Shown here one piece after another: positions 1 through 64,000 of a stretch of DNA of 64,000 nucleotides. This DNA comes from Dehalococcoidia bacterium (GTDB lineage: Bacteria > Chloroflexota > Dehalococcoidia > Bin125), in NCBI GenBank assembly GCA_963422755.1, contig OY730488.1, one strand, 5' to 3'. Both the position numbers and the translations under genes were made by a program. Below the pieces are notes generated by a model. The model was not told the origin of the DNA. It was given only the letters and a program-made list of their open reading frames with translations, and did not search any database. Position 1 is the stretch's first letter. Each line of letters opens with the position of its first letter.

Positions 1-532
1 AGAGGCCAAAGAAGCCCAGCCCTTCCCCGCGCCGCTGCGACGGTACAATCTCCGCCACGAGCGACCCCGCCGACGTTGGATACGCCGCCATGCCCACACC
101 CTGCACACAGCGCAGCGCGAACAGCGCCCAGAGATTATCCGTGAAAACCATCAGCAGGAACGACGCCACAAAGGCGAGCAGACCCACACGCATCTGGCGA
201 ATGCGGAAGCCGGCATCGCTGAACCGCCCGACGAACGGGCGCAGCACAATCGGCACCATCGCATAGCCGCCAACCACGAGACCGATCTCGAACAGATTGA
301 ACCCCTGATCGCTCATCTCGCGCGGCAGGGTCGTGGTGAGATAGAAGAAGCAGGCGAAGAAACTGAACGTCCCGAGCAGTGAGAGCACGTACTGCAGCGA
401 CCACAGCGGCGGCCGACGGGGCAGACGCGGGGCCACACGCGCGACCGAGCGCCACAGTGCCCCGTGCTGTGGCGCGGAGCGCACCGTTAACCAAGCTTGC
501 GCTGCGGTCGCCCCTGCTTCAGAGGTCGTCAA
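1..532 (-). CDS. MFS-type membrane transporter. The 5' part starts at a TTG at 532 and the gene runs off the window edge.
   Basis: Manual translation of the minus strand gives an Arg-rich N-terminus followed by hydrophobic helices (LWSLQYVLSLLGTFSFFACFFYL..., GYAMVPIVLRPFVGRFSDAGFRIRQMRVGLLAFVASFLLMVF...), typical of an MFS transporter. It is missing from the ORF track because it has no in-window stop and uses a TTG or GTG start. Confidence 0.5.
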   Translation of the reverse strand, partial: MTTSEAGATAAQAWLTVRSAPQHGALWRSVARVAPRLPRRPPLWSLQYVLSLLGTFSFFACFFYLTTTLPREMSDQGFNLFEIGLVVGGYAMVPIVLRPFVGRFSDAGFRIRQMRVGLLAFVASFLLMVFTDNLWALFALRCVQGVGMAAYPTSAGSLVAEIVPSQRRGEGLGFFGL

Positions 533-618
533 CGCCGCCTCCCGGCTGTGCTCGCGGTGAGGGCGCTTGCGGTGACGACGCTCCGCCGCCCTGAACGCGA
601 TAACCCAAAATTAGCGAC

Positions 619-1164
619 CTAAAATTCTGGCGGACCGATCTCAGTGAGCGCGTCTTCCGCGTGACCGTTGCTACGCGGACAGAGGTGCGACTCACCCTCG
701 ATCGGCGCTCGACACAGCGGACAGGTCGGACGCCCGCCGGCCAAGGTCTCTTCGGCTTGCACCACAAACAGGCGCGCGTCCCGGCGTCCGAGATCGACGC
801 GGATCGTCGGTGCGGGATCCGCCCCGACCGCCTCGACGTCGGTGGCGTACAGCGTGAACTGGCCAGCGTCCTCGTCATAGCCCAGCGCCATCCGGCCGGC
901 GAGGAAGTCGTGCGTGGCTCGGTCGGGGAACGGCGCCAACGGCTGCGCGGCCAGCCGCTGGCCCTCGCCCCGCCGTCGGTGTCGGGCGAGCAGCTGCTGG
1001 ATCGCCTCGGCGAGGGCGTTGACCTGCGTCTTCTCGCACCAGATCGAGGCGGTCACCGCGCCCGCCGTCACCCGTAGCCGAAAGCGACGCTGACCCGGCG
1101 GACCGATCGCTTCCGCCTCTAGCGCTTCGGCCACACCCAGATCATGCTCAGCCTCATTAGCCAT
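619..1164 (-). CDS. DUF3090 family protein
   Basis: An internal Met (MANEAEHDLG...) starts a 181-aa protein. It carries conserved DUF3090 features: IGPPGQRRFRLRV...EKTQV..., GRMALGYDEDAGQFTLYA and the C-terminal RPTCPLCRAPIEGESHLCPRSNGH zinc-ribbon motif. The longer 258-aa ORF is an N-terminal over-extension. Confidence 0.8.
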   Translation of the reverse strand: MANEAEHDLGVAEALEAEAIGPPGQRRFRLRVTAGAVTASIWCEKTQVNALAEAIQQLLARHRRRGEGQRLAAQPLAPFPDRATHDFLAGRMALGYDEDAGQFTLYATDVEAVGADPAPTIRVDLGRRDARLFVVQAEETLAGGRPTCPLCRAPIEGESHLCPRSNGHAEDALTEIGPPEF

Positions 1165-1329
1165 AGGCAAAGTATACCCGCGCCCGAATTTGGCGATCCC
1201 CGCATCTCTCTGGCGCCCGCCGGCACGAGACCAGTTCGCTCGCCGCAATTTCCCGCCCGACCAGAACTGCGCCAAGCATCTACCATGAAGGCCACAGACA
1301 CTCACTCCCCAACCGCCAGGAGCTGCGAT

Positions 1330-1782
1330 ATGGCCGTTGAGCTGGGACAGATGGCGCCCGACTTTCGCTTGATGGACGGCAACCGCACCGAGCACTCGCT
1401 ATCCGATTACCGTGGCCAGACCGTCGTCGTCGCCTGGTACGTGCTCGCCTTCACCGGCGGTTGAACCAACGAACTGAGCCGCTTCCAAGAACTCCACAGC
1501 GAGTTCCTGGCAGCCGGCGCCCAGGTGCTGGGCATCTCGGTTGATTCCCCATTCGCCAACGGCGCCTACGCCATCGAGCTGGGCCTCGACTTCCCGCTGC
1601 TCGGCGACTTCCCCTGGGGACGCACGGGGCGGGCCTGGGGGATCCTCAACGACGAGCGCGGCATCACCGCCCGCGTCACCTATGTCATCGACGCCGAAGG
1701 CGTGGTCCGACATATCATCGATGCACCACGGGACTTCCACGCGCACCCCGAGGGCGCGCTGGAGTTCATCAAATCGATGTAG
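1330..1782 (+). CDS. Peroxiredoxin (AhpC/TSA/Bcp-like) with an in-frame TGA at 1462..1464 in the position of the peroxidatic cysteine. This is a putative selenocysteine-containing peroxiredoxin; the alternative is a nonsense pseudogene.
   Basis: Track ORFs 1144..1464 and 1525..1782 share one frame and are separated only by the TGA. The joined product is MAVELGQMAPDFRLMDGNRTEHSLSDYRGQTVVVAWYVLAFTGG-U-TNELSRFQELHSEFLAAGAQVLGISVDSPF...VTYVIDAEGVVRHI... The Prx signature is xFTxxCTxE, and the TGA sits exactly where the catalytic Cys codon belongs. Confidence 0.6.
1485..1510 (+). other. Candidate bacterial SECIS-like hairpin, starting 20 nt downstream of the in-frame UGA of the peroxiredoxin
   Basis: ccaagaactc cacagc gagttcctgg forms a 10-bp stem with one A-C mismatch and a 6-nt loop, beginning 20 nt after the UGA. 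Confidence 0.3.
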
Positions 1783-1912
1783 CCTTACACCATGCCCCCC
1801 ACACCCGCATATTCGGTCGAACACAAGCGCATACAATCATTGCCCTCAATCATAAGAACGTAAGTTTAGTTCAATAGTTCTATTCTGAGACGGCGCTGTG
1901 CGTCACCTGCAC

Positions 1913-1941
1913 TTGACAAGATCTACCTGAGTTTGCATAGT
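1913..1941 (+). promoter_or_regulatory. Sigma-70-like promoter: TTGACA, a 17-nt spacer, then CATAGT. It lies inside an unusually AT-rich intergenic island.
   Basis: TTGACA at 1913..1918 and CATAGT at 1936..1941 are separated by 17 nt. The promoter lies about 80 nt upstream of the ATG at 2020, which has a GGAGA ribosome-binding site. Confidence 0.35.
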
Positions 1942-2019
1942 GCATGCGTCGCACACTTACGGCGAGTAGGGTTGCGACACCGCGTGGCGGCGGTCTTCTT
2001 CGGAGTTCTCTGGAGACAT

Positions 2020-2292
2020 ATGACCACCGCCGTCATCGACGCCGCGCCTGCGGCCGATTGCACCCACCATTGGCTGATCGCTTCGCCCAACGGCAAAGTG
2101 TCCGTGGGCCGCTGCCTGCGCTGCCGGGATACCCGCGAGTTTCTCAACTCGCTGGAAGAAGAAAAGCGGCTGAACAACAACGACCTCTATGCGCGGAACT
2201 ACGGCAAGTCCCGCAGCTCTGACAGCCGCATCGACGATGCTGAGTCTGCCTTGCGCGACATGTTCCGCCCGCGCCTCAGCGGCGCTGGCTAA
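2020..2292 (+). CDS. Small hypothetical protein with a C..HH...C..C cysteine/histidine cluster (putative zinc ribbon)
   Basis: A GGAGA ribosome-binding site sits 4 nt upstream of the ATG, and a promoter-like element lies upstream. The product is MTTAVIDAAPAADCTHHWLIASPNGKVSVGRCLRCRDTREF... The 5' extension of the track ORF lacks ribosome-binding-site support. Confidence 0.45.
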   Translation: MTTAVIDAAPAADCTHHWLIASPNGKVSVGRCLRCRDTREFLNSLEEEKRLNNNDLYARNYGKSRSSDSRIDDAESALRDMFRPRLSGAG

Positions 2293-2358
2293 GCCAGCCC
2301 CACCCGCTGGCGTTGGCGCGCTGGCCGACCAGGCCCGTCACGGTCGTAGACTGCACCC

Positions 2359-2667
2359 ATGACTAGCCGCAGCGGCGGGCATGAGCCCGGCGATCCCCCT
2401 GATCTCGACGCTGACCTCGCCAGCTTCGCTGTGCGGGCAGTGCCCTTTGACGAATGGGTCGACATCGACACGCTGATCCATCGCAGCTCCGTCACTTCGG
2501 GCGACTTCGACTATGTCCTGCGTCCGCTCTGCCCCGATTGCGGGGCGGAGCTGGCCCTCGAGTACGAAACGCTCGAACCCGAAGCCGATGGCGGGCGTGA
2601 GGTGATTGCGGCGCTCGTCTGCACGACCTGCCGCATCCTGTGGGAGCCCGACCAGCCGGCAGAGTGA
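2359..2667 (+). CDS. Hypothetical protein with two CxxC pairs (zinc-ribbon-like)
   Basis: The ORF carries PLCPDCGAEL and VCTTCRIL. It is on the same strand as, and just upstream of, the sulfur-carrier gene. Confidence 0.4.
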   Translation: MTSRSGGHEPGDPPDLDADLASFAVRAVPFDEWVDIDTLIHRSSVTSGDFDYVLRPLCPDCGAELALEYETLEPEADGGREVIAALVCTTCRILWEPDQPAE

Positions 2668-2870
2668 ATCAGCCCGCGCGACACTGCTATGCACAGGGGC
2701 CCGCGAGCAGCCACCGCTTACGCGTCCAGTGCCTACGTGAGCTGGCAGTCGCGATCTGTCGCGTCGGCAGTGTGCCCCTCGACGGCCGCGCGTTACGCTC
2801 AAAGCGACTCGCAGTCCCAGCGCCGCGCCTACGCTAGCCCCAGGGGCGGCCCAATAGGAATCGAGCCTGC

Positions 2871-3149
2871 TTGATGAGTGTCCTCGTGCGCATTCCCACA
2901 CCGCTGCGCCCGCTCGCGTCCGGACAGGACGTGGTCGAGGCCGACGGCGAGTCCCTCCAGCTCCTCGTCCTCGACCTCGAACGCCGGTTTCCCGGGATCG
3001 GCGAACGCATCGTCGACGAGGACGGCGACATTCGCCGATTCGTCAACCTCTTCGTCAACGGCGAAGACGTACGCTTCCTCGACGGCCTCCACACCGCCCT
3101 CAAGCAGGGGGACGAAGTCTCGATCGTCCCCGCCGTCGCCGGCGGCTGA
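2871..3149 (+). CDS. MoaD/ThiS/CysO-family sulfur-carrier protein with a C-terminal Gly-Gly
   Basis: VRIPTPLRPLASGQ...RRFVNLFVNGEDVRFLDGLHTALKQGDEVSIVPAVAGG* aligns closely with mycobacterial CysO-type beta-grasp sulfur carriers, which end in ...ILPAVAGG. Confidence 0.8.
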   Translation: MMSVLVRIPTPLRPLASGQDVVEADGESLQLLVLDLERRFPGIGERIVDEDGDIRRFVNLFVNGEDVRFLDGLHTALKQGDEVSIVPAVAGG

Positions 3150-3153
3150 TCCT

Positions 3154-3963
3154 ATGACCGTCCGCATCGAGACCGACGGCAAGATCGCCACCATCACGCT
3201 CGACCGACCCGAGCGGATGAACGCGATCGACCCCAAGATGTCGCGCCAACTTGAAGAGTTCTGGGTTGCGTTCGACCGTGACGAGGCGTTGCATGTGGCG
3301 ATCGTCACTGGCGCCGGTCGGGCCTTCTGCGCGGGCCGCGATCTGGTCCGCGACGGGGCCCACAACGACGAAATCCAGCGCGCCGCCGAATCCGCCACGA
3401 GAGCCGATGCCGCCAGCCGCACGAACGCGGCTGGCCTGTCCAGCTGGGGACCCGATCGCACCTGGAAGCCGGTGATCGCGGCGATCAACGGCTGGTGCCT
3501 GGCGGGTGGATTCGCCCTCGCGCTCGCCTGCGACCTGCGGATTATGAGCGAGACCGCCCGGATCGGCTCGATGGCCCCCAGGCGCGGGCTCGTGCCTGGG
3601 GGCGGACAGGTGCAGCGGCTGGCCCGCTACGTCCCCTTCGGCAAGGCGCTCGAACTGCTGCTGCGCGCCAACCACCTCGACGCGCACGAGGCGCACCGCA
3701 TCGGACTCGCCAACGCTGTCACCGCGCCCCACGAACTGCTACCCACAGCGCGTGAGTGGGCCGACGAAATCGCGTCCAACGGACCACTCGCCGTGCGCGC
3801 CTCGAAACGCGCCGCATACGAGGGCGTCCTGCTGCCCTCGGGCTTCGCCGAGGGCATGGCGCTGGAGTCCGAGCTGTACGCCGAGATCATGACATCGGCG
3901 GACGCCCAGGAAGGGACGCGCGCCTTCGCCGAAAAGCGCCCCGCCCAATTCACCGGCCGCTAA
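3154..3963 (+). CDS. Enoyl-CoA hydratase/isomerase (crotonase) family protein
   Basis: The product MTVRIETDGKIATITLDRPERMNAID...AFCAGRDL...INGWCLAGGFALALACDLRI shows the crotonase fold. Its start lies 5 nt after the sulfur-carrier stop. The upstream frame extension in the track is spurious. Confidence 0.85.
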   Translation: MTVRIETDGKIATITLDRPERMNAIDPKMSRQLEEFWVAFDRDEALHVAIVTGAGRAFCAGRDLVRDGAHNDEIQRAAESATRADAASRTNAAGLSSWGPDRTWKPVIAAINGWCLAGGFALALACDLRIMSETARIGSMAPRRGLVPGGGQVQRLARYVPFGKALELLLRANHLDAHEAHRIGLANAVTAPHELLPTAREWADEIASNGPLAVRASKRAAYEGVLLPSGFAEGMALESELYAEIMTSADAQEGTRAFAEKRPAQFTGR

Positions 3964-3998
3964 GCGGCTCCGACCCAACCCTCAGCTCACACCTCTAG

Positions 3999-4646
3999 CT
4001 ACGGCTGTAGGACACGCGCCAGCCACGTCGTGAGCAGCCGCCACAGCTCCTGCCGACGCTGCCGCAACGAGTGCGTCGCGCCCTCCAGTATGTGCAGCTC
4101 ACGACCCTCGCCAGCAATGCTGAACACCCACTCCGACAGGCGCGGCGGCAGACGCCAGTCAGCGTCGCCGTGGATCAGGAGCAGTGGGCGCGGTGCGAGC
4201 GACTGCACTTCGGATGGTTCGATACCCATCGTTTGCGTCGACAGCGCACAGACCGCCGCGACAACCGAAGCTGGCGACCGCGCCGCAGCGCGGATCACGA
4301 TCGCGCCACCGTAGGAGTGGCCGATCAGTGCAATCTGCTGCGCACCCTGCTCTTGCAACCACTCGATACCGGCAAGCACATCGAACGTACCGTCATCGAT
4401 CGGCCCTGGCGATGCCTTGATGCGGAAATCCAACCGCAATACGTCGAGGCCTCGACCAGGGAGCGTGTCTGAGAGATCGGCGTAGATGCTCTCAGCCGGC
4501 CCATCGAAGCCACCATCGAAGCCGCCTACGCAGAGGACGGCGCGGCGCCGCGCCGCGCTGCCCTTTGCGCTGGCCAACGCGCTGGGATGCCAACGCGCCG
4601 CGAGACGCCCCCGTTCAGTCACAATGGTCAACTCGGAATGATCCAC
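3999..4646 (-). CDS. Alpha/beta hydrolase (dienelactone-hydrolase-like)
   Basis: It has a GHSYGG nucleophile elbow and a C-terminal HGDADWRLP...GATH region. Confidence 0.75.
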   Translation of the reverse strand: MDHSELTIVTERGRLAARWHPSALASAKGSAARRRAVLCVGGFDGGFDGPAESIYADLSDTLPGRGLDVLRLDFRIKASPGPIDDGTFDVLAGIEWLQEQGAQQIALIGHSYGGAIVIRAAARSPASVVAAVCALSTQTMGIEPSEVQSLAPRPLLLIHGDADWRLPPRLSEWVFSIAGEGRELHILEGATHSLRQRRQELWRLLTTWLARVLQP

Positions 4647-4706
4647 ACCGCTTGTACGCTACTTCGCGAGCAACGCGCCCGCCGGGCGCACGAGGAATGG
4701 ACGCAT

Positions 4707-6170
4707 ATGACGTTGATTGTCAATCCACGAACCGACACCGCCGACTCACAGACCGCACTGGCCACCGCCTTCGCTCCGAACTCGATCGCGATTGCCGGCG
4801 TGTCGCCGCGCACCAGCGGTTGGGGCGGCGGACAAATGTTCCTGCGCGGCATCCGCAAGCTCAACCGCGTGCCCAATGTGTACTGTCTCAACCCACGTGG
4901 CGGCGAGCTCGATGACGGCACGACGCTCTACCGCTCGCTCAGCGAGGTGCCAGGTCCTGTCGAATCACTGATCTCCGCAGTACCGGCGTCCGCCATCCTG
5001 GAACTGGTCGAGGATGCCATCGCCCATGGCGTGCAGGTGCTCCACCTGTTCACCGCCGGGTTCGGCGAGACCGGCAGCTCGGAGCGCGCAAAGCTCGAGG
5101 CGGAAGTGCTGGGCAAGCTCGCGGCGGCGGGCATCCGCCTGATCGGACCGAACTGCATGGGCATCCACTCGACCCGCGGCGGCGTCTCCTGGATGGAAGA
5201 CGGAGCGACTGAGCCGGGCCGCGTCGGCATGCTGTCGCAATCGGGCATGAACGCGTCGGAAGTCGTCGGCGAGGGCGCACGGCGCGGCATTGACTTCTCC
5301 AACGTCGCATCCTTCGGCAACGCCTCCGACCTCAATGAGGCGGATTTCCTTGAGTTTCTGGCGCATGACCGCGATACCGACATCGTGCTCGCGTACCTCG
5401 AGGGCATCCGCGACGGTCGACGCTTCCTCGAGATCGCCCGCGCGATGTCACGCTCCGCTTCGAGCGATCGCAAACCACTGGTCGTACTCAAGGGCGGGCT
5501 GACCGAGGCCGGCTCCCGGGCCGCCTCCTCACACACCGGATCCTTAGCTGGCTCCGCGCAGATTTGGAACGCGGTCCAGCGACAGGCCGGCTTCATCCCC
5601 ACGCAGAGCGTCGAGGAGCTGCTCGACATCGCCGTCACCATTCAGCGCATGCCGACCGTCGCCGGCCCACGCTGCGCGGTACTCGGCGGCGGTGGCGGCG
5701 TCTCCGTGCTCGCGGCCGACATCTGCGACCGGAACGACATCCCCGTCCCCTGGTTCAGCGAGGACACCCAGCGCAGGCTGCGTGAATTCACTCCCGTCGC
5801 CGGCACATCGATCCGCAATCCACTCGATGCCGGGTTCATGTTCGAAGGCAAACACATGGAGACCGCGCTGACGTCCATCGCTGAGGACCCCAGCATCGAC
5901 TGGCTGATGCTGCACACCGGCGCTGACAACGGCGGCCCGCGCTCGCGCCAGGAGCACTTCGCCGAGCGCACCGCGAACTCCCTGGCGGCGATCGCGCCCC
6001 AGCTGTCGAAGCCACTCGCCGTCGTGATTCGGCAGCCGCGCACCAAGCGCGGCTTCGAGCGCGGCCTCGACCTGCAACGCCGACTCAACGAGCAGGGCAT
6101 CGCCTGCTACCAGAGCATCGAAGCCGCCGCGCGCGCCGTGCGACGCTACCTCGACTGGCGCACTCGTTAG
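4707..6170 (+). CDS. CoA-binding protein of the acetate--CoA ligase (ADP-forming) family, i.e. an NDP-forming acyl-CoA synthetase with fused alpha and beta domains
   Basis: The product has a succinyl-CoA-synthetase-like flavodoxin/CoA-binding domain (IAIAGVSPRTSGWGG, LIGPNCMGI, VLKGG...HTGSLAG). The start was chosen by alignment with the paralog at 35955..37400. Confidence 0.8.
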   Translation: MTLIVNPRTDTADSQTALATAFAPNSIAIAGVSPRTSGWGGGQMFLRGIRKLNRVPNVYCLNPRGGELDDGTTLYRSLSEVPGPVESLISAVPASAILELVEDAIAHGVQVLHLFTAGFGETGSSERAKLEAEVLGKLAAAGIRLIGPNCMGIHSTRGGVSWMEDGATEPGRVGMLSQSGMNASEVVGEGARRGIDFSNVASFGNASDLNEADFLEFLAHDRDTDIVLAYLEGIRDGRRFLEIARAMSRSASSDRKPLVVLKGGLTEAGSRAASSHTGSLAGSAQIWNAVQRQAGFIPTQSVEELLDIAVTIQRMPTVAGPRCAVLGGGGGVSVLAADICDRNDIPVPWFSEDTQRRLREFTPVAGTSIRNPLDAGFMFEGKHMETALTSIAEDPSIDWLMLHTGADNGGPRSRQEHFAERTANSLAAIAPQLSKPLAVVIRQPRTKRGFERGLDLQRRLNEQGIACYQSIEAAARAVRRYLDWRTR

Positions 6171-6179
6171 GCTGCAGCC

Positions 6180-6488
6180 ATGGCCTGGCTCAAACCGCGC
6201 AGGATCTTGCGCGCACCCGACTCGCGTGTCACGGCGATCACCGAGCGCGAAGCTACGCTGCAGATCGACGGGCTCTTCTGCACGCTATGCGCCCAGCGCG
6301 TCAGCGCCTCGCTGAGCGAAGTGGCGGGCGTCTCCTCAGCCTCATGCGATCTGGAGAGCGCGGTCGCCACGGTGCGATTGGATCGCAGCGTCGAGCCGGA
6401 AGCGCTGTGCGCGGCTGTGTCGCAGGCCGCCATTGCCAAGCCCCTGCGCCGAGCGGTGGAGCGCGTCGCCCGCGCTGCGGGACTCTAG
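6180..6488 (+). CDS. Heavy-metal-associated (HMA) domain protein
   Basis: LQIDGLFCTLCAQRVSASLSEVAGV matches the GMxCxxC metal-binding motif of copper chaperones. Confidence 0.5.
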   Translation: MAWLKPRRILRAPDSRVTAITEREATLQIDGLFCTLCAQRVSASLSEVAGVSSASCDLESAVATVRLDRSVEPEALCAAVSQAAIAKPLRRAVERVARAAGL

Positions 6489-6490
6489 CC

Positions 6491-7375
6491 ATGCCTCGCA
6501 ACCCTAGCCTGGGCGCGCATGTCTCCTCGGCCGGGCGCATCGACAAGGCGGTCGACCGCGCAGTCGAGCTGGGCGCCGAGTCATTTCAGATCTTCGCCGC
6601 CGCGCCCCAGATGTGGCGCCGCAAGGATCACCCCGACGAACACATCAGCGCGTTTCGTGACAAGATGCGCGCGGCGAAGCTGCACGCCGCGTTCGTTCAC
6701 GCCATCTACCTGATCAACCTCGCTTCGCCCGACGACGAGCTGCTCCAGAAGTCGATCGACACGCTCGCCGCCGAACTCGACATCGCGGCGCGGATCGGCG
6801 CGCGGGGCGTCATCGTGCACGTCGGATCGCACATGGGCTCGGGGTTCGACCACGCGCTGCCGCGCATCGCCGCTGGGATCCGTGAAGCGCTCGACCGCAC
6901 GCCCGACGAACCGATGCTGCTGCTCGAGAACAACGCCGGCGCCGGACGCTCCGTCGGATCGACCTTCGCCGAGCTCGCTGCGATCATCTCCGCCGTCGAC
7001 CATCCCCGCGTTGGCATCTGCCTCGATACCTGCCACGCCCACGCCGCCGGTTACAACCTCGCGACGATCGCCGGACTCAAGGACACAGTCGACGCCTTCC
7101 AGCGGGAGATCGGTGGCGAGCACCTCGTCGCAATCCACGCCAACGACTCCAAGACGCCGCTCGGCTCGGGCAAGGATCGGCACGAGAATCTCGGCCACGG
7201 CACGATCGGCCTGCCAGCCTTTCGACGCATGGTGCGTAACCGAGTGCTACGCAAGGCGACCTGGCTGCTCGAAGTGCCCGGATACGAGACAGGCGGACCC
7301 GGCCGAGCCGACGTCAACGTCCTCAAGGCGCTACGCGACGATAGCGAACTACCCGCAATCCCGCCGCCCGACTAG
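6491..7375 (+). CDS. nfo: Deoxyribonuclease IV (endonuclease IV, AP endonuclease family 2)
   Basis: The product is MPRNPSLGAHVSSAGRIDKAVDRAVELGAESFQIFAAAPQMW...VHAIYLINLASPDD...GICLDTCHAHAAGY. The N-terminal extension in the track ORF is spurious. Confidence 0.85.
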   Translation: MPRNPSLGAHVSSAGRIDKAVDRAVELGAESFQIFAAAPQMWRRKDHPDEHISAFRDKMRAAKLHAAFVHAIYLINLASPDDELLQKSIDTLAAELDIAARIGARGVIVHVGSHMGSGFDHALPRIAAGIREALDRTPDEPMLLLENNAGAGRSVGSTFAELAAIISAVDHPRVGICLDTCHAHAAGYNLATIAGLKDTVDAFQREIGGEHLVAIHANDSKTPLGSGKDRHENLGHGTIGLPAFRRMVRNRVLRKATWLLEVPGYETGGPGRADVNVLKALRDDSELPAIPPPD

Positions 7376-8340
7376 CGCAGAGCGGTCAGCCGTCGAGCCG
7401 CCGTTGGCGAGGGCTGCCGAATCTCCGGCATGCGCTCCACATCGAACATCGTCTCGACCAGGCGCAGGAATGAGTTGGCGGTGTCGCCGAGCTTGCGCCG
7501 CTGCCGCCAAATCACTGCGATGCTTCGTTGGATCGGCGCAGCCGATTCAATCGCGATCGGCCGCAGATCGCCGCGCGCTGATTCCTCTTCCACCGCCACC
7601 TTGGGCAGAAAGGCCAACCCCAGCCCACGCAGCACCAGGCGCTTCGCCATTTCCAGCGAGTCCACCTCGATGATGTGCCGCGGCGAGGCGCCCGCGTTGT
7701 GGAACTCCGCCTGGCCGATCGCGTGATAGCTGCTGCCCGTGTCGAAGAAAATCACCGCCTCGTTGGCGATCTCGGCTGACGACGCGAACTCCTTGTCCGC
7801 CAGCGGATGCAGCCGACTGGCGTACAGCAAAATGGTGTCCTGGTAGATCGGCGCCGAGACGATCTCCGGATGCCGCAGCTCGCGTTCAAACCCGAAGTGC
7901 ACCTCATCATCCAGCACCATCTGCGAGACTTCCTCGCTGCGCCCGGTGCGGATCGACAGTTCGACGCCCGGGTTGGCGTTGGCGAATCGTTGCAGCAAAC
8001 CGGGCAATACATAAGTGCCGACGGTCGGCGCCGTCCCGATCACGAGGCTACCGCCGCCGCCCGCGCGCAGCGCGTGGACCGCCTCAGCGGCGTCACGAGC
8101 CGCCTGCAGCGTTCGCTGCGCGTGCGGCAGCAGCACGCGCCCCGCTTCAGTCAACTCCACGCGCCGACCGGAGCGCTCGAACAAACCCACGCCGAGCTGC
8201 CCCTCCATCTGCGCGATCCGAGCTGACACGGTGGGCTGCGCCAGATTGAGCCGCTCCGCAGCGCGCGAGAACGAACGCGATTCCGCGACCTCGACGAACG
8301 CCTCCAGGCGGGCCAGGTCGATCCCGTGAATGCCCTGCAT
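7372..8340 (-). CDS. LysR-family transcriptional regulator
   Basis: An N-terminal HTH (LEAFVEVAESRSFSRAAERLNLAQPTVSARIAQME) is followed by a LysR substrate-binding domain. Confidence 0.85.
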   Translation of the reverse strand: MQGIHGIDLARLEAFVEVAESRSFSRAAERLNLAQPTVSARIAQMEGQLGVGLFERSGRRVELTEAGRVLLPHAQRTLQAARDAAEAVHALRAGGGGSLVIGTAPTVGTYVLPGLLQRFANANPGVELSIRTGRSEEVSQMVLDDEVHFGFERELRHPEIVSAPIYQDTILLYASRLHPLADKEFASSAEIANEAVIFFDTGSSYHAIGQAEFHNAGASPRHIIEVDSLEMAKRLVLRGLGLAFLPKVAVEEESARGDLRPIAIESAAPIQRSIAVIWRQRRKLGDTANSFLRLVETMFDVERMPEIRQPSPTAARRLTALR

Positions 8341-8372
8341 CGGCTGCCTCGACGCGTTTCTCCGTGTTCCGT

Positions 8373-8702
8373 TCAGAATCCGCCATCTCGGCGCACGCCA
8401 GTTTTGCGCACCGTGGCCGCCCCGTAGACACCAAGTTGACAGGCCAGCCGAATCGGATCAGCCAGGGACTGCCGGCCACGCTGATTGACCAGCGCCTCCG
8501 CTTCCGCTCGGCCCATCTCCGAGACATGCTCTGCGCCATCGATCATGGTGACAAAACAACCCGCGCAGCGGCATTGCATATCGCACTGATTCGGCCACCA
8601 CAAGCCAGCGTCGCGCGCGGCCTGCATCAGACGCTCGCCCTCGGGGACCTCAACGGTCAGCCCGGATGGTTCGATCGTGACCGTGTGGCGCGGACCAAAC
8701 AC
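8373..8702 (-). CDS. 2Fe-2S ferredoxin-like protein
   Basis: The Cys cluster QCDMQCRCAGCFV plus a later Cys are consistent with a 2Fe-2S cluster binding domain. Confidence 0.55.
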   Translation of the reverse strand: MFGPRHTVTIEPSGLTVEVPEGERLMQAARDAGLWWPNQCDMQCRCAGCFVTMIDGAEHVSEMGRAEAEALVNQRGRQSLADPIRLACQLGVYGAATVRKTGVRRDGGF

Positions 8703-8703
8703 G

Positions 8704-9066
8704 CTAGCTCCTCGCCGCGACGTCCGCGCGCTTCACCCCCGCGAAGCCGAGAAAATCATCCTCCCAGCTCAACACCTGCTCCACAAACTGCTTCGGTACC
8801 GGACGGATCTGCGACGTGTCGATCCCGTCTGTCGACAGTGTCTCGGGCGGTGGTCCGACGAGGATGTTCTGCTCGGTCATGTTCTGCATCACTGTCTCAA
8901 CGATCACGCTTCGATCATCAGCACCGACCCCCGCCTCGATCGCCGTCCACTCCATATCGAGCACCAGGTCGACGAAGCCGCTCGTCACCATCAGACCCTC
9001 TTCAGCGAGCTGCTCGGCGATCCACTCGCCAGCTTCGTTCATCAGCGCTTCACTGGGTCTCGCCAT
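8704..9066 (-). CDS. Hypothetical protein, in the same operon as the ferredoxin (stop and start adjacent)
   Basis: An internal start (MARPSEALMNEAGEW...) fits operon spacing. There is no recognisable family. Confidence 0.4.
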   Translation of the reverse strand: MARPSEALMNEAGEWIAEQLAEEGLMVTSGFVDLVLDMEWTAIEAGVGADDRSVIVETVMQNMTEQNILVGPPPETLSTDGIDTSQIRPVPKQFVEQVLSWEDDFLGFAGVKRADVAARS

Positions 9067-9067
9067 C

Positions 9068-9283
9068 TCACTCGCCTCCCACGATCTCGGGCCGCTGGCT
9101 GTCGGTAATCGTATCGTCACTGTCGACGCCCAGACCCGACTGCAGGATCACAATCAACAGCAGCAGCGCGATCACGCCACTGACAACGATCAGCAGCGGC
9201 TTACGCAAACCCCGCGCTGCGCGCTGCGCCAGCACAGACACCATTGCCACCACCCGAGCGCCCGCAAAGCGTAATCTCATCAT
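9068..9283 (-). CDS. Small single-pass membrane protein
   Basis: The product has a hydrophobic segment (PLLIVVSGVIALLLLIVIL), and its stop lies 1 nt upstream of the next gene's start. Confidence 0.3.
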   Translation of the reverse strand: MMRLRFAGARVVAMVSVLAQRAARGLRKPLLIVVSGVIALLLLIVILQSGLGVDSDDTITDSQRPEIVGGE

Positions 9284-9397
9284 GCCTGCATGTTACCGCC
9301 GAGCTGTGCGACACTGGGTACACCAGCTGCCCCCGATGCTGCCCAGCATCAGGCAGCTCGAACACACAACCCTGAACAAATCCGAACAGGTTGACCC

Positions 9398-10549
9398 ATG
9401 ACGCGCCCTGTCCTGCACACCGAGATGTGCGACATCCTTGACATCGAGTACCCCATCGCGCTCGCCGGCATGGGCCCCACGGTCGGCGGCGGACAGGGCG
9501 GCGTCGCCGGGCCAGAGCTGGTCGCGGCTATCTCCAACGCCGGCGGACTGGGCGTGCTCGGCGCGGCCGGCTTCCCGCCCGACCGCCTCGAAGCGCAGAT
9601 TCGACGCATCCAGGACCTCACCGATCGTCCCTTCGGCGTCGACATCCTTGTCCCCTCGAACGTCGCGCCGCGACCCAGCCGCCGCGAACGACCAGCGGAC
9701 CCGCGCGACCTGCTGCCCGACGAGCAGAAAAGCGTGATCGGCGACATTCGCGCCAGCCTCGACCTGCCCGACGTCCAAGCGCCGCGCGCCGACGTGCGCA
9801 CGCCACGCTTCACGCCCCAGGATCAGGTCGACGCGATCACTGGGATGCAAGTGCCCGTGCTCGCGACCGGACTGGGCAACCCCGCGCCATTCGTCGACCA
9901 GGTGCACACGGCCGGCGGCAAGGTGATCTCGCTGGTCGGCAACGTCAAGAACGCCCGCCGCGTCTCCGACGGCAACGCCGACATCGTCGTCGCGCAGGGC
10001 CACGAGGCAGGCGGACACACCGGTCGGATTGGCACGATGGCGCTGCTGCCGCAGGTGCTCGACGCCGTCGCGCCCAAGCCCGTGATCGCGGCGGGCGGGA
10101 TCGGCGACGGACGCGGCCTCGCCGCGGCGCTGGCCATGGGCTGCGTCGGCGTCTGGTGCGGCACCGTCTTCATCCCCACCCAGGAGGCCAACCTCGACGA
10201 GTACCGCAAACGCCGCATCCTCGCCGCCAACGACGAGGACACGCGCGTCACCCGCCTATACTCGGGCAAGACGATGCGGAACATCACCAACGAACTGATC
10301 GAATCCTGGGAAGACAGCGGCGCCCAGGCGCTACCGATGGGTCTGCAAGGCCTGCTGATCGCGGACATCGCCGAAGCCGCCAAACAGGGCGCGCGCGAAG
10401 ACCTGCTGATGAACGCCGCCGGCCAAATCTCAGGGCTGCTGCACGAACTCCGCCCCGCCGCCGAAGTGCTGGAGGAGATGGTCCGCGAAGCGGTCGAAGT
10501 GTTCACCTCCCGCCTCCCCGCCAACGTCAAAGCAGCCATCACCGCCTAG
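9398..10549 (+). CDS. Nitronate monooxygenase (2-nitropropane dioxygenase; FabK-like FMN enzyme)
   Basis: It shows the NMO TIM-barrel signature IAAGGIGDGRG, AQGHEAGGHTG and an N-terminal IALAGMG. Confidence 0.85.
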   Translation: MTRPVLHTEMCDILDIEYPIALAGMGPTVGGGQGGVAGPELVAAISNAGGLGVLGAAGFPPDRLEAQIRRIQDLTDRPFGVDILVPSNVAPRPSRRERPADPRDLLPDEQKSVIGDIRASLDLPDVQAPRADVRTPRFTPQDQVDAITGMQVPVLATGLGNPAPFVDQVHTAGGKVISLVGNVKNARRVSDGNADIVVAQGHEAGGHTGRIGTMALLPQVLDAVAPKPVIAAGGIGDGRGLAAALAMGCVGVWCGTVFIPTQEANLDEYRKRRILAANDEDTRVTRLYSGKTMRNITNELIESWEDSGAQALPMGLQGLLIADIAEAAKQGAREDLLMNAAGQISGLLHELRPAAEVLEEMVREAVEVFTSRLPANVKAAITA

Positions 10550-10641
10550 AGCAAGCAACTCTCAGCTCCCGCCCTGCGCGCGTAGGTGTGATATGGTGCG
10601 CGGCTGTGCGAATTGCGCGGCTGCATCCCGGAGGAGGGGCC

Positions 10642-11697
10642 ATGAGCCTACGCGCATTCACACTATCCGTTCTCACCGCTCTCACCACACTGTGCCTGAC
10701 AGCGCTGAGCATCGCTTCAATCGCAAGCGACGAGCACGAACCACTCGCAAACCCGCACGCAACCCGCATCAGCGCCAAACCACTAGCCGACGGACGGATC
10801 GAATTCGCCGTCCAGCTGGCAGAATCGTCATGTGACGAAGACACAAACACAATGGACACAATGGAAACAGAGGATTGCGAGCGAACAGAAACGAGCTGGG
10901 GGAAGCGCGTCTTACCGCAGGTCCGCAAGTTCCCGGCCAAGCCAACCACCGAGCGCTGGTACTCATCGAGCCCGCCGATACTGATCGGCGAGGTGGAAAC
11001 GCGGATTCGCGCCCGCCGCCTGGCGGACGGCAGAACCGAGTTCGCGCTGCAGCAGAAAGCGGACGGAATCTCCTGGGGCGAACACATCCTGCCCAGCGGA
11101 CGCTACATCTCCGCCGCGCACCAAGAATCGCACATCGACCGCTGGTTGAACTCGACGCCCGCACAGCTCGCGCGCAAAGTGGTGGCTCCAGACGGAGTGC
11201 CGATCGTCGCTGAGGGAGTGCTGGCGCGCAGCGATCTCGATGGCTACAGCTGGACGAGCGCCGAGCCGTCCTTCTACTACGGCGCGCAACAAGATCCACT
11301 CGACGACACATACGACACATGGGTGGTCATGGTTGCCAAAACGGACGATGACCTCTATGACACCATGCGCATTCAAGTGTCATGTTACGGCGGGAAGTTC
11401 GAAGTCGCTTTCTGGGAAGATGGATTGCCCTATCAATCTGACGACAGATACGTCCGCGTGTCCTATAGATTCGATGATGACGATGCTGAGAGCGGATCAT
11501 GGAATCACTACGAAGGCAGTAACGACGGCTTTTATCCCCCGAACGCCGCGGCATTTGCAGACAAGCTGAGAAGCGCCGACCAATTCGTGATCAGGGCGAG
11601 CTTCTACTCCCGAACACTCACCGCCACTTTCACGGGCGTGCATCGGCTCTTCCGGACACCGGTCCAGCCCAACCTCACCTACTGCGGACGCTACTAG
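10642..11697 (+). CDS. Secreted hypothetical protein with an internal tandem repeat
   Basis: A strong GGAGGAGG ribosome-binding site precedes the ATG. The product has a signal peptide (MSLRAFTLSVLTALTTLCLTALSIASIA) and two repeated modules (RISAKPLADGRIEFAVQLAES and RIRARRLADGRTEFALQQKADG). The long alternative-frame ORF 10156..11697 is spurious. Confidence 0.7.
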   Translation: MSLRAFTLSVLTALTTLCLTALSIASIASDEHEPLANPHATRISAKPLADGRIEFAVQLAESSCDEDTNTMDTMETEDCERTETSWGKRVLPQVRKFPAKPTTERWYSSSPPILIGEVETRIRARRLADGRTEFALQQKADGISWGEHILPSGRYISAAHQESHIDRWLNSTPAQLARKVVAPDGVPIVAEGVLARSDLDGYSWTSAEPSFYYGAQQDPLDDTYDTWVVMVAKTDDDLYDTMRIQVSCYGGKFEVAFWEDGLPYQSDDRYVRVSYRFDDDDAESGSWNHYEGSNDGFYPPNAAAFADKLRSADQFVIRASFYSRTLTATFTGVHRLFRTPVQPNLTYCGRY

Positions 11698-11734
11698 GGC
11701 CACCACACGGCAGGCGGCGCGCTAGGCTACCTCC

Positions 11735-13018
11735 ATGACTCCAACCGCCCTCGACGGCGTCCGTGTGCTCGACCTCAGCTCGGAGATGGGCTGGTACGCA
11801 GGTAAGCTCCTCGCCGACCTCGGCGCGGATGTGATCAAGGTCGAACCCGTCGGCGGCGATCCCGCGCGGGCGCGTCCGCCGTTCTGGCTCGGTCAGCCTG
11901 GCCGCGAAACCTCGCTGCGCTTCTGGTACTTCAACGCCAACAAGCGCTCGGTCACCGTCGATCTGCAGCAGTTCGACGGACGCTGGCTCTTCGGACGCCT
12001 TGTCGAGACCGCCGACATCGTGATCGAGTCCTGGAGTGAGTCCGAGCGCGCAGCGCTGGCGACGCTGGAGATCGAGCCCGCGGCGTACCTTGAACAGCGA
12101 CCGTCACTGGTCTGGGCGTCGATCACTGGCTTCGGGCTCGATGGACCAAAGGCGGGCTGGGAGGTCACCGACATCGTCGCGCAGGCGGCGTCAGGCATCG
12201 CCACGCTGGCTGGCTATCCCGACGGCGCGCCGATGCGCATCGCCGGCAATCAGGCCTACATCGTGGCAGGCATCTCGGCGAGCCAAGGCGCCATGCTGGC
12301 GCTCCTGCAGGCGGAAGCGAGCGGCATCGGACAACGCGTCGAGACCTCGATCCAGGAAGCGTTCTCGATCTGCCAGGAGACCGCGCACCTGCAATGGGAC
12401 TTCCTGCGCACCTCCCGTGAGCGCGTCGGCGAGCGACGCCGATTGCCCGGAATCGGCACATATCAGACCCGCGACGGCTACATCTTCTCGATGGTCGGCA
12501 TCCCCGGCTTCGGCGCACCATGGTCGGAAGTGATCAACTGGATGGACGAGTCCGGACTGGCCGGCGATCTGACTGAGCAGGAAGACCTGGAGACCTTCGC
12601 CAAGTTTGACTTGCGCATCCTGCTGGACGATGCGGAACAGGCCAGGTTCGCCCCGCTGCTGGAACGCACGCACGAGCTCCTCTCCAGGTTCTACGCCAGC
12701 AAAACGTCGGTGGAGCTGTACGAGGAGGGACAATCGCGACGGCTGCTGATCGGCCAGGTCGCGACCCCCGCCGACCTGGCCGAGAACCAACACCTCGCGG
12801 CGCGCGAGTGGTGGCTGGAGCTCAACCAGCCCACCACGCTGGGACGCCCCGATGCCGCACTCAAGTTCCCCGGTTCGCCTTACCGCCTGTCCGAGACGCC
12901 AACCTCCATTCGTCGTCCGGCGCCCAGAATCGGTGAGCACAATCAGGAAGTATGGACAGCGGAGGTCGGCATTCCCGCTGCAGACCTGCTCGCATTCGCC
13001 GGCGAGGGCGCAATATGA
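11735..13018 (+). CDS. Family III CoA-transferase (CaiB/BaiF)
   Basis: The N-terminus LDGVRVLDLSSEMGWYAGKLLADLGADVIKVEP is followed by the family III architecture. Confidence 0.85.
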   Translation: MTPTALDGVRVLDLSSEMGWYAGKLLADLGADVIKVEPVGGDPARARPPFWLGQPGRETSLRFWYFNANKRSVTVDLQQFDGRWLFGRLVETADIVIESWSESERAALATLEIEPAAYLEQRPSLVWASITGFGLDGPKAGWEVTDIVAQAASGIATLAGYPDGAPMRIAGNQAYIVAGISASQGAMLALLQAEASGIGQRVETSIQEAFSICQETAHLQWDFLRTSRERVGERRRLPGIGTYQTRDGYIFSMVGIPGFGAPWSEVINWMDESGLAGDLTEQEDLETFAKFDLRILLDDAEQARFAPLLERTHELLSRFYASKTSVELYEEGQSRRLLIGQVATPADLAENQHLAAREWWLELNQPTTLGRPDAALKFPGSPYRLSETPTSIRRPAPRIGEHNQEVWTAEVGIPAADLLAFAGEGAI

Positions 13019-14259
13019 CATTGACAACCAGCCAGCGCCCCCTGGATGGCATCCGCGTCGCCGATTTCTCCTGGTTCGGCGCGGGCCCGATCGCCGCACG
13101 GACGCTCGCCGACTTCGGCGCAGAGGTGATTCGAATCGAATCGGAAGCCCGCGTCGACGGCCTGCGCATCGGCGAACCGATCAAGCCTGGCGGAACCGGC
13201 TACAACGTCTGCGCATACTTCAACAACTTCAACGCCGGTAAGCGCTCGTTCTTGCTCAACATGTCTATGGACGGCGCGCGCGCCGTCGCCTACCGACTGA
13301 TTGAGCGTTCCGACATCTTCATCTCCAACCTGACGCCGCGCATGTTCGAACGCTGGGGGCTGAGGTACGAGGATCTCTGCAGCATCAAGCCCGACATCAT
13401 CGCCGCCTACCAACCCATGCTCGGTTTGTGGGGTCCGCATCGCGACCACGCCGGCTTCGGCGCCGTGTTGACTCCAACGACCGGCATTTCGCATCTGTCG
13501 GGCGATCCTGAACGCAAGCCGGTTGGGGTAGGCACCAACTATCCGGACTACGTGATCAATCCCGGCCACACCGTCATTGCCATCTTGGCCGCGCTCCGCC
13601 ACCGTCGACGCAGCGGCCATGGTCAGCGCATCGAGCTGGCCCAGCTGGAGTCCGTCGCCGCCACGATGGGGCCGGCGTTGCTCGACTACACCGCCAACGG
13701 AGTCGTACAGAGCCGCAAGGGGAATCAGTCCTCCTGGATGTGCCCGCACGGAATCTACCAATGCGCGAACGACCCCGCGGGGCGCGAACGCTGGATCGCG
13801 ATCGCCATCAGCTCGGACCAGCACTGGGCGTCGCTCTGCACCGTCGCCGACAGCGCGGCATTCGCGTCGGACGACCGCTTCGGTACTCTCTTGGGGCGAC
13901 GCCGTCACGAGTCCGAGCTGAACGACATCGTCTCCGAGTGGACCGCTGGCTGCGATGCCGCGTCGCTGGCCGCCACCCTGCAGTCGGCCGGGGTAGCGGC
14001 ATCCGTGGTGCAAGACGCGGAGGACATCTGCGAGCACGACGAGCATCTGACGGCGCGCGGCTACTACCAGTACATCGACCATCCAGAGACCGGCCGCTCG
14101 CTCTACGACGGACCGATCGTGAAGCTGCACGGCGCCCCCGGTCGACTGGACACTCCGGCACCGTTGTTCGGCAACCATACCTACGAGGTCGCGGTGGACG
14201 TGCTGGGCTACTCCGCCGAGGAAGTGGCGGAGCTCACCGCCCGCGGCGTGCTCAGCTAG
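13015..14259 (+). CDS. Family III CoA-transferase (CaiB/BaiF), translationally coupled to the preceding paralog (ATGA overlap)
   Basis: The N-terminus is LDGIRVADFSWFGAGPIAARTLADFGAEVIRIES. Its start overlaps the upstream stop. Confidence 0.85.
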   Translation: MTLTTSQRPLDGIRVADFSWFGAGPIAARTLADFGAEVIRIESEARVDGLRIGEPIKPGGTGYNVCAYFNNFNAGKRSFLLNMSMDGARAVAYRLIERSDIFISNLTPRMFERWGLRYEDLCSIKPDIIAAYQPMLGLWGPHRDHAGFGAVLTPTTGISHLSGDPERKPVGVGTNYPDYVINPGHTVIAILAALRHRRRSGHGQRIELAQLESVAATMGPALLDYTANGVVQSRKGNQSSWMCPHGIYQCANDPAGRERWIAIAISSDQHWASLCTVADSAAFASDDRFGTLLGRRRHESELNDIVSEWTAGCDAASLAATLQSAGVAASVVQDAEDICEHDEHLTARGYYQYIDHPETGRSLYDGPIVKLHGAPGRLDTPAPLFGNHTYEVAVDVLGYSAEEVAELTARGVLS

Positions 14260-15125
14260 TCCGCAGCGTCGCCGAATCCCAACGCTCGTTCGAGGAACGG
14301 CCCGACCGGCTGGATGCCTTGCGGCATGAAGTCCCAGTGACCGCACGGCAACCAGACCAACTCACGCGGCTCCGACAGCAAGTCGTAGAAGCGCTGCGTC
14401 GCCTCGGGCGTGATCAGGTCGTCACGTTCGCCCGCGACCACCTGGATTGCGCGCCCGTCCATCAGCGGCGCATACAGACCTGGATCCGTCAGAGCGTTGG
14501 CGAGTGCGCCAACCGATTCATCAGCCATACCGCTGCGACTCGACAGCGTACTCGCGCCAGAGATGCAAAACGACGCTGCCTTGACCCGCTCGTCTATCCC
14601 CACGAACGCCGCGCCGCGCATGCCACCCATCGAGAATCCAACGAACCCCACCCGCTCCGCGTCAACCTCTGGCCGTGCCGACAGGTAGTCCAGCGCTCGC
14701 ATCCAGTCGACCACAGTCTGCAGCGACTGATCGAGGCGGCGCATCGGCCAGCGCTGAAAGTCCTCCATGGCGACCGGCCGACGCGCCCGCTCGCCATGGC
14801 CAGCCTGGTCGATTGTGGCGCAGATCGCCCCGCGCGCAACCCACTGCTCCGCCGGCCAGAGCACGTAGTCGCTCGATTTGTCCAGCGTGCCCGGATGACC
14901 GACCAGGATCAGCGGACGCGGGCCCGCCGCCTCGGCCGACTGCATGAGCAATCCGCTGACCCGCTCGTCATAACGCGAAGTGATCTCGAATCTCTCGACC
15001 ACCAACCCACCACCCTCGCCGGCAGGAGCAGTGCGCGCGTCGAAGGGCAGGTCGCGGTCGTAACCAAATGCCAGGGCGCGCAGCAGCTCCAGCGCCTGGG
15101 TAGAATCTTGTGAAGCCTCACTCAT
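14256..15125 (-). CDS. Alpha/beta hydrolase (dienelactone-hydrolase / acetyl-esterase-like)
   Basis: It has a GFSMGG nucleophile motif. The start was chosen at MSEASQ... Confidence 0.7.
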   Translation of the reverse strand: MSEASQDSTQALELLRALAFGYDRDLPFDARTAPAGEGGGLVVERFEITSRYDERVSGLLMQSAEAAGPRPLILVGHPGTLDKSSDYVLWPAEQWVARGAICATIDQAGHGERARRPVAMEDFQRWPMRRLDQSLQTVVDWMRALDYLSARPEVDAERVGFVGFSMGGMRGAAFVGIDERVKAASFCISGASTLSSRSGMADESVGALANALTDPGLYAPLMDGRAIQVVAGERDDLITPEATQRFYDLLSEPRELVWLPCGHWDFMPQGIQPVGPFLERALGFGDAAD

Positions 15126-18100
15126 AGCGCAGCGCATCGGCAATCGTGATCCGCGCCGCCTGTCGCGCTGGGAAGTATGTCAGCACCAACGACGCCGCGA
15201 ACGCGCCGAACAGCACCGGCAGGATCGTGCCCAGCGGGACGTTCATGGCAATGTCGCCGAACGTGCCCTCAGCGAACAGTCGCCAAGCCATCCCCAACGC
15301 CAGCGCCGTGCCGAGCCCCAGCCCGAGCAGCGCGATAAAGGCCATCTCGACCATCAGCTCGAACCCTACCAACCGCGCCTGGAATCCGATCGCGCGCAGC
15401 ACGCCGATCTGTTGCCGCCGCTCGACCACCGCGCGCAAAGCGATCACGCCCAACGCCGCCAGCCCGGCCACAAGCCCGATCCCGATGAAACCCTGGAAGA
15501 GCGCCAGGATCGACGACTGCACCCTCTGCTGATCCTCCAGCTCGCCCTTGATGTCAACAGCCACGATCCGCAGCTCACGTTCGATGCCTTGCGCCACTTC
15601 CAGTGAGTCGTCGCCCGATATCGTCGAGATGTAATGCCGTATGAGCTCAGGTGGGCCAGCCACGTCACGTGCGATCTGCATCGGCGTCAGGAAGGTCGGC
15701 AGATTATTCTCTTCACCGTCCAAATCGACCGCGGTGCCGCCGATAAAGTCGAGTACGCCGATCACCTCCACCTGGCGTGCAGAATCGCCCAGCCCCAGTT
15801 CCACCACGATGCGCGGCAACCGCTCCGAGGAGTCATCGCTGACCGAGTCGGGGGCTGACCATGGATCGAGGCTGCTGCCGCCGCCAAACCCAGCGAAGCC
15901 GCCCTCCAAGGCATCGGCTGTGGCGACCGCCACCGGTTCGCCGCGACGCAATGCATCCCAGACATCTTCCGCGCTGTCGTAGCGATAGGAGATCGCCAGG
16001 AAGCCGATCTCCTGTCCGTCGATAAAGGCCTGGTTCACCCCACCGAGCACCACCCCGTCACGATCGCCCACCGCCACGCGATCGAGGTCAGTCTCGATCG
16101 GCTGCACATTGCCGCCAGCATCGAGGATGGGGCGATCGTCTACCGTGCTCCACTGCTCGGTCAGAACGGTGACGGCGTACGTCCCTGGCAGCCTCGCGAC
16201 GTCGATGCGGCCGGTCTGCTCGATGCGCTCCAGCACATCATCAGCGCCACGCTCCCTGAGCTCAGCGCTGATGTCGGACACTGCGTTCACGTCTGTGTTC
16301 CAGGCGAGGACTTCGAATCCACCCGCGCTATCGCTGCCGGTGAACGCCTCGCTGAAGGACGAATTGATCGTGGCAAAGTTGACCAGCGCAAACGTGATCA
16401 GCGTGATCATCGCGATGGTCATCCCAGTCCGATACCGGGCGGCGGCTGGATACGCGGCGGCCGTGCGAATCACCGGCGCCATTCGCCCAATCCCGCCGAC
16501 TACGTTGCGAATCGCTCCAACGATCAGATCCAGATTGAACACCAACAGCAGCGTGCCAGCGGCAGTCAACATCGTGCCGGCGAGGACGAACAACTCAGGT
16601 CCGCCATCGAGACGCACGCTGAAGACGTCCTCATGCCAGTAGCTCGGAATGAACCAGATAAACAGCACGAATCCCGCACCGAGCGTGTACAGCGCCCGCT
16701 GGGGGAGACGGCGCCCGCCCAGCCGTAGCTTGTTCAGCCCCATCACCACACCCAGCGGCACAAGCGAGACACCGGTCATGTAGGGGAATAGCACCTCCTG
16801 CCCCAACCCAAGATCAAAGAGATACAACCCACCGACGATAAACAGTGCCCACCACTGTGGATTCCACTGCATCAAGCGCCAGCCCAGAAACATTGTCCAG
16901 GGCACGAGCCGGCGCGCTCCGCGGGTTCCGATCAGCCGCAGCACCAGCGCGATCGGCGCGCCGATGATCAGCGTCAGCGGCGTCAGGATCAGCAGCCCGA
17001 GACCGATCGCGGTGGTAAAGACACCCAACACATTGCGCAGCACCCGCCGCAACGTGAGCGGATGCGTCTCCTCATACTGCGACTCCGGGATGTCGCGAAT
17101 CGCGGCGACAATATTGAGCCGCGCCGCGCGAAAACTGGAGATCACCACGGTGATAAATGTGATCACAACGCCGATCCCGGCTGAGATCACGAGGCTCTTC
17201 AGCGTCACGGTCCAGGTGAATTGGAAGCCGAAGCTCTCGAATCCCTGATTGAGCACCGCGATCATCCCGATCGCAAACAGCAGCCCCAACACGACGCCCA
17301 GCACCGCCGCGCCCAGGTTGTAGACCATGCCTTCGGAGATGAACATCTGGATCAGATCGTTGCGTTGCATGCCGACCGCGCGCGCGATGCCCATCTCCGG
17401 CTTCCGCTCCTCCGCCAGCATGGCGAAGATCAGGAAGATCAGCAGCACACCCGCCGCCACCGAGAACGACCCCATGAACAAGAACAGCAACGTCAGACCG
17501 GCCGCGACCAATTCCGCAAACTCTAACGTATCTGCCTTGACCGGCTCGACCTCGTACCGCTCAACGCCGTTGCTGAGATACGTCTCGGGCGAGCGCCCCG
17601 CCAATCGGCCGAGCGCCACGGTGATCTCGGCCTCCAGCGCGTCAGACGACTCCAGTCCCCCGACTACACCGCCCACTGCACTGACAATGACCACCGACCA
17701 CTCGCCCGGCGGCGCAATGGCTGGACCGAGCAGCTGTTCAAAGACCGACACGTCCACGACGCCGCCGGCACTGCTACTCGCCCCCGTATCACCGCTCAGC
17801 GCACTATCGACCGCGACATCCGCAACGACGAACTGGCGTTCGCTCGCCCGTACGTAGAGGCTGATCGTGTCGCCAGGCTCAGCATCCAATTCTCGCGCCG
17901 CCGACCGATTGATCACGATCTGATCAGCTGACAACGCGCCCAGATCGATCTGCTCACCATCGAGGTTGGGCAGCGTCTCCAGTCGCATGATCACATCAGA
18001 GTCGAGACCGGTCAGGACAAACTGCGTCTCGATCTGTCCAGCCGTGCGATGCTCGGCTGGCACCTGCTCCCAACGGACTCCGAAAACCGCGTCGACGCGC

Positions 18101-18480
18101 TCGTCGGAACCGATCTCGGCTCGGAGATCATCCAGCACCTGCGCTGGTAGGGCGTCGCTCTCGTCATCGGCCGAGGCAGCGCCCGCGCTGCTGGACACAA
18201 TGTGATCGATCCGTTGCAATCCGTCCAGTGCGACGTTGCGGATGCTGACCGCGAGCGAATCGCCTGTCGAAAAGGCGATCGTGACGATGACTGTGGCCAG
18301 CGTCAGGCCCATCGTCACGAGCACGGTCTGCGCACGCCGGCGCGGGATGTTGCGCAGTCCCACCCGCACGAGAATCGGGCGCTTCAGGAAAATAAACGCA
18401 ATCACGCCAGCGGCGACGCCAACGATTGCCACCACGATCCACATCAACTGAATCGTCGGTAAACCAAAGATTTCTTCCAT
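15118..18480 (-). CDS. Large ABC-transporter permease with duplicated FtsX domains (MacB/YbbP-like)
   Basis: The 1120-aa protein begins with a TM helix and has two FtsX-type 4-TM bundles separated by large extracytoplasmic domains. Confidence 0.85.
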   Translation of the reverse strand: MEEIFGLPTIQLMWIVVAIVGVAAGVIAFIFLKRPILVRVGLRNIPRRRAQTVLVTMGLTLATVIVTIAFSTGDSLAVSIRNVALDGLQRIDHIVSSSAGAASADDESDALPAQVLDDLRAEIGSDERVDAVFGVRWEQVPAEHRTAGQIETQFVLTGLDSDVIMRLETLPNLDGEQIDLGALSADQIVINRSAARELDAEPGDTISLYVRASERQFVVADVAVDSALSGDTGASSSAGGVVDVSVFEQLLGPAIAPPGEWSVVIVSAVGGVVGGLESSDALEAEITVALGRLAGRSPETYLSNGVERYEVEPVKADTLEFAELVAAGLTLLFLFMGSFSVAAGVLLIFLIFAMLAEERKPEMGIARAVGMQRNDLIQMFISEGMVYNLGAAVLGVVLGLLFAIGMIAVLNQGFESFGFQFTWTVTLKSLVISAGIGVVITFITVVISSFRAARLNIVAAIRDIPESQYEETHPLTLRRVLRNVLGVFTTAIGLGLLILTPLTLIIGAPIALVLRLIGTRGARRLVPWTMFLGWRLMQWNPQWWALFIVGGLYLFDLGLGQEVLFPYMTGVSLVPLGVVMGLNKLRLGGRRLPQRALYTLGAGFVLFIWFIPSYWHEDVFSVRLDGGPELFVLAGTMLTAAGTLLLVFNLDLIVGAIRNVVGGIGRMAPVIRTAAAYPAAARYRTGMTIAMITLITFALVNFATINSSFSEAFTGSDSAGGFEVLAWNTDVNAVSDISAELRERGADDVLERIEQTGRIDVARLPGTYAVTVLTEQWSTVDDRPILDAGGNVQPIETDLDRVAVGDRDGVVLGGVNQAFIDGQEIGFLAISYRYDSAEDVWDALRRGEPVAVATADALEGGFAGFGGGSSLDPWSAPDSVSDDSSERLPRIVVELGLGDSARQVEVIGVLDFIGGTAVDLDGEENNLPTFLTPMQIARDVAGPPELIRHYISTISGDDSLEVAQGIERELRIVAVDIKGELEDQQRVQSSILALFQGFIGIGLVAGLAALGVIALRAVVERRQQIGVLRAIGFQARLVGFELMVEMAFIALLGLGLGTALALGMAWRLFAEGTFGDIAMNVPLGTILPVLFGAFAASLVLTYFPARQAARITIADALRYE

Positions 18481-18558
18481 CAGTCAACTCTTCTCATTGG
18501 CGCCTACCGGAACATGAAAGAGTGCGACGGGCGCTGGCCACTGCCAGCCGCCGAACTG

Positions 18559-19350
18559 TCAGCTGCCGAGCGGCCGATGAACGGTTTCGCCCTCAATCAA
18601 CCCGTCGCGCATGTGGATGGTGCGGTTGGCGCGACGTCCGATGGCCTCATCATGTGTGACGATCACAAACGTCTGCTGATTGCGCTGATTCAGCCCCTCG
18701 AGCAGCTCCATGATCTGGTTCGCGTTCGTCGAATCCAGATCGCCCGTCGGCTCGTCGCCCCAGACGATGGCCGGGTCGTTGACCAGCGCCCGGGCGATCG
18801 TGACGCGCTGTCGCTGTCCACCGGAGAGCTGCGCCGGGCGGTGACTCGCCCAATCGACCAGACCAACCTGCTCCAGCGACGCACGGGCCCGTTCGCGCGA
18901 CTCGCGCTGGCCCACGCCTCCCAGCAACAACGGCAGTTCCACGTTCTCAATCGCCGACAGCACCGGCAGCAGATTGTAGAACTGGAAGACGAAACCCATC
19001 CGCCGCGCCCGATGGTCGGTGCGCTCGGTGTCGGGCATGTCGTGAATCGGGCGTCCCTCGATCGCGATCTCGCCCTGGTCGATCGTTTCCAATCCCGACA
19101 GGCAGTTCAACAACGTTGTCTTACCGCAGCCCGACGGCCCCATAATCGTGACCATCTCGCCCCGCGACACTGAGAGCGAGACGCCGCGCAGCGCATGCAC
19201 GGGCTGCCCGCCGGCGTCGTAGGTCTTGTGCACGTCGGATGCGGCGATGATTGGAGCGCCAGTCTCCGCCTCACGAGCAGTCACCGCCCCGCTTGCAACC
19301 GGTCCCTTTTGCGGTGCCTCTGCATCAATCCTGATCGGCCCGTCGCTCAT
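18559..19350 (-). CDS. ABC-transporter ATP-binding protein (MacB/LolD-type), partner of the FtsX permease
   Basis: It carries Walker A (GPSGCGKTT), the ABC signature (LSGGQRQRV) and Walker B (DEPTGDLD). Confidence 0.9.
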
Positions 19351-19467
19351 GCTCGCCTCCCCGGCTAGCGCTCACGCCTATCTGGGCGTAGCCACTCCAG
19401 CCTATCCCCACACCTGTAGCCTGAGTACCAACTCAACAGCACCTCCGCGTGGAAGAGGAGACGCCTC

Positions 19468-19767
19468 ATGTCCGAATCCTCCGATCTCATGCAGACCGCA
19501 GATCAATTCGCCCAGGACCTGATCGCCAACAACATCGCCGGCCTGATGCCACGCTTCACACCAGTCGGGATCGGCCAGGCAATGGCGATGCAGCAACAGC
19601 CCGACGGACGTTCCCCGCAAGGCTCCACGTCTTACGAAGTCTCCGACCAGGGCGAAAACCTGCTCCACATCACCTTCCGCGGCGACGATGGCGACGGCGC
19701 GATCTTCACCCAATGGGTTGAGGGAGCCATGGGCTGGCAGGTCGATGCCATCGGCCGCGTCGACTGA
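19468..19767 (+). CDS. Hypothetical protein
   Basis: A GGAAGAGGAG ribosome-binding site lies upstream of the ATG. The 99-aa product is acidic and has no recognised family. Confidence 0.5.
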   Translation: MSESSDLMQTADQFAQDLIANNIAGLMPRFTPVGIGQAMAMQQQPDGRSPQGSTSYEVSDQGENLLHITFRGDDGDGAIFTQWVEGAMGWQVDAIGRVD

Positions 19768-19792
19768 CCGCAGCTCGTCCCACTGAACCGAG

Positions 19793-20548
19793 TCAAGCCA
19801 GCTTGAGCTCAACGTCTCCGATACCGGCAAAGCGGATGACGACCTGCTGACCAGTCAGGCCGGGCGTGTAGATAGCCGCCGCGCCCGTGGTGATGATCTC
19901 GCCTGCGGACACGCTCATGCCGCGGTTGTTGATCTCGTTGACCGTCGCGACCAGCACCTCGGTCGGATTCGGGCGATCGTCACGGCCTGCAGCGACGACT
20001 TCGCCATTGATCAGAATCTGGCAATCCAGCGAGGCCAACTCCCGCGACTGCCAGTCATCGATCTCCGGACCGACTATCAGGGCGTGAGCGCCGACCCCGT
20101 CGGCGGCCATCGCGGCCATCCCTGGCGGCTCCTTATAGCGGATATTCGGCGCCTCGATCACGATGTGGCAATTGGACACCGCGGCGAGCACAGCGTCGGC
20201 GCCGTGGCCACCGCTGCTCGGCGCGAATTCCTGACCGAGCCGAAACGCCACCTCAGCCTCGAGGACGCAGTTGACAAACGAATCTCCAGCGATCGCGGCC
20301 GGTGACTCGTAGATCATGCCTTCGAAGAAGGGCGCCAGCACCATATCGCCGCCGACCACGGCCGCCTTCCAGGCGACCGACGGACGCTGGTTGCGCGACC
20401 AGCGCTCCCAGTAAATGCGTCCACCGTCCTCGGGCCTCTGGGGACGGCACGATTCAGGAATGAGTGGCAACGGCAGGCCGCGCGCGGTCGCCGCTTCGAG
20501 AAAATCGGCGGCCTCGATGACCAGAGCGTCAGTGAGGGCTTCAGACAT
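19793..20548 (-). CDS. 2-keto-4-pentenoate hydratase / fumarylacetoacetate-hydrolase (FAH) family protein
   Basis: It shows the MhpD/HpaH-like fold with motifs GEIITTG and EAEVAF. Confidence 0.7.
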   Translation of the reverse strand: MSEALTDALVIEAADFLEAATARGLPLPLIPESCRPQRPEDGGRIYWERWSRNQRPSVAWKAAVVGGDMVLAPFFEGMIYESPAAIAGDSFVNCVLEAEVAFRLGQEFAPSSGGHGADAVLAAVSNCHIVIEAPNIRYKEPPGMAAMAADGVGAHALIVGPEIDDWQSRELASLDCQILINGEVVAAGRDDRPNPTEVLVATVNEINNRGMSVSAGEIITTGAAAIYTPGLTGQQVVIRFAGIGDVELKLA

Positions 20549-20644
20549 CGGGACCCCTCTTTCACAATGCGTAGCTCATAGCAGTGCGGCAGCTCACAGT
20601 GGCAGACTGCAGTGCGCATAGGATAGGCGCTAACCTACCGCGAA

Positions 20645-21211
20645 ATGTCGACGCCACCGCGCCCCATGAACGAACTGGTCGAGGCTCTGGTCTCGCTCGG
20701 GACCGATGAGATCGACCACAGCGGCCACGACTTCCTCAGCCACTTACGCGCCGTCAGCGATCTGCTAGCCGCGCACGGACACGATGCTGAACTCACCGCC
20801 GCCGGCCTCTTCCATTCGATCTACGGTACGGAGAAGTTCCAGAGCTTCGCCTTCCCGCTCAGCCAGCGCGACCGCGTGCGCACGCTGATCGGCGAGCGGG
20901 CAGAACGAATCGCTTGGCTGAACTGCATCATGGACCGCGCCACCTTCGACGCCGCCGTCTCCCGCGCCCTCGACGGAGAATCAACCCTGGCGATCAGCGA
21001 CCGCGCAGGCAATCCACCGATCCCAGTGAGCATCGACCAGCTCCGCGACCTAGCGACCGTGCATCTCTTCGACTGGTTGGAACAGGTCGAACGGTCCGAG
21101 TTCGGCTGGGGCTACCGCCGTGAGGCGTACCGTGAGATGGCAGTGCTGGTTGGCGCTGAGGACCTCTACGCAGATGTCTTCGCGCACGAGCCGGCAGTGT
21201 CAGGGCACTAG
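20645..21211 (+). CDS. Hypothetical protein (possibly HD-like)
   Basis: The 188-aa ORF sits immediately upstream of the thiolase gene. It has His-rich motifs (SHLRAVSDLLAAHGHD, LFHSIYGTEKF). Confidence 0.5.
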   Translation: MSTPPRPMNELVEALVSLGTDEIDHSGHDFLSHLRAVSDLLAAHGHDAELTAAGLFHSIYGTEKFQSFAFPLSQRDRVRTLIGERAERIAWLNCIMDRATFDAAVSRALDGESTLAISDRAGNPPIPVSIDQLRDLATVHLFDWLEQVERSEFGWGYRREAYREMAVLVGAEDLYADVFAHEPAVSGH

Positions 21212-21256
21212 ACTGCCCACGCGCAGCCAGAGGTCAGCAACTGGAGAGGAATTCGC

Positions 21257-22516
21257 ATGAGCGACATTGACGCGACGGCAGGCAAGTACCTGCGCGACCA
21301 GTACGCCATCATCGGCGTCGGCGAGACCACATACACGCGCGGATCGGGGATGACCACCCGCGCGCTCGGCACCTGGGCGATCAAGAACGCAATGGACGAC
21401 GCCGGCATTCCCGCTAGGGAGATCGACGGCATGATGTCGTATGCCGGCAACGATTCCACCGCCTCCACGATGCTCGCCGGCGACCTCGGCATCCGCCTCA
21501 ACTTCTATATGGACGTGCAAGGCGGCGGCTCCTCCTCGGAAGCCTTGATCGGCCTCGCGATCGGTGCGATCGAGGCGGGGATGTGCGAGACGGTTGTCGT
21601 CTTCCGCTCGATGAACGGGTTCTCGCAGGTGCGGATCGGTGGTACCGGCGCGCGCGCCTCGATGCCGGTCGGCGGCGACGCCCTGCACGGGGCCGCCTAC
21701 GGATGGTTCTCAGCGGGGCAAAACTTCTCGCCCACATTCATGCGCCACATGTACGACTACGGCACCACGCCCGAGCAAGTGGCGATGGTCAAGGTGATCC
21801 ACTCCGAGCACGCTTCGAACAACCCCAAGGCCTACTACAAGCAGCGCGTGACGGTCGAAGACGTGGTCAACTCACGCATGATCTGCAAGCCGCTGCACCT
21901 GCTTGACTGCTGCGTCGAGACCGACAACGCGACCGCGCTGATCGTGACATCGGTCGACAAGGCCTACGACTACAGGAATACGCCGGCACGTATCCTCGGC
22001 GTCGCTGGACGCGTCTGCAAACCGCGCATTGACATGCATTTCCAGCACGGTCCGATCTCGACCGTCGCCGGGCACTACATCAAAGACATCATCTACCGCA
22101 ACGCCGGCGTGGGGCCTGAGGACATCCAGTCCACTGGCGCCTACGACGCTTTCACCTTCACCTCGATGCTGCAGCTGGAGGACTATGGCTTCTGCGCCAA
22201 GGGCGAGGGCGGTGACTACGTCTCCTCGGGCATCATGCGACTCGGCAGCGAACGTCCCAACAACACCTCGGGCGGCCACCTCTGCGAGGGCTACACGCAC
22301 GGGATGAACATGATCATCGAGAACGTGCGCCAGCTGCGCGGCGAGGTCGACGACTACTGCCCAACCGACGAAGACGGCAAGAAGCAGCACACCTTCAACT
22401 ACGCCGAGCCCGCCAGCGGCGGCGGCTGCCGCCAGGTACCCGACCTCGAGATCACGCAGAATCTCGGCTGGGCGATGCCCGGCACCGGCTCGTCGCTGAT
22501 CATGCGCAAGGGATAG
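21257..22516 (+). CDS. Thiolase-like protein of the SCP-x / nonspecific lipid-transfer-protein type
   Basis: It has a thiolase fold with an active-site region (CETVVVFR) and C-terminal GGHLCEGYTHGMN. It is followed by a DUF35 gene, the usual SCP-x partner. Confidence 0.85.
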   Translation: MSDIDATAGKYLRDQYAIIGVGETTYTRGSGMTTRALGTWAIKNAMDDAGIPAREIDGMMSYAGNDSTASTMLAGDLGIRLNFYMDVQGGGSSSEALIGLAIGAIEAGMCETVVVFRSMNGFSQVRIGGTGARASMPVGGDALHGAAYGWFSAGQNFSPTFMRHMYDYGTTPEQVAMVKVIHSEHASNNPKAYYKQRVTVEDVVNSRMICKPLHLLDCCVETDNATALIVTSVDKAYDYRNTPARILGVAGRVCKPRIDMHFQHGPISTVAGHYIKDIIYRNAGVGPEDIQSTGAYDAFTFTSMLQLEDYGFCAKGEGGDYVSSGIMRLGSERPNNTSGGHLCEGYTHGMNMIIENVRQLRGEVDDYCPTDEDGKKQHTFNYAEPASGGGCRQVPDLEITQNLGWAMPGTGSSLIMRKG

Positions 22517-22556
22517 CCGCCGTTCTCCATCTCGACCCAACGAACAGGAGCCGACC

Positions 22557-23093
22557 ATGCCGCAGGGCGAATATCTCGGGATGACCCTGACCGTCCTCGA
22601 CCTCGACAACGAAAACCTGGCCTACTTCCAGCACTGCTCCGACCACGATTTCCACCTCCAGCAGTGCGCCAACGCCGACTGCGGGTTGATCCGCTATCCG
22701 CCGGGCACCGCCTGCCCGTGGTGTTCAGGACGCGAGTTCAACTGGGTCCCCGTCGACGCGCGCGGGACTGTGCACTCCTACGGCGAGGTCCACCACGCGA
22801 TCCAGCCCGCCTTCCGCGAGCGCGCGCCGTATATGATCCTGCTCGTCCAGCTCGACACACAAGCCGGCGTACCCAGCGAGCATGAGGCGCTACGCGTCGT
22901 CGGCAATCTCGTGGACGCCAACGGCGACTTCGCCAAGCCTGAGCTGGTCAAGCGGGTCGGCATCGGTTCGCGCATGCGGATGGTCTTCGCCGATGTCGCC
23001 GACGGTCTGGCGCTGCCGCACTGGACACTCGACGAAGAGGCGGCGCAACCCTCAGCCCCCTGGCGCTACGCACAAGAAGTCAACGGCGTCTAG
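22557..23093 (+). CDS. DUF35 Zn-ribbon/OB-fold protein (BbsA/ChsH2-C-like partner of the SCP-x thiolase)
   Basis: The rubredoxin-like CxxC...CxxC (CANADCG...CPWCSG) is followed by an OB-fold. Confidence 0.8.
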   Translation: MPQGEYLGMTLTVLDLDNENLAYFQHCSDHDFHLQQCANADCGLIRYPPGTACPWCSGREFNWVPVDARGTVHSYGEVHHAIQPAFRERAPYMILLVQLDTQAGVPSEHEALRVVGNLVDANGDFAKPELVKRVGIGSRMRMVFADVADGLALPHWTLDEEAAQPSAPWRYAQEVNGV

Positions 23094-23131
23094 ACGCCAT
23101 GAGACTGGAATAAATGCGACTGGAATGAACG

Positions 23132-23971
23132 ATGACCGACAGCGGATTCCAGCGGTTCCAGGGCCGGTTCCAAGGCAAGGTCGCCTTGGTCACCGGCGGT
23201 GCCTCGGGCATGGGCGCTGAGTCCTCAATCAGACTGGCCCGCGAGGGCGCGGCCGTCGCGGTTGTGGGACTCGAACACGACCCGCGCGGCGCGGATGTCG
23301 TCGAACAGATCAGGGACGCCGGCGGACAGGCAATCTACATCGGCTGCGACGTCTCACGCGAGTCCGACTGCGACGCAGCCGCACAGGCCGCCGTCGACGC
23401 CTTCGGCCGCATCGACCTCTGCATCGCCGCCGCTGGCATCCTGCACGCGCGCTACGTTTCCGGCGAGGCGTCCGACAACGATCCCTCGCCAGCGAACCGC
23501 GCGGGACATGTGATCAACAAGCCCATCGAATTCTGGGAGCAGGTGCTGGCGGTCAACCTGACTGGCGTGATGCTGACCAACCGCGCAGTGGCGCGGCGAA
23601 TGATCGCGCAAGGCGGCGGCGGCGCGATCGTTAACATCAGCAGCGGCGCCGCCAAGATCCCCATGCCCGGCGGCGCTGACTACTCCGTCTCCAAAGCTGG
23701 CGTCTGGATGCTGACCCGTTGCATCGCGCTTGAACTCGCGCCGCACAACATCCGCGTCAACACGGTCGCGCCGGGTGTGATCGATACACCCATGGCGCTA
23801 TCGCTGTCGCAGGACGAACAACGCCGCGCCGCCTTCGAGCGATTCGTGCCGCTCGGACGACTCGGCGCGGCTGAGGACATCGCCGAAGCTTCACTGTTCT
23901 TGCTGAGCGATCACGCGAGCTACATCACCGGCCAAATCCTGCATCCCGACGGTGGCATCTTCAGCGGCTAA
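23132..23971 (+). CDS. SDR-family oxidoreductase
   Basis: It has TGGASGMG, a YxxxK region (YSVSKAG) and a C-terminal ITGQILHPDGG. Confidence 0.85.
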   Translation: MTDSGFQRFQGRFQGKVALVTGGASGMGAESSIRLAREGAAVAVVGLEHDPRGADVVEQIRDAGGQAIYIGCDVSRESDCDAAAQAAVDAFGRIDLCIAAAGILHARYVSGEASDNDPSPANRAGHVINKPIEFWEQVLAVNLTGVMLTNRAVARRMIAQGGGGAIVNISSGAAKIPMPGGADYSVSKAGVWMLTRCIALELAPHNIRVNTVAPGVIDTPMALSLSQDEQRRAAFERFVPLGRLGAAEDIAEASLFLLSDHASYITGQILHPDGGIFSG

Positions 23972-24025
23972 ACGGCGCGCGGCGGTTATCTTGGCGCTGC
24001 CGCGCAGAACCGAAAGGAGTCCTGC

Positions 24026-24865
24026 ATGTCCCTGCCACCTGAGGAGTCGATGAACCGTTTCGCTGGCAGAGTCGCCGTGGTCACTGGTGGTGCGAGCGGT
24101 ATGGGGCGAGAATCGTCTATTCGGCTAGGGCGCGAGGGCGCCGCGGTCGTGGTCGCTGGCCTCCCCGACGACGAACGCGGCCCTGAGACCGTCTCGCTCG
24201 TCGAGGCCGTCGGCGGACAGGCGGTCTACGTCGGTGTCGATGTGACCCGCGAGGCCGATTGCGACGCCATGGCCCAGACCGCGATCGATCAGTTCGGACG
24301 CCTGGACCTCTGCATCGCGGCGGCCGGCATCTCGCACGCTGGCTACGTCTCGGGCGAAGTGAGCGAGGGAGAACCGCTGCTCGGTGGCGCGCAGCGATAC
24401 GTCATCCACAAGCCGGTCGAGTACTGGGAGAAGGTGCTCGCAGTCAATCTGACCGGCGTGATGCTGACCAACCGCGCTGTCGCTCGCCACATGATCGCGC
24501 AGGGTGAAGGCGGGGCCATCGTCAACATCTCCTCCGGCGCGGCAAAGGCGCCGATTCGCGGCATGGCCGACTATTGCGTGTCAAAGGCCGGCGTCTGGAT
24601 GATGACCCGCGTGCTCGCGCTCGAGCTCGCCGCCCACCAAATTCGCGTCAACACGGTCGCGCCAGGGCTGATTGACACGCCGATGACGCTCGCCGTCACC
24701 ACCGACGAAGAGCGCCGCCAGCGCCGCGTCGAATCCATTCCGCTCAATCGGCTCGGCGAGCCGGCCGATATCGCCGAAGCAGCGCTCTTCCTGCTCAGCG
24801 AACAGTCCAGCTACATCACCGGGCAGATCCTCCACCCCGACGGCGGGATCTTCGTTGGCAGCTAG
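24026..24865 (+). CDS. SDR-family oxidoreductase, tandem paralog of the preceding gene
   Basis: It is collinear with the 23132..23971 product along its full length. An AAAGGAG ribosome-binding site precedes the ATG. Confidence 0.85.
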   Translation: MSLPPEESMNRFAGRVAVVTGGASGMGRESSIRLGREGAAVVVAGLPDDERGPETVSLVEAVGGQAVYVGVDVTREADCDAMAQTAIDQFGRLDLCIAAAGISHAGYVSGEVSEGEPLLGGAQRYVIHKPVEYWEKVLAVNLTGVMLTNRAVARHMIAQGEGGAIVNISSGAAKAPIRGMADYCVSKAGVWMMTRVLALELAAHQIRVNTVAPGLIDTPMTLAVTTDEERRQRRVESIPLNRLGEPADIAEAALFLLSEQSSYITGQILHPDGGIFVGS

Positions 24866-24985
24866 GTCGACCGTGCCGCTCGGTCAGCCCGGCAATCGCG
24901 GCACCAGGCAGTCGCGTCAACTAGCCAGTCGGCGATTAGTGCGATCGCTGGGACTGCGGATAGGCTCACCGGAGAGGGAGCGCTT

Positions 24986-26206
24986 GTGCTAACGCTCGCA
25001 CTGCAGCAACTGCTCACCAAGAAACTGCGCAGCGTCCTGACTGTGCTTGGCTTCGGCGTCTGCGTGAACCTCTACATCGTCGTCACCACCGTGATGCGCT
25101 TCATCACCGACGACCTCGACCTCCAGGTCCAGCGCTTCACCGGCGTGCTCTTCGTCCAGTCGCGGGGACTGACCGGCCTGTCCGGGATCGAGTGGCCGCC
25201 GATCTCCTCAACCATTGCCATCGAGGAAGCTGACACGGTGCTCCGCTACCCGGCGGTGGATCTATCTCGCTCGAGCAAGGTGTCGTTCGCGGCGCTCGCG
25301 CCACCGCCCTACCCGACTGCCCCGCCCGAGGCACTGTTGGTCGGCATCGAGGCAGGCAAGGAGGACGTCTTCCTCAACGGCGCCAGTGCGATCGCCGGAC
25401 AGCCGCACTTTCCCACTCATTCGAACGGGACCGACGCCGTATCCGCGCCGCCCGCGATCCTGGGCGTGCTCGCCGCGCGTCATTTCGCCCGCATCGCGAC
25501 GTCGACCATGGAAGTACCGTCGCCAGTGGGACCGATCGCGCTGGCGGCCATCGGCAGCCGCATCTCCGTGCGTGGCGGGGAGTTCGAAGTGCTCGGCATC
25601 ATCGAGCCAGAAACGAATCAGCTGCTGCGCTCCGCTGTCCTGGTCCCACTCGAAGAGGCGCAATGCGTCCTGCAGACCCCACAGTCAGTGACCGCCATGC
25701 TGATCTCGCCCAAGCGCGCCTCCGACATCGACCCGCTCCAGCAAACGATCGAAGCGGAGCACGCAGAGTTGATGGTCATCTCCGACCGCCAGCTCGCCGA
25801 GAACGCGCGTCAGCTGCTCGACCGCGTCAATCAGCTCTTCGACGTCGTGCGCTGGACGTCTGTTTCCGTTGCGGCGCTCCTGATCGCGATCGTCATGTTC
25901 GTCTCGGTGCTGGAACGCACGCGCGAATTGGGCACGCTGCGCGCCATTGGCGCACCGCGCCGATCGTTACTCTCGCTGATCCTCACCGAGTCCGCCGGCT
26001 TCGCTGCGGCTGGCTCGATCGTTGGCGTGCCGATGTCGCGGATCGTGATTCGCCAGGCGCTCGGCCCTGACGCCGCTGGGCTACGCTCGCGCCAGATTGA
26101 ATGGGGCGCGGCCGGCATTCTCAGCCTCTGTTCGATGCTGGCGGCGCTGATGCCCGCCTGGCGCGCCGTCCAGGTCGACCCGATCATCGCGCTGCGGTAC
26201 GAGTGA
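24986..26206 (+). CDS. ABC-transporter permease, FtsX-like (MacB-type)
   Basis: It starts at GTG. The product has an N-terminal TM helix, an extracytoplasmic domain and a C-terminal FtsX 3-TM bundle. Confidence 0.8.
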   Translation: MLTLALQQLLTKKLRSVLTVLGFGVCVNLYIVVTTVMRFITDDLDLQVQRFTGVLFVQSRGLTGLSGIEWPPISSTIAIEEADTVLRYPAVDLSRSSKVSFAALAPPPYPTAPPEALLVGIEAGKEDVFLNGASAIAGQPHFPTHSNGTDAVSAPPAILGVLAARHFARIATSTMEVPSPVGPIALAAIGSRISVRGGEFEVLGIIEPETNQLLRSAVLVPLEEAQCVLQTPQSVTAMLISPKRASDIDPLQQTIEAEHAELMVISDRQLAENARQLLDRVNQLFDVVRWTSVSVAALLIAIVMFVSVLERTRELGTLRAIGAPRRSLLSLILTESAGFAAAGSIVGVPMSRIVIRQALGPDAAGLRSRQIEWGAAGILSLCSMLAALMPAWRAVQVDPIIALRYE

Positions 26207-26212
26207 GCCGCC

Positions 26213-26956
26213 GTGAGCGACGATCCCACAAGCGCAGACGAGCCCCCCGCACTGATCTCGGTGCGCAATCTCGAGCGTATCTATCGGCTGGGCGAACAAA
26301 CGATCCACGCCCTGCGCCCACTCACGCTGGATATCCGCTCCGGTGACTTCATCGCCATCGCGGGACCGTCAGGCTCGGGCAAATCGACACTGCTGCAGCT
26401 GCTGGGGCTGGTCGACTCGCCCTCTGGCGGAGACGTACAGGTTCGGGGACGATCCGCCCGGGACATCGGCCGCGAGCAGCGCGCGGCGCTGCGCCTGCAC
26501 ACCCTGGGCTTTGTCTTTCAGGCGTTTAACCTGCTGCAAATGCTCACCGCTCGGCAGAACGTCGAGATCGCGCTCGCGCTCGCTGGCATCCCCCGCCGCC
26601 GACGCCGCCAGCGCGCCGAGCGCCTGCTGACCTCCGTGGGACTCGCAGCTCGGCTGCACCACCGACCGCTGCAACTGTCGGGAGGCGAACGCCAACGCGT
26701 CGCCATCGCCCGGGCGCTCGCCAACGATCCCGACGTGATCCTCGCCGACGAGCCGACCGGCAACCTCGACCTGCAGACCGGGCGCGAGATCGTGTCGCTG
26801 CTGGAAGATCTCAACCGCGCCGGGCAGACCATCGTGATGGTCACCCACAACCTCGAGATGGCACGCCGCGCCAGCCGACTCTTCTTGATGCGCGACGGAG
26901 AAATTCGAGAGGTCGACCCGAGTGATGCTGACGTGCAAACGTCAGGCCTGCGGTAG
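26213..26956 (+). CDS. ABC-transporter ATP-binding protein
   Basis: It carries Walker A (GPSGSGKST), the signature (LSGGERQRV) and Walker B (DEPTGNLD). Confidence 0.9.
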
Positions 26957-27043
26957 CCTGTAGCTTCCCTGCAGAGCAGCCGGCGCATCGGAGTTGCGCG
27001 CGGAAACTGCAAGGCACGGGAACAGCAGGGCACGGGAGTCCGA

Positions 27044-27550
27044 GTGTCGCAGCATCAAGATCAGACCGGCCCATCAGCCCGCGCCGACGGCACGCCTGCC
27101 GCGGACACATCGGCCGGGCACGCGCCCAACTTCTGGCCAGAGGCGCTTGAGGTCATCCGCAGCGCGCCGATCGCCCTGCTCGCCACCACGCACGGACTGC
27201 AACCGCATGTCCGCCCAGTCACTCCCGCGTACGTCGGTCTCGACGCTTACATCCTGACGACCAGCGGCTCATTCAAGGTGCGCCAGATCGAACGCAACCC
27301 ACGCGTCGAGCTCCTCCACTGGTCGACCGACTTCCGTCATCTCAACCTGGCCGGCTGCGCGACCATGACCGAGGACCATGACAAGATCAACGATGTCGCC
27401 CCGTACTTCCCGTACGTCGTGGATGACTTCTTCGGTACCCACATTCGCCCGCCGGTACTCGTCAAGGTTTCGATGCGGCGTATCTCGATCACCACCTTCA
27501 ACGACATCATTGCGGACAAACGGCCACGCATCTGGCGCGTGTCAGAGTAA
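27044..27550 (+). CDS. Pyridoxamine-5'-phosphate-oxidase-like FMN/F420-binding split-barrel protein
   Basis: It has a PPOX-class fold ([47 protein letters not shown]) and starts at GTG. Confidence 0.6.
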
Positions 27551-27618
27551 GCCGCCGTTCAGCCACACGCGCTATATGCACATCAACACGTGACGCGGCA
27601 GCAAGAGAGGATCGCCTC

Positions 27619-28560
27619 ATGCGTATCGCTTTGATCGGCCAAGCCCCGTTCGGCGCGGCCGTGTTCGAACGACTGAGCGAGGATGGACACGAGATCGTCG
27701 GCGTCTTCACGCCGCCCGAGCGCGAAGGCGGGCGCCCCGATCCACTGGCCCAGGCCGCGCGCGACGTCGGCATTACGCTCGTGCAACCACGCCGCTGGCA
27801 GCGGCGCGGCATCGTCGACGAAGACGTCATCGCCCAGTACGAGGCGACCGACCCTGAACTCAACGTAATGGCCTTCGTCACCCAAATCATCCCCTCGCGG
27901 GTACTCGATTTCCCACCGCAGCAGACGATTCAGTACCACCCCTCGATTCTGCCCAGGCACCGCGGTCGTTCGGCGATCAACCACGCCATTCTGCAGGGCG
28001 ACACCCGAACCGGCGTCACCATCTTCTGGGTCGACGAAGGTCTCGACACCGGTCCGATCCTCCTGCAACGATCCTGCCCGATCGGCCCCGATTCGACGAT
28101 CAATGAGGTCTACCGCGAGCATCTCTTTCCGCTCGGCATCGAGGCGATGTCGGAGGCGGTGCACCTGGTCGAGGCTGGCCAAGCCCCACGCCACGCGCAA
28201 AACGAAGCCGACATGACCTATGAGGGTCCATGGGAGGGCGATATCGCCCAGATCGACTGGTCGCAGGATGCACGCACCGTGCACAACTTTATCCGCGGCT
28301 CCGACCGCGCGCCCGGCGCCTGGGGCACAGTCAACGGCGAACGCGTCACGCTGCTCGGCTCTACAGACTCGGAACAGACCAGCGGCGCTGCGGGGCAGAT
28401 CGCAGCGATCGACGACGACGGTATGACGATCGTCTGCGGCGACGGTGCTGCGATCCGCGTCACCACCCTCGCCGTCGGACGCGAGCGTCAGCCAGCCCGC
28501 GAATGGGCATCCGCGCACGGCGTCGTGGTCGGCGCAATCTTCGAGTCCACCACGGAATAG
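27619..28560 (+). CDS. Formyltransferase-family protein (Fmt / methionyl-tRNA formyltransferase-like)
   Basis: The N-terminus is MRIALIGQAPFGAAVFERL, and HPSILPRHRG is the formyltransferase active-site motif. A C-terminal beta-barrel domain is present. Confidence 0.75.
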   Translation: MRIALIGQAPFGAAVFERLSEDGHEIVGVFTPPEREGGRPDPLAQAARDVGITLVQPRRWQRRGIVDEDVIAQYEATDPELNVMAFVTQIIPSRVLDFPPQQTIQYHPSILPRHRGRSAINHAILQGDTRTGVTIFWVDEGLDTGPILLQRSCPIGPDSTINEVYREHLFPLGIEAMSEAVHLVEAGQAPRHAQNEADMTYEGPWEGDIAQIDWSQDARTVHNFIRGSDRAPGAWGTVNGERVTLLGSTDSEQTSGAAGQIAAIDDDGMTIVCGDGAAIRVTTLAVGRERQPAREWASAHGVVVGAIFESTTE

Positions 28561-28588
28561 TCGAAGCGCCGAACGTTCAGATCATGGC

Positions 28589-28885
28589 TCAGGTCATGTC
28601 CTGCACGCGCTTGCCCGAGTCCACGAGCGGCGCGAATCGGGTCTGACTCAGCGGGTCGTTGCGCGATGCCTTCTCCCAAGCTGCGTCGATCATCTTTGCG
28701 TACTTGGGATGCATCTCGCGCATCTTCGTATTCTCATCCTTGATGAAGGCCGGGCGGGCGATCAAGCGCTCGACCGCAGCATCGGACTCGCAGGCCTCGC
28801 AGGCCGGCGCTGGCGCGTCCATCTGCCGCGTGAACCACTCCCATTCGGCGCCGCAGATTCGGCAGGCGTATTCGTAGATCGGCAT
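28589..28885 (-). CDS. FmdB-family zinc-ribbon protein
   Basis: MPIYEYACRICGAEWEW...CEAC is the hallmark N-terminus. The longer 170-aa ORF is an over-extension. Confidence 0.7.
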   Translation of the reverse strand: MPIYEYACRICGAEWEWFTRQMDAPAPACEACESDAAVERLIARPAFIKDENTKMREMHPKYAKMIDAAWEKASRNDPLSQTRFAPLVDSGKRVQDMT

Positions 28886-28979
28886 GTCGGACTCCTGTCG
28901 CCTGATGACCAACGCCGAACTCTCGCGATGGTACGATTGAGCCAGAGTAGCCGCACTGGATCGCACTGGAGGAGGCACC

Positions 28980-29972
28980 GTGTACGGACTGCGGACGATG
29001 TTCCTCGTGGTCCTGATGGCGGGACTGATGATGGTGGCGGGCTTCGCCGTCGCTGGCACCATAGGCCTGATCGTGATGCTCGTCATCGCCTTGGGCATCA
29101 ATCTCTACAGCTACTACAACTCCCACTCGATGGTGCCCAAGCTGATGGGCGGCCAACTCGTCACGGCGCAGGAAGCGCCCGAGCTCTATCGCATCGTTGA
29201 GCGTGCCGCCTGCCAGGCCCAGATGCCCTTCCGCCCCGAACAGTTGGCGCAGTTCACCACCGAGCACCTCGAAGCCCGCTGCAACGGACACTGCCGACCT
29301 GGTGACTGTCCCCGTCACATGCCATCGGTGTATGTCATCGACACCCCGATCCCCAACGCCTTCGCGACCGGCCGCCATCCGAACCATTCCGCAGTCGCCG
29401 CTACGACAGGCATTATGGGTCTCCTCACCCAGCGCGAGCTGTCCGGCGTCATGGCGCACGAGCTCGCACACGTCACCAACCGCGACACGCTGTGGTCAAC
29501 GATCGTCGCCTCAATGGCCATGGTGATCTCCTTCATCGCGATGCTGGCGCAGTGGGCGCTGTTTACGGCGTTCCTCTTTGGCGGCATGGGTGGGCAGAAC
29601 AACGAGAACGGCGGCGGTGCCGGTCACCTCGCCGGCGCCTTGATCGTGGCGATCATCGCGCCGTTCATTGCGATGATGATTCAGACGGCGGTCAGCCGAC
29701 AGCGCGAGCTGAACGCCGACGACACCGGCGCCCGGCGCGGCGGCGATCCCGAAGCGCTCGCCTACGCGTTGATGAAGCTGGAAGAAGGCGTCCGCACGCC
29801 GCAGTCGCGCTACGCTGCCGAAGAGATGAAAACAGCCGAGGCTGCCAACCACATGTTCATCGTGAACCCGCTCGCCGGCGGTGCCGGACGCTGGTTCTCC
29901 ACCCATCCCCCCACCGAGCAGCGCGTCGAACGCCTACGCAAGATCGGCGAGGAGATCGGTCGCCCCTTCTGA
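28980..29972 (+). CDS. htpX: M48-family zinc metalloprotease HtpX homolog
   Basis: It has two N-terminal TM helices, HELAHV (HExxH), PNAFATG and C-terminal TM helices. A roughly 30-aa Cys/His-rich insertion precedes the PNAFATG motif. Confidence 0.85.
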   Translation: MYGLRTMFLVVLMAGLMMVAGFAVAGTIGLIVMLVIALGINLYSYYNSHSMVPKLMGGQLVTAQEAPELYRIVERAACQAQMPFRPEQLAQFTTEHLEARCNGHCRPGDCPRHMPSVYVIDTPIPNAFATGRHPNHSAVAATTGIMGLLTQRELSGVMAHELAHVTNRDTLWSTIVASMAMVISFIAMLAQWALFTAFLFGGMGGQNNENGGGAGHLAGALIVAIIAPFIAMMIQTAVSRQRELNADDTGARRGGDPEALAYALMKLEEGVRTPQSRYAAEEMKTAEAANHMFIVNPLAGGAGRWFSTHPPTEQRVERLRKIGEEIGRPF

Positions 29973-30083
29973 TAACTGGCGTGTTCTGCTCTGCGCCCCC
30001 AACCTCCCCAGGCACTCCATTTCACTCTAGGGTGCGACCGCCGTGTCGCGCGGGGCCAGTGTCGTGGTCTTCGCCATACGCGG

Positions 30084-32051
30084 CTACTGCAGGCTCGACT
30101 TCATCGTCTCCCACGCCGACCGCGCATCTTCGACCGAGCCTTCATCTTCGATCGTCGAGATGTCGCCGGGATCGGTGTCAAGCGTCACAGCCTTCAGCAC
30201 CCGACGCATAATCTTGCCAGACCGCGTCTTGGGCAGCGCGTCGACGAAGTTGAGCTCGCCGATCACCGCGACCGGGCCCAGCTCGGATCGGATCGTCTGC
30301 AGAATCTCGCCCTTGAGCGCATCACCCGCTTCGTAGCCCGCCTTGAGCACGACGAAGGCGGAAATCACCTCGCCGCGCAGCTCGTCGGGACGACCCGTGA
30401 CCCCCGCCTCGGCCGCGCCAGGATGCCGCAAGATGGCCGACTCGACCTCAATTGTGCCAAGTCGGTGCGCCGCGATCTTGATGATTTCGTCCGCGCGCCC
30501 CGAGAACCAGACGTAGTCATCCGCGTCGACCGACGTCGCATCGCCGGTGAAGTAGACCTGTCGACCAGGCACCTTGCCCCAGTAGTCGGCCTGGTACCGC
30601 TCAGGCTCACCCCAAAGCCGCGCGGTCAGGCCGGGGAACGGTCTGGTGATCGCGAAGATGCCCTTCTCACCCGCCGACAGCTCGTCGCCCTCCGGAGACA
30701 GCACGGCCCCTTCAACGCCCGGCAGTGGAATCCCAGCTGATCCTGGCTTGATCGGCAACATCTGGATGCCGAACGGATTGCCCACGATCGGCCCACCGGT
30801 TTCGGTCTGCCACATGTGATCGAGCACCGGAATCTGGTCGCCGAAGACCTCGTGCTGGAACCACTCCCAGGCTGGCGGATTCAACACTTCGCCCGCCGAG
30901 AAGACTCGCGAGAGTGAGGACATGTCAACCGATTCGGCCGGCTCGACGCCCGAGCGCATCAGCAGCCGAATCGCCGTTGGCGAAGTGAACATCCCGGTCA
31001 CGCCGTGATCTTCGATGATGCGGTAAAACGTGCCCACGCCGGGATGGTCGAGTGCACCCTCGAAAGAGATCGTCGTCGCACCCGCCAACAGCGGGCCGTA
31101 GACGATGTACGAGTGCCCCACGACCCAGCCGATGTCCGAAGTTGCCCACCAGACGTCCTCAGCCTGGAGGTCGAACACCCACTCGGCCTGACTGGCGACC
31201 CAAACCGGGTAGCCGCCGTGCGTGTGCACGCAGAGCTTCGGCCGCGCCGTCGTGCCCGACGTCGCCAGGATGTACGCTGGCTCGTTCGCTTCCATCGCCA
31301 CCCATGAGCCATCGCCACCCTCGCCGGCAGCGAGGAAATCCGCCCAGCTCATCTCCAGCGCTCCGCCGATGTTTGGGCTGTCCTCGATTCGGCGTTCCAC
31401 GACGACGGTCTCGATGATCTCCGCCGCCCCCTCCTGCTCCAGCGCGCCGCGCACGAAGTGATCGAGCGGCACATTGCGTCCCCGCCGATACGTGGAGTCA
31501 GTGCAGAACAGCACTTTGGCTTCAGCGAGCTTCACGCGTTCGGCGATAGCACCTGCGCCAAATCCAGCGAAGATGACCAAGTGCACCGCACCGATCCGCG
31601 TGCAGGCGAGCATCAGCGCGATCGCCTCGAAATTCGTCGGCATATAGATCGCGACACGGTCACCGCGCTCAATCCCGATGCTCCGCAGCGAAGCCGCCAT
31701 CCGCTCGACTTGCTTGAGTAGCTGCGCATACGTGAAGACGCGCTGGCCGCCATGCTCATCGAGCGCGATCAGCGCCGCGCGACCGCCATGTCCATTGATC
31801 ACCTGCGCGTCGAGACAGGCATAGCTGAGGTTGGTCTCGCCGCCAATGAACCAGCGAAACGCCGGCACGTCGCCCGGCGTCCATTCGAACACCTCATCCC
31901 ACTCACGGAACCAGGGAATCCGCGCCGCCGCCTGCGACCAGAACGCATCGGGCTCGTCCAGCGCTCGACGCTGAATTTCGCGGACGACCGGCCCTACCAG
32001 ATCGATCTCGGACGCCATCAGCCAACTCCCAGTCCTTGGCCCTTGGTACAT
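30084..32051 (-). CDS. AMP-forming acyl-CoA synthetase (acetyl/propionyl-CoA synthetase family). The start is at 32051, or at 32018 (MASEIDL...).
   Basis: The product has Acs/PrpE-like motifs: YILATSGTTARPK, WWATSDIGW and C-terminal PKTRSGKIMRR. Confidence 0.85.
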   Translation of the reverse strand: MYQGPRTGSWLMASEIDLVGPVVREIQRRALDEPDAFWSQAAARIPWFREWDEVFEWTPGDVPAFRWFIGGETNLSYACLDAQVINGHGGRAALIALDEHGGQRVFTYAQLLKQVERMAASLRSIGIERGDRVAIYMPTNFEAIALMLACTRIGAVHLVIFAGFGAGAIAERVKLAEAKVLFCTDSTYRRGRNVPLDHFVRGALEQEGAAEIIETVVVERRIEDSPNIGGALEMSWADFLAAGEGGDGSWVAMEANEPAYILATSGTTARPKLCVHTHGGYPVWVASQAEWVFDLQAEDVWWATSDIGWVVGHSYIVYGPLLAGATTISFEGALDHPGVGTFYRIIEDHGVTGMFTSPTAIRLLMRSGVEPAESVDMSSLSRVFSAGEVLNPPAWEWFQHEVFGDQIPVLDHMWQTETGGPIVGNPFGIQMLPIKPGSAGIPLPGVEGAVLSPEGDELSAGEKGIFAITRPFPGLTARLWGEPERYQADYWGKVPGRQVYFTGDATSVDADDYVWFSGRADEIIKIAAHRLGTIEVESAILRHPGAAEAGVTGRPDELRGEVISAFVVLKAGYEAGDALKGEILQTIRSELGPVAVIGELNFVDALPKTRSGKIMRRVLKAVTLDTDPGDISTIEDEGSVEDARSAWETMKSSLQ

Positions 32052-32123
32052 GCAGGATGCATGTGGGCTACGTCGTCGTGCGGATACCGTATGCGGAGAG
32101 TATCAGCGGAGGGGGAGGACCCG

Positions 32124-33647
32124 ATGGACGAAGACGTCATGCAGGAGGTGCTCGACGCGCGAGCGCGGGCTATGGACGCTGCTCGACCGGACGCGGTCGC
32201 CCAGGTGCACGCGAAGGACAAGTTCACCGCCCGCGAGCGCATTGACATGGTGCTCGACGCGGGCAGCTTCGTCGAGTACGGCGTGCTCGCCGTGCCCGCC
32301 AACCAGTCCATGTCCGGTCCGGCCGACGGACTGGTGCAGGGATTCGGCACGGTCGACGGACATCCGGTGGCAATCGCGTCGTACGACTACACCGTGCAGG
32401 GCGGCACGCAAACAGCGCTCAATCACGGCAAGTTCGACCGCCTGATCGATCTCGTCCACGAGCGTCGCTGGCCGCTCATCACCTTCGCCGACGGCGGCGG
32501 CGCGCGCGCCCATGATCTGGCCGGCTCACAGCGCGGGCTGACGGGACGCTGGGGCACCTTCGACGGCATGGCACAGCTGTCGGGCTGGACGCCGACCGTC
32601 TCAGTCGTGTCGGGCCGCTCGTTCGCGGGCAACGCATCGATCGCCGGGCTCTCCGATTTCATCGTCGCCACGCGCGACTCTGCCATTGGCATGGGCGGCC
32701 CGCCGCTGGTCGAAGGCGCCATGGGACTGAAACTCACGCCCGACGAGATCGGTCCCGCCGAGATGCACGACCGCGTTGGCGGCATCGACCTGATGGTCGA
32801 AACCGAGACGCAAGCGATCGACGCCGCCGGCAGCTACCTGCGCTACTTCCTCTACGACCTGCCCGACGGCGAGCCTGACCCTTGGGCCGAGCGCATCCGC
32901 GGCATCGTGCCCTCCAACCGCAGACGCGCCTACGACATGCGCCGCGTGATTCGCGCGATCATGGATTGCGACAGCGTCTTCGAGCTGCGACCAACCTGGG
33001 CGCCTCAGCTGATCACGGCGCTCGCGCGGCTCGGCGGACGCTCGGTCGGGATCATCGCCAACCAGCCGCTGTCGGTGATCGCTGGAGCGATCGACTCCGA
33101 TGCCTCCGACAAGATCGCCCGCTTCATCCAGCTCTGTGACGCGCACGAGATCGCGATGGTTTCCTTAGTCGACAATCCTGGCTACATGGTCGGACGGCCA
33201 GCTGAGGAGGCAGGTATCGCGCGGCACCATGCCCGGCCGATCATCGCGCATCAAAATCGGACGGTGCCGCTCTACACCGTCCAGCTGCGCAAGGCCTACG
33301 GACTCGGCCCCGCTGCGATGGGCAACTCCTACGCGCCGCGCGACATCCGCCTCGCCTGGCCGACCGCGGAATCGGGCGGCATGGGGCTGGAAGGCGCGTC
33401 GCTGTTGGTCAACCGCGACCGCATCCGCGAGGTCGAGCAGACCGATCCCGCTGAAGCCCGTCGCCTACGCGATGAATGGGCGACTGAGATGCGCGAGCGC
33501 AACTCCGCCATCAACGCCGGCCGCCGCTACGAATTCGATGACGTCGTGCTACCCGAAGAAACGCGCGACGTGTTGATCCGGATGCTCCGCATGACGCCCC
33601 GCGCACCCCTGTCGCCAACCAAGAAACACGCCGTCGACGCCTGGTAA
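32124..33647 (+). CDS. Acyl-CoA carboxylase carboxyltransferase subunit (AccD/PccB family)
   Basis: It has a two-domain carboxyl-transferase fold. A GGAGGG ribosome-binding site precedes the ATG at 32124. The upstream part of track ORF 31752.. is spurious. Confidence 0.85.
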   Translation: MDEDVMQEVLDARARAMDAARPDAVAQVHAKDKFTARERIDMVLDAGSFVEYGVLAVPANQSMSGPADGLVQGFGTVDGHPVAIASYDYTVQGGTQTALNHGKFDRLIDLVHERRWPLITFADGGGARAHDLAGSQRGLTGRWGTFDGMAQLSGWTPTVSVVSGRSFAGNASIAGLSDFIVATRDSAIGMGGPPLVEGAMGLKLTPDEIGPAEMHDRVGGIDLMVETETQAIDAAGSYLRYFLYDLPDGEPDPWAERIRGIVPSNRRRAYDMRRVIRAIMDCDSVFELRPTWAPQLITALARLGGRSVGIIANQPLSVIAGAIDSDASDKIARFIQLCDAHEIAMVSLVDNPGYMVGRPAEEAGIARHHARPIIAHQNRTVPLYTVQLRKAYGLGPAAMGNSYAPRDIRLAWPTAESGGMGLEGASLLVNRDRIREVEQTDPAEARRLRDEWATEMRERNSAINAGRRYEFDDVVLPEETRDVLIRMLRMTPRAPLSPTKKHAVDAW

Positions 33648-33675
33648 ATGCAGCAAATCCAAGCGGGCGGCAGTG

Positions 33676-34608
33676 CTACAGAGCGGCACGGCCGCCTTCG
33701 AGCTGGATGGTGGGCAGTTCGATCCCTGCGGCGGCTTCCAACGCCTCCAATGTAGCGAGGAACGACTGCTCGCCCAATCCAGCGCTGAGCGCGCGCAGAT
33801 ACGTCTGGTGCGCTGCGTTGGCCACGGGCATCGGGACTTGATTGACGCGCGCCGCCTCGAGCGCCAGCGACACATCTTTCTCCGCCAAACGCAACGTGAA
33901 CGATGGATCGTCGAAGCGCTTGCCCAACAGATACGGGGCCAGCCCCATATACGGACGCGCCGTCCCCAAACGCAGCTTCTCCACCAGATCCTCTGGATCG
34001 AGACCCGCTTTCGTCCCCAGCACCAGCGCTTCCTGCACGATCTGGTTGCCGCAGAGAATGATGACGTTGTTCAGCAGCTTGAACAGGCAACCTGCGCCAG
34101 CCTCGCCCAGGTGGAAGACGTTCGCGCCGATCTGCTCCAGCAGCGGCTGCACACGCTCGAACGCCTCGACGTCCCCGCTGCCGAGCACCGTCAACGTACC
34201 GGCTTCGGCACCCGGCACGCCGCCGGTGACGGGCGCGTCGATATAAGCGACGCCCGCCTGCGCCTCACGCTCGGCGAGGCGGCGCACGGTCGTGATCGAG
34301 TTGCTGCTGAGGTCGACGTGGATATCTCCACGCTGCGCACCTTCCAGAATGCCTTCCGGTCCACTGATCACATACTCCACCTCAGGCGGTCCAGGCAGCG
34401 ATGTGAACACCACCGCGCAGCGCGAGGCCACGTCGGCTGCGCTGGCGCCCGGCTCAGCGCCTAGCTCCAGCAGATTCTCCATCGTCTCCGGCCGCAGGTC
34501 GAAGACGACGAGCTGGCACCCGGCAGCGATGAGCTGACGCGCCATCGGGTTACCGATATTGCCAGCGCCGATGAATCCGATCCTCTGTTCGCGCGTGCTG
34601 TTCGTCAT
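33676..34608 (-). CDS. NAD(P)-dependent 3-hydroxyisobutyrate-dehydrogenase-family oxidoreductase (MmsB / 6PGDH NAD-binding)
   Basis: It has the Rossmann motif IGFIGAGNIGNPMA and the MmsB-family C-terminal domain. Confidence 0.85.
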   Translation of the reverse strand: MTNSTREQRIGFIGAGNIGNPMARQLIAAGCQLVVFDLRPETMENLLELGAEPGASAADVASRCAVVFTSLPGPPEVEYVISGPEGILEGAQRGDIHVDLSSNSITTVRRLAEREAQAGVAYIDAPVTGGVPGAEAGTLTVLGSGDVEAFERVQPLLEQIGANVFHLGEAGAGCLFKLLNNVIILCGNQIVQEALVLGTKAGLDPEDLVEKLRLGTARPYMGLAPYLLGKRFDDPSFTLRLAEKDVSLALEAARVNQVPMPVANAAHQTYLRALSAGLGEQSFLATLEALEAAAGIELPTIQLEGGRAAL

Positions 34609-34635
34609 CGGGGCCCCTTCCGCCTCAAGCAGTGA

Positions 34636-35283
34636 TCATTCATCCCACAATTCGCTCTCACCCTCAATCGCTCGCCACATATACCAGCTTCCAACCGACC
34701 GATAGGGCGACCACGGTTCGCCGATAGCGAGCGCTTCTTTGGGGGACGGCATCTGCGCGAGCCGATACGCCACCTGCATACCCTTACGGATGCCCAGATC
34801 GCCGACCGGCAACACGTCGGGGCGGCCCAAGTGAAACATCAGGTGCATGTGCGCTGTCCACTCGCCAACCCCGCGCACCTGCGTCAACGACGCGATGACT
34901 TCCTCGTCAGACAGCCGATTCATCCGCGAAAATCGGAGACGACCGCTCGACGCGTGCTGGGCCAGGTCGCGGAAGTACGACATCTTCTGCCGCGAGATTC
35001 CGCAGGCGCGAAAATCCTCATCCGCCGTCGCCAGAATCTGCTCCGGCGTCGGCGTAGCCTCCTCGTCTCCGTAAAACGCGAACCAGCGGCGCTGAATCGC
35101 CGCCGCCGCCGCACCCGCCAGCTGCTGAAACAGGATCGACCGAACCAACGCTGACCAGGGGTCGGGCGACGGACGCGGCTGATAGTGTCCGTGCTGATCG
35201 ATCAACCGCGCCAGTACGGGATCAGCCGCGCGCAGGTGCGCCGACGCGCGGCGGATGGAAAACTTGCGTCGCACTGGCGCCAT
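34636..35283 (-). CDS. alkA: DNA-3-methyladenine glycosylase II (HhH-GPD, AlkA-like)
   Basis: It has the HhH-GPD motif (VRGVGEWTAHMHLMFHLGRPDVLPVGDLG). Confidence 0.8.
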   Translation of the reverse strand: MAPVRRKFSIRRASAHLRAADPVLARLIDQHGHYQPRPSPDPWSALVRSILFQQLAGAAAAAIQRRWFAFYGDEEATPTPEQILATADEDFRACGISRQKMSYFRDLAQHASSGRLRFSRMNRLSDEEVIASLTQVRGVGEWTAHMHLMFHLGRPDVLPVGDLGIRKGMQVAYRLAQMPSPKEALAIGEPWSPYRSVGSWYMWRAIEGESELWDE

Positions 35284-35325
35284 CGGTCCAACCGCCCGCC
35301 GATCTCACATCACCGCTGCGATACG

Positions 35326-35958
35326 TTACTCGCTCCAGCCGTTCCAGTGGAGGAACGTCTCGAGCGGCCGACGGGGCACCGGGCCGAAGTTGGCGTCAGG
35401 GTGGCCCAGCGGAATGATCGCCACCGGCAGCGCGTTGCTGGGAATGCCCAGCTCCTCGCGGAGCTCGTCCATGATGCCGTCCTGAGGCGTGGTCAACACC
35501 GTCCCCAATCCTTCCGCGCGCGCCGCTAGCATCAAGTTCTGGATGCTCGGATAGATGCTGCTACCCGCCAGCAGTCCCGACGGCGACGGCGACGGCGACT
35601 CCGGCCGCACCAGACAGGGAATGATCCAGACTGGCGCGGCGGCGAAGTTGTCGAACAGTGTGAATGCGCCACGCAGCATCCGACGTTGCGTCGGATCGGG
35701 CAGGTCGTCAGGGTTCGGCAGATCGCCGCCCATGCGCTGGTTGAATGAGTCGCGAATCGCTGACGCTAATCGCTCGCGGATGCCGTCGTCGGTGACGACC
35801 AGGAATCCCCAGGGTTGCGAGTTACTGCCACTGGGCGCCCAACACGCCGCTTGGATCACCCGTTCGATCGTCTCACGGTCGACCGCTTCGTCTGTCCAGC
35901 GGCGGATCGCGCGCTGGGTGTGCATGACCTCGTAAATGTCTGTGGTTCGGCCACTCAT
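35326..35958 (-). CDS. Nitroreductase-family protein
   Basis: It has the nitroreductase N-terminal signature RRWTDEAVDRETIERVIQAACWAPSGSNSQPW. Confidence 0.8.
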   Translation of the reverse strand: MSGRTTDIYEVMHTQRAIRRWTDEAVDRETIERVIQAACWAPSGSNSQPWGFLVVTDDGIRERLASAIRDSFNQRMGGDLPNPDDLPDPTQRRMLRGAFTLFDNFAAAPVWIIPCLVRPESPSPSPSGLLAGSSIYPSIQNLMLAARAEGLGTVLTTPQDGIMDELREELGIPSNALPVAIIPLGHPDANFGPVPRRPLETFLHWNGWSE

Positions 35959-37400
35959 GGTTCGTCCCGTTCGTTGCGCCGAGTTTGCCAGGTCAGGAGC
36001 CGCCGCATGGCGCGGGCGGCATCGCGGATGTGGTAGTAGAGCGGCAATCCCGCCGCCGACATCATGCGGGACATCTCTGCGTTCGTACGGCCTGCTGCGT
36101 GATCGAACGAAATCGGCACCACGACCGAGATCGCTATCCCATACCGCTCTCGAGCGTTCACGATCGACTCAATCATCGCCCGTCGCGCGGTCAAACGGTC
36201 CAAATCAAAGTGATCGACACCCCAATTCATGCCGATCTGGAGGATGATCGCATCGATATGCGGATCCTCTGCAACAGCATCGAGTGTCGGTTCCAGGCTG
36301 GCCCCGTCCCACAGCGACATCGTGTCGACCGGATTGCGGATGCCAGTCCCCGCGACCGGTGTGACTTCGCCCAGCCGGCGCAGAGTGTCGTCGGCCAGCC
36401 CAGGCAGCGCCAGGCCTTCCCGCTCGACGTCGTCGGCGCCTTGCACCGAAATGCCGCCACCACCCACGACGAGACCGATGCGCGGACCGGCTGGTACCGC
36501 GTGGAACCGCCAGCCGACCAGCATGTCGACCATTTCCTGCATGTTGTGGACGAGCACCGCGTTGGCCTGGAGCGCAGCCGCCGACCAGATTTGCCCGGAG
36601 CCCGCTAGCGACGCCGTGTGCGACTGCGTCGCACGGCCGCCCGAGGGCAACAGGCCACCCTTGAGGATGGCGACGGGCTTCTGGACTGCGGTCCGGCGTA
36701 GCGAACGAAAGAATTCGCGTGCGTCCGGCATGCCTTCGATGTACGCCCCGATCAGCTCGGTTTGCGGGTCGGATGCCGCGTAGTCGAGGAGTTCAGCTGC
36801 AGACACGTCAATCGCGTTGCCAAACGAGACCACCTTGGAGAACCGCAGCCCGCGCACTGCTCCGTTATAGGCGGCGTCGCTCGCATTCGTGCCCGACTGC
36901 GAGAAGAACGCCACCGGCCCAGCCTCAGTTGGCAACGCCTGCGCGAACGAGACCCGCCCACTGGGCACGTACAGCCCCATGCAGTTCGGACCGATCAGAC
37001 GAATGCCCAGCTCGGCGGCGCGCGACTGAAGCTGATGCTGCAACTCGAGGCGGTCCGCCCTGCCGGTCTCAGCGAAGCCGGCGGTGAACAGGTGGATCGA
37101 GCGCACGCCCTTGGCCGCCGCGTCCTCGAGCATCGGCAGTACATATGCTGCTGGAATCGCGCTGATCACATGGTCGACAGGTCCCGCAATATCGGTCAGT
37201 CGCGCATACGACGGTAGACCGTCGATCTCGTCCGCCTTGGGGTTGACGGGATAGATATTGGGCTGGCCGACATCACGCAGCGACTGGATCCAACCGCCTG
37301 GACCACGAACACTGCCACTGTCGCGCGACGCCCCAACCACGGCGACGCCACGCGGATGAAAGATGGCGTCGAGCGGATGCGCGGCAGCAAAGTCAGTCAC
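35955..37400 (-). CDS. CoA-binding protein of the acetate--CoA ligase (ADP-forming) family, a paralog of 4707..6170
   Basis: It is collinear with the 4707..6170 product (VAVVGASRDSGSVRGPG, LIGPNCMGL, ILKGG...HTASLAG). Its start overlaps the nitroreductase stop (ATGA). Confidence 0.8.
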   Translation of the reverse strand: MTDFAAAHPLDAIFHPRGVAVVGASRDSGSVRGPGGWIQSLRDVGQPNIYPVNPKADEIDGLPSYARLTDIAGPVDHVISAIPAAYVLPMLEDAAAKGVRSIHLFTAGFAETGRADRLELQHQLQSRAAELGIRLIGPNCMGLYVPSGRVSFAQALPTEAGPVAFFSQSGTNASDAAYNGAVRGLRFSKVVSFGNAIDVSAAELLDYAASDPQTELIGAYIEGMPDAREFFRSLRRTAVQKPVAILKGGLLPSGGRATQSHTASLAGSGQIWSAAALQANAVLVHNMQEMVDMLVGWRFHAVPAGPRIGLVVGGGGISVQGADDVEREGLALPGLADDTLRRLGEVTPVAGTGIRNPVDTMSLWDGASLEPTLDAVAEDPHIDAIILQIGMNWGVDHFDLDRLTARRAMIESIVNARERYGIAISVVVPISFDHAAGRTNAEMSRMMSAAGLPLYYHIRDAARAMRRLLTWQTRRNERDEP

Positions 37401-37445
37401 AGTTGGCAGTCTAGGCTCAGCCCGCGGTCGCGCAGCCGCCGGCGG

Positions 37446-38018
37446 CTAGTGGCTCGGGCGCATCGTCGTGGAACTGATCGAAGAACTGCTCGATCGCACG
37501 CGCCTCCACTCCCGCAAGCGAAAGACGCGCCCCCAGGCCACCAGCATGATCGGCGCGCCCAGCGCCCCGTACGGCGCTTGGATCACATAGTCACTGTCGT
37601 TCAGGTGCTCGGCCGAGATATCGGTCAGCGAGGCAAGCTGGTCATCCGACAGCTCGGTCGGTGCATACCAGAGCACCACCGCGCCATGTTCCATCGCATG
37701 CACCACCATTTCGAATGTCGGAGTCGCACTGTAAATGCCGCACGCGAGCGGAATCGGCGAGTGCTCCTCGCCGTAGGGCGGGATCGCCGTATATTCTCCT
37801 GTTTCGCCGACCGACAGGTGAACCTGCCCATCTGTGGTGTGCTCGTTGTCGTAGACCTCAAGCTCTGCGCGATCACGGATGTGCACGAAACCACCGTCGC
37901 CATCCGAGCGGTCAACACTCTCCGAGCTCCCGCACGCGACCAGGATCAGCGCCGCAGCAAGCGTCACAACGACGCTCACCGCAATGTGACCCAGCTGACG
38001 ACGCATGTCGAGATTCAT
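37446..38018 (-). CDS. DUF3105-like lipoprotein
   Basis: The product has a signal peptide with a lipobox (LILVACGSSE) and a VHAMEHGAVVLWY motif. The start is an internal Met, and the upstream part of the track ORF is spurious. Confidence 0.55.
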   Translation of the reverse strand: MNLDMRRQLGHIAVSVVVTLAAALILVACGSSESVDRSDGDGGFVHIRDRAELEVYDNEHTTDGQVHLSVGETGEYTAIPPYGEEHSPIPLACGIYSATPTFEMVVHAMEHGAVVLWYAPTELSDDQLASLTDISAEHLNDSDYVIQAPYGALGAPIMLVAWGRVFRLREWRRVRSSSSSISSTTMRPSH

Positions 38019-38812
38019 TCGGGCGCAGCGCCTGCCGAAATCGCGGAGCCGTCCCGTTCGAGTCGGTAGCGGTCGTAGTAGCCCTCGGGCGCATTCTGCA
38101 TGAAGGCGGAGATCTGCTCGTTGCCCTCGGCGTCCCATTGACGCACCGCGAGCAGCGAGCGCCAGGCGGCGACCACGATCGTCGCGCTGTCGTGCGACTC
38201 CGGCAGACCTGCCAGCGGCACGACGGCCAGCCGCTCGCGGAATTGATGCAGGCTCTGCATCGCCCCCAGCAGACCGGATGGATCGTCGGCGCCTGTGTAC
38301 GTGTCAGGGTCGTAGTAGATCACCACACCGCCACGTTCCAGCAGCGGCAGCAGCTCGAACGGTTCGGGGACATCCTCATCATCAGGTAGGTAGACTTTGG
38401 CATCCACGCTCTCCGACGGCTGCGGACCAGAGGTCGGCGGGAAAGAGTTGTACGCGTCAAAGGCGTCGCCCTCCTCCAGATGTCGGCGCCCCTGATCGGG
38501 GAACGTCTGCACGCCCTCGACTGTGAGCACGTCTTCGGGCGGGAAGAGCAACTGCATGGCGAAGACGGCGATCATCGCCACCAGCAGTCCGCCCAGCAAC
38601 GCCACCGACATACGCGGCAGGCCGAAGATCGTGCCGCGGCGCTGCGGTGTCGCGTCCGAGCTGCTCGAACGTCGCCCCCCGCCTCGACCGCGGTCATCAG
38701 CCTCTGCAGCCGGGGCAGTATCTGCACGGCGGCCGACTTCCGACTCGCCGCCCTCGCCCGCCGGTCGCGCGGGCCGACGACGCCGGCGGCGACGTGGTGA
38801 CTGTTGGCTCAT
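38015..38812 (-). CDS. DUF3105-like membrane-anchored protein, a tandem paralog
   Basis: An Arg-rich cytoplasmic N-terminus is followed by a TM helix and an extracytoplasmic domain with the related motifs HLEEGDAFDAYNSFPPTSGP and LERGGVVIYY. Confidence 0.55.
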   Translation of the reverse strand: MSQQSPRRRRRRRPARPAGEGGESEVGRRADTAPAAEADDRGRGGGRRSSSSDATPQRRGTIFGLPRMSVALLGGLLVAMIAVFAMQLLFPPEDVLTVEGVQTFPDQGRRHLEEGDAFDAYNSFPPTSGPQPSESVDAKVYLPDDEDVPEPFELLPLLERGGVVIYYDPDTYTGADDPSGLLGAMQSLHQFRERLAVVPLAGLPESHDSATIVVAAWRSLLAVRQWDAEGNEQISAFMQNAPEGYYDRYRLERDGSAISAGAAPE

Positions 38813-40062
38813 TGCGCGACTCCCGCCGCCACCAGCGCGCCCAACTCTTCACTGCTGAGCCCAAGCTCGCCGCAGACAATCTCGGCCGTGTGCTCGCCTA
38901 GTAGCGGCGCCCGTCGACCGTGCGACCACGGCGTCTCGCTCAATACGTACGGCGCGCCGGGAAATGTCACCGTACGCTCCTGCTCCTCATGCTCGATCTC
39001 GACGAAGAACCCGCGCGCCCGCCAATGCTCATCGGCGAGACACTCGTCGGGCGTGCGAACAATGCTCCAGGCCGCACCAGCGGCTTGTGCGCCAGCGTAT
39101 ATCTCCTCAGCATCATGCGCTGCGATGAACTCGGCAATATCCGCCAGCATCATCTTCACAGTCGGTTGACTCAACCCCAGCTGACGCTTGCGTCCATCCA
39201 ACAGCTCCAAGTCAGACAGATTCGCCCCCATCCCCTTCGACTGGATGAACGCCACCAGCGCCAGCCAGCTCGCCTCCGAGCGGGGCATGCCGAAGATATT
39301 GATCAGGCGACCGTCAGCGGTCGGATACTGCCACGGCTCGGTCGGCTGCGGACCGGCATGCCGGCCCGCCTGGCGAATGAGCGGGTGTCGCTCGTACAGC
39401 GCCCACGGCGCCGACGACTCGATCGTGAATCCCATGCACTCGTGCATCGAAACATCGAGGTGCTGCCCCAAACCGCTCTGCTGGCGCTCATAGAGCGCCG
39501 CACAGACACCCGTGGCTGCAAAGTAGCCAGCGATGTGTGAGGCATGATGTTCGGTCGGGCGAATCGGCGGCGCAGCGGGAATGCTGTCGTAGCCACAGCT
39601 CCCCATTGGCCCGCCGAGCGCCAGTCCGACCGCGTCCGACCAGGCGAAATCGCGCCACGGCCCGGTCTGTCCGAACGGCGTCAAACTGAGTACCACCAGC
39701 TGTGGTAGGTGATCAGCGAGCGCCACAGGATCGAGCGGGCGGCCACGGCCTGGCTGCCACGTCTCGAGGACGACATCCGCCCTCTCGGCGAGCTGCAAGA
39801 ACAACTCGATTCCGTCCTCGGCGTGCAAATCAAGCGCCACCGAGCGTTTTCCAGCGGCGTAGTGCCACCAGTAGAGGCTGCGCTCGGGCCCCGGCTGGTC
39901 GTCGAGGAACGGCCCCGTGCGTCGCCCGATGTCGCCGCCGGGCGGTTCGATCTTGATCACATCCGCGCCCAGGCCGGCCAGCAGCTTGCCCGCGAAGTGC
40001 CCCTTCGGATCCGAGCAATCCAGCACCCGAACGCCGTCCAACGCCCCACGTGAGTCAGTCAT
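38809..40062 (-). CDS. Family III CoA-transferase (CaiB/BaiF)
   Basis: An internal Met (MTDSRGALDGVRVLDCSDPKGHFAGKLLAGLGADVIKIEP) starts the protein. The longer 484-aa ORF is an N-terminal over-extension. Confidence 0.85.
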   Translation of the reverse strand: MTDSRGALDGVRVLDCSDPKGHFAGKLLAGLGADVIKIEPPGGDIGRRTGPFLDDQPGPERSLYWWHYAAGKRSVALDLHAEDGIELFLQLAERADVVLETWQPGRGRPLDPVALADHLPQLVVLSLTPFGQTGPWRDFAWSDAVGLALGGPMGSCGYDSIPAAPPIRPTEHHASHIAGYFAATGVCAALYERQQSGLGQHLDVSMHECMGFTIESSAPWALYERHPLIRQAGRHAGPQPTEPWQYPTADGRLINIFGMPRSEASWLALVAFIQSKGMGANLSDLELLDGRKRQLGLSQPTVKMMLADIAEFIAAHDAEEIYAGAQAAGAAWSIVRTPDECLADEHWRARGFFVEIEHEEQERTVTFPGAPYVLSETPWSHGRRAPLLGEHTAEIVCGELGLSSEELGALVAAGVAQ

Positions 40063-40064
40063 CG

Positions 40065-41321
40065 TTAGCCCAACGCTCCGTTGGCCGTGAGCTCGGCGAT
40101 GCGCTCGCCACTCAGGCGCAGGAGCTCGCCGAACACGTAGCTGTTCGCCTCGCCCAGCACTGGACCAGGCCGATCGCGGTGCGCCGGCGTGCGTGAAAAG
40201 CGAAGCTGCAGACCATCCGTCAGATGTTCGCCGATCACTGGATGCTCGCGCGCCACCGTCCACTCACGCGCCTGCATCTGCGGATCATGGACCACGAGAT
40301 CGACGCCATTCTGCACGACGCCAGATGGAACATCGGCGTCCTGCAACCGACGCATCAGCGCGCGACCGTCCTGCCCCGCCGTCCAGGCGCCGATCAGCTC
40401 GTCCAGCTCGTCCTGATGCCGCAGACGCGACGGCAGTGTCGCAAAGCGAGCGTCACTGCGCCAGTGCGGATGATCGCTCACCGCGCAGAATGCCTCCCAC
40501 TCCGCGTCGGACGTGCAGCTGATCATGATCCAGTTGTCATGCCCGGCCGTTGGATAGGTATTGTGCGGTACCGCTTGCGGCCAGACCGCGCGGTTGCCCG
40601 GCGGATTGCCAGTGTCGCGATAGCGCCGTCCATTGACCGTGAAATCGAGCGTTGCGGGCCCAGTCAGTGCCATCCCGGTCTCAACCTGTGAGAGATCGAT
40701 CCACTGTCCCTGCCCGGTCTCGCGGCGGTGATGCAGCGCTGCCACAATTGCCGCCGCCGCCGTGAATCCCGCCATATGATCGAGGTACGAATATCCCCAG
40801 CCGGCTGGCTCGGGCGCATCGGGCAGCCCTGACATCGCGGTCAGACCGCTGAGTGCCTGCGCGGTTGGCCCCCACGTCGAGTAGTCGCGCTGCGGCCCAG
40901 AGTGCCCGAAGCCCGAGAGCGAGGTGTAGATGATCTGCGGGTTCTCGTCGCGCTGCTCGTCGTAGCTCAGCCCCCAGCTCTCGAAGACGCGTGAGGAGTA
41001 GTTTTCGACCACGACGTCGGAGACGCGAATCAGCCGCTTGATCAGGTCGAGGCCGTCGGGATGGCGCGCATTGACGGTGATCGAGCGCTTGCTGCGGTCC
41101 AGCCAGTTGAACATCGCGCTCGAGTTCGGCGGATCGAACCCGCCCGGATGCGGACGGCCGAAGCGGATCGAGTCGAGTGTCTGCTCATTCTCGACACGGA
41201 TCACTTCCGCACCGAGATCGCCCAACAGCCGCGTACAGGTCGGCCCGGCGACGATCCATGTGAAGTCGACCACGCGGACACCCGCAAGAGGTGGCTGCGC
41301 GGCTGGCTCGGGTTCCGTCAT
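40065..41321 (-). CDS. Family III CoA-transferase (CaiB/BaiF), tandem with 38809..40062
   Basis: The N-terminus is LAGVRVVDFTWIVAGPTCTRLLGDLGAEVIRVEN, and the stop lies 2 nt before the next gene's start. Confidence 0.85.
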   Translation of the reverse strand: MTEPEPAAQPPLAGVRVVDFTWIVAGPTCTRLLGDLGAEVIRVENEQTLDSIRFGRPHPGGFDPPNSSAMFNWLDRSKRSITVNARHPDGLDLIKRLIRVSDVVVENYSSRVFESWGLSYDEQRDENPQIIYTSLSGFGHSGPQRDYSTWGPTAQALSGLTAMSGLPDAPEPAGWGYSYLDHMAGFTAAAAIVAALHHRRETGQGQWIDLSQVETGMALTGPATLDFTVNGRRYRDTGNPPGNRAVWPQAVPHNTYPTAGHDNWIMISCTSDAEWEAFCAVSDHPHWRSDARFATLPSRLRHQDELDELIGAWTAGQDGRALMRRLQDADVPSGVVQNGVDLVVHDPQMQAREWTVAREHPVIGEHLTDGLQLRFSRTPAHRDRPGPVLGEANSYVFGELLRLSGERIAELTANGALG

Positions 41322-41345
41322 GGCGCTTGGCGGAGCGGAACGCGG

Positions 41346-41750
41346 TCAGGCCGGCTCGAACTTGGGCAGCGTGAACTCGTCGGTGAGATCATCAAACGCG
41401 ACCTGTACCCGCATCCCGACGCGGATGTCGGCCGCCGCAACGTTGATCAGGTTCGTGTTCATGCGCGGACCCTCGTCCAGCTGCACCACAGCCAACGTGT
41501 ACGGGATTTCTTCCTTCCACGAAGGATGGTAGAGCTGGTGCATCCGCACCCATGAGTAGACCTCACCGCCGCCGGCCGACTCCCGCCACTCCCAGTCAGT
41601 CGACCAATCCTTGTAGCAGCGGTCGCTGTAGGGGAACTGGTAGTGGTCCGCTGAAGGAAAGTACTGCAGCAGCAGTTTGTGCGCCTTGAGCGCATCGAAG
41701 AACGGCTGCGTCTGTGCGTCTGGATTCGGAAGCGGCTTTTCGTATGCCAT
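41346..41750 (-). CDS. DUF35 Zn-ribbon/OB-fold protein
   Basis: It has an OB-fold C-terminal domain and is placed directly downstream of the SCP-x-type thiolase. This is the second thiolase--DUF35 pair in the window. Confidence 0.75.
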   Translation of the reverse strand: MAYEKPLPNPDAQTQPFFDALKAHKLLLQYFPSADHYQFPYSDRCYKDWSTDWEWRESAGGGEVYSWVRMHQLYHPSWKEEIPYTLAVVQLDEGPRMNTNLINVAAADIRVGMRVQVAFDDLTDEFTLPKFEPA

Positions 41751-41762
41751 GGGTACAGAGTC

Positions 41763-42953
41763 CTAGTTGGCGTGCGGCGAGAGGATCAGCGTGCCGTGAG
41801 TGTCCAGTGTGCCGCCGTTACCCGAGCAGAGCACGATGTCATGCTGCTCGACCTGGCGGTCCTCGCCCGAGCCGCGCGCCTGGATCACCCCCTCCGAGAG
41901 CGGCGTCATGCCCCACATGTAGTAGGACGACAACTGTCCGCCGCCGGTGTTAATCAACGGCAGCTCAGCCTCAGGATCAGCCGGATCCTCAGGGTACAGA
42001 CCGATCGCCTCGCCGGGCTTGGCCAAACCGTAATCCTCGATCGTGCGCAACACGGTGTACGTGTAGCAGTCGTAGAACTCACAGATATCGACGTCCTCCG
42101 GTCCGACGCCGGCCATCCGGTACGCAGTCTCGCCAGCGATGGTCGCACCCGAAGTGGTGTAAGTCTCGACCTCAGCGTGTGGCAGATTGCCAGGATGTCC
42201 CTGCCCCATCCCCCAGATGTAGGCCGGGGCCGACGGCAGGTCGCGCGCGCGTTCGGCCGTGGTCACGATCGTGCAGACCGCGCCGTTGGAGACCAGGCAA
42301 CAATCGAGCAGATGAAACGGATCCACAATCCAGCGGGAGTTGTGGTAGTCCTCGAGCGTGAGCGGCTGGCGCATCGTCGCATGTGGATTGTCAACGGCGT
42401 AGCGGCGCTGCGTCACCGAGACGCGGCCGAGGTCGTTGTTGGTGATCCCGTAACGCTCCATGTAGCGCCGAGCGGCGAGCGCGTATGAGGTGTTCGCTCC
42501 GTAGAAGCCGAAGGCCGGCATCAGCGAGGCCATGCCCGTCGGACCACGCCGTCCCGCGCCACCATAGGCGGCGCCAGCCGATCCACCCTGCTGCAGCGGC
42601 GCATCGGAGAAGACACAGGCAACATAGTTGGCCATCCCATGATGGACCGCCATCGCCGCGAAGTGCACCATCGCCGACGCCGTCGCGCCGAACGAGTTCA
42701 TATGGTTGAGCAGCCGCAAATTGCGCAACCCCAGATAGTTCTGCAGCGGAATGCTGATCCCCGTGCCCATCATCCCTGTGATGCCAGGGTTGATCAGCAG
42801 TCCGTCGAGATCGTCCTTCTGCAGCCCGGCGTCCTCGACCGCCATCCTGATCGCCTCGCCCGCAAACCAGGATGCGTCGTGCCCGTATACCTTGCCCATC
42901 TCCGTAATGCCGAGTCCGCAGACCGCCGTCTGCCCTCGAATAGGATCACTCAT
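41763..42953 (-). CDS. Thiolase-like protein of the SCP-x / lipid-transfer type
   Basis: It has a thiolase fold with C-terminal NTGGGQLSSYYMWG. Confidence 0.85.
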   Translation of the reverse strand: MSDPIRGQTAVCGLGITEMGKVYGHDASWFAGEAIRMAVEDAGLQKDDLDGLLINPGITGMMGTGISIPLQNYLGLRNLRLLNHMNSFGATASAMVHFAAMAVHHGMANYVACVFSDAPLQQGGSAGAAYGGAGRRGPTGMASLMPAFGFYGANTSYALAARRYMERYGITNNDLGRVSVTQRRYAVDNPHATMRQPLTLEDYHNSRWIVDPFHLLDCCLVSNGAVCTIVTTAERARDLPSAPAYIWGMGQGHPGNLPHAEVETYTTSGATIAGETAYRMAGVGPEDVDICEFYDCYTYTVLRTIEDYGLAKPGEAIGLYPEDPADPEAELPLINTGGGQLSSYYMWGMTPLSEGVIQARGSGEDRQVEQHDIVLCSGNGGTLDTHGTLILSPHAN

Positions 42954-43271
42954 CAGTCACTCCTCGCCAGTCAGGATTCCCGACAAAGTCTAGCAGCGCG
43001 GGCCACGCGCAATACGGGCGCTCCGGCTACTGACGCACTCTGTTATCTGTGAGTCGCCGAGGGAGAGCTGCGATGGCGGACCGTGAAGAGTACATGGCCG
43101 ACGTCAATGCAGACGGCATCGGCCATGTCTTCTACGACCTGGCTCGCTGGAGATTGGAAGAGCAAATCGACCGGGTGGAATCACTCGACCGGAAACTGGT
43201 TGGGACATTCACGCTGAACAGCGCCTTGATCGCTCTGTTGGCAGTCGCGCCGTGGTAGCAACGCGACGGGT

Positions 43272-43385
43272 TTATAGACCGCGCTCTACATAATCGGATG
43301 GGCCCGGTGGCGGCAGCTGCGGCTTTTGATTCTTTGGTTGCGACTGCTTGGCCTGTTTGGGCTTGGGTTTCTTGCTTCCCGCCAT
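43272..43385 (-). CDS. Candidate small Lys/Pro-rich protein of 37 aa
   Basis: Manual translation gives MAGSKKPKPKQAKQSQPKNQKPQLPPPGPSDYVERGL*. A GAGGTGG ribosome-binding site sits 6 nt upstream of the ATG. It is absent from the track because it is under 60 aa. Confidence 0.3.
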   Translation of the reverse strand: MAGSKKPKPKQAKQSQPKNQKPQLPPPGPSDYVERGL

Positions 43386-43427
43386 AATGAGCCACCTCAC
43401 TCAGTCCGCTACGGCAAGCGTACTGAG

Positions 43428-44240
43428 CTACAACACCGTGATGTCTTCGCCGCCGTCGACGTTGATCGTGTTGCCTGTCACCCAGTTGGAATCGTCCAGG
43501 CTGAGGCCGATGATCGCTCGTGCTATGTCCGACGGCTCCGTCACGCGGCCCGATGGATTGTGATTCTGGGCGAAGTCGAGCAGCTGCATCCCGGCCGGGA
43601 TCTTCTCCAGCGCTGGCGTGTGGGTGATGCCGGCTTTGATGGCATTGGCCGCGATTCCCATCGGAGCCAGCTCGACCGCGAGCTGGCGTAGGTGCGCCGC
43701 GAGCGCCGCTTTGGCCGCCGAGACCGCGCCGTACTGCGGGATCACCCGCTGATCGCCGCCCGACGTCATCCCGTAAATCTTGCCGCCCGCGGTCAACAAG
43801 CCGCGCGCCACCATATCCTGCGTCCAATAGACCACCGAGTTCGCCATCACGTCGAGCGTCATCTCCATCTGACGCTGCGTGATCGGGCGCTCCTCTTGCG
43901 CGCCGATATACGGACCCAGCGTCCCGAAGGCGAGCGAGTGCAGCAGGATGCGCACGGCACCGGGACCACCGTCCGAAGCGAGGTGTGCGCCCAAGCTGTC
44001 CAGCATCTCGCCTCGCTTGGCGGCGTCGGCGGCGTTCATGTTGACGAACAGCGCCTGCCGCCCATGCGATGCAATCTCCCCCGTAATCCGTTCCACGTTG
44101 GCCATCGTCGAGCGTCGGTCGAGGTGTACGCCGGCGATATGCATCCCCGCCTCCGCCAGGGCGACAGCGGTGGTTCCTCCGAAACCCGATGACGCGCCGA
44201 GGATGAGCGCCCACTGTCCATCGAGCTGAGGGTGACGCAC
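43428..44240 (-). CDS. SDR-family oxidoreductase (FabL / enoyl-reductase-like)
   Basis: It has ILGASSGFGG and a YxxxK region (YGAVSAAKAA). Confidence 0.8.
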   Translation of the reverse strand: MRHPQLDGQWALILGASSGFGGTTAVALAEAGMHIAGVHLDRRSTMANVERITGEIASHGRQALFVNMNAADAAKRGEMLDSLGAHLASDGGPGAVRILLHSLAFGTLGPYIGAQEERPITQRQMEMTLDVMANSVVYWTQDMVARGLLTAGGKIYGMTSGGDQRVIPQYGAVSAAKAALAAHLRQLAVELAPMGIAANAIKAGITHTPALEKIPAGMQLLDFAQNHNPSGRVTEPSDIARAIIGLSLDDSNWVTGNTINVDGGEDITVL

Positions 44241-44295
44241 AGATGAACCTCCTGCTACCTGCCGCCTGGAGGGGCGCTGGATCGATGTAACGCGC

Positions 44296-45621
44296 CTACA
44301 GCCGCTGGGCGTTGGTGAACCGTCGCACGACCTCGAACAGAATCTGAATGCCGGTGCCCAGACCTTCGATCGGCGTGCGCTCGTTGTGTCCGTGCACGCC
44401 AGCCGCGAGCGAGGCGTCCATCAGCGTCGGCACAAATCCGTAGGAGTGCACCCCATGCCGACGCAGCACGCGGGAGTCGGTGAATCCGACACAGGTCGAC
44501 GGCACCACCAACGCGCCTTCGACCTGCTCATGGACGACATCCTCAATCACGCTCACCATCTCCGTCTCGAAGCTGCTGGACGGGCCGTTGCTGCCGAACA
44601 CGACCTCGATCTCGACCTTGTCATCGTCGATCACATCGCGCATTTGCTTGATGAAGTCGTCATACGACTGGTCGGGCAGGAGGCGGCAGTCTAGCGTCGC
44701 CTCAGCGTCCGCAGGGATCACGTTGTGTTTGATTCCGCTGGTCGCGCCCGTGTTGGAGATCGTGTCACGGGTGACCGCGGCGAACGCCGGATACGTCCGA
44801 CAGAGCTTGCTCACGCTCGGCGCAGCGCCCGACCACGCATGAGCGTCTCGCATCCGCTGCAGCGTCTCCGCCGTGTGCGGCTGGATGGTCACCGCGTGGT
44901 CCCAACTCTGAACCTGGTACAGCGCGCGGACCAACCGCTCGACCGCGTTGTCGCCGTGCGGCGTCGAGCCGTGCCCGGGCTGGCCTTCGGCGCGCAGCTT
45001 CAGCCACAACGGAGACTTCTCCGACGGTGAACAGGCGAACACCGGGCGGTTGGCGCCGAGCATATTCAGCGCTCCCATCCCGCCCTCGTTCAGAGCGAAC
45101 TCCGGCTCCGTAATCCATGCCCGCTCGTGTTGGTCGAGCCACTCCATGCCGTAGGCGGAGCCAGCCTCTTCGTCGGCCACGGCGAGAAAGATGATGTCGC
45201 GGTTCGGGGTGAGCTTAAGCCGCTTGAACAACAGCATCACCAGGAGCTCCAGGACGCCCATCCCCTTCATGTCAAGCGCGCCGCGCCCCCACAACATGCC
45301 ATCCCGCTCGACCGCAGCGAACGGATCGACTTCCCAGAACTCCTCCTGCACCGGGACAACGTCTGTGTGGTTGAGCAGCATCAGCGGCGCGGCATCGCCG
45401 GCGCCCGGCAGACGCGTACGCATCGACACGCGGCCCGGACCGGCCTCGGCGTACTCGCACTCGTAGCCCTCAGGTTCCAGGAGCGTCGCCAGGAACTCCG
45501 CAGCAGCCTGCTCGTTGCCAGGCGGGTTCGAGGTATTGATGCGGAGGTAATCGCGCAGCGTCGACGTGATCTCCGCGGTCACGTCGTCCCAGTCAATGCC
45601 CAGCGGCGGCGTAGTAGTCAT
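44296..45621 (-). CDS. M20-family metallopeptidase (dipeptidase / ArgE-DapE-like)
   Basis: It has HTDVVP, GALDMKG and EEAGS motifs plus a dimerisation domain. Confidence 0.85.
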   Translation of the reverse strand: MTTTPPLGIDWDDVTAEITSTLRDYLRINTSNPPGNEQAAAEFLATLLEPEGYECEYAEAGPGRVSMRTRLPGAGDAAPLMLLNHTDVVPVQEEFWEVDPFAAVERDGMLWGRGALDMKGMGVLELLVMLLFKRLKLTPNRDIIFLAVADEEAGSAYGMEWLDQHERAWITEPEFALNEGGMGALNMLGANRPVFACSPSEKSPLWLKLRAEGQPGHGSTPHGDNAVERLVRALYQVQSWDHAVTIQPHTAETLQRMRDAHAWSGAAPSVSKLCRTYPAFAAVTRDTISNTGATSGIKHNVIPADAEATLDCRLLPDQSYDDFIKQMRDVIDDDKVEIEVVFGSNGPSSSFETEMVSVIEDVVHEQVEGALVVPSTCVGFTDSRVLRRHGVHSYGFVPTLMDASLAAGVHGHNERTPIEGLGTGIQILFEVVRRFTNAQRL

Positions 45622-45661
45622 GGGGCGAGTATACGTACCATCGCGCTTCAGTCAGCCTGAC

Positions 45662-46519
45662 TCAGCAGACAGGCGCAGCGAGTAGTCGCTTGACCTCGGC
45701 TGTGATCCGCGACATCAGCTCTCCCGCCTTGTCGTGGATCGCCACGTTGCAATACGATGTCACAACGGTCGGATCGAGATTGACCTCGATCATCGGATGC
45801 CCGCGCTGACGCACGGCGAGCGCGAAGTCCGCTGCCGGCGAAACCACCGCAGTGGTACCGACCAGGATCACGCAATCCGCCTTCGACGACTCCTCGTAGC
45901 AGCGATCGAGACAATCGCGGGGGATCGGCTCGCCGAACATAACCGTATCGGTCTTGACGATGCCGCCGCAGCGGTCGCAGCGGGGCGGGAAGACCTCGGG
46001 AATCTCCTCGAATGGTGAGCGCGCACCGCAGGCGATGCAGCGAAGCAGTGTGGTGCAGCCGTGAATCTCGGTCAGTCGCTGGGCGCCCGCCGCACGGTGC
46101 AGGCCATCGACGTTCTGCGTAATGATGTGCTTCAGTACGCCGAGCCGCTCGAGCTCAGCCATGGCAAAGTGAGCGTCGTTGGGTTGGGCGCTGGCAATCG
46201 TAGCGGTCAACTCGTCGGGTTGACGGCGGCGCTCGGCGACGTTCTCCCACCAAACTGCCGGATCTGCCGAAAACTGCTCATACTGGTTCAGCGGCGGTTC
46301 ACCGTGCTTCGTCCACAGACCGTCTTTGCCACGAAATGTAGGGATACCTGATTCGGCGGAGATGCCTGCACCGGTCAGCGCAATGCAATACCGCGACTGC
46401 GCCAGCAGCTCCGCCGCCCGCACGATCAACTCCTGATGCTCCTCTTGCTGGCCCTCGGCAAGATCGTCAGACGGCTGCGATGACGCTTCTGAGCCCGGCG
46501 TCTCTGGCATCGGCGGCAT
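45662..46519 (-). CDS. cobB: NAD-dependent protein deacylase (Sir2/CobB family)
   Basis: It shows GAGISAESGIPTFRG, a zinc module (CxxC...CxxC) and the Sir2 fold. The start was chosen at MPPMPETPG, and the 5' part of the track ORF is spurious. Confidence 0.8.
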   Translation of the reverse strand: MPPMPETPGSEASSQPSDDLAEGQQEEHQELIVRAAELLAQSRYCIALTGAGISAESGIPTFRGKDGLWTKHGEPPLNQYEQFSADPAVWWENVAERRRQPDELTATIASAQPNDAHFAMAELERLGVLKHIITQNVDGLHRAAGAQRLTEIHGCTTLLRCIACGARSPFEEIPEVFPPRCDRCGGIVKTDTVMFGEPIPRDCLDRCYEESSKADCVILVGTTAVVSPAADFALAVRQRGHPMIEVNLDPTVVTSYCNVAIHDKAGELMSRITAEVKRLLAAPVC

Positions 46520-46802
46520 CAACGGCACTCCAACATCGTCCCAGATACAACAACGCCCCCTAGCGGGGGCGCTGCTTCCTGTGTACTTCGGCTCCCTAAC
46601 GGGAGCCTGAACAATCCACTTGCAGGACTCCATAGACGAGGTGAATGTTCAGCTTGTGCATACAGGCCTCCTCTCGTCCCGACACACTCACTGTAGACGA
46701 TCATTCGACCTTTGTCACGCCTGCCCTCACCATTCGCCCGATCATCACGACAGAGACCAGTCGGTCAAGCGATCTGCGTTAAGCTGGAACCGTGATGTGT
46801 CA

Positions 46803-48137
46803 ATGGCAACGGTGGACACTCAAACGCGCGGGCAACCTGTGCTGAGGCTGACCGACCCGCTGCTCGACGGACCACTCGGCGGATGGTCGCCGCTGCGAGC
46901 GCGGTCAGACCGTGCGCCGCGCGTCGTGACAGCGGATCAACGCTGGTCGCTGGCCATCGTGCTCACCGCCGCGCTTGTCGCGATGGGCGCGATCATCTTT
47001 GATATCCGTTTGCCTACCGCCGACGCAGCATCGTTGCCGGTCGTGCTTCCTGCGTCGAGCGCCGAATCTGCCATCGCTCCAGCGACAGTGACAGACTCTC
47101 AGCAGACCACCGGATGGCAGGCCACTGTACCTTCCGACACCGCTCCACCCTCGACTCCCACTACCGAGTTCAGACTCGCGACTACCGCACCGCCGACTGA
47201 ACCAGCAGCCGAACGCACCGCTGCGGCTGCGTCTGCCGATGACCACAACGCCGAGTCAGCCGCGGCCGACTCGGCACCCCAACCCAGCAGCGCGGCGGTG
47301 TCCGAACAGATTGCGATTGACAACCCGGCAGCGCGTATTCGCGACTATCTGGGGCTGCATCCTGACGCGCAGCTGCCTGTGTCCTTCTACTATTCCGTCG
47401 AAGCCGGCGACACCGCCTCGAGCATCGCCGCACGGTTCGGTCTGGACGAAGCGACGGTGCTCTTCAATAACTTCGACATCTACGACCCTGACAACCTGGC
47501 GGTTGATCAGCGGCTGACGTTACCGCCGGTCGACGGTCTCGTCTACACGGTGCAGCCAGGTGACGCGTTCTCCTCACTGATGCACAACTTCCAGGCCGAC
47601 GAGGCGCTCACCGTCGCCTGGCCGTCCAATGGCATTAGCAGCCCCGGGCAGATCGACGCGGGACAGACCCTGCTGCTGGTGCAGGGCTCGGCCTCCGTAG
47701 CCAGCAGCGCGCCGTCCGCCACGAGCGTCTCGGCAGGATCTTCAGGAACGTGGTCGCTGCCAGTGTTCCGTTGGCCACTCTCATTCGACAAGATCAGCGA
47801 TCCGTTCGGTACCCCGCGCGGCAACGCGGTCGGCTACCACACCGGCGTTGACTTCATCACCGCCGTCGGCACGATCGTCGGCTCGACGGCCGCAGGCCAA
47901 GTCACGGTGGCAACCTGGGACCCGTCGTACGGCAACTGGATCGAGATCGACCACGGCGGCGGCTTCCGCTCGCGTTACGCCCACCTGAACGAGATCTGGG
48001 TGCGCGAGGGCGAATGGGTCGAAGCGAACGCCTACGTCGGCACAGTCGGTAGCACCGGGAACTCCTCCGGCGCGCACCTACACTTTGAGATCATCGTCGA
48101 CGGACAGGCGGTCGAACCACTGCAATGGCTCGACTAG
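46803..48137 (+). CDS. M23-family peptidase with two LysM domains and an N-terminal membrane anchor
   Basis: A TM helix is followed by a Thr/Ala/Pro-rich linker, two LysM-like repeats and an M23 domain (HTGVDF...HLHFE). Confidence 0.85.
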   Translation: MATVDTQTRGQPVLRLTDPLLDGPLGGWSPLRARSDRAPRVVTADQRWSLAIVLTAALVAMGAIIFDIRLPTADAASLPVVLPASSAESAIAPATVTDSQQTTGWQATVPSDTAPPSTPTTEFRLATTAPPTEPAAERTAAAASADDHNAESAAADSAPQPSSAAVSEQIAIDNPAARIRDYLGLHPDAQLPVSFYYSVEAGDTASSIAARFGLDEATVLFNNFDIYDPDNLAVDQRLTLPPVDGLVYTVQPGDAFSSLMHNFQADEALTVAWPSNGISSPGQIDAGQTLLLVQGSASVASSAPSATSVSAGSSGTWSLPVFRWPLSFDKISDPFGTPRGNAVGYHTGVDFITAVGTIVGSTAAGQVTVATWDPSYGNWIEIDHGGGFRSRYAHLNEIWVREGEWVEANAYVGTVGSTGNSSGAHLHFEIIVDGQAVEPLQWLD

Positions 48138-48221
48138 GCGGTTCAGGCAAGGCTGAGCGCCTCCAGTCACGGCGCCGGGGCCTCGCAAGACCGCAGCAGT
48201 CCGCGATGGGAAGAGGAGAGC

Positions 48222-49127
48222 ATGAGCCCCACCGAGTTTGAGTTCGACTCCTCTGGCTGGGCGCACGACTACGCCGAGACCAACGGTGTTCGGCTGCACT
48301 ACGTCGCACAGGGCGAGGGTCCGCTGGTCGTGCTGCTGCATGGCTTCCCCGAGCACTGGTACTCCTGGCGGCATCAGATCGCGCCGCTGGCCCAGGCTGG
48401 GTTCCGCGTCGTCGCGCCCGACATGCGCGGCTACAACCTCTCCGACAAGCCGCGTGGCGGCTACGACATCAAGAATCTCACCAAAGATGTGCGCGGACTC
48501 ATCCGAGCGCTCGGGGAACGCTCGGCGACCGTCGTCGGCCACGACTGGGGCGGGGTCATCGCGCTCCAGTTCCCGCTCGACTATCCCAAGGCCTGCGACC
48601 GACTGATCGTGATGAACGCGCCCCTGATTCGCTCGTGGTACTGGGGTCGGCGCAACTACCCCAACAACCGCTACGCGCTGCTGATGCAAGCGCCAGGACT
48701 CGCCGAGCGGCGTATGTGGTCGGACATTGACGCCACCACCGCTCAAGTCTTCCGCGCCGTCGCCGCCGACAGCGGCGCCTTCAGCGATGACGACATCGCC
48801 ACCTTCGCCGCGGCCCTCAAGCAGCCTGGCGCGCTCTCCGCGGCAATGAAGTATTACCGCAGCATCTATTGGCCCGATTGGTTCCTGACCTGGCCCGACC
48901 GCAACCAGCGCATCACCTGTCCGACCCAGTTCATCTGGGGTCGCGACGATCCCGCCGTACGGCTGCCCTTCATGGAAGAAGCCGCGCAACAGGTGGACGA
49001 TCTGCGCACCGTCCTGATCGACAACGCCGGACACTGGGTCCAACAGGAACAGCCGAGCCAAGTCACCACGGCAATGCTCGATTTCCTCACGCCCAATGCG
49101 GCCGACGCGCCAGAGTCCGCGACATAA
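48222..49127 (+). CDS. Alpha/beta hydrolase (epoxide-hydrolase / haloalkane-dehalogenase-like)
   Basis: It has an HGFPE oxyanion motif and a GHDWGG nucleophile elbow. Confidence 0.8.
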   Translation: MSPTEFEFDSSGWAHDYAETNGVRLHYVAQGEGPLVVLLHGFPEHWYSWRHQIAPLAQAGFRVVAPDMRGYNLSDKPRGGYDIKNLTKDVRGLIRALGERSATVVGHDWGGVIALQFPLDYPKACDRLIVMNAPLIRSWYWGRRNYPNNRYALLMQAPGLAERRMWSDIDATTAQVFRAVAADSGAFSDDDIATFAAALKQPGALSAAMKYYRSIYWPDWFLTWPDRNQRITCPTQFIWGRDDPAVRLPFMEEAAQQVDDLRTVLIDNAGHWVQQEQPSQVTTAMLDFLTPNAADAPESAT

Positions 49128-50128
49128 TGGTGGACCGTTCGACCGAATCGGAACCACGCGGGGCTTGGACGCACGGATTCGCCGACGGCGCCGACGGCGC
49201 GCGGCTGCATTACGCCGAGATCGTGCCCGAGGAGCGTCCCGAGGAAGCGCCACTCGCCATCCTGCTGCACGGCTTCCCCGAGTACTGGTGGTCCTGGCGC
49301 TCACAGATGCCGGCGCTCGCCGCCTTGGGCTTCTGGGTCGTCGCACCCGACCTACGCGGGTACAATCTCTCCGACGCGCCCAGCGCTGTGCAAGATTACC
49401 GAATCGAGCTACTCACCGCCGACGTCCAGCGGCTGATCACACACTTCGATCGGGAGCGCGCCGTGATCGTCGGTCATGATTGGGGCGGCGTCGTCGCCTG
49501 GCACTTTGCGATGAGCCAGCCCGACGCCGTCGACCGACTCGTGATCATGAATGCCCCTCACCCCGAGCGGATGGCCGAAGCCTTCGGCGCTCGCCCAAAC
49601 CTCCGCCAGCTCGGCCGCTCCTGGTACATGTTCATGTTCCAGATCCCGAAGCTGCCCGAGCGCTGGCTCTCAGTCAACGACTACGAGCGCGTCGGCTGGA
49701 TCTTCCGCGACACCGCCGCGCACAAAGAGGCGTTCCCCCCCGAAGTGCTGCAGGAGTACCGCCGCGCCGCCGCGCAGCAGGGATTGAACGGACCGCTGCA
49801 CTTCTATCGCGCCGCCATCCGCGCCGGCCTGCAGGACTCGCGCGCGCGCATCAGCAGCCGCTTCAGCGGACTCAGCCACGCGCTCGAGGGGATCCTCGGA
49901 CCCGCGCCATCGGAACCAGCCGTGTTTCCGAAGATCACCGCGCCCACCCTGTTGCTCTGGGGCGAACAGGACACCGCGCTGGGCAAAGAGCTCACCGAGC
50001 GTATGGACGACCTCTTCGCAGGGCCGTTCGAACTCACCTACCTGCCCGACTGCGGACACTGGATCCAGCAAGAGTGTCCGGAAGACGTCAATCGCCTAAT
50101 GATCGAGTTTCTCGAACGCTACCGCTGA
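49127..50128 (+). CDS. Alpha/beta hydrolase, tandem paralog (TAATG stop/start overlap)
   Basis: HGFPEYWWSWR and GHDWGG align with the upstream paralog. The overlap implies translational coupling. Confidence 0.8.
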   Translation: MVDRSTESEPRGAWTHGFADGADGARLHYAEIVPEERPEEAPLAILLHGFPEYWWSWRSQMPALAALGFWVVAPDLRGYNLSDAPSAVQDYRIELLTADVQRLITHFDRERAVIVGHDWGGVVAWHFAMSQPDAVDRLVIMNAPHPERMAEAFGARPNLRQLGRSWYMFMFQIPKLPERWLSVNDYERVGWIFRDTAAHKEAFPPEVLQEYRRAAAQQGLNGPLHFYRAAIRAGLQDSRARISSRFSGLSHALEGILGPAPSEPAVFPKITAPTLLLWGEQDTALGKELTERMDDLFAGPFELTYLPDCGHWIQQECPEDVNRLMIEFLERYR

Positions 50129-50166
50129 ATGGCTACGGAATAGCCACCTCTGCACCGCTGTCGTGA

Positions 50167-51228
50167 TCAAGTCAGCGGCGCGTCGGGATCGACATCCGTG
50201 GTCGCGGCGATCCAGTATCGGCGTCGGATGCCCATCGACAGCTCCTCGAGGTCGCGCGCGACCTGGCGCTCGCTCGCGCCATCCAGAGCCGCGCTGCCGC
50301 AGACGCCAGTCAACATCGAACGCTTGAAGATCAGCCCTACCGACGCATCCACGAACGACAGGTCACGGGCCTTGTTTGCGAGAAAGTACTGCATCTCTTT
50401 GGGATCGAAGGGCAACGGCCCGCGGCCGTCAGTCGGCCACAACCCCCAGCCGAGATAGCCGCCGCGCGCAACATGCTCGCGGACAGCGCGGTGATGGACA
50501 ATCAGATCCTCAACGTGCCCCTCGCGGGCATCGAAGTGGATCAGGTTGGGCCGGGCGTCGAGCGCCCGTGTCCAATTCACCGCGGCGCAGCAGTGAATGC
50601 CGGCCAGTGCGCCAATCCGTTGCACCGGCTCGATCGCCGCTCGCAGCACTGGCACAACCTCGCGCCAGGGCAGGGGGATGCTCGGCTCGCCCACCGATGC
50701 CAGCTCAGGTTCGTCAAACACGATGATCGCCTGGTAGCCGATCCGCTGGAAGGCGCGCGCTTGCTCGGCGGCTGCGGCCCCCAGCCAGAAGGCCAGACGC
50801 CGCAGTGTCGGCAGATCGTCGTGCGGGGCGGCGCCATCGCCATCGCGCATCCAGCGCGACAGCGTCACCGGCCCCACGATCTGCCCCTTGACCACCTGCG
50901 AACGTCGCGCTTCGGATACAGTGGGTAGCCGTTCCAGCAGCTCGTACAGCCCCGAGGTGCGCTCTCGATCGGGTAGACCGGCGTTGGCGAGGTCCGTGTC
51001 CGACAGCTCACCGCCCCAAGTTACATAATCCCCATCCCAGCTCGCGCCCGGCAGGCCAAGCGCGGTTTGGGGGATCATCTGTTCCTCATCCGAGCGGTTG
51101 GGCAGCTGCGGCCAGAAGGGCAGCCGCCAATAATCCTCGAGCACTTCCGTCACCGCTTCGACGGCATCGGTATGCCGGATCGATCCGACGCCACAAGGGA
51201 GGAGCGGCAGGTGAATCGGTGCGTCCAC
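50167..51228 (-). CDS. Hypothetical TIM-barrel protein (cobalamin-independent methionine-synthase / UroD-like)
   Basis: The 353-aa protein is transcribed divergently from nrdJ. The family assignment is tentative. Confidence 0.45.
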   Translation of the reverse strand: MDAPIHLPLLPCGVGSIRHTDAVEAVTEVLEDYWRLPFWPQLPNRSDEEQMIPQTALGLPGASWDGDYVTWGGELSDTDLANAGLPDRERTSGLYELLERLPTVSEARRSQVVKGQIVGPVTLSRWMRDGDGAAPHDDLPTLRRLAFWLGAAAAEQARAFQRIGYQAIIVFDEPELASVGEPSIPLPWREVVPVLRAAIEPVQRIGALAGIHCCAAVNWTRALDARPNLIHFDAREGHVEDLIVHHRAVREHVARGGYLGWGLWPTDGRGPLPFDPKEMQYFLANKARDLSFVDASVGLIFKRSMLTGVCGSAALDGASERQVARDLEELSMGIRRRYWIAATTDVDPDAPLT

Positions 51229-51414
51229 TGGCTCTCCACCACTTCCGTTGACAATCTGGACAGCACCACAACAGAGTGTGTGTCGGGGCTAGTGTACCTC
51301 TCAACCGGTCGGCGTCTGCACCTCGGTGCCTGCAGCGCAAGCCACTCCGAGCCTCGCTCGGAGTGCAGCTGGCCTACATAAAAGCTCGAAGAGCCCTCGC
51401 TAGTGTGTTGCTAC

Positions 51415-51452
51415 CCTTACTGCTCAACCGCATGAGCGGTTGAGCAGTAAGG
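51415..51452. repeat. Perfect 17-bp inverted repeat with a 4-nt spacer (CCTTACTGCTCAACCGC atga GCGGTTGAGCAGTAAGG), 115 nt upstream of the nrdJ start codon in the divergent nrdJ leader/promoter region
   Basis: Read directly from the sequence: a 38-nt perfect palindrome located 115 nt upstream of the nrdJ start codon. Confidence 0.6.
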
Positions 51453-51566
51453 TGGTGAAACAGAACCGGCTCGGCCGACAACACTCCCTCAGGAGACCCT
51501 GCCGGGCGAGCGCGAGCCACACGCAGAGAACGCACGTGCTATATTGGCACTCTGAAGGTACCGCGC

Positions 51567-54419
51567 ATGTCTCACACACACGAAATCCTCGACACGATCG
51601 ATGAAGCTGCGCCCACCCTGCCCAGCGACACCGCCGTTGAAGAGCGCCCCCAGACGCATCCCCCCCCCCGCCCGCTTCGCGAAGCGCTGATTGGCCGCTA
51701 CTTCACCCAGCCCGGCGTCGACGTCTACGAGCAGATTGAGTGGACCTACCGCTCGGCCCAGATCTCGACCGACAGCGGCGACACGATCTTCGAGCAGCAC
51801 GACATCGAAACGCCCGCTTTCTGGTCCCAGGCCGCGACCAACATCGTCGCATCCAAGTACCTCTGGGGTAAAATGGACACACCCCAACGCGAACGCTCGA
51901 TCAAGACGCTGATCGACCGCGTGGTCGAGACCATCACTCGCTGGGGCCGCGACGGCGGCTACTTCACCGACGCCGCGGCGTCGTCAGCCTTCTCGCAGGA
52001 ACTGCGCTACCTGCTCGTCAACCAATACGCCGCATTCAACTCGCCCGTCTGGTTCAACGTCGGCATCGAAGAGCAGCCACAGTGCTCGGCCTGCTTCATC
52101 AACTCCGTCGAGGACACGATGGAGTCAATCATGGACCTCGCCACGCGTGAGGCGCTGCTCTTCAAATGGGGCAGCGGCACCGGCTCCAACCTGTCAACCT
52201 TGCGCTCGAGCCGCGAGGCGCTCACCGGCGGCGGACACGCCTCCGGCCCAGTCTCGTTCATGCGCGGCTACGACGCCTTCGCCAACGTGATCAAGTCGGG
52301 CGGCAAGACTCGCCGCGCCGCCAAGATGATCATCCTCAACGCCGACCACCCTGACATCATGGAGTTCATCCACTCCAAGGCCGCAGAAGAACGCAAGGCC
52401 TGGGCCCTGATCGATGCCGGCTACGACGGCTCGCTCAATGGCGACGCCTACTCATCGGTCTCATTCCAGAATGCCAACCACTCCGTGCGCGTCAGCGACG
52501 ACTTCATGCGCGCGGTCGAAACCGACAGCATCTGGACCACCCGTGAAGTCGTCAGTGGCGAAGTGGTCGAACGCCTCCCAGCCAGCGACATCCTCCGCGC
52601 CGTCGCCGCGGCCACGCACCAGTGCGGCGACCCCGGGATCCAGTTCGACACCGTCATCAACGACTGGCACACCTGCGCCAACACCGACCGCATCTACGCA
52701 TCCAACCCCTGCTCCGAGTACATGTTCCTCGATGACACCGCCTGCAATCTCGCCTCGCTCAACCTGCTCAAGTTCTACGATCTCGATACCCACACGTTCA
52801 ATGCCGACGCCTTCAGCCACGCCTGCCGCGTCATGATCACCGCCCAGGAGATTCTCGTCTCGAACGCTTCGTACCCCGCGAAGCTGATCGAGGAACGATC
52901 AAATCAATTCCGCACGCTGGGACTGGGCTACACCAACCTCGGCGCGCTGCTGATGGCGCGCGGGCTGCCCTACGACTCGCAAGACGGCCGCGCCCTCGCC
53001 GCGACCGTGACCGCGCTGATGACCGGCGAGGCGTACCACCAGTCGGCCCGCATCGCCCAACGCGTCGGCCCGTTCGCCGGCTTCGACGCCAACCGCGACC
53101 CCTTCCTCAACGTCATGCGCAAGCACCAGGCGGCCGTCGAACGGATCGACGGGATCGAGACCGTCCCCGTTCCGCTCCGCGAGGCCGCCGCGACTGCCTG
53201 GCGTCAGGCGATCGCCTTGGGACAGCAGCACGGATACCGCAATGCGCAAGCCACCGTCCTTGCGCCGACCGGCACCATCTCGTTCATGATGGACTGCGAC
53301 ACCACCGGCGTGGAGCCCGACATCTCGCTGGTCAAGTACAAGAACCTCTCCGGCGGTGGCGGCTTCAAGATCGTCAACCGCACGGTCCCCGCCGCGCTGC
53401 GTCGACTCGGCTACCACCAACAGGCGATAGAGCGCATCAGCGCCCACATCGACGAGAGCGGCACGATCGAGGGCGCGCCAGATCTTGATCCCGCGCATCT
53501 CTCCGTCTTCGACTGCGCCTTCAAACCAGCCAACGGAACGCGCAGCATCGCCCCGCTCGGACACATCCGCATGCTCGGTACCGTCCAACCCTTCCTCTCG
53601 GGCGCCGTCTCCAAGACCGTCAACGTACCCGAGCACACCTCCGTCGATGAGATCATGCAGACCTACATCGAAGCCTGGAAACTCGGCGTCAAGGCGGTCG
53701 CGATCTACCGCGACAACTCCAAGCGCGTGCAACCACTCGAAACCAGCACAGGGACTCAGTCGGTACCAACTCCAGCACAGACGCAGCTGGAGATGTCAAA
53801 GGTCACGGACGACCCCGTCGTAGTCGACGCCGCCGGCGGGCCGCCGGGATATCGCCGCCACCGCCTCCCAGACGAGCGCAGCGCTATCAATCACAAGTTC
53901 ACGATCGGCGAACACGAGGGCTATCTCACCATCGGCGAGTACGAAGACGGTAGCCCAGGCGAAGTGTTTGTCCACATTTCCAAGGAAGGGACGATCGCCT
54001 CCGGTCTGATGGACGGCGTCGCCGCGCTGACCTCCGTGGCGCTGCAGTCTGGCGTGCCGCTCTCGACGCTGATCAAGAAGTTCGCCCACACCCGCTTCGA
54101 ACCGAGCGGATGGACGCGCAATCGCGACATCCCGCAGGCCGACTCGATCCTCGACTACATCTTCCGTTGGATGGGCCTGCGCTACCTCAACAATGACGAT
54201 GCCGACAGCATCGCCCAGCAAGTGCGCATGGCCATCATCCAGAACGAAGACGCCGTAGCCGATCAGACCACTGGGCCGAAGCCAATCACGGCGTCAGCCC
54301 AACCCAGCTTCCAGCACCAGCTCGACGCCCCGCTCTGCGCGAACTGCGGCTCGCTCATGGTGCGCGCCGGCTCCTGCCACCGCTGCATGAACTGCGGCGA
54401 GACCTCTGGCTGCAGCTAA
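51567..54419 (+). CDS. nrdJ: Vitamin B12 (adenosylcobalamin)-dependent ribonucleoside-diphosphate reductase, class II
   Basis: The 950-aa protein has the class II RNR active-site region NPCSEYMFLDDTACNLASLNL and a C-terminal zinc ribbon (CANCGSL...CHRCMNCG). Confidence 0.9.
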   Translation: MSHTHEILDTIDEAAPTLPSDTAVEERPQTHPPPRPLREALIGRYFTQPGVDVYEQIEWTYRSAQISTDSGDTIFEQHDIETPAFWSQAATNIVASKYLWGKMDTPQRERSIKTLIDRVVETITRWGRDGGYFTDAAASSAFSQELRYLLVNQYAAFNSPVWFNVGIEEQPQCSACFINSVEDTMESIMDLATREALLFKWGSGTGSNLSTLRSSREALTGGGHASGPVSFMRGYDAFANVIKSGGKTRRAAKMIILNADHPDIMEFIHSKAAEERKAWALIDAGYDGSLNGDAYSSVSFQNANHSVRVSDDFMRAVETDSIWTTREVVSGEVVERLPASDILRAVAAATHQCGDPGIQFDTVINDWHTCANTDRIYASNPCSEYMFLDDTACNLASLNLLKFYDLDTHTFNADAFSHACRVMITAQEILVSNASYPAKLIEERSNQFRTLGLGYTNLGALLMARGLPYDSQDGRALAATVTALMTGEAYHQSARIAQRVGPFAGFDANRDPFLNVMRKHQAAVERIDGIETVPVPLREAAATAWRQAIALGQQHGYRNAQATVLAPTGTISFMMDCDTTGVEPDISLVKYKNLSGGGGFKIVNRTVPAALRRLGYHQQAIERISAHIDESGTIEGAPDLDPAHLSVFDCAFKPANGTRSIAPLGHIRMLGTVQPFLSGAVSKTVNVPEHTSVDEIMQTYIEAWKLGVKAVAIYRDNSKRVQPLETSTGTQSVPTPAQTQLEMSKVTDDPVVVDAAGGPPGYRRHRLPDERSAINHKFTIGEHEGYLTIGEYEDGSPGEVFVHISKEGTIASGLMDGVAALTSVALQSGVPLSTLIKKFAHTRFEPSGWTRNRDIPQADSILDYIFRWMGLRYLNNDDADSIAQQVRMAIIQNEDAVADQTTGPKPITASAQPSFQHQLDAPLCANCGSLMVRAGSCHRCMNCGETSGCS

Positions 54420-54428
54420 GGAAAGGCC

Positions 54429-55175
54429 TCAGCCCGATTCCTCGCGCTGGCGCACAAGACTGCGCCGCCGTCGCTCGTATTCGCTCTGTGAGAGCTGCGA
54501 GCGACTCCGTTCCAGCGCTTCCGACTCCGGCGAGGTGACCGACAACTGAACCTCGCTCCGAGACGAGACCGCGACGATCGGAACAGCCTGCTCGACCAGC
54601 CTCGGCGGCGGCGCGGGACGAACGCGCGGACCGCTCGGTGCCGGCGGGGGCAGACGATACTCAGACGAATCCAGGGACGTCACCGCCTGAGTCGGCTGCG
54701 GCGCCTCACGGCGCATAACGACCAGCGTCCCCACCAGCCGGTCGTGGACGCACTGCCGATCAGGGTTCAGCAGAACCCAACCGGCGTTGCCGATCGGGCC
54801 CAGCAGCGTAACTGCGTATCCGATCAACCCCAGCGCCAACCGCTTGATAACCAGTTCTCGCACCCACATCCGCTGCGGCGTCAGCGGCTGCCCCGACTCC
54901 TGAATCACGTAGAGATTGAGTAGCGACTTGCCCGGCGATTGCCCGTCCCCGGATGTTCGCCACATCCAGTACAGCCAAACCGGCAACAATACGAACAGCA
55001 ACAGGTCCAGCAGCTCACCCACCAGCCGACGCAGATACGGCGCGGCGACATCAGCCGATGTCGGATGTGACATCAGCACACCGCACTCGCTGCAGAACGC
55101 CCCGACACCGGGATACTCCCCGCAGATCGAACAGTGCTCCGGGCGCAGCGCGGGCGGGCGCGGCAACGACATCAT
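54429..55175 (-). CDS. RDD-family membrane protein with an N-terminal zinc ribbon
   Basis: CSICGEY...CSECG is followed by an RDD domain (WRTSGDGQSPGKSLLNLYV...VHDRLVGTLV). The start was chosen at MMSLPRPP. Confidence 0.65.
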   Translation of the reverse strand: MMSLPRPPALRPEHCSICGEYPGVGAFCSECGVLMSHPTSADVAAPYLRRLVGELLDLLLFVLLPVWLYWMWRTSGDGQSPGKSLLNLYVIQESGQPLTPQRMWVRELVIKRLALGLIGYAVTLLGPIGNAGWVLLNPDRQCVHDRLVGTLVVMRREAPQPTQAVTSLDSSEYRLPPPAPSGPRVRPAPPPRLVEQAVPIVAVSSRSEVQLSVTSPESEALERSRSQLSQSEYERRRRSLVRQREESG

Positions 55176-55275
55176 CGACCTCCGCCGCGAGACTACCGCG
55201 CGATATGCGCCTGTGCTCAGCGAGCTCAGCGGCAAACGCCAGATTCGAGCACGTAAACGCGCGGGGCGCCTGCAG

Positions 55276-56004
55276 TCATAACGCCCGCAGCTCCGCGCTT
55301 GGCTGGCGGACGGGGCGAACGCTAATCACCAGCGTGCCAAACACTCGGTCGTGCACCGTCTGCCGGTCTGACCCTGCGTAGATGAACGCCACATCCGCCA
55401 ACGTCACAAACGGCGCAACGCCGACCAGCGTCAACAGCGCGTCAGGCGGTGACATGATTGGCTCGGCGATCAACGACGGGATGATCAGAAAGAACTGAAA
55501 CGCCCCTTCACGCAGCCAGTTCACGGACGCGGGCGCGTCGCCGCCGTCGCTGGCCATGATCTTCATCCGCAGGATCTGCTTGCCTGGCGTTTGTCCACGC
55601 GGAGCCACCACAGCGAACCAGAGGAACCAAATCCCGGTCGCAATCAGCGTGCTGACATTGAGATCGGATACCGCTATGTCGCTGGCGTCGCGCAGATCAA
55701 CATCGAGCAACCCCGCTCCATTGAGAACCAGGAACACCGCCACCCCGAACGCGGCGACGATCAGAACATCGAGCAAGCGAGCGAAAAAGCGCGTCCACCG
55801 AGAGGCCGCGTAGCGAATGGTGTGGCCCCGCTCCGCGTCATCGCGAAACGCATTGCAATTGGTGCAGAACCGCGTGCCCAGACGCGTATCGCCACGGCAG
55901 GCTGCGCAGAGCGCCCCATACAGCGGCGGTCCCGTTCCTGAACCCGACGAGCCATCGGGCGCTCGCTCGTAGGGATCAGTCGGAAGCGGCTCGAAGCGAC
56001 CCAT
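55276..56004 (-). CDS. RDD-family membrane protein with an N-terminal zinc ribbon, tandem paralog
   Basis: CAACRGD...CTNCN is followed by an RDD domain (PRGQTPGKQILRMKI...VHDRVFGTLV). Confidence 0.65.
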   Translation of the reverse strand: MGRFEPLPTDPYERAPDGSSGSGTGPPLYGALCAACRGDTRLGTRFCTNCNAFRDDAERGHTIRYAASRWTRFFARLLDVLIVAAFGVAVFLVLNGAGLLDVDLRDASDIAVSDLNVSTLIATGIWFLWFAVVAPRGQTPGKQILRMKIMASDGGDAPASVNWLREGAFQFFLIIPSLIAEPIMSPPDALLTLVGVAPFVTLADVAFIYAGSDRQTVHDRVFGTLVISVRPVRQPSAELRAL

Positions 56005-56036
56005 ACGTGCTCCCCACCCTGCTCGTACGAGTGAGC

Positions 56037-56651
56037 CTAACTGGCGATCCCGTTCGTCGTATCCGGCAGCGGGACAGGATGGTAATCGCCGCTGCGCAAC
56101 GCCGCGACGAGTTCCGCCAGCGAGCTGATTGCAGCGCCAAATTCCGTCGCGGCCGTGCCGACTTCGTGCAGCGCGTGTGAGTCGCTGCCGCCGATCGGCG
56201 GCAAGGGACGATTGCGGCCGCGTGAGGTCGCGCTCTGATTCTGTAACGGTCCATCGCAGCCATTGAGCCCTTCGACCCCATCGAACAGCTCCATTGCCGC
56301 GCGCGACACCCGCAGACCCGGATCTCGCGCCGGATGAGCGAGAAACATCAACGCGCCGTGCGCGTCGCAGTACGCCCGCAATCGCCCCGCATCTGTGATC
56401 CGCGGCGTCAGCGCATCCAATCCGTACACCAGCACATGACCCAGTTCGGTCGTCACCTCCACGCCCGGCAAGACCAGCAAACCCGACTCGTTCGAGAGCT
56501 GCGCCGCCCGCTCAGCGGGCCAGACGACGTCGTGCTCGGTCAGCACGACTCCATCCAGGCCGCACGCGCCCGCCTGGGCGATCGCGGCGAGCGGCAGGAG
56601 ATTGCTGTCAGTCGAGTAGACCGATGTGTGCGTGTGCATGTCAATCAGCAT
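56037..56651 (-). CDS. PHP-domain metal-dependent phosphoesterase
   Basis: It has the typical PHP start MLIDMHTHTSV plus LTEHD and HP motifs. The upstream part of the track ORF is an over-extension. Confidence 0.7.
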   Translation of the reverse strand: MLIDMHTHTSVYSTDSNLLPLAAIAQAGACGLDGVVLTEHDVVWPAERAAQLSNESGLLVLPGVEVTTELGHVLVYGLDALTPRITDAGRLRAYCDAHGALMFLAHPARDPGLRVSRAAMELFDGVEGLNGCDGPLQNQSATSRGRNRPLPPIGGSDSHALHEVGTAATEFGAAISSLAELVAALRSGDYHPVPLPDTTNGIAS

Positions 56652-56750
56652 CCAATCAAGCGTCACCTGTACCGTCCTGACGATCAACCACCGCCGCCTT
56701 CGAGACAGTTGTACGATCCCTCTGGTGGAGTCACCCTCTATGGAACGCGC

Positions 56751-57122
56751 ATGGAACCACGCGACACACGACTGGAACTGATCGCTGAGATCGTCGAGGA
56801 CGAGCGGCAGCTCGATGGCAGTCGACACATCGAACTCGTCGGCGCTGTGCAACCGGCGGACCTCGCGCTGCGACTGGTCGTCACCCGCGACGGCGTGGTG
56901 CAGGAAGCGGAGCTACATCTGAAACGCGGAGAAACCTGGCACGTGGTGACGTTCGACCGTACCGAGCCCAACCACCCCACCGACATGCCCGACGACGACC
57001 GCAGCGGCCTATTCACCATGAAACTGCACGCGGACGGCGTTGCACTCAGCCTGGACCAGCGCGATGACGGAGACATCGCCCTCAGCCTGCAGCTAGAACA
57101 TACGCCGGAGGTCGGCACATGA
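56751..57122 (+). CDS. Hypothetical protein translationally coupled to cofD (ATGA overlap)
   Basis: An internal Met starts a 123-aa acidic protein whose stop overlaps the cofD ATG. The 5' part of the track ORF is antisense to the PHP gene and is spurious. Confidence 0.4.
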   Translation: MEPRDTRLELIAEIVEDERQLDGSRHIELVGAVQPADLALRLVVTRDGVVQEAELHLKRGETWHVVTFDRTEPNHPTDMPDDDRSGLFTMKLHADGVALSLDQRDDGDIALSLQLEHTPEVGT

Positions 57123-58060
57123 CGCAGGTTGCGGTTCTGGCTGGCGGCGTCGGCGCGGCGCGCTTCCTCGACGGCCTCGTCCGTGTGTCGCCGCCCGCAG
57201 ACATCACTGCAATCGTCAATGTCGGCGACGACATGGAGTGGGCCGGGCTCCACATCTCGCCCGACCTCGACACGATCACGTACACGCTGGCCGACCTGGT
57301 CAATCCCGAAACTGGCTGGGGCCTGCGCGGCGAGTCGCGGCGCACGCTGGAGCGTCTCGCCGATCTCGGTGGACCTGACTGGTTCATGATCGGCGATCTC
57401 GACCTCGCCACGCACCTCTACCGCACACACCGACTACGCAACGGCGACACGCTCTCAGCGATCACACGTGACCTGACGCAACGCCTCGGGCTGGAGTGCG
57501 CCATCATCCCCGTCACCGATGACCGCCTGCGCACAGTGGTGAGCACCGACGCCGGGTCGCTCGCGTTTCAGGACTACTTTGTCCGACGCCGCGCCGCTGA
57601 CGCCGTCCGCTCACTCCGCTTCGATGGCGCTGAGACTGCGCGTCCCGCACCCGGCGTGCTGGACGCCCTCAGACAAGCCGATGTGATCGTGATCGCGCCG
57701 TCGAATCCCTTCCTCAGCATCGATCCGCTGCTCAGCGTACCCGGCCTCCGCGACGCCGTGACAGACAGCCATGCGCCTGTTGTCGCCGTCAGTCCGATCA
57801 TCGGCGGCCAGGCCGTCAAGGGTCCCGCCGCCGACATCCTGCAGTCGCTCGGGCACGATGTGTCCGCGCTCGGCGTGGCGCGCCTCTATGCGGCGCTTGC
57901 TGATGTCTTCATCCTCGACGATCAAGACGCCGCGCTCGCCACGGACATCGAGTCGGAAACGGGCCTGCGGGTCAGCGTGATGCCGACGCTGATGACCGAT
58001 CTCGACGCAAAGACGGCGCTCGCAGCCGGCAGCCTGGAAGCGGCTCGCTATGTCGGCTGA
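57119..58060 (+). CDS. cofD: 2-phospho-L-lactate transferase (F420 biosynthesis; CofD / FbiA)
   Basis: The CofD family is identified by the N-terminus VAVLAGGVGAARFL, by VNVGDD and by the C-terminal region. Confidence 0.85.
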   Translation: MTQVAVLAGGVGAARFLDGLVRVSPPADITAIVNVGDDMEWAGLHISPDLDTITYTLADLVNPETGWGLRGESRRTLERLADLGGPDWFMIGDLDLATHLYRTHRLRNGDTLSAITRDLTQRLGLECAIIPVTDDRLRTVVSTDAGSLAFQDYFVRRRAADAVRSLRFDGAETARPAPGVLDALRQADVIVIAPSNPFLSIDPLLSVPGLRDAVTDSHAPVVAVSPIIGGQAVKGPAADILQSLGHDVSALGVARLYAALADVFILDDQDAALATDIESETGLRVSVMPTLMTDLDAKTALAAGSLEAARYVG

Positions 58061-58742
58061 GCGCAGCGAGCTGGTCGCAGTTGTGCCCGTCCGAGGATTG
58101 CCCGCAGGCAAGCGACGACTCGCGGCGCTGCTCAACGCCGACGAACGCAACACACTCGTGCTCGCCATGTTGGACGACGTCGTCGCGGCACTGTCGGCTG
58201 CCTCGCTCGTCGACCGCGTCGTCATCGCCTCCCGCGATGCCGCCGCCCGTAGCGAGGCCGCCCGTCTCGGCGTCGAATTTCTCGACCAGACCGATCTGCG
58301 GCTTGGCTACAACCGCGCGGTCACCTGCGCGCAGAAGTCCTACCGCAGCTCAGCAGCACTCCTGGTCGTCCCCGCTGACGTACCGCTGATCACACCCGAC
58401 GCTGTCGACCTGTTCGTGTCAGCCGCACCCTCGGGCGCGGCGGTCATCGTGGCGCCAGCGCACAACGGCGGTACCAACGCTCTGCTGTTGCGCCCACCTG
58501 GCATCATCGCGCCACAGTTCGGGCCGTCATCGGCACGGGCGCATGAACAGTCAGCCGCCGCGGCCGGCGAGGCCGGCGTGCCGTTCCGAGCAGTCCACAT
58601 CGAAGTCTTCGCGTTCGATCTCGACACGCCGGCAGATCTGCGCTGGCTCGAAGAGACCTTGCCGCAGCTGCCTGACGAGATCGCGCTGAATTCACGGCGA
58701 TGGTTGGCAGCGCGGGATGTCAGCGCCCGTGCCTACCGGTAG
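58050..58742 (+). CDS. cofC: 2-phospho-L-lactate / PEP guanylyltransferase (F420 biosynthesis; CofC / FbiD)
   Basis: It has an MobA-like nucleotidyltransferase fold (AVVPVRGLPAGKRRL). It overlaps the cofD stop by 11 nt. Confidence 0.8.
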   Translation: MSAERSELVAVVPVRGLPAGKRRLAALLNADERNTLVLAMLDDVVAALSAASLVDRVVIASRDAAARSEAARLGVEFLDQTDLRLGYNRAVTCAQKSYRSSAALLVVPADVPLITPDAVDLFVSAAPSGAAVIVAPAHNGGTNALLLRPPGIIAPQFGPSSARAHEQSAAAAGEAGVPFRAVHIEVFAFDLDTPADLRWLEETLPQLPDEIALNSRRWLAARDVSARAYR

Positions 58743-58766
58743 CCGACCCGGCGCGACCAGCGCCAC

Positions 58767-59933
58767 TCAGGCGCGCGGTAGTCCGAAGCCCCGCTGCGCG
58801 ATGATGTTCCGCTGCAGCTCGTTCGCGCCGGCCCCAAATGTTGGCATAATCGCGGCGATATAACCATTCTCCGCAGAACCGCCGATCGGCGCGCGCTCGT
58901 CCGCCGGCTCCAGCTGCCCATAGAGACTCATCGCATGCAGCGAGAAGTTCTGTAGCCGCTGCATCATCTCGGTCGAGAAAATCTTGACCTGGCTGGCCTC
59001 GTAGTTGGGCGACTCCTCACGCTTCAGCATGTCGAGGATGCGATAACTCAGGTGCTGCAACACCTCCAGCTGCACCTTGAAATCAGCGAACGTGCCGCGA
59101 ATACCATCGTCGTCCAACGGCCGGCCCATCGGCGTCACCCCGTCGGCCCACTCGTGCAGCCGATCGAACACCGCTCGGACACTGCTGACTGTGAAGATGG
59201 AAATACGCTCGCGGTCCAGAGCGTGCGCGGCGTAGTACCAACCACGATTCTCCTCGCCCACCAGTACATTCGTCGGTACCCGCACGTCCTCGAAATAGAC
59301 CTCGTTCGTCCGATACCCCGCCATCGTCCAGATCGGCTTGACGGTGATGCCCGGCGACTGCAAATCCACCAGCATCATCGACACGCCACGATGCTTGGGC
59401 GCGTCGGGATCGGTGCGCGTCGCCAACCAGACATACTCCGAGCGATGAGCGCCAGAGGTCCAGCGCTTGATCCCGTTGAGGACATAATCGTCACCGTCCT
59501 TCACCGCCCGCAGCTGCAGCGAGGCCAGGTCGGAGCCGGCATCCGGCTCGCTGTAGCCCAGCGCAAACTCCACCTCGCCGCGTGCGATCGGCGGCAGGAA
59601 GCGGTCCTGCTGCTCCTCAGTGCCGAAGCGCATCAGCGTCGGCCCCACTTGTTGGGTGGCGACGGTCGCCTGCGGTGCGCCCGAATAGTTCATCGCCTCC
59701 CAGAACAGGTACTGCTCCTCCAGCGAGCGTTCCTGGCCGCCGTATTCGGCAGGCCACGACATCGTCAGCCAGCCGCGCTCCGCCAGCCGCTTGCGGAAGC
59801 CGCGCTCCTCGTCGAACGTGTCAAGCCCCGCATCTCCGATCTTCGCGCGCAGATCCGGCGTCCACTCCTGACTGAGAAACTCGTTCACCTCCGCCTCGAA
59901 GGCGAGCGCCTGATCGCTGAATCGATATTCCAT
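58767..59933 (-). CDS. Acyl-CoA dehydrogenase
   Basis: It shows the three-domain ACAD architecture, with TEPDAGSD in the middle domain and a C-terminal helical domain. Confidence 0.9.
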   Translation of the reverse strand: MEYRFSDQALAFEAEVNEFLSQEWTPDLRAKIGDAGLDTFDEERGFRKRLAERGWLTMSWPAEYGGQERSLEEQYLFWEAMNYSGAPQATVATQQVGPTLMRFGTEEQQDRFLPPIARGEVEFALGYSEPDAGSDLASLQLRAVKDGDDYVLNGIKRWTSGAHRSEYVWLATRTDPDAPKHRGVSMMLVDLQSPGITVKPIWTMAGYRTNEVYFEDVRVPTNVLVGEENRGWYYAAHALDRERISIFTVSSVRAVFDRLHEWADGVTPMGRPLDDDGIRGTFADFKVQLEVLQHLSYRILDMLKREESPNYEASQVKIFSTEMMQRLQNFSLHAMSLYGQLEPADERAPIGGSAENGYIAAIMPTFGAGANELQRNIIAQRGFGLPRA

Positions 59934-60004
59934 AATCGTGCTCCCTCGCGCAGCGCTTGGCCGCGTCGACGCCGGCTCGTTGGGCCATTGGTTTGCTAGG
60001 AATG

Positions 60005-61432
60005 CTACCGCAGCGGCGCTCGCGATCCCTGTGCGCTGTACACCTTATTCATCGCCGCCCGGACGACGATGCTCGCTGATCCATTGAGCGCCGGTCGCGC
60101 TTCGCCCGCGCCTGCTGGCATCGGCGCCCCCGCGGGCAGCCCATACTGCGGTACCCGCGCGCTCCGAATCACCGGCCGTATGACGATCACCATCACCAAC
60201 AGCGCCAGGACCACGAACGACATCGGTGGAAACAGTGTTTCCATGGTCAGCCATTGCGCGACGATGCCCAGCGGCAGCCCCACCGCCTGCGCGATTCCCA
60301 TGCCGAGGAAGATCAGCCCCATGATCCGTCCCCGCATCTCGTTCGGCGTCTCATAGGCGAGCGTCGAATTTGCCGTCACCATCGCGATCGACATCCCAAC
60401 GCCGAGCAGGAAATTGCCGGCCATGGCATTGATCGCCGTCGCTGGGTTGGTGAAGACGATGAAACCCAGCGCCATCACGATCACTCCGCCTGCGGTCAGG
60501 ACCCCCTTGCGCTCGACCCACGAGAACCGCACCAGGATCAGCGACGCGATCATCGCGCCAGCGCCCCAGAAGACCGCGATGACGCTGAACTCGGACCATG
60601 TCGCGCCCACCACAGTCGTCACCCACTGCGGCCCCAGCGTCCCCGTCGGCGGCATGATCAAGGACATCATCAGCACCACGATCAGCACGGTCCACAGCAC
60701 GACCGGCTTCGAGCGGGCGTACTGCAGCCCCGCGTTGATGTCGCGCAGCGCCCCGAGAGGATCGTTGCCGCGCTTGGCCAGATTTGCCCGGTGCTCGGCC
60801 GAGAACACCGTGCGATACGACATCATCGCCAGAATCAGCACCTCGCCGAGGTGCCCGAACGACGAGATCGCAAACACCGCACCGTGACCGAGACTGTCGA
60901 TCAGCAGCCCTGAAGCGAAGATCGCAAAGGGCATCGCAAACTGCATCGCCGCTGAATTGAGCGCAATCCCCGCCGGCGTCAGACGCGGACCCAGAATCTC
61001 CGGCGTGATCGCCTGGCGCGTCGGGCCATCGATCGCATGCGCTGACGAGGCGATGATCGTGAGCAGGAAGAAGATGCCGATCTCGAGCACGCCGCCAGAA
61101 CCGGTCCACATCAGCACGGCGATGCCGATATTGCAGATGAAGGCCAGCGACTGCGTCGCCATCAACAGCCGACGTCGGTCGAAGCGGTCGGCCAGTGCGC
61201 CACCGAACAGCCCGAAGCCAATCATCCCCAACCCGCGAATCGTCCCGATCGCGCCGACCATGATGATCTCAACATCATCCGACGCGACGAGTTGAATCCA
61301 GGCAATCGACGTGACGAACTGCAACGGCATCATCGACTGACCGAGGATGAAACCGCTGAGCAGCAGACGGAACTCACGCAGACGCAGCGGCTCGATCATG
61401 CCTGGGCGTGATGCAGCAGACACGACGCTCAT
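60005..61432 (-). CDS. MFS transporter (EntS/YbdA-like)
   Basis: It has 12 predicted TM helices and the MFS motif GALADRFDRRRLL. Confidence 0.85.
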   Translation of the reverse strand: MSVVSAASRPGMIEPLRLREFRLLLSGFILGQSMMPLQFVTSIAWIQLVASDDVEIIMVGAIGTIRGLGMIGFGLFGGALADRFDRRRLLMATQSLAFICNIGIAVLMWTGSGGVLEIGIFFLLTIIASSAHAIDGPTRQAITPEILGPRLTPAGIALNSAAMQFAMPFAIFASGLLIDSLGHGAVFAISSFGHLGEVLILAMMSYRTVFSAEHRANLAKRGNDPLGALRDINAGLQYARSKPVVLWTVLIVVLMMSLIMPPTGTLGPQWVTTVVGATWSEFSVIAVFWGAGAMIASLILVRFSWVERKGVLTAGGVIVMALGFIVFTNPATAINAMAGNFLLGVGMSIAMVTANSTLAYETPNEMRGRIMGLIFLGMGIAQAVGLPLGIVAQWLTMETLFPPMSFVVLALLVMVIVIRPVIRSARVPQYGLPAGAPMPAGAGEARPALNGSASIVVRAAMNKVYSAQGSRAPLR

Positions 61433-62058
61433 GGCTCTCGCTTCGCTGCCTGGAGCACGCTGTGCCGTCGGCCTTGACGCACTTTCGACACCTGCTGTGG
61501 TCCGAAGATGTCACCCAGCCGCCGCTGCAGATACCGTCGCAGCCCGTTGACCGCTACCACAACCAACAGCCCGCCGTCGTCGTCGAGCGCATCGTGCGCG
61601 CCCAGCAGGAGCGCATCCAACGCGTCGTTCCCTGCCTGCGCCGGCAGATTCGACACGACGAGATCAAACTGCTCGCCGCCGAGCTGACATACCCCATCGC
61701 TGAGCGCCACTCGCGCGTTCCCCAACGCGAGCGACGCGACGTTCTGCCCAGCCGCCTCCACTGCCCGGATATCGCTGTCGACCATCGTTACCTGCACTGT
61801 CGGCCAGGCGGCCGCCAGCGGCGCGCCGATCGCTCCGTAGCCGCAACCGAGATCGAGCGTGCGCTGCGCTGGCGGAAGCGAAACCAGCTCGCCCAGCAGC
61901 ATCGCGGTACCTTCGTCGAGCGCGCGCGCCGAGAACAGTCCATGCCGCGACGTCAGCTCCAGTTCACGTCCGCCGAACGCAACGCAGACGCGCGGATGCT
62001 CCGCCAGCCGCGTCCGCAGGTTCTCCAGACGGTCCTGCCCCTCTCCCGCCGCCATCAC
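61429..62058 (-). CDS. Class I SAM-dependent methyltransferase (RsmC/RlmG small-domain-like)
   Basis: It has LDLGCGYGAIG and NLP motifs. Its stop overlaps the MFS gene's start. Confidence 0.7.
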   Translation of the reverse strand: MMAAGEGQDRLENLRTRLAEHPRVCVAFGGRELELTSRHGLFSARALDEGTAMLLGELVSLPPAQRTLDLGCGYGAIGAPLAAAWPTVQVTMVDSDIRAVEAAGQNVASLALGNARVALSDGVCQLGGEQFDLVVSNLPAQAGNDALDALLLGAHDALDDDGGLLVVVAVNGLRRYLQRRLGDIFGPQQVSKVRQGRRHSVLQAAKREP

Positions 62059-62366
62059 AAAGTCTCAATCCGCTCCGAAACCGGCGTGAAGCAGTCCATG
62101 TGCTCCGGATCCATACGGCGCACGTTGCCGGGACAGATACACGTCCGCTTGCCAGCCGTCGAACCCGCCACCGTGATCTGAATGTGCGACGGATGGGAGA
62201 ACTTGGCAGCAGCAGCGCCCGCTTCGAGCGGCGCTGGCGCATAGCTGTGCGGAATCTTGCCGACCACATCACCTGAGGTGCGCGCCATACCTCGCAGCAT
62301 GCGCTCGACCCGTTCGCGGGTCGGCGGTACCAGCGGCAAACCATCGCCGAATCCGCGCTCGAGCAT
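62055..62366 (-). CDS. Short paralog (about 103 aa) of the adjacent 374-aa protein. It matches only that protein's N- and C-terminal segments and may be an internally deleted remnant.
   Basis: GFGDGLPLVPPTRERVERML aligns with GITDGLPVSPPTRDRVDRML, and SHPSHIQITVAGSTAGKRT aligns with ADPSFIQISVAGSHAGKWT of the upstream gene. The start was chosen at an internal Met just after the upstream stop. Confidence 0.4.
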   Translation of the reverse strand: MLERGFGDGLPLVPPTRERVERMLRGMARTSGDVVGKIPHSYAPAPLEAGAAAAKFSHPSHIQITVAGSTAGKRTCICPGNVRRMDPEHMDCFTPVSERIETL

Positions 62367-62374
62367 GCGGCGGC

Positions 62375-63499
62375 TCAGGTGCGAATCCGCGCGGATGGCG
62401 GCACGAACGTCGACGGCTGCTGCTGCGTCGGGTCGCCGTCTCCGAAGATGCCCTGGTAGATGCTCGTCCACTTGCCGGCGTGGCTGCCCGCCACGCTGAT
62501 CTGGATGAAGGACGGATCTGCCACCTTCGACAGCGGCATATCCAGCTGCGCTTCGCTCAGGCCATACTTCTCGGGCGCGTACTCGTTGATCCCGCCGCCC
62601 AGTGTCGGCGAGGCCAGGCGTTCACGCAGCGGCAGCGCCGTGAACTCCATGATCGCCTCGCGAATGTTGGCTTTCGACCAACCGTCGGCGCGGTACACAT
62701 CCGCGTGCTCGGGGCTCACCACGAACATCGTCGGCGTCACCTGACCGCGCGGCTTCAGCACCTGTTGGAAGGCCATCGCAATCGAGCCGGTCAACGCCCG
62801 CGCCGTGCGGCTGGTCTGGTCGATGCAAACGCGCGGCCCGCCGGTGATCGGAATCAGCGAAACCACGCTGTCCGCTCGCTCATAGCCGTGCTCAACGTGG
62901 TACGGCTCCCACGGCGAGTAGTCCTCGTCCTCCGCGTAGCTCAGCGTCCACTTGTGTCCGCCACCCTGGATGGCCTGCTCGATCTCGCCCGGCACAGCGC
63001 CTCCAACGTTGCGCAGCATCAGCCGCAGGGCGCGCCCCAGCGTCGAGTTGGCGCGATTGCCCTGTCCTAGCGCATTTAAGCCCCAGTTCATGCCAATTCG
63101 CTCGCGCTCCGGCCCGTTGACCAGCATCATCGGGGCCAGCCCGGCAGTCGTGGCGATCGAGCCGTGCAACGGGAACTGCCCACCAGCGGCCGCCTCCACA
63201 GCGGCCAGGATCGCTGGGAAGTACTCGGGCTTTGCGCCAGCCATCACGGCGTTGATCGCCGCCTTTTCGACAGTCAGCGGAGCCAGATTCGGCGGGAGAG
63301 AGGCAATCACCTGCTGCGGATGCTGGAAATCGGACGGTGCCGCCGCCAACATTCGATCGACGCGGTCGCGCGTCGGCGGCGACACGGGCAACCCATCCGT
63401 GATGCCCTGGTCGAACATGAACTCATAGACATCGTCGTGATCGGCAATCTCGATCACGCGCGCCAGCGCGCTACGGCCGTCAGGGTCTGTGGACGCCAA
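62375..63499 (-). CDS. Conserved hypothetical protein of 374 aa with no recognised family
   Basis: It is a long ORF with codon bias typical of the region. It lies between the UGSC-type selenoprotein gene and its own truncated paralog. Confidence 0.55.
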   Translation of the reverse strand: MASTDPDGRSALARVIEIADHDDVYEFMFDQGITDGLPVSPPTRDRVDRMLAAAPSDFQHPQQVIASLPPNLAPLTVEKAAINAVMAGAKPEYFPAILAAVEAAAGGQFPLHGSIATTAGLAPMMLVNGPERERIGMNWGLNALGQGNRANSTLGRALRLMLRNVGGAVPGEIEQAIQGGGHKWTLSYAEDEDYSPWEPYHVEHGYERADSVVSLIPITGGPRVCIDQTSRTARALTGSIAMAFQQVLKPRGQVTPTMFVVSPEHADVYRADGWSKANIREAIMEFTALPLRERLASPTLGGGINEYAPEKYGLSEAQLDMPLSKVADPSFIQISVAGSHAGKWTSIYQGIFGDGDPTQQQPSTFVPPSARIRT

Positions 63500-63565
63500 G
63501 CGGATCCCTCGTTCCTCGCGATGGATGCAAACCGACTGTGGCGGGCGACTGGTGGCGGGCCGTCG

Positions 63566-64000
63566 TCAGTCGACGGGTGCCATCAGCGTGTCTAGGATCT
63601 CGTCGATGAAGCGCTCGGCGTGTTCGTGCATCTCCGCGTTGGTGCGGTCCTGCATCGGATGCGGAATGAAGACGCGGCGCACCTCTTCCAAGCCCAACCG
63701 CTCGGCCTGATGGCTGGCGGCCTTGATGAACTCAGAAGTGGCGACAAACACGCTGGGCTTGCCCTGCAGCTCGAAGAATACGGTGTCGTGCACACTGCAC
63801 GTCGTGCAGGATCCTCAATCAGCCAGCGCTTCGATGACGAAGTCGCACTCCTCCAGAATCGCTTGCTTGATCGGCTCGGGCGCCGGCTTGGCGACGGTGG
63901 GCTTCATGTAGCGGCGCGTCTCGACGCCCGGTGCACGCTCGTGCAGGAGCTGCTCGAGACGGTCCAGGAAGACGTCGCCACGCGGCTTCGAGATGTCGAG
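63566..64000 (-). CDS. UGSC-family (seleno)protein, partial. An in-frame TGA at 63815..63817 on the minus strand gives the motif A-D-U-G-S-C-T-T-C. The 5' end lies beyond the window.
   Basis: The minus-strand reading frame is continuous from the window edge through the TGA into track ORF 63566..63793: ...ECDFVIEALAD-U-GSCTTCSVHDTVFFELQGKPSVFVATSEF...MAPVD*. UGSC is the motif that names the family. Confidence 0.55.

Follow-up and report, generated by a model that had tools for sequence, protein, structure and literature searches.

A predicted UGA-encoded selenocysteine peroxiredoxin without cysteine residues in Dehalococcoidia

The analysis of a 64,000-nucleotide stretch of DNA from a Dehalococcoidia bacterium (hereafter the window) indicates that the gene at 1330..1782 very probably encodes a peroxiredoxin (Prx) in which a UGA codon specifies selenocysteine (Sec) at the peroxidatic position. 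The Sec reading of this TGA had been put forward in the original prediction, and it is now supported by the conservation of the TGA among relatives, by selection acting downstream of it, by a hairpin specific to the Sec forms and by a second selenoprotein gene in the same window. The features on which the argument is built are collected in Table 1.

Table 1. Location of the features discussed, counted from the first nucleotide of the window
Feature	Position	Strand	Remarks
DUF3090 gene	619..1164	-	divergent from the Prx gene; PF11290, E 9.4e-32; TIGR03847-like
Shine-Dalgarno-like AGGAG	1318..1322	+	7 nt 5' of ATG 1330; read from the sequence, presumed function
Predicted Sec peroxiredoxin CDS	1330..1782	+	150 codons including one Sec codon; TAG stop 1780..1782
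In-frame TGA, predicted U45	1462..1464	+	peroxidatic-Cys position of the T-x-x-C motif
SECIS-like interrupted hairpin	1479..1517	+	inside the CDS; 12-14 bp stem-loop, core 1481..1514
Hairpin, lower stem	about 1479-1487 with 1508-1517	+	
Hairpin, upper stem	1489-1494 with 1501-1506	+	
Hairpin, apical loop CACAGC	1495..1500	+	six bases
UGSC-family (seleno)protein gene	63566..64000	-	5' end cut by the window edge; predicted Sec codon TGA 63815..63817

Direct translation of the frame from 1330 to 1782 meets a single interruption, the TGA, and the joined product of 150 amino acids (aa) carries the motif AFTGG-U-TNE. With Cys put at the TGA, residues 6-129 of this product match the AhpC-TSA profile PF00578 with an E value of 6.8e-33 and a score of 113.7 bits against a cutoff of 26, and positions 2-124 of the 124 in the profile are covered. 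This end-to-end match bears out the earlier claim that two open reading frames (ORFs), lying in the same frame and split only by the TGA, form one complete AhpC/TSA peroxiredoxin when joined. The upstream ORF had been delimited as 1144..1464. It exists as a mechanical ORF, but the true start is the ATG at 1330, from which the N-terminus MAVE[IL]GQ is conserved in all orthologues; the DUF3090 gene, on the other strand, extends as far as 1164.

The TGA had also been placed exactly at the peroxidatic Cys, and the alignments confirm this position. U45 aligns with Cys45 in the LAFTGIC segment of M. tuberculosis AhpE (Rv2238c), the closest relative of known structure (E 5e-22, 81 bits), and the same column is an invariant Cys in the alignment of 38 full-length Cys homologues.

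The search of one genome per bacterial species (GTDB species representatives) gave 38 loci, all of them in Dehalococcoidia/Chloroflexota MAGs, several of which come from sponge metagenomes as judged by their bin names. The proteins share 80-88% identity, and all 38 genes have TGA at the same codon with no further stop or frameshift. Four more divergent genes (56-62% identity in the protein alignment) were found on metagenome contigs through their mis-called C-terminal fragments, and each of them also has TGA at codon 45, which brings the count to 42 of 42 related genes. The check on close relatives named in the original prediction, an intact TGC or TGT at this codon, thus returned TGA in every species genome and every divergent contig. 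The selection acting on the two parts of the gene is nearly the same: in the set of 39 sequences made up of the window and its 38 genome orthologues, codons 46-144 have a dN/dS of 0.073 and codons 1-44 one of 0.068, at a dS of about 0.95, so that synonymous sites are nearly saturated. Cys codons appear at greater distance, as 80 more distant metagenomic homologues have TGC (65) or TGT (15) at the peroxidatic position. The query of that metagenome scan carried Cys45, which biased the scan towards Cys forms; it returned mainly these, and they were used as a control set.

These data decide against the view that a former Cys codon has mutated to TGA, leaving a nonsense pseudogene, or that the TGA is a base-call error. 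A lone in-frame stop is typical of a pseudogene when one sequence is viewed, and the public gene callers agree with such a view, all close homologues being stored as short fragments. Yet the same TGA recurs in 42 independent related genes that contain no other stops or frameshifts, and the part downstream of it is under the purifying selection given above. The explanation, against which the original prediction had asked for a check, is refuted by the conservation data and retains next to no probability.

The same conservation of the TGA, together with nearly equal dN/dS on its two sides, tells against a product that simply ends at codon 44. In the arrangement with two products, a 44-residue peptide terminating at the TGA would be accompanied by an independently initiated C-terminal fragment, and it may be said for it that gene callers give two ORFs on two of the divergent contigs (L040, L041) and that a TTG occurs shortly past the TGA in some orthologues. 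We consider it very improbable: no start codon is conserved past the TGA, the first in the window being GTG 1525, 20 codons downstream, although codons 46-65 belong to the best conserved part of the protein. Neither half makes a Prx fold by itself, as the active site needs both the half with Thr and Sec and the half with Arg115.

UGA is otherwise an ordinary stop in this genome. TGA terminates 19 of the 50 predicted genes of at least 150 aa in the window, and a scan of all six frames of the 64 kb for TGAs that have, on each side, coding-type GC1/GC2/GC3 composition and no other stop within 40 codons yields just two, 1462..1464 and 63815..63817 on the minus strand. Looser scans of the 64 kb added antisense artefacts only. 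A genome-wide reassignment of UGA (code 4 or code 25), by which the TGA would be an ordinary Trp or Gly codon, has nothing in its favour beyond the in-frame TGA itself. It is refuted by the stop-codon usage of the window, and the two TGAs within coding-type sequence both lie at redox motifs; the chance that it applies is vanishingly small.

The UGA is followed by an interrupted hairpin, the stem of which begins 15 nt past the UGA, with the loop 31-36 nt past it. The 40 nt from 1478 to 1517 fold with a minimum free energy (MFE) of -16.3 kcal/mol (z -3.53; 0 of 200 dinucleotide shuffles equally stable), and the same region in a 76-nt context is not significant (z -1.4). The original prediction had described a 10-bp hairpin at 1485..1510; a hairpin is indeed present, but it is larger than proposed, and the 10-bp element is its inner part. 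In the same folding test, four orthologues (L003, L036, L039 and L041) gave z values from -3.6 to -5.0 at the same position, and a two-part hairpin was seen at this place in all 13 sequences folded. Under a 14-pair model, 91% of the cells are paired across 39 sequences, compared with 30-57% after the partner strand has been displaced by 1-3 columns.

The conservation of pairing exceeds what the protein dictates. The observed value of 91.1% compares with 80.3% expected from the protein and codon usage (sd 1.3, maximum 84.7) in 1000 synonymous-codon resamplings from the window's own codon usage; the relatedness of the sequences inflates this statistic, but dS is near saturation. The bias is visible at single codons: at pair 34-45 GAG is never replaced by GAA (100% vs 75% expected), and at pair 24-55 CGC or CGT is almost never replaced by CGG or CGA (95% vs 63% expected). 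Moreover, where the peptide has EFEAAG in place of EFQEAG, a register shift of 3 nt preserves the lower stem, and GCCGCUUC pairs with GAAGCGGC. By MFE, the comparison with synonymous-codon resampling is weak (mean z -1.3), and the window itself, with z -0.39, is not better than its resamplings. RNAalifold and pair counting in the 39 sequences found 0 hairpin pairs altered on both sides; the substitutions are all one-sided, wobble-compatible transitions. Compensatory double changes are lacking because the 39 sequences are 92% identical in the hairpin stretch.

The hairpin is confined to the Sec forms. The same 40-nt position in the 80 Cys-form homologues has a mean MFE of -8.1 and a mean z of 0.07, with none below -3, and two further Cys forms subjected to the same fold test gave z -0.7 and +1.2. 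No SECIS family of Rfam matched, either at the gathering threshold over the whole window or at E up to 10 on 1440..1560, where the matches were chance miRNA-type hairpins only. Bacterial SECIS elements are gene- and lineage-specific, and for this reason the missing Rfam match is unsurprising. The apical loop contains a G, which is a named feature of bacterial SECIS elements (PMC1088965). We regard the hairpin as a conserved RNA element that is specific to the Sec forms and placed as expected for a bacterial SECIS, for which compensatory covariation provides no proof.

The second gene with a TGA at a redox motif, which the original prediction had noticed at the other end of the window, matches the curated model NF041046, 'UGSC family (seleno)protein', with 149.8 bits against a cutoff of 125, and its TGA falls at the U of D-U-G-S-C. 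At least two genes of the organism therefore depend on Sec decoding, and the UGSC gene supports its occurrence there. As an observation apart, the UGSC gene contains a short hairpin, CUGCAC-GAC-GUGCAG, 7 nt past the UGA; the 73-nt fold is not significant (z +0.55). Chloroflexi were listed with the Sec trait in 2006 (PMC1794560), and the BSepDB survey of 2026 places two Dehalococcoidia MAGs among the top ten bacteria for the number of selenoprotein genes, with 49 and 46 (PMC13326102). As regards the decoding machinery, ARAGORN detected no tRNA genes, tRNA-Sec included, in the window or in the 42 related loci, the SelB P-loop and SelD N-terminus motifs were absent from the sequences searched (the window and related loci), and no SelA, SelB or SelD was found among the 30 window genes scanned with Pfam.

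The UGA might be read through without Sec, by a near-cognate Trp or Cys tRNA or by another kind of programmed read-through, with the hairpin as a stimulator or a by-product of protein constraint. The outcome of the machinery searches in the window agrees with such read-through, as do the hairpin pairs free of compensatory double changes and the missing Rfam SECIS match. Against it, the UGA stands exactly on a redox-active Cys column, which is the signature of a Sec/Cys pair, only two UGAs of the window are read through, and the other one occupies the U position in a gene of a curated selenoprotein family. Additionally, an enzyme with Trp or Gly as its peroxidatic residue would be dead, which does not fit the strong purifying selection on the gene, and Dehalococcoidia are documented as rich in selenoproteins (PMC13326102). 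We give this alternative a low probability, and the Sec reading is preferred.

During translation of the Sec peroxiredoxin, the hairpin at 1479..1517 would act as a bacterial SECIS and recruit SelB with Sec-tRNASec, so that the UGA at 1462..1464 would be decoded as Sec with no termination. We infer that selenium is inserted at U45 in this SelB-dependent way and that the product is an active peroxidase. The U45 selenolate, predicted from the alignments to share the Prx active site with Thr42 and Arg115, would attack the O-O bond of the peroxide to give a selenenic acid. The oxidised enzyme would then be recycled by an external thiol reductant, in a '1-Sec' mechanism analogous to that of the 1-Cys AhpE. 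External recycling is proposed because the protein contains no Cys at all and has Ser where BCP-type relatives have the resolving Cys; a thiol from outside would thus have to reduce the selenenic acid.

The active-site region combines conserved and unusual residues. Arg115 is invariant in both protein alignments, including that of the 38 full-length Cys homologues, and Thr42 is present. Codon 38 (1441..1443) encodes Val in place of the Pro of the PxxxTxxC motif (WYVLAFTGGU); the 42 related Sec-form genes have Val38 in 41 cases, L039 being the one that retains Pro, which is found in at least 90% of the Cys homologues. The loss of a Pro that is otherwise universally conserved counts against the preferred reading. 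The count of Cys residues in the window protein is zero. The nearest full-length Cys homologues share 31-43% identity in the protein alignment, and most of them have a second, resolving Cys 5-6 residues past the peroxidatic one, where the Sec clade has Ser at +5.

The window protein scores below the cutoff of every curated NCBIfam model. The top match is the PrxU model NF040737, with 68.3 bits against a cutoff of 270, and the protein is therefore not a PrxU orthologue; the Bcp and PrxQ models follow with about 57 bits. The subfamily assignment to AhpE is tentative, because the margin over the archaeal BCP-type structures is small (81 vs 74 bits). By sequence, the protein is tentatively described as an AhpC/TSA thiol-peroxidase-fold enzyme that is nearest to the AhpE and BCP types.

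The kind of enzyme to which the gene is attributed is well known. Sohling et al. reportedly described PrxU of Eubacterium acidaminophilum in 2001 as the prototype TxxU Sec-peroxiredoxin. TxxU Sec-peroxiredoxins are an established selenoprotein family (PMC1088965, PMC2398784, PMC13188914), and a review of 2026 lists them as experimentally established (PMC13188914). In the Sargasso Sea set Prx was the second most abundant known selenoprotein family, with 43 genes in COG1225 (Bcp type) (PMC1088965), the GOS data gave 253 Sec-Prx genes (PMC2398784), and a 2016 survey counted 91 Sec-Prx proteins in 78 organisms (PMC5029168). The conversion of Cys to Sec in Prx has been inferred to have occurred at least five times (PMC1794560). 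Given their first description in 2001 and their abundance in marine metagenomes, TxxU Sec-peroxiredoxins are a known kind of enzyme, and the window gene joins it. It shares with the family of Zhang and Gladyshev, PrxU included, the PF00578 domain, Sec in place of the peroxidatic Cys (here T42-G-G-U45) and a SECIS-type hairpin within the CDS directly 3' of the UGA. It differs in the motif, which is VxxxTxxU and not PxxxTxxU, in the lack of Cys and in its Dehalococcoidia/Chloroflexota lineage.

M. tuberculosis AhpE belongs to the same length class (153 aa), has its peroxidatic residue at position 45 in LAFTG-x-C/U and likewise has no resolving Cys, a likeness that points to recycling by an external reductant. 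The peroxidatic residue of AhpE is Cys and its active-site Pro is retained, whereas the window protein has U45 and V38. The atypical 2-Cys peroxiredoxins of the BCP/PrxQ type share F-T-x-x-C-T-x-E, some with exactly FTGGCTNE or FTGGCTKE, but most BCP/PrxQ homologues have the resolving Cys in place of the Ser of the Sec clade. What is specific to the window gene is the lineage, the Cys-free, AhpE/BCP-like active-site region with Val for Pro, the lack of a model that reaches its cutoff and the annotation as fragments. Sec glutathione peroxidases follow a like chemistry in outline, in which a selenolate reacts with a hydroperoxide to give a selenenic acid that is then reduced by thiols; they differ in belonging to another thioredoxin-fold family, with another catalytic tetrad and the motif UxxT. 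To our knowledge, they have no sequence relationship to the window Prx beyond the fold.

Three JGI metagenome contigs (L051, L083 and L112) represent a further Sec clade of this subfamily, a soil clade whose SECIS sequence is unrelated and whose active-site Pro is kept. Each of them carries tandem Prx paralogues on one strand, about 590 nt apart, with the motif FTGG[U/C]TKE. One copy of each pair has TGA and the other TGC at the peroxidatic codon (TGA 730 and TGC 1293 in L051, TGA 141 and TGC 730 in L083, TGA 34 and TGC 623 in L112). A 9-bp hairpin, GGGAUACCA-GGC-UGGUAUCUC, starts 17 nt past the U of the UGA in the TGA copy alone; on all three contigs the Cys copy lacks the 3' arm of this hairpin.

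The neighbourhood of the Sec-Prx gene is preserved in nearly all loci, in the order MFS transporter, DUF3090 (divergent), Prx, two small ORFs, ThiS/SAMP-like gene and enoyl-CoA hydratase. In 40 of the 42 related loci, among them the divergent L039-L041, DUF3090 precedes the Prx gene in divergent orientation, and its protein has a C-terminal CPLC...C motif. A functional link between DUF3090 and the Sec-Prx, e.g., as its reductant, is possible, with plain synteny as the alternative. More far-reaching is the idea that the clade is an independently evolved, Cys-free '1-Sec' Prx of the AhpE/BCP type, which has given up the Pro that is otherwise universal in the active site (VxxxTxxU) and relies for its recycling on a partner of its own, perhaps the DUF3090 protein with its CxxC motif. 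We regard this idea as speculative and rather unlikely; if true, it would describe a distinct selenium-based module for peroxide reduction, beyond another Sec/Cys swap.

The two small ORFs at 2020..2292 (+) and 2359..2667 (+), between the Prx gene and the ThiS/SAMP-like gene at 2871..3149, are conserved in 38 related loci with 35-54% and 56-82% identity, respectively, and have no Pfam or NCBIfam family match. Elsewhere in the window, Pfam matches identify family III CoA-transferases (12952..14259 and 38809..40263) and CoA-binding/succinyl-CoA-ligase-like proteins (4587..6170 and 35955..37400), and the ORFs at 11735..13018 and 40065..41321 appear, on a look at their sequences, to have CoA-transferase-like N-termini. 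The CoA-transferase regions 11735..14259 and 38809..41321, together with acetyl-CoA synthetase, carboxyl transferase and enoyl-CoA hydratase, give the window a strong flavour of acyl-CoA metabolism. Two adjacent ORFs of 279 aa, at 23132..23971 (+) and 24026..24865 (+), have V-T-G-G-A-S N-termini and look like tandem paralogues of short-chain dehydrogenases. The housekeeping context includes a class II (B12-dependent) ribonucleotide reductase with a C-terminal TSCPD domain at 51567..54419 (+) and CofD of F420 biosynthesis at 57119..58060 (+).

The mis-annotation of the Sec-Prx clade is systematic. In a collection of 5.8 billion proteins, the 25 close clusters (P0001-P0025, about 239 member sequences) consist entirely of C-terminal fragments of 85-112 aa that start past the TGA. 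Their members come from many Dehalococcoidia MAGs, several of them apparently sponge-derived, and one fragment record is named 'redoxin domain-containing protein'. On some contigs (L040 and L041) the gene callers made a gene of its own out of the N-terminal 44-65 aa. The expectation that standard annotation would miss the gene has thus come true, some records being split into two ORFs.

The finding adds a further case of Cys-to-Sec replacement in peroxiredoxins and leaves the knowledge of selenoproteins unchanged. A model of the clade that includes the SECIS would mend many records and add to the counts of the selenoproteome in marine and sponge-associated Chloroflexota. Since the enzyme is free of Cys, it would offer a clean system in which the peroxidatic chemistry of Sec and Cys may be compared on an AhpE/BCP scaffold.

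Follow-up and report, generated by a model that had tools for sequence, protein, structure and literature searches.

The window, by which we mean the whole 64,000-nucleotide stretch of DNA analysed, carries four co-directional open reading frames on the plus strand at positions 21257-24865, with successive gaps of 40, 38 and 54 nt and no terminators predicted between the four genes in this genome. The first gene (21257..22516) encodes thl1, an SCP-x/Ltp-type thiolase-fold protein of 419 aa with the Pfam domain Thiolase_C_1, and the second (22557..23093) encodes a stand-alone DUF35 protein of 178 aa, made up of a Cys4 zinc ribbon and an OB fold (Pfam OB_ChsH2_C). They are followed by two classical SDR genes matching Pfam adh_short and adh_short_C2, namely SDR1 (23132..23971; 279 aa, with an insertion of ~18 residues) and its paralogue SDR2 (24026..24865). 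This confirms the genes and the coordinates of an earlier note on this DNA, which read the order SCP-x thiolase, DUF35, SDR, SDR as a module resembling the Bbs (benzylsuccinate beta-oxidation) system. A DUF6817 gene (PF20680; 20645..21211, plus strand) ends 45 nt upstream of thl1; synteny comparison places it there at the closest loci only (e.g. L086), and it is a lineage-specific neighbour. Downstream of SDR2, and in the same direction, lie genes for a MacB/FtsX-type ABC permease (24986..26206, plus strand) and ATPase (26213..26956, plus strand).

The label 'thiolase' is appropriate to the fold of thl1 but not to its chemistry, as all three catalytic positions are substituted. Written as nucleophile position / HDxF-type motif / catalytic His position, the aligned signature of thl1 is G91 / Y296-D-A-F / Y346, where thiolases have Cys / H-D-x-F / His. 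Pairwise alignments set the Gly of thl1 opposite the nucleophile Cys of BbsB, and its tyrosines opposite Tyr294 and Tyr344 of Ltp2; the G/YDAF/Y signature is invariant in 64 of the 64 thl1 orthologues examined. The criteria separating thiolases, Ltp2 and Sal were taken from PMC12329534, and as a control the alignment method recovered the published signatures of all the references, namely TcLtp2 (G/YDHF/Y), CtSal (G/YDCY/Q), and BbsB and one archaeal thiolase (both C/HDAF/H). Judged by these residues, thl1 cannot thiolyse by way of an acyl-Cys intermediate, because it has G/YDAF/Y instead of C/HDAF/H, and its residue set is, by alignment, the one that marks retro-aldolases of the Cys-less Ltp2/Sal type.

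The similarity ranking among solved structures places Ltp2 nearest to thl1 (6OK1_A; 212 bits, E 1e-61), followed by 4U4E (183 bits, E 1e-52) and CtSal (9MYR_A; 141 bits), with BbsB (110 bits, E 1.5e-30) and archaeal thiolases (95-100 bits) ranked lower. Phylogenetic placement of the thiolases, proposed as a check in the earlier note, gave a neighbour-joining tree in which thl1 falls within the Cys-less radiation, with BbsB and the archaeal thiolase outside; thl1 and TcLtp2, which share ~35% identity, occupy separate sub-clades. With its top NCBIfam model, PRK07855 'lipid-transfer protein', thl1 scores 293 bits, short of the cutoff of 469, and it is therefore no orthologue of Ltp2. In addition, the proposed oxyanion-hole residue His296 of Ltp2 is replaced by Ala in thl1, which also has a C-terminal insertion and three invariant extra cysteines (Cys343, Cys368 and Cys391). 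The best plasmid-borne homologues of thl1 have less than 40% identity.

The zinc ribbon of the DUF35 protein has the form C-x4-C-x10-C-x2-C, and conservation of its ligands Cys37, Cys42, Cys53 and Cys56 ranges from 54 to 63 of 63 DUF35 orthologues. Its top PDB match is the DUF35 domain of ChsH2 (6OK1_B, E 2e-11), so that Ltp2 and ChsH2-DUF35 are the top solved relatives of thl1 and DUF35, bearing out the likeness to Ltp2/ChsH2 systems that had also been pointed out. In essentially all of 80 loci from three phyla, the thl1 orthologue is directly followed by a DUF35 gene, with the pair found in Chloroflexota, Alphaproteobacteria and Entotheonella, and cross-phylum identities are 71-96% for thl1 and 56-89% for DUF35; the DUF35 protein is predicted to be the partner subunit of thl1. 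The genomic contexts of the pair are highly varied. Its immediate neighbours at 67 distant loci belong to 86 Pfam families, with a Rieske oxygenase gene following a thl1-type pair in Tepidiformaceae and the housekeeping genes gidA, rsmG and parAB nearby in Acetobacteraceae. Across the compared loci neither a hydratase, nor an acyl-CoA dehydrogenase, nor steroid genes accompany the pair, and no hydratase adjoins it as a source of 3-hydroxyacyl-CoA.

The two SDRs share 69% identity, and each retains T-G-x3-G-x-G, N, S and Y-x3-K (in SDR1, TGGASGMG from residue 21, N142, S170 and Y184-x3-K188), from which both are predicted to be catalytically competent. The nearest solved structures to SDR1 are glucose 1-dehydrogenase and FabG, with BbsD 19th (E 5.5e-36). 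Orthologues of SDR1 and SDR2 were found only in the closest Dehalococcoidia, of the same Chloroflexota lineage, where the order thl1, DUF35, SDR1, SDR2, FtsX permease is kept, with insertions. The two SDR genes are separated by other genes in 11 of the 15 loci having both, including L085 and L086 as well as 9 of the 12 closest loci with both, where ~5 kb of efflux genes intervene. At locus L006 both SDRs are absent and the pair is retained at 93% identity, and at L086 an opposite-strand gene lies between the DUF35 gene and SDR1. SDRs account for 5 of the 126 immediate neighbours of the pair at the 67 distant loci, which is about background for SDR-rich genomes; of the ~62 genes of the window, 3 are SDRs. 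SDR1 and SDR2 belong to the chromosomal backbone of the lineage, and the comparative data do not tie them to the pair, although in this genome they may be co-transcribed with it and could act on a carbonyl product of the aldolase. The two SDR genes do stand in tandem in this genome, an arrangement that is unusual among relatives.

The explanation we favour, and consider reasonably probable on the sequence evidence, is that thl1 and DUF35 form a two-subunit retro-aldolase of the Ltp2/Sal class, with the SDRs as backbone neighbours. Gene content, residue signatures, the similarity ranking and the conservation or non-conservation of synteny are direct observations; the retro-aldolase activity (from homology at 35% identity to Ltp2), the formation of a thl1-DUF35 complex and any role of the SDRs are inferred. 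In this enzyme thl1 has Gly91 in place of the thiolase Cys, Tyr346 in place of the catalytic His, and Y296-D-A-F, which is without the H/C of the HDCF-type motif; the DUF35 zinc-ribbon/OB protein would bind thl1 and contribute to the shape of its substrate cleft. On the model of TcLtp2, Tyr296 would serve as the base deprotonating the beta-hydroxyl of a 3-hydroxyacyl-CoA, a retro-aldol reaction would break the C-alpha to C-beta bond, and Tyr346 would protonate the acyl-CoA enolate, releasing a short acyl-CoA and an aldehyde or ketone. The pair thereby looks like a so far uncharacterised representative of an enzyme class that is already known, and its substrate is probably not a steroid.

The original Bbs-like reading, in which a heteromeric SDR makes a 3-oxoacyl-CoA that thiolase and DUF35 then cleave thiolytically, now appears highly improbable. 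It drew on the same four families (an SCP-x-type thiolase fold, a DUF35 subunit and two adjacent SDR genes) standing side by side on one strand, on the detectable homology of BbsB and BbsD, and on tandem family III CoA-transferase pairs elsewhere in the window, as in genomes with BbsAB/BbsCD. Tested as the thiolase of such a module, however, thl1 was rejected, as in it and in every orthologue other residues stand in for the nucleophile Cys, the HD motif and the catalytic His, whereas BbsB is a true thiolase by its residues. The likeness to bbsAB fails further on gene order, which is thiolase-like then DUF35 here and bbsA (small subunit) then bbsB in bbs, and on the BbsB and BbsA equivalog models, which score 130 and 27 against cutoffs of 750 and 250. 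The likeness to bbsCD fares no better, as both SDRs are intact, whereas BbsC is an inactive pseudoenzyme subunit; moreover, the BbsCD logic of oxidising a beta-hydroxyl ahead of thiolysis is purposeless here, because the thiolase is missing. The earlier note had named a lack of conserved co-occurrence as grounds for refutation, and co-occurrence of SDRs with the pair is not conserved among relatives. There are no bbsEFGH-like genes adjacent, those of BbsG and BbsH type included, and no glycyl-radical enzyme. On these sequence grounds the locus is not a toluene-type beta-oxidation module. A distinct though minority possibility is that pair and SDRs do form one unit in this lineage, with SDR1/SDR2 reducing or oxidising the released aldehyde or ketone, or with an SDR making the 3-hydroxyacyl-CoA for the aldolase from 3-oxoacyl-CoA, and with the downstream ABC exporter perhaps linked. 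The short same-strand gaps free of predicted terminators and the order kept within the lineage are consistent with this, as is the adjacency of three non-orthologous SDRs to thl1-type pairs in three lineages (Tepidiformaceae and two Alphaproteobacteria) and of an SDR to thl2-type pairs, described below; against it stand the near-background frequency of SDRs in distant, SDR-rich genomes, the pair without SDRs at L006 and the interrupting gene at L086.

A true steroid aldolase, orthologous to Ltp2/Sal and acting on 17-hydroxy- or 22-hydroxy-steroid-CoA, perhaps from sponge sterols, is very unlikely. Both proteins have their closest solved relatives in the Ltp2-ChsH2(DUF35) system (Thermomonospora curvata, PDB 6OK1; M. 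tuberculosis igr/chs), with which they share Gly in place of the nucleophile, equivalents of both catalytic tyrosines (Tyr294/Tyr344) and a Cys4 zinc-ribbon/OB DUF35 partner, and many relatives come from sponge-associated MAGs. Unlike that system, thl1 has YDAF in place of YDHF and the cysteine-bearing C-terminal insertion, sits in another sub-clade at ~35% identity, and falls short of the PRK07855 cutoff; the DUF35 protein is free-standing, whereas that of ChsH2 is fused to the C-terminal end of a MaoC hydratase. Nor does thl1 have a steroid gene context: the neighbour families seen most often at the 67 loci include neither MaoC nor a ChsE-type dehydrogenase nor ring-degradation genes, and the orthologues lie in varied contexts, mostly in MAGs of soil Alphaproteobacteria. 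It is less improbable, but still doubtful, that thl1 performs some other chemistry or none, as a decarboxylase, a biosynthetic aldol/Claisen-type condensing enzyme or a non-catalytic scaffold. The Cys-less relative TbSLP offers a precedent, having only weak malonyl-CoA decarboxylase activity and an unsettled role (PMC12329534), and the Ala at His296, the invariant cysteines with their insertion, and the housekeeping surroundings in Acetobacteraceae fit such a reading, but the cross-phylum identity of 71-96% and the invariant Tyr296/Tyr346 argue for a conserved, active enzyme.

The bile-acid C5 side-chain aldolase Sal-Shy(DUF35) of Comamonas testosteroni (PDB 9MYR) likewise combines a Cys-less thiolase fold with a DUF35 partner, but thl1 has Ala for the essential Cys304 of Sal and Tyr for its Gln352. 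The structural-genomics 'thiolase' 4U4E from the Chloroflexota member Sphaerobacter thermophilus, the second-best solved relative of thl1, is also Cys-less (G/YDSF/H), yet it has His at the Tyr344 position of Ltp2, falls in a different sub-clade and, being uncharacterised, is uninformative on function. Conceptually, and by its description, IpfDE of ibuprofen-degrading Sphingomonadaceae is similar too, as a two-gene unit of an SCP-x thiolase-like protein and a small partner that takes an acyl-CoA side chain, released as propionyl-CoA, off a non-steroid. IpfE is a DUF35 protein, and the ipf mechanism may, in our view, be retro-aldol-like.

The second thiolase-DUF35 pair reported at 41346-42953 is present on the minus strand, but its thiolase-fold member thl2 (41763..42953; 396 aa) is again Cys-less, with a Sal-like signature (G/YDCY/Y). 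Its top PDB matches are 6OK1_A (3.5e-60), 4U4E and CtSal (9MYR_A, 3e-47); it shares the YDCY motif of Sal but has Tyr at the Gln352 position. The partner DUF35_2 (41346..41750, minus strand; 134 aa) matches Pfam OB_ChsH2_C only, its zinc ribbon having degenerated to a single Cys, and has no C3H1 or C4 set of zinc ligands, whereas homologues in L082-L084 still match zf-ChsH2. Directly downstream on the minus strand lie family III CoA-transferase genes of B-type (40065..41321) and A-type (38809..~40062), and upstream of thl2 lies sdr3, a FabL/FabI-like SDR (43428..44240, minus strand). Loci with thl2 identity as low as 74% (L087, L088) still show the order thl2, DUF35, CoA-transferase, CoA-transferase; at 64% (L082) the CoA-transferases are missing, and sdr3 keeps its position in all three of these loci.

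Both tandem family III CoA-transferase pairs of the earlier note are confirmed, the other comprising an A-type gene (11735..13018) and a B-type gene (~13020..14259) on the plus strand, syntenic in L001-L013. None of the four reaches any equivalog cutoff. Identity is higher across the pairs (34% and 38%) than within a pair (26-28%), a pattern consistent with the suggested heteromeric enzymes, and the pairs look like A/B-type two-gene units. Of the further pathway genes listed, an acyl-CoA dehydrogenase (58767..59933), an enoyl-CoA hydratase (ORF 2878..3963, ECH_1 domain) and an AMP-forming synthetase (30084..32051) were found, but a carboxyltransferase domain was detected in none of the ORFs scanned within the window. 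The proposal of one dedicated pathway spanning the 64 kb is unsupported, because these genes form several separate units interleaved with unrelated ones, and the window as a whole is a mixed piece of chromosomal backbone rather than a single pathway island. Class II ribonucleotide reductase, formyltransferase, Sir2, M23, M48 and M20 peptidases, HhH-GPD and cofC/cofD make up the housekeeping genes through which the CoA-related genes are scattered.

The four co-directional open reading frames that the earlier note placed at 21257-24865 are borne out exactly, with intergenic gaps of 40, 38 and 54 nt. The first, thl1 (21257-22516, + strand), encodes a thiolase-fold protein of 419 aa that matches Pfam Thiolase_C_1 and has the 'lipid-transfer protein' model PRK07855 as its top NCBIfam match. 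It is followed by a gene for a 178-aa DUF35 protein (22557-23093, +) with a ChsH2-type OB fold and a C-x4-C-x10-C-x2-C ribbon, and by genes for two classical SDRs of 279 aa each, SDR1 (23132-23971, +) and SDR2 (24026-24865, +). All four lie inside a longer + strand run (20645-29972), in which a DUF6817 gene precedes them and genes for a MacB/FtsX-type permease, an ATPase, a PPOX-like protein, a formyltransferase and an M48 peptidase follow; same-strand adjacency alone therefore tells little. The window has about 65% G+C, and the closest relatives of its proteins are found in metagenome-assembled genomes (MAGs) of sponge-associated and marine Dehalococcoidia (Chloroflexota). A promoter scan of the window, using a sigma-70 consensus that may not suit Chloroflexota, returned zero promoter-like sites, and a terminator scan gave few candidates, no more than the shuffled expectation and none between the flagged four, a result of little weight; searches of the window for Rfam families and tRNAs were empty.

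The residues of thl1 set it apart from true thiolases. Among solved structures, its first match is Ltp2, the steroid side-chain aldolase of T. curvata (6OK1_A; 212 bits, E 1e-61), followed by an uncharacterised Sphaerobacter protein (4U4E, 183 bits), CtSal (9MYR_A, 141 bits), BbsB (7PXP_C, 110 bits), archaeal thiolases (95-100 bits) and PhlC (52 bits). SCP-2 thiolases have a nucleophilic Cys and an HDCF motif; in TcLtp2 the nucleophile is replaced by Gly, the motif reads Y294-D-H-F with Tyr294 as the catalytic base, and Tyr344 is the acid, and CtSal has Gly, Y302-D-C304-Y and Gln352 (PMC12329534). In pairwise alignment, the nucleophilic Cys of BbsB ('...VQSACS...', in the N-terminal half) corresponds to Gly in thl1, and Tyr294 and Tyr344 of Ltp2 correspond to Tyr. 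We then aligned thl1 and thl2, the product of a second thiolase-like gene in the window (41763-42953, - strand), with five reference sequences and 106 full-length representatives clustered at 50% identity, reading from each a signature of nucleophile position, H-D-x-F-type motif and catalytic-His position. The references reproduce the published signatures exactly (TcLtp2 G|YDHF|Y, CtSal G|YDCY|Q). BbsB and one archaeal thiolase read C|HDAF|H, whereas thl1 reads G|YDAF|Y; thl2 reads G|YDCY|Y. Gly91, Y296-D-A-F and Tyr346 are kept in 64/64 full-length thl1 orthologues, and the combination of a missing Cys and a Tyr at the first motif position extends to nearly all of the representatives nearest thl1 (roughly one hundred clusters). 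With these residues, thl1 cannot form the acyl-Cys intermediate of thiolysis, and it retains both of the tyrosines used for acid-base chemistry in Ltp2.

A neighbour-joining tree agrees with the residues, in that the Cys-less radiation excludes BbsB and the archaeal thiolase; within it, thl1 forms its own long-stemmed clade, with TcLtp2, 4U4E, CtSal and thl2 in other sub-clades. In this placement, which the earlier note had called for, both window 'thiolases' fall on the aldolase (Ltp2/Sal) side, and neither groups with BbsB or FadA. The passing comparison to Ltp2/ChsH2 systems in the earlier note gains partial support here, since the DUF35 protein likewise has as its top PDB match the ChsH2 DUF35 domain of entry 6OK1. 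Apart from the catalytic positions, Cys343 is invariant in thl1 orthologues, three residues ahead of Tyr346, and a C-terminal insertion of ~25 residues (about 366-392) holds the invariant Cys368 and Cys391; these three cysteines might form a disulfide, bind a metal or provide an alternative catalytic residue.

The main proposal of the earlier note, a Bbs-like beta-oxidation module, is not supported and was rejected on four grounds: the catalytic residues, the scores of the equivalog models, the order of the genes and their synteny. A BbsAB-like thiolase would need the nucleophilic Cys, which is Gly in both thl1 and thl2, and the catalytic His of the G-H-P motif, which is Tyr346 in thl1. Against a cutoff of 750 bits, the BbsB equivalog model scores thl1 at 130.1 and thl2 at 84.8 bits, and the BbsA model gives the DUF35 protein 27.1 bits with a cutoff of 250. 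The two SDRs differ from the heterotetrameric BbsCD, which according to von Horsten et al. 2021 combines a pseudoenzyme subunit without catalytic activity (BbsC) and an active BbsD. SDR1 and SDR2 share the cofactor motif TGGASGMG and a complete N-S-Y-K tetrad, as expected of classical SDRs, and the T-G-x3-G-x-G, Asn, Ser and Tyr-x3-Lys elements are all present in both and in 24/24 orthologues. Among solved structures, glucose 1-dehydrogenases and FabG come closest to them, with BbsD in 19th place.

Nor is the adjacency of the SDRs to a thiolase-fold gene conserved among relatives. Orthologues of SDR1 and SDR2 occur only in the same Chloroflexota lineage and in none of 67 distant loci, and the two genes adjoin each other only in the window and in two of the closest Dehalococcoidia loci (L001, L010). 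They stand ~5 kb apart in 9/12 of the closest loci having both, separated by an efflux block with genes for a coiled-coil adaptor-like protein of 942 aa, an ABC ATPase and an FtsX permease. In L006, thl1 and its DUF35 gene (hereafter the pair) are present at 93% identity and both SDRs are absent; in L085 a 1141-aa helicase-like gene occupies the junction between DUF35 and SDR1, and other genes also split SDR1 from SDR2; in L086 an opposite-strand AAA ATPase gene lies between DUF35 and SDR1, with further genes between the SDRs. Both junctions are repeatedly interrupted across L002-L013, L085 and L086, the window (23094-23131 and 23972-24025) representing a compact state; a Uma2 nuclease gene lies farther downstream in L086, past the FtsX permease. 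Duplication of a block of SDR and ABC transporter genes was considered as the source of the two SDRs and rejected: SDR1 and SDR2 are 69% identical, with flanking ATPases at ~47% and permeases at ~28%. Non-orthologous SDRs (~35% identity) adjoin the pair in Tepidiformaceae and two Alphaproteobacteria, and these three SDRs in three lineages suggested an enrichment beside the pair; SDRs make up 5/126 (4%) of its neighbours, which is close to background, the window itself having 3 SDR genes per about 62 genes. With synteny broken or absent and neighbour frequency near background, the comparative evidence does not tie the SDRs to the pair, although co-transcription with it in this genome is possible.

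What is conserved is limited to two of the four genes. At least 596 loci emerged from a scan of species-representative genomes; among the best 80, which were retrieved for comparison, thl1 orthologues are 71-96% identical and a DUF35 gene directly follows thl1 in essentially every long-enough locus (56-89% identity). The hosts are Dehalococcoidia (two family-level groups), Entotheonella, one gammaproteobacterial MAG, and the alphaproteobacterial Acetobacteraceae, Stellaceae, Reyranellaceae and Hyphomicrobiaceae. In the 50%-identity library the orthologues collapse to one full-length representative at 72%, the next full-length relatives being at most 45% identical; plasmid homologues of thl1, including ipfD-type genes, are all below 40% identity and uninformative on function. 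The DUF35 protein carries a Cys4 ribbon (C37-x4-C42-x10-C53-x2-C56). Cys37, Cys42 or Cys56 is lost in about 9/63 of the thl1-linked DUF35 orthologues and Cys53 never varies; some members of this family may be able to do without the zinc site.

Apart from the DUF35 gene, thl1 has no constant neighbour. The immediate flanks of the pair in the 67 distant loci (126 proteins) represent 86 Pfam families, the counts including LigXa-type Rieske oxygenases (9/126, in Tepidiformaceae loci), Amidohydro_2 (9/126), solute-binding proteins (7/126) and CoA_transf_3 (5/126); neither MaoC hydratase nor acyl-CoA dehydrogenase is among the 25 commonest families in these loci. In Acetobacteraceae MAGs (L026, L027, L029, L030, L053) the pair adjoins gidA(mnmG), rsmG, parA and parB, and so lies in a core region near the origin rather than in a catabolic island. 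The pair behaves as a self-contained two-gene cassette: it occurs in unrelated contexts in Dehalococcoidia of sponges and the sea, in Alphaproteobacteria of soil and in Entotheonella, with more than 70% identity throughout. Between Chloroflexota and Alphaproteobacteria or Entotheonella, thl1 is 71-75% identical (L026-L080); the best alphaproteobacterial-locus match to the window formyltransferase reaches just 48% (L028). The GC3 of thl1, 0.88, is the highest among genes called in the window. Its identity across phyla and its GC3 suggest very strong constraint, horizontal transfer, or both.

The closest mechanistic parallels are Ltp2 and Sal, and thl1 departs from each. As in Ltp2, the nucleophilic Cys is missing (Gly91), tyrosines (Tyr296 and Tyr346) occupy the base and acid positions, and the DUF35 partner has a Cys4 zinc ribbon; unlike in Ltp2, the Y-D-H-F motif with its oxyanion-hole His296 is Y-D-A-F in thl1 and all orthologues, and the DUF35 protein is separate, without fusion to a MaoC hydratase. 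Direct orthology to the steroid enzyme was rejected, because thl1 scores below the PRK07855 cutoff (292.7 bits against 469), belongs to a separate sub-clade and has no steroid catabolic (ChsE, ChsH) context; the varied, non-steroid settings of the pair also argue against a steroid substrate. CtSal differs in having Y-D-C-Y, with the essential Cys304, and Gln352, in place of YDAF and Tyr. We therefore regard thl1 as a probable uncharacterised member of the class of Cys-less thiolase-fold aldolases, with a distinct YDAF clade. In such an enzyme, thl1 and the DUF35 protein would form an Ltp2/Sal-type complex, Tyr296 would take the proton from the 3-hydroxyl of a 3-hydroxyacyl-CoA, the C2-C3 bond would be cleaved, and Tyr346 would protonate the resulting enolate, giving an aldehyde or ketone along with a short acyl-CoA. 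Ala298 stands in place of the oxyanion-hole His of Ltp2 and the catalytic Cys of Sal, so mechanistic details must differ. Processing of the carbonyl product by the SDRs is speculation. Tentatively, and with less than even confidence, we propose that the G|YDAF|Y pair is a widespread, strongly constrained and probably horizontally mobile retro-aldolase that acts on a non-steroid 3-hydroxyacyl-CoA, which would make it the first of the Ltp2/Sal class with a role outside steroid catabolism.

Proteins of the thl1 type bear database labels such as 'acetyl-CoA acetyltransferase', 'thiolase family protein' or 'hypothetical', so that in pathway reconstructions of Dehalococcoidia or SAR202-like symbionts they would pass for beta-oxidation thiolases, which, by the residue test, they cannot be. 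The main value of the analysis lies in correcting this likely systematic mis-annotation, with the practical outcome that the flagged module (21257-24865) should not be read as a Bbs-type pathway. Should the YDAF clade prove to be an aldolase that has a substrate of its own, the Ltp2/Sal class would reach beyond steroids, and a very conserved cross-phylum cassette would be open to biochemical testing.

The second locus is a more coherent acyl-CoA cluster than the flagged module. A minus-strand series (38809-44240) comprises the SDR gene sdr3 (43428-44240), thl2, DUF35_2 (41346-41750) and CoA-transferases B and A, with gaps of 12, 24 and 2 nt from thl2 to CoA-transferase A; the arrangement is kept down to 74% thl2 identity (L087, L088), and at 64% (L082) the transferases are absent and the flanks otherwise syntenic. 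Although thl2 shares YDCY with CtSal, it has Tyr where Sal has Gln352, and its partner DUF35_2 has a single Cys where the Sal partner has a C3H1 zinc finger. With one cysteine, DUF35_2 lacks zinc-ribbon ligands, and it matches the OB-fold Pfam model only; a match to zf-ChsH2 persists in the homologues of L082-L084, where thl2 identity is 59-64%, and this lineage seems to have lost the zinc site.

Three of the four CoA-transferases match PF02515 and the fourth matches family III NCBIfam models; all are generic members of family III (CaiB/BaiF), to which BbsEF also belongs, and none of the four reaches a specific equivalog cutoff, the best models being succinate-glutarate and succinyl-CoA:mesaconate CoA-transferases (132-222 bits, cutoffs 700-750). 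Identity across pairs (34% between the 11735 and 38809 ORFs, 38% between the 12952 and 40065 ORFs) exceeds that within pairs (26-28%), an A/B pattern that fits heteromeric enzymes; of the earlier suggestion on paired paralogues, this part alone is supported, and partly so. Gene order is opposite in the two pairs, A then B at 11735-14259 and B then A at 38809-41321, and the likeliest start codon of the 38809 ORF is ATG 40062, 2 nt past the upstream stop. A single dedicated pathway across the window is unsupported, with unrelated housekeeping genes (class II ribonucleotide reductase, Sir2, M23/M20/M48 peptidases, HhH-GPD, cofC/cofD, formyltransferase) around and between the CoA units, and the reported carboxyltransferase did not turn up in the ORFs scanned for domains.

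Several further features of the window were noted. In the ~1.2 kb (10550-11734) between a nitronate-monooxygenase-like gene and the first CoA-transferase, none of the ORFs has a coding-like GC3; the long one at 10156-11697 has no Pfam match. The class II ribonucleotide reductase (51567-54419) carries a TSCPD domain, and Rfam finds no riboswitch upstream of it. Genes resembling cofD and cofC, of F420 biosynthesis (57119-58742, +), occur with one for a PPOX-class (F420/FMN-type) protein (27044-27550, +), which makes F420 production by the organism probable. A gene divergent from the DUF6817-thl1 run (19793-20548, -) has no Pfam match and is conserved in L001-L013; it weakly matches models for 2-oxopent-4-enoate hydratase (45 bits) and 2-oxo-3-hexenedioate decarboxylase (37 bits), whose cutoffs exceed 350. 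In Dehalococcoidia, Cys-less thiolase-like/DUF35 pairs repeatedly have very large FtsX-type permeases (1110-1243 aa) and their ABC ATPases no more than a few kb away, both in the window (15118-18480 and 18559-19350, both -) and in L082, L083, L084 and L087, a recurrence that may merely reflect how common such transporters are in the lineage.

Follow-up and report, generated by a model that had tools for sequence, protein, structure and literature searches.

A probable UGSC-family selenoprotein gene with a predicted in-frame SECIS element at the edge of a Dehalococcoidia sequence window

The UGSC family has been known since 2008, when the 'UGSC-containing protein' was listed among the selenoprotein families most abundant in aquatic metagenomes, with a UxxC motif and a higher frequency in non-marine samples; the Global Ocean Sampling data held 255 selenocysteine (Sec) forms versus 21 Cys forms (Zhang & Gladyshev; PMC2398784). 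A count from 2016 gives 26 sequenced organisms with the family, and a 2026 review tabulates it with the NCBIfam model NF041046, the functions of such bioinformatically identified selenoproteins being 'largely uncharacterised'. Two other groups of Sec-containing proteins invite comparison. The proteins GrdB, GrdF, GrdH and PrdB (TIGR01917, NF040794, NF040795, TIGR01918) form the 'selenoprotein B' family, the substrate-specific selenoproteins of the reductases for glycine, sarcosine, betaine and D-proline; in PrdB, a 25.7-kDa protein, the Sec residue U151 attacks the α-carbon of the substrate and the U151C variant is inactive (PMC11229817). The Sec-containing oxidoreductases of the thioredoxin (Trx), Prx and DsbA type carry UxxC (or CxxU) at a strand–helix junction, with presumed selenenylsulfide chemistry.

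We analyzed a window of 64,000 nucleotides from contig OY730488.1 (assembly GCA_963422755.1) of a Dehalococcoidia bacterium, at whose far edge the minus strand very probably encodes a UGSC-family selenoprotein with a UGA codon recoded to Sec. The locus shares with the described family (NF041046/PF24696; PMC2398784) the position of U-G-S-C, the size, the conserved UGA, the excess of Sec over Cys forms and an environmental bacterium as host. The window's clade differs in carrying, downstream, extra Trx-less paralogs of the partner protein described below, and otherwise in nothing essential. The gene is a typical member of a known family, and the finding as such is already known. The features concerned are as follows.

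63566..64000, minus strand: 3′ 82% of the probable UGSC-family selenoprotein gene (codons 33–176 and the stop codon), assigned from NF041046, PF24696 and contig L008
63815..63817, minus strand: UGA for the probable Sec94, first residue of the invariant U-G-S-C-x-x-C-x-x-H-D; TGA at all homologous loci read (168/168)
62375..63499, minus strand: 374-aa ORF directly downstream of the UGSC gene, a Trx-less paralog of the partner's ~350-aa domain found by tblastn
62055..62471, minus strand: 138-aa ORF, remnant of a second partner-domain paralog with an internal deletion of about residues 63–314

Translation of 64000..63566 on the minus strand gives a single frame with one in-frame TGA (63815..63817) and a stop codon at 63566..63568. 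The peptide across the junction reads EECDFVIEALAD before the TGA and GSCTTCSVHD after it. The first-pass annotation of this DNA had described a frame open from position 64000 through the TGA into a 75-aa ORF, with the junction EALAD-U-GSCTTCSVHD, and the translation confirms every one of these facts. The RNA 3′ of the UGA is GGAUCCUGCACGACGUGCAGUGUGCACGAC and contains both inverted repeats named in that annotation. The 75-aa ORF (63566..63793) begins at an internal GTG, the Val codon at +8 after the UGA; it is devoid of a ribosome-binding context of its own and its start codon falls inside the hairpin analyzed below. The gene had also been described as truncated by the window, and it is: the window portion comprises the C-terminal 144 of 176 codons, the start and the first 32 codons lying beyond the edge. 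An exact look-up of the 75-aa ORF matched two contigs of ~2.34 Mb, one of which, L008, aligns without gaps and at 99.3% identity with the final 10.4 kb of the window. The full gene was recovered from L008, where it consists of a GGAGAGG Shine-Dalgarno sequence, an ATG, 93 codons, the TGA and 82 codons, giving 176 aa with Sec at position 94, a size that fits the small single-domain proteins of ~150–180 aa typical of the family. That a frame stays open across a TGA says little by itself: the window, at 65% GC, has about 200 frames that are interrupted by a TGA and extend for 50 codons or more to either side of it. Once gene junctions and antisense frames are excluded, the TGA at 63815..63817 is the only one in the window with coding-type GC1/GC2/GC3 on both flanks.

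The joined 144-aa translation, with U written as C, matches NF041046 ('UGSC family (seleno)protein') with 149.8 bits (E = 5.4e-44) over profile positions 8–146 of 147, above the curated cutoff of 125 bits, which bears out the family assignment suggested in the first pass. The two halves match the profile independently, the N-terminal part with 50.7 bits (positions 8–68) and the C-terminal part with 61.7 bits (positions 77–146), and the Pfam family PF24696 (UGSC) is matched with 129.8 bits against a cutoff of 25. A homolog search returned 7,388 proteins, the top ones being mostly ~92-aa fragments that end exactly in ...EALAD, as expected from gene callers stopping at the Sec codon; a second search with the C-terminal part as query returned 10 proteins.

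In every locus where the site could be read, 168 in all, the homologous codon is TGA; these loci comprise the best 80 species-representative genome loci (80/80), 80 metagenome contigs (80/80) and eight close relatives (8/8). The 80 genome loci span Dehalococcoidia, Tepidiformaceae, Acidimicrobiia and other Actinomycetota, Alpha-, Gamma- and Deltaproteobacteria, and Binatia. Sec or Cys had been anticipated at this position in relatives, and it is the Sec codon that these loci carry. One JGI protein, P0001, shows W at the site, and its DNA codon is TGA. A single Cys form, P0003, was found among the homologs at the protein level, and a metagenome motif scan with a Cys codon at the site gave 0 matches, with at least 120 for the TGA version used as positive control. 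Twelve residues are invariant in 26 diverse members: D93, U94, G95, S96, C97, C100, H103, D104, H146, P147, Q149 and D150. Both flanks are under purifying selection: in comparisons with relatives, most differences are synonymous, the ratio to non-synonymous ones against locus L009, for example, being 12:2 upstream of the TGA and 18:3 downstream. A coincidental open frame in GC-rich DNA, the alternative allowed for in the first pass, is not upheld in view of the profile match to both halves, the coding GC signature and this synonymous excess.

According to the bSECISearch model, as summarised in PMC13188914, a bacterial SECIS element has an apical loop of 3–5 nt with G followed by U (N1-G-U-N-N2), an upper stem of 5–8 bp and a UGA-to-loop distance of 16–37 nt. 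Two short hairpins overlap at the corresponding place of the UGSC gene.

63787..63801, minus strand: predicted bacterial SECIS core CGUGCA-GUG-UGCACG, recognised from frozen synonymous sites, conserved pairing and the published bSECIS criteria
63795..63809, minus strand: alternative hairpin (C)UGCAC-GAC-GUGCA(G), which cannot form together with the SECIS core and is probably incidental

The core can be drawn with a 6-bp stem and a GUG loop or with a 5-bp stem and A-GUG-U as the loop; the loop begins 19 nt past the UGA. Across the 80 genome loci, synonymous variation is ordinary along the UGSC gene and all but disappears between codon +5 and codon +10 past the UGA, with the following codon counts.

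Codon +5 (Thr-coding subset): ACG 51, ACA 1
Codon +6, Cys: TGC 80/80, compared with TGC 60 and TGT 20 at Cys +3 of the same gene
Codon +7, Ser: AGT 79/79, compared with all six Ser codons at Ser +2 of the same gene
Codon +8, Val: GTG 72/72
Codon +9, His: CAC 72, CAT 8
Codon +10, Asp: GAC 77, GAT 3

It is this loss of variation that delimits CG-UGC-AGU-GUG-CAC-G as the SECIS. In an ungapped alignment of 81 sequences (76 distinct), five of the six core pairs are always formed, the loop-closing pair 31–35 being present in 75 of 76; the sole variable core pair, 27–39, is G-C in 68, G-U in 6 and A-U in 2 of the 76 distinct genome sequences. The 80 metagenome loci, picked by a pattern that left the synonymous positions of the SECIS free, form the five innermost pairs in 80/80, with pair 27–39 as G-C in 59, G-U in 19 and A-U in 2. 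Loop positions 1–2 are GU in all 80 despite residue changes (AGT 71, TGT 8, GGT 1). Two kinds of compensatory change occur in the core of these loci, including, in one sequence, a compensatory replacement of A-U by G-C at the loop-closing pair. Because the SECIS sequence hardly varies, there is little true covariation (2 + 2 + 1 sequences). The computed energy is −7.4 kcal/mol for the core, −10.6 for the local 45-nt minimum-free-energy fold containing it and −12.4 for an 8-bp actinobacterial version; a 76-nt single-sequence fold is no more stable than its shuffles (z −0.15). In loop, stem, spacing and energy the core agrees with the published bSECIS model, and CGUGCA-GUG-UGCACG is the predicted SECIS of the UGSC gene. 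Like the bacterial consensus it lies in coding sequence directly after the UGA, with a fitting G-U apical loop, stem and spacing; it differs in being very short and in having no conserved lower stem. The E. coli fdhF SECIS has the apex UGCA-GGUC-UGCA about 18 nt after its UGA, very similar to the window element in sequence and spacing. A search with the apex motif, used in place of a covariance model, which would mostly learn UGSC coding sequence, found a single occurrence in the window, at this site. Rfam gave no match over the whole window at the gathering score, nor over 63650..64000 at E ≤ 10.

The earlier suggestion of a SECIS-like hairpin had named both inverted repeats, CUGCAC/GUGCAG and GUGCA/UGCAC, and divides accordingly: GUGCA/UGCAC, in its extended form CGUGCA-GUG-UGCACG, is RNA-constrained, whereas CUGCAC/GUGCAG is too close to the UGA and is dictated by codons. 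The loop of the latter begins 11 nt from the UGA, short of the 16–37 nt range; it is pairable in 94% of sequences, but its 5′ arm consists of Cys-Thr codons with ordinary TGC/TGT usage, and it is broken by a C·A mismatch in L077 and L083, where the same change is compensated in the other hairpin. A long stem UCCUGCA...UGCAGGG, the single-sequence minimum-free-energy structure, was likewise rejected, being paired in 35% of cells across the 76 distinct sequences, below the shuffles.

The window contains no tRNA gene at all according to ARAGORN, and no selA, selB or selD among its ~50 ORFs searched with Pfam; neither Pfam on these ORFs nor a coding-signature scan of all TGAs revealed a second selenoprotein in it. 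The 10-kb flanks on each side of the gene in close relatives likewise carry no tRNA-Sec, selA, selB or selD. The machinery was found beside the cassette elsewhere: ARAGORN detected 27 tRNA genes on all fetched loci, of which 10 are tRNA-Sec genes adjoining the cassette. In eight of the 80 genome loci, from two phyla, selA, selB and tRNA-Sec flank it, and selD does so in six of these eight; sel genes also adjoin UGSC in at least five metagenome contigs. Sulfitobacter sp. F26169L carries, in this order, selA (579 bits), selB (282 bits), tRNA-Sec, partner, UGSC and an oxidoreductase–SelD fusion, and in an actinobacterial MAG the arrangement is selD, selA, selB, tRNA-Sec, partner and UGSC, all above the curated cutoffs in both cases. 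The sel genes and tRNA-Sec beside the cassette are independent genomic evidence that the UGA of the family is a Sec codon; the window's own genome would likewise decode Sec.

Two other readings of the TGA were weighed against recoding. If it were a genuine stop, the locus would hold two small proteins of 93 aa and 75 aa, or a pseudogene created by a nonsense mutation. In its favor, the gene calls of all MAGs examined divide the locus like this, the window shows no Sec machinery, and frames open across TGA are common in GC-rich DNA; the reading is nonetheless highly improbable. A nonsense mutation cannot explain the same TGA in 168/168 loci of several phyla, the two halves align with neighboring stretches of one single-domain profile and are predicted to form one domain, and the great majority of differences on either side are synonymous. 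To this are added the constrained SECIS at the right distance and the selA, selB and tRNA-Sec genes adjoining the cassette in eight genomes, with selD in six, while the 75-aa 'gene' has no ribosome-binding context and begins at an internal Val within the hairpin. Even less credible is a reassigned code in which TGA would be read as Trp or Gly and the product would not be a selenoprotein. The JGI record P0001 does translate the homologous TGA as W, but TGA itself terminates both the UGSC gene (63566..63568) and the 374-aa ORF (62375..62377), the family spans standard-code phyla, the curated family has Sec or Cys at this position (NF041046; PMC2398784), and tRNA-Sec and selA/selB stand beside the gene in other genomes. 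Under the favored reading, Sec insertion, the UGA at 63815..63817 would be recoded by SelB and Sec-tRNA(Sec), recruited by the SECIS inside the coding sequence.

The UGSC protein is predicted to adopt a flavodoxin-like α/β fold, not a thioredoxin-like one, in which both halves around the TGA fold as one domain and Sec94 sits at the end of a β-strand, ahead of a helix. This differs from the 'Trx-like' fold guessed for the family in the literature. The model does not show the β-α-β-α-β-β-α arrangement of a thioredoxin fold with the motif at the N-terminus of helix 1. Of the earlier description as a thiol-disulfide-type protein with U/C-x-x-C, the motif is present and the chemistry plausible; the implied fold is at odds with the model. 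UGSC has in common with the Sec-containing Trx/Prx/DsbA-like oxidoreductases the UxxC at a strand–helix junction, the presumed selenenylsulfide chemistry and a Trx-fold protein, which in this case is encoded alongside; it is set apart from them by another fold, no sequence relationship and far fewer Cys homologs.

A PDB sequence search with the UGSC profile gave no match at E ≤ 10, no GrdB/PrdB-like chain is among the PDB matches to UGSC, and a Pfam search of UGSC revealed no similarity to GrdB or GrdF. Profile comparisons with 26 diverse UGSC members matched GrdF in 17, GrdB in 15, the generic 'selenoprotein B' in three and GrdH in one, and no unrelated family was matched by more than four of the 26. 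The Grd-type matches always fall at profile positions ~331–428, i.e., the last ~95 positions and the Sec-bearing part. This similarity is weak, 13–14.5 bits against family cutoffs of 600–800 bits (602–800), with a best E of 0.0012; UGSC lies below the cutoff of the GrdB/GrdF/GrdH/PrdB family and is not a member of it. The recurrent matches, the UxxC(xxC) motif and the ~82–90 residues after Sec nevertheless argue for a distant common origin of UGSC and the Sec-bearing domain of GrdB/PrdB. Both have a Cys three residues after Sec, and the chain continues past Sec for ~82 residues in UGSC and ~90 in PrdB (PMC11229817). Sec seems hard to replace in both, PrdB U151C being inactive and UGSC Cys forms very rare, a rarity that would be explained if Sec cannot be replaced. 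In contrast, UGSC does not have the long N-terminal part of GrdB; nor is it accompanied by a GrdE/PrdA pyruvoyl proprotein, GrdA, GrdC/D or PrdC, its neighbor being a Trx-fold redoxin joined to an unrelated domain. Unlike those of the Grd/Prd systems, the hosts of UGSC carry aerobic-type genes, e.g., for pyruvate dehydrogenase, and are not Stickland fermenters.

This neighbor is a partner protein of ~520–560 aa whose gene, in 72 of the 80 genome loci, directly precedes UGSC in the same orientation; it was not found nearby in the other eight, mostly Tepidiformaceae. The window's own conserved partner falls just past position 64000. The partner is composed of an N-terminal thioredoxin-fold thiol-disulfide oxidoreductase domain fused to an uncharacterised domain of ~350 aa, for which no relative with a solved structure or an annotation is known. 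Of 54 members, up to 29 match ResA, StoA, MauD or thioredoxin at the N-terminus (best E 1.7e-10), a C-x-T-C motif aligns with the thioredoxin active site, and the source records name these proteins TlpA, redoxin or thioredoxin-like. In a PDB sequence search the partner gave a weak thioredoxin match at the N-terminus and nothing else. The idea of a 'split GrdB', in which the partner would correspond to the N-terminal part of GrdB, was discarded, as 54 partner-family members gave no Grd/Prd match. The fusion of UGSC to a conserved 'Unknown_1' domain mentioned in the 2008 paper (Zhang & Gladyshev; PMC2398784) may concern this same partner.

As to function, UGSC would be a small cytosolic protein of flavodoxin-like α/β fold, and it could contribute the selenol, as the catalytic or redox subunit, to a two-component reductase, a proposal that we hold at somewhat less than an even chance. 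In such a system Sec94 would attack the substrate and Cys97 would resolve the intermediate to a selenenylsulfide, which the CxTC thioredoxin-fold domain of the partner would re-reduce, while the ~350-aa domain of the partner would supply substrate binding; the logic would follow that of the PrdB/GrdB-type 'protein B' selenoproteins. The main functional rival to this redox model is a metal site: the U94/C97/C100/H103 cluster could bind Zn, Fe, Ni or a metalloid, making UGSC a metallochaperone, a sensor or a metal-dependent enzyme. We regard it as rather unlikely. The profile matches counted for a metal reading lack significance and are confined to at most four of the 26 members, what UGSC recurrently resembles are GrdB/GrdF-type reductase selenoproteins, the canonical CxTC thiol-disulfide oxidoreductase domain of the partner fits redox recycling better, and UxxC has been assigned to redox motifs in the literature (PMC2398784). 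That UGSC is itself a thioredoxin-fold oxidoreductase, as the UxxC motif, a statement in PMC2398784 and its grouping with Trx-like-fold proteins in the 2026 review would have it, is very unlikely given the predicted fold.

The main gain from these results is a correction of annotation, the public calls for this lineage giving two 'hypothetical proteins' of 93 aa and 75 aa, and one record a W for the UGA. What stands out for the family is an exact SECIS consensus that spans phyla, a near-obligatory partner with a thioredoxin-fold domain and the islands of Sec machinery. These, with the predicted flavodoxin-like fold and the GrdB/PrdB-type similarity, may be new relative to the literature. The predicted fold and the weak homology point to PrdB/GrdB-like rather than thioredoxin-like chemistry. 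Taken together, all these features make UGSC function approachable by experiment in cultured hosts such as Sulfitobacter. A wider conjecture, which we consider doubtful, is that UGSC and its partner form an unrecognised, strictly Sec-dependent two-component reductase distantly derived from the GrdB/PrdB Sec domain and are, in addition, the main, perhaps the only, reason why the Sec machinery is retained in many aerobic bacteria of water and soil; the latter part is suggested by the selA–selB–selC–partner–UGSC–selD islands of Alphaproteobacteria and Actinomycetota.

Among the 80 genome loci, partner-domain copies downstream of UGSC occur in the window's clade only. The 374-aa ORF at 62375..63499 belongs to no Pfam or NCBIfam family. 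At the position of the 138-aa ORF, the relatives L001–L006 have an intact gene of 321–363 aa, and of the second paralog of L005, which has 363 aa, residues 21–62 and 315–361 alone align with the stretch 62055..62471. Further downstream, the window encodes a methyltransferase, an MFS transporter, an acyl-CoA dehydrogenase and cofC/cofD.

The UGSC-family selenoprotein gene (NF041046/PF24696) and its partner, the gene directly upstream that encodes a Trx-fold CxTC domain and an uncharacterised domain of ~350 residues, form a cassette that in Alphaproteobacteria and Actinomycetota is immediately adjoined by selA, selB, tRNA-Sec, and selD (or an oxidoreductase-SelD fusion). These selenocysteine "islands" are found at the following homologous loci:

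L054:889-8821, Sec island of Sulfitobacter sp. F26169L
L065:404-6510, Sec island
L046, L056, L062, L069, L073, L083, L093, L120, L133, and L149, further loci with Sec islands

Because sel genes flank the cassette, and because tRNA-Sec accounts for 10 of the 27 tRNA genes in the 1.63 Mb of homologous loci, the arrangement suggests that the Sec machinery of the island-bearing members of these two groups has UGSC as a principal client. The linkage between UGSC and the partner is strong yet not universal, since no partner homolog was detected in the ~6-kb flanks of UGSC in 8 of the 80 best species-representative genome loci, mostly from Tepidiformaceae (L027, L030, L031, L032, L045, L048, L050, and L063).

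In the window, the UGSC gene terminates with TGA (63566..63568, minus strand), and the stop codon is TAG in the close relatives L001-L006 (around 10529-10531; ~81% nucleotide identity for L005). The window's mRNA therefore has two UGA codons with different readings, 82 codons apart: the first stands for Sec and the second for stop. Public gene calls cut the gene into "hypothetical proteins" of 93 and 75 residues in all the MAGs examined (L001-L008 and L089), and one JGI record renders the TGA as Trp (P0001, L090:187-708). Fragments split at this codon make up thousands of UGSC-family database entries.

Copies of the partner's ~350-residue domain, the Trx-less paralogs, lie downstream of UGSC in the window's clade. 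In the window, the second of them is decayed:

62055..62471, minus strand, 138-aa ORF, remnant of the second Trx-less paralog

Residues ~63-314 are lost from this copy. Related Dehalococcoidia carry an intact gene of 321-363 codons at the same position, and the two nearest contigs bear remnants of other sizes (103 and 160 residues). Antisense to this remnant and to a methyltransferase gene runs a 257-aa ORF with coding-like GC3 (61408..62181, plus strand), which is most likely no gene but one of the shadow ORFs that GC-rich DNA typically yields.

Two genes for F420 biosynthesis, cofD and cofC (57119..58742, plus strand), lie 5 kb from UGSC, near the gene for a TSCPD-domain ribonucleotide reductase of 950 residues (51567..54419, plus strand). 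Synteny of cofD/cofC with UGSC is kept in all close relatives and is limited to the window's clade, so that no functional tie of these genes to UGSC is evident. The window also holds two pairs of thiolase-like and ChsH2-type OB-fold genes (21257..23093, plus strand; 41346..42953, minus strand) and four family III CoA-transferase genes (11735..14259, plus strand; 38809..41321, minus strand), accompanied by SDRs and an acyl-CoA dehydrogenase. This is a repeated set of lipid or steroid side-chain-type catabolic genes unrelated to UGSC. Two of the CoA-transferase ORFs, as listed (38809..40263 and 40065..41321, minus strand), overlap by ~200 nt, probably owing to a start placed too far upstream.
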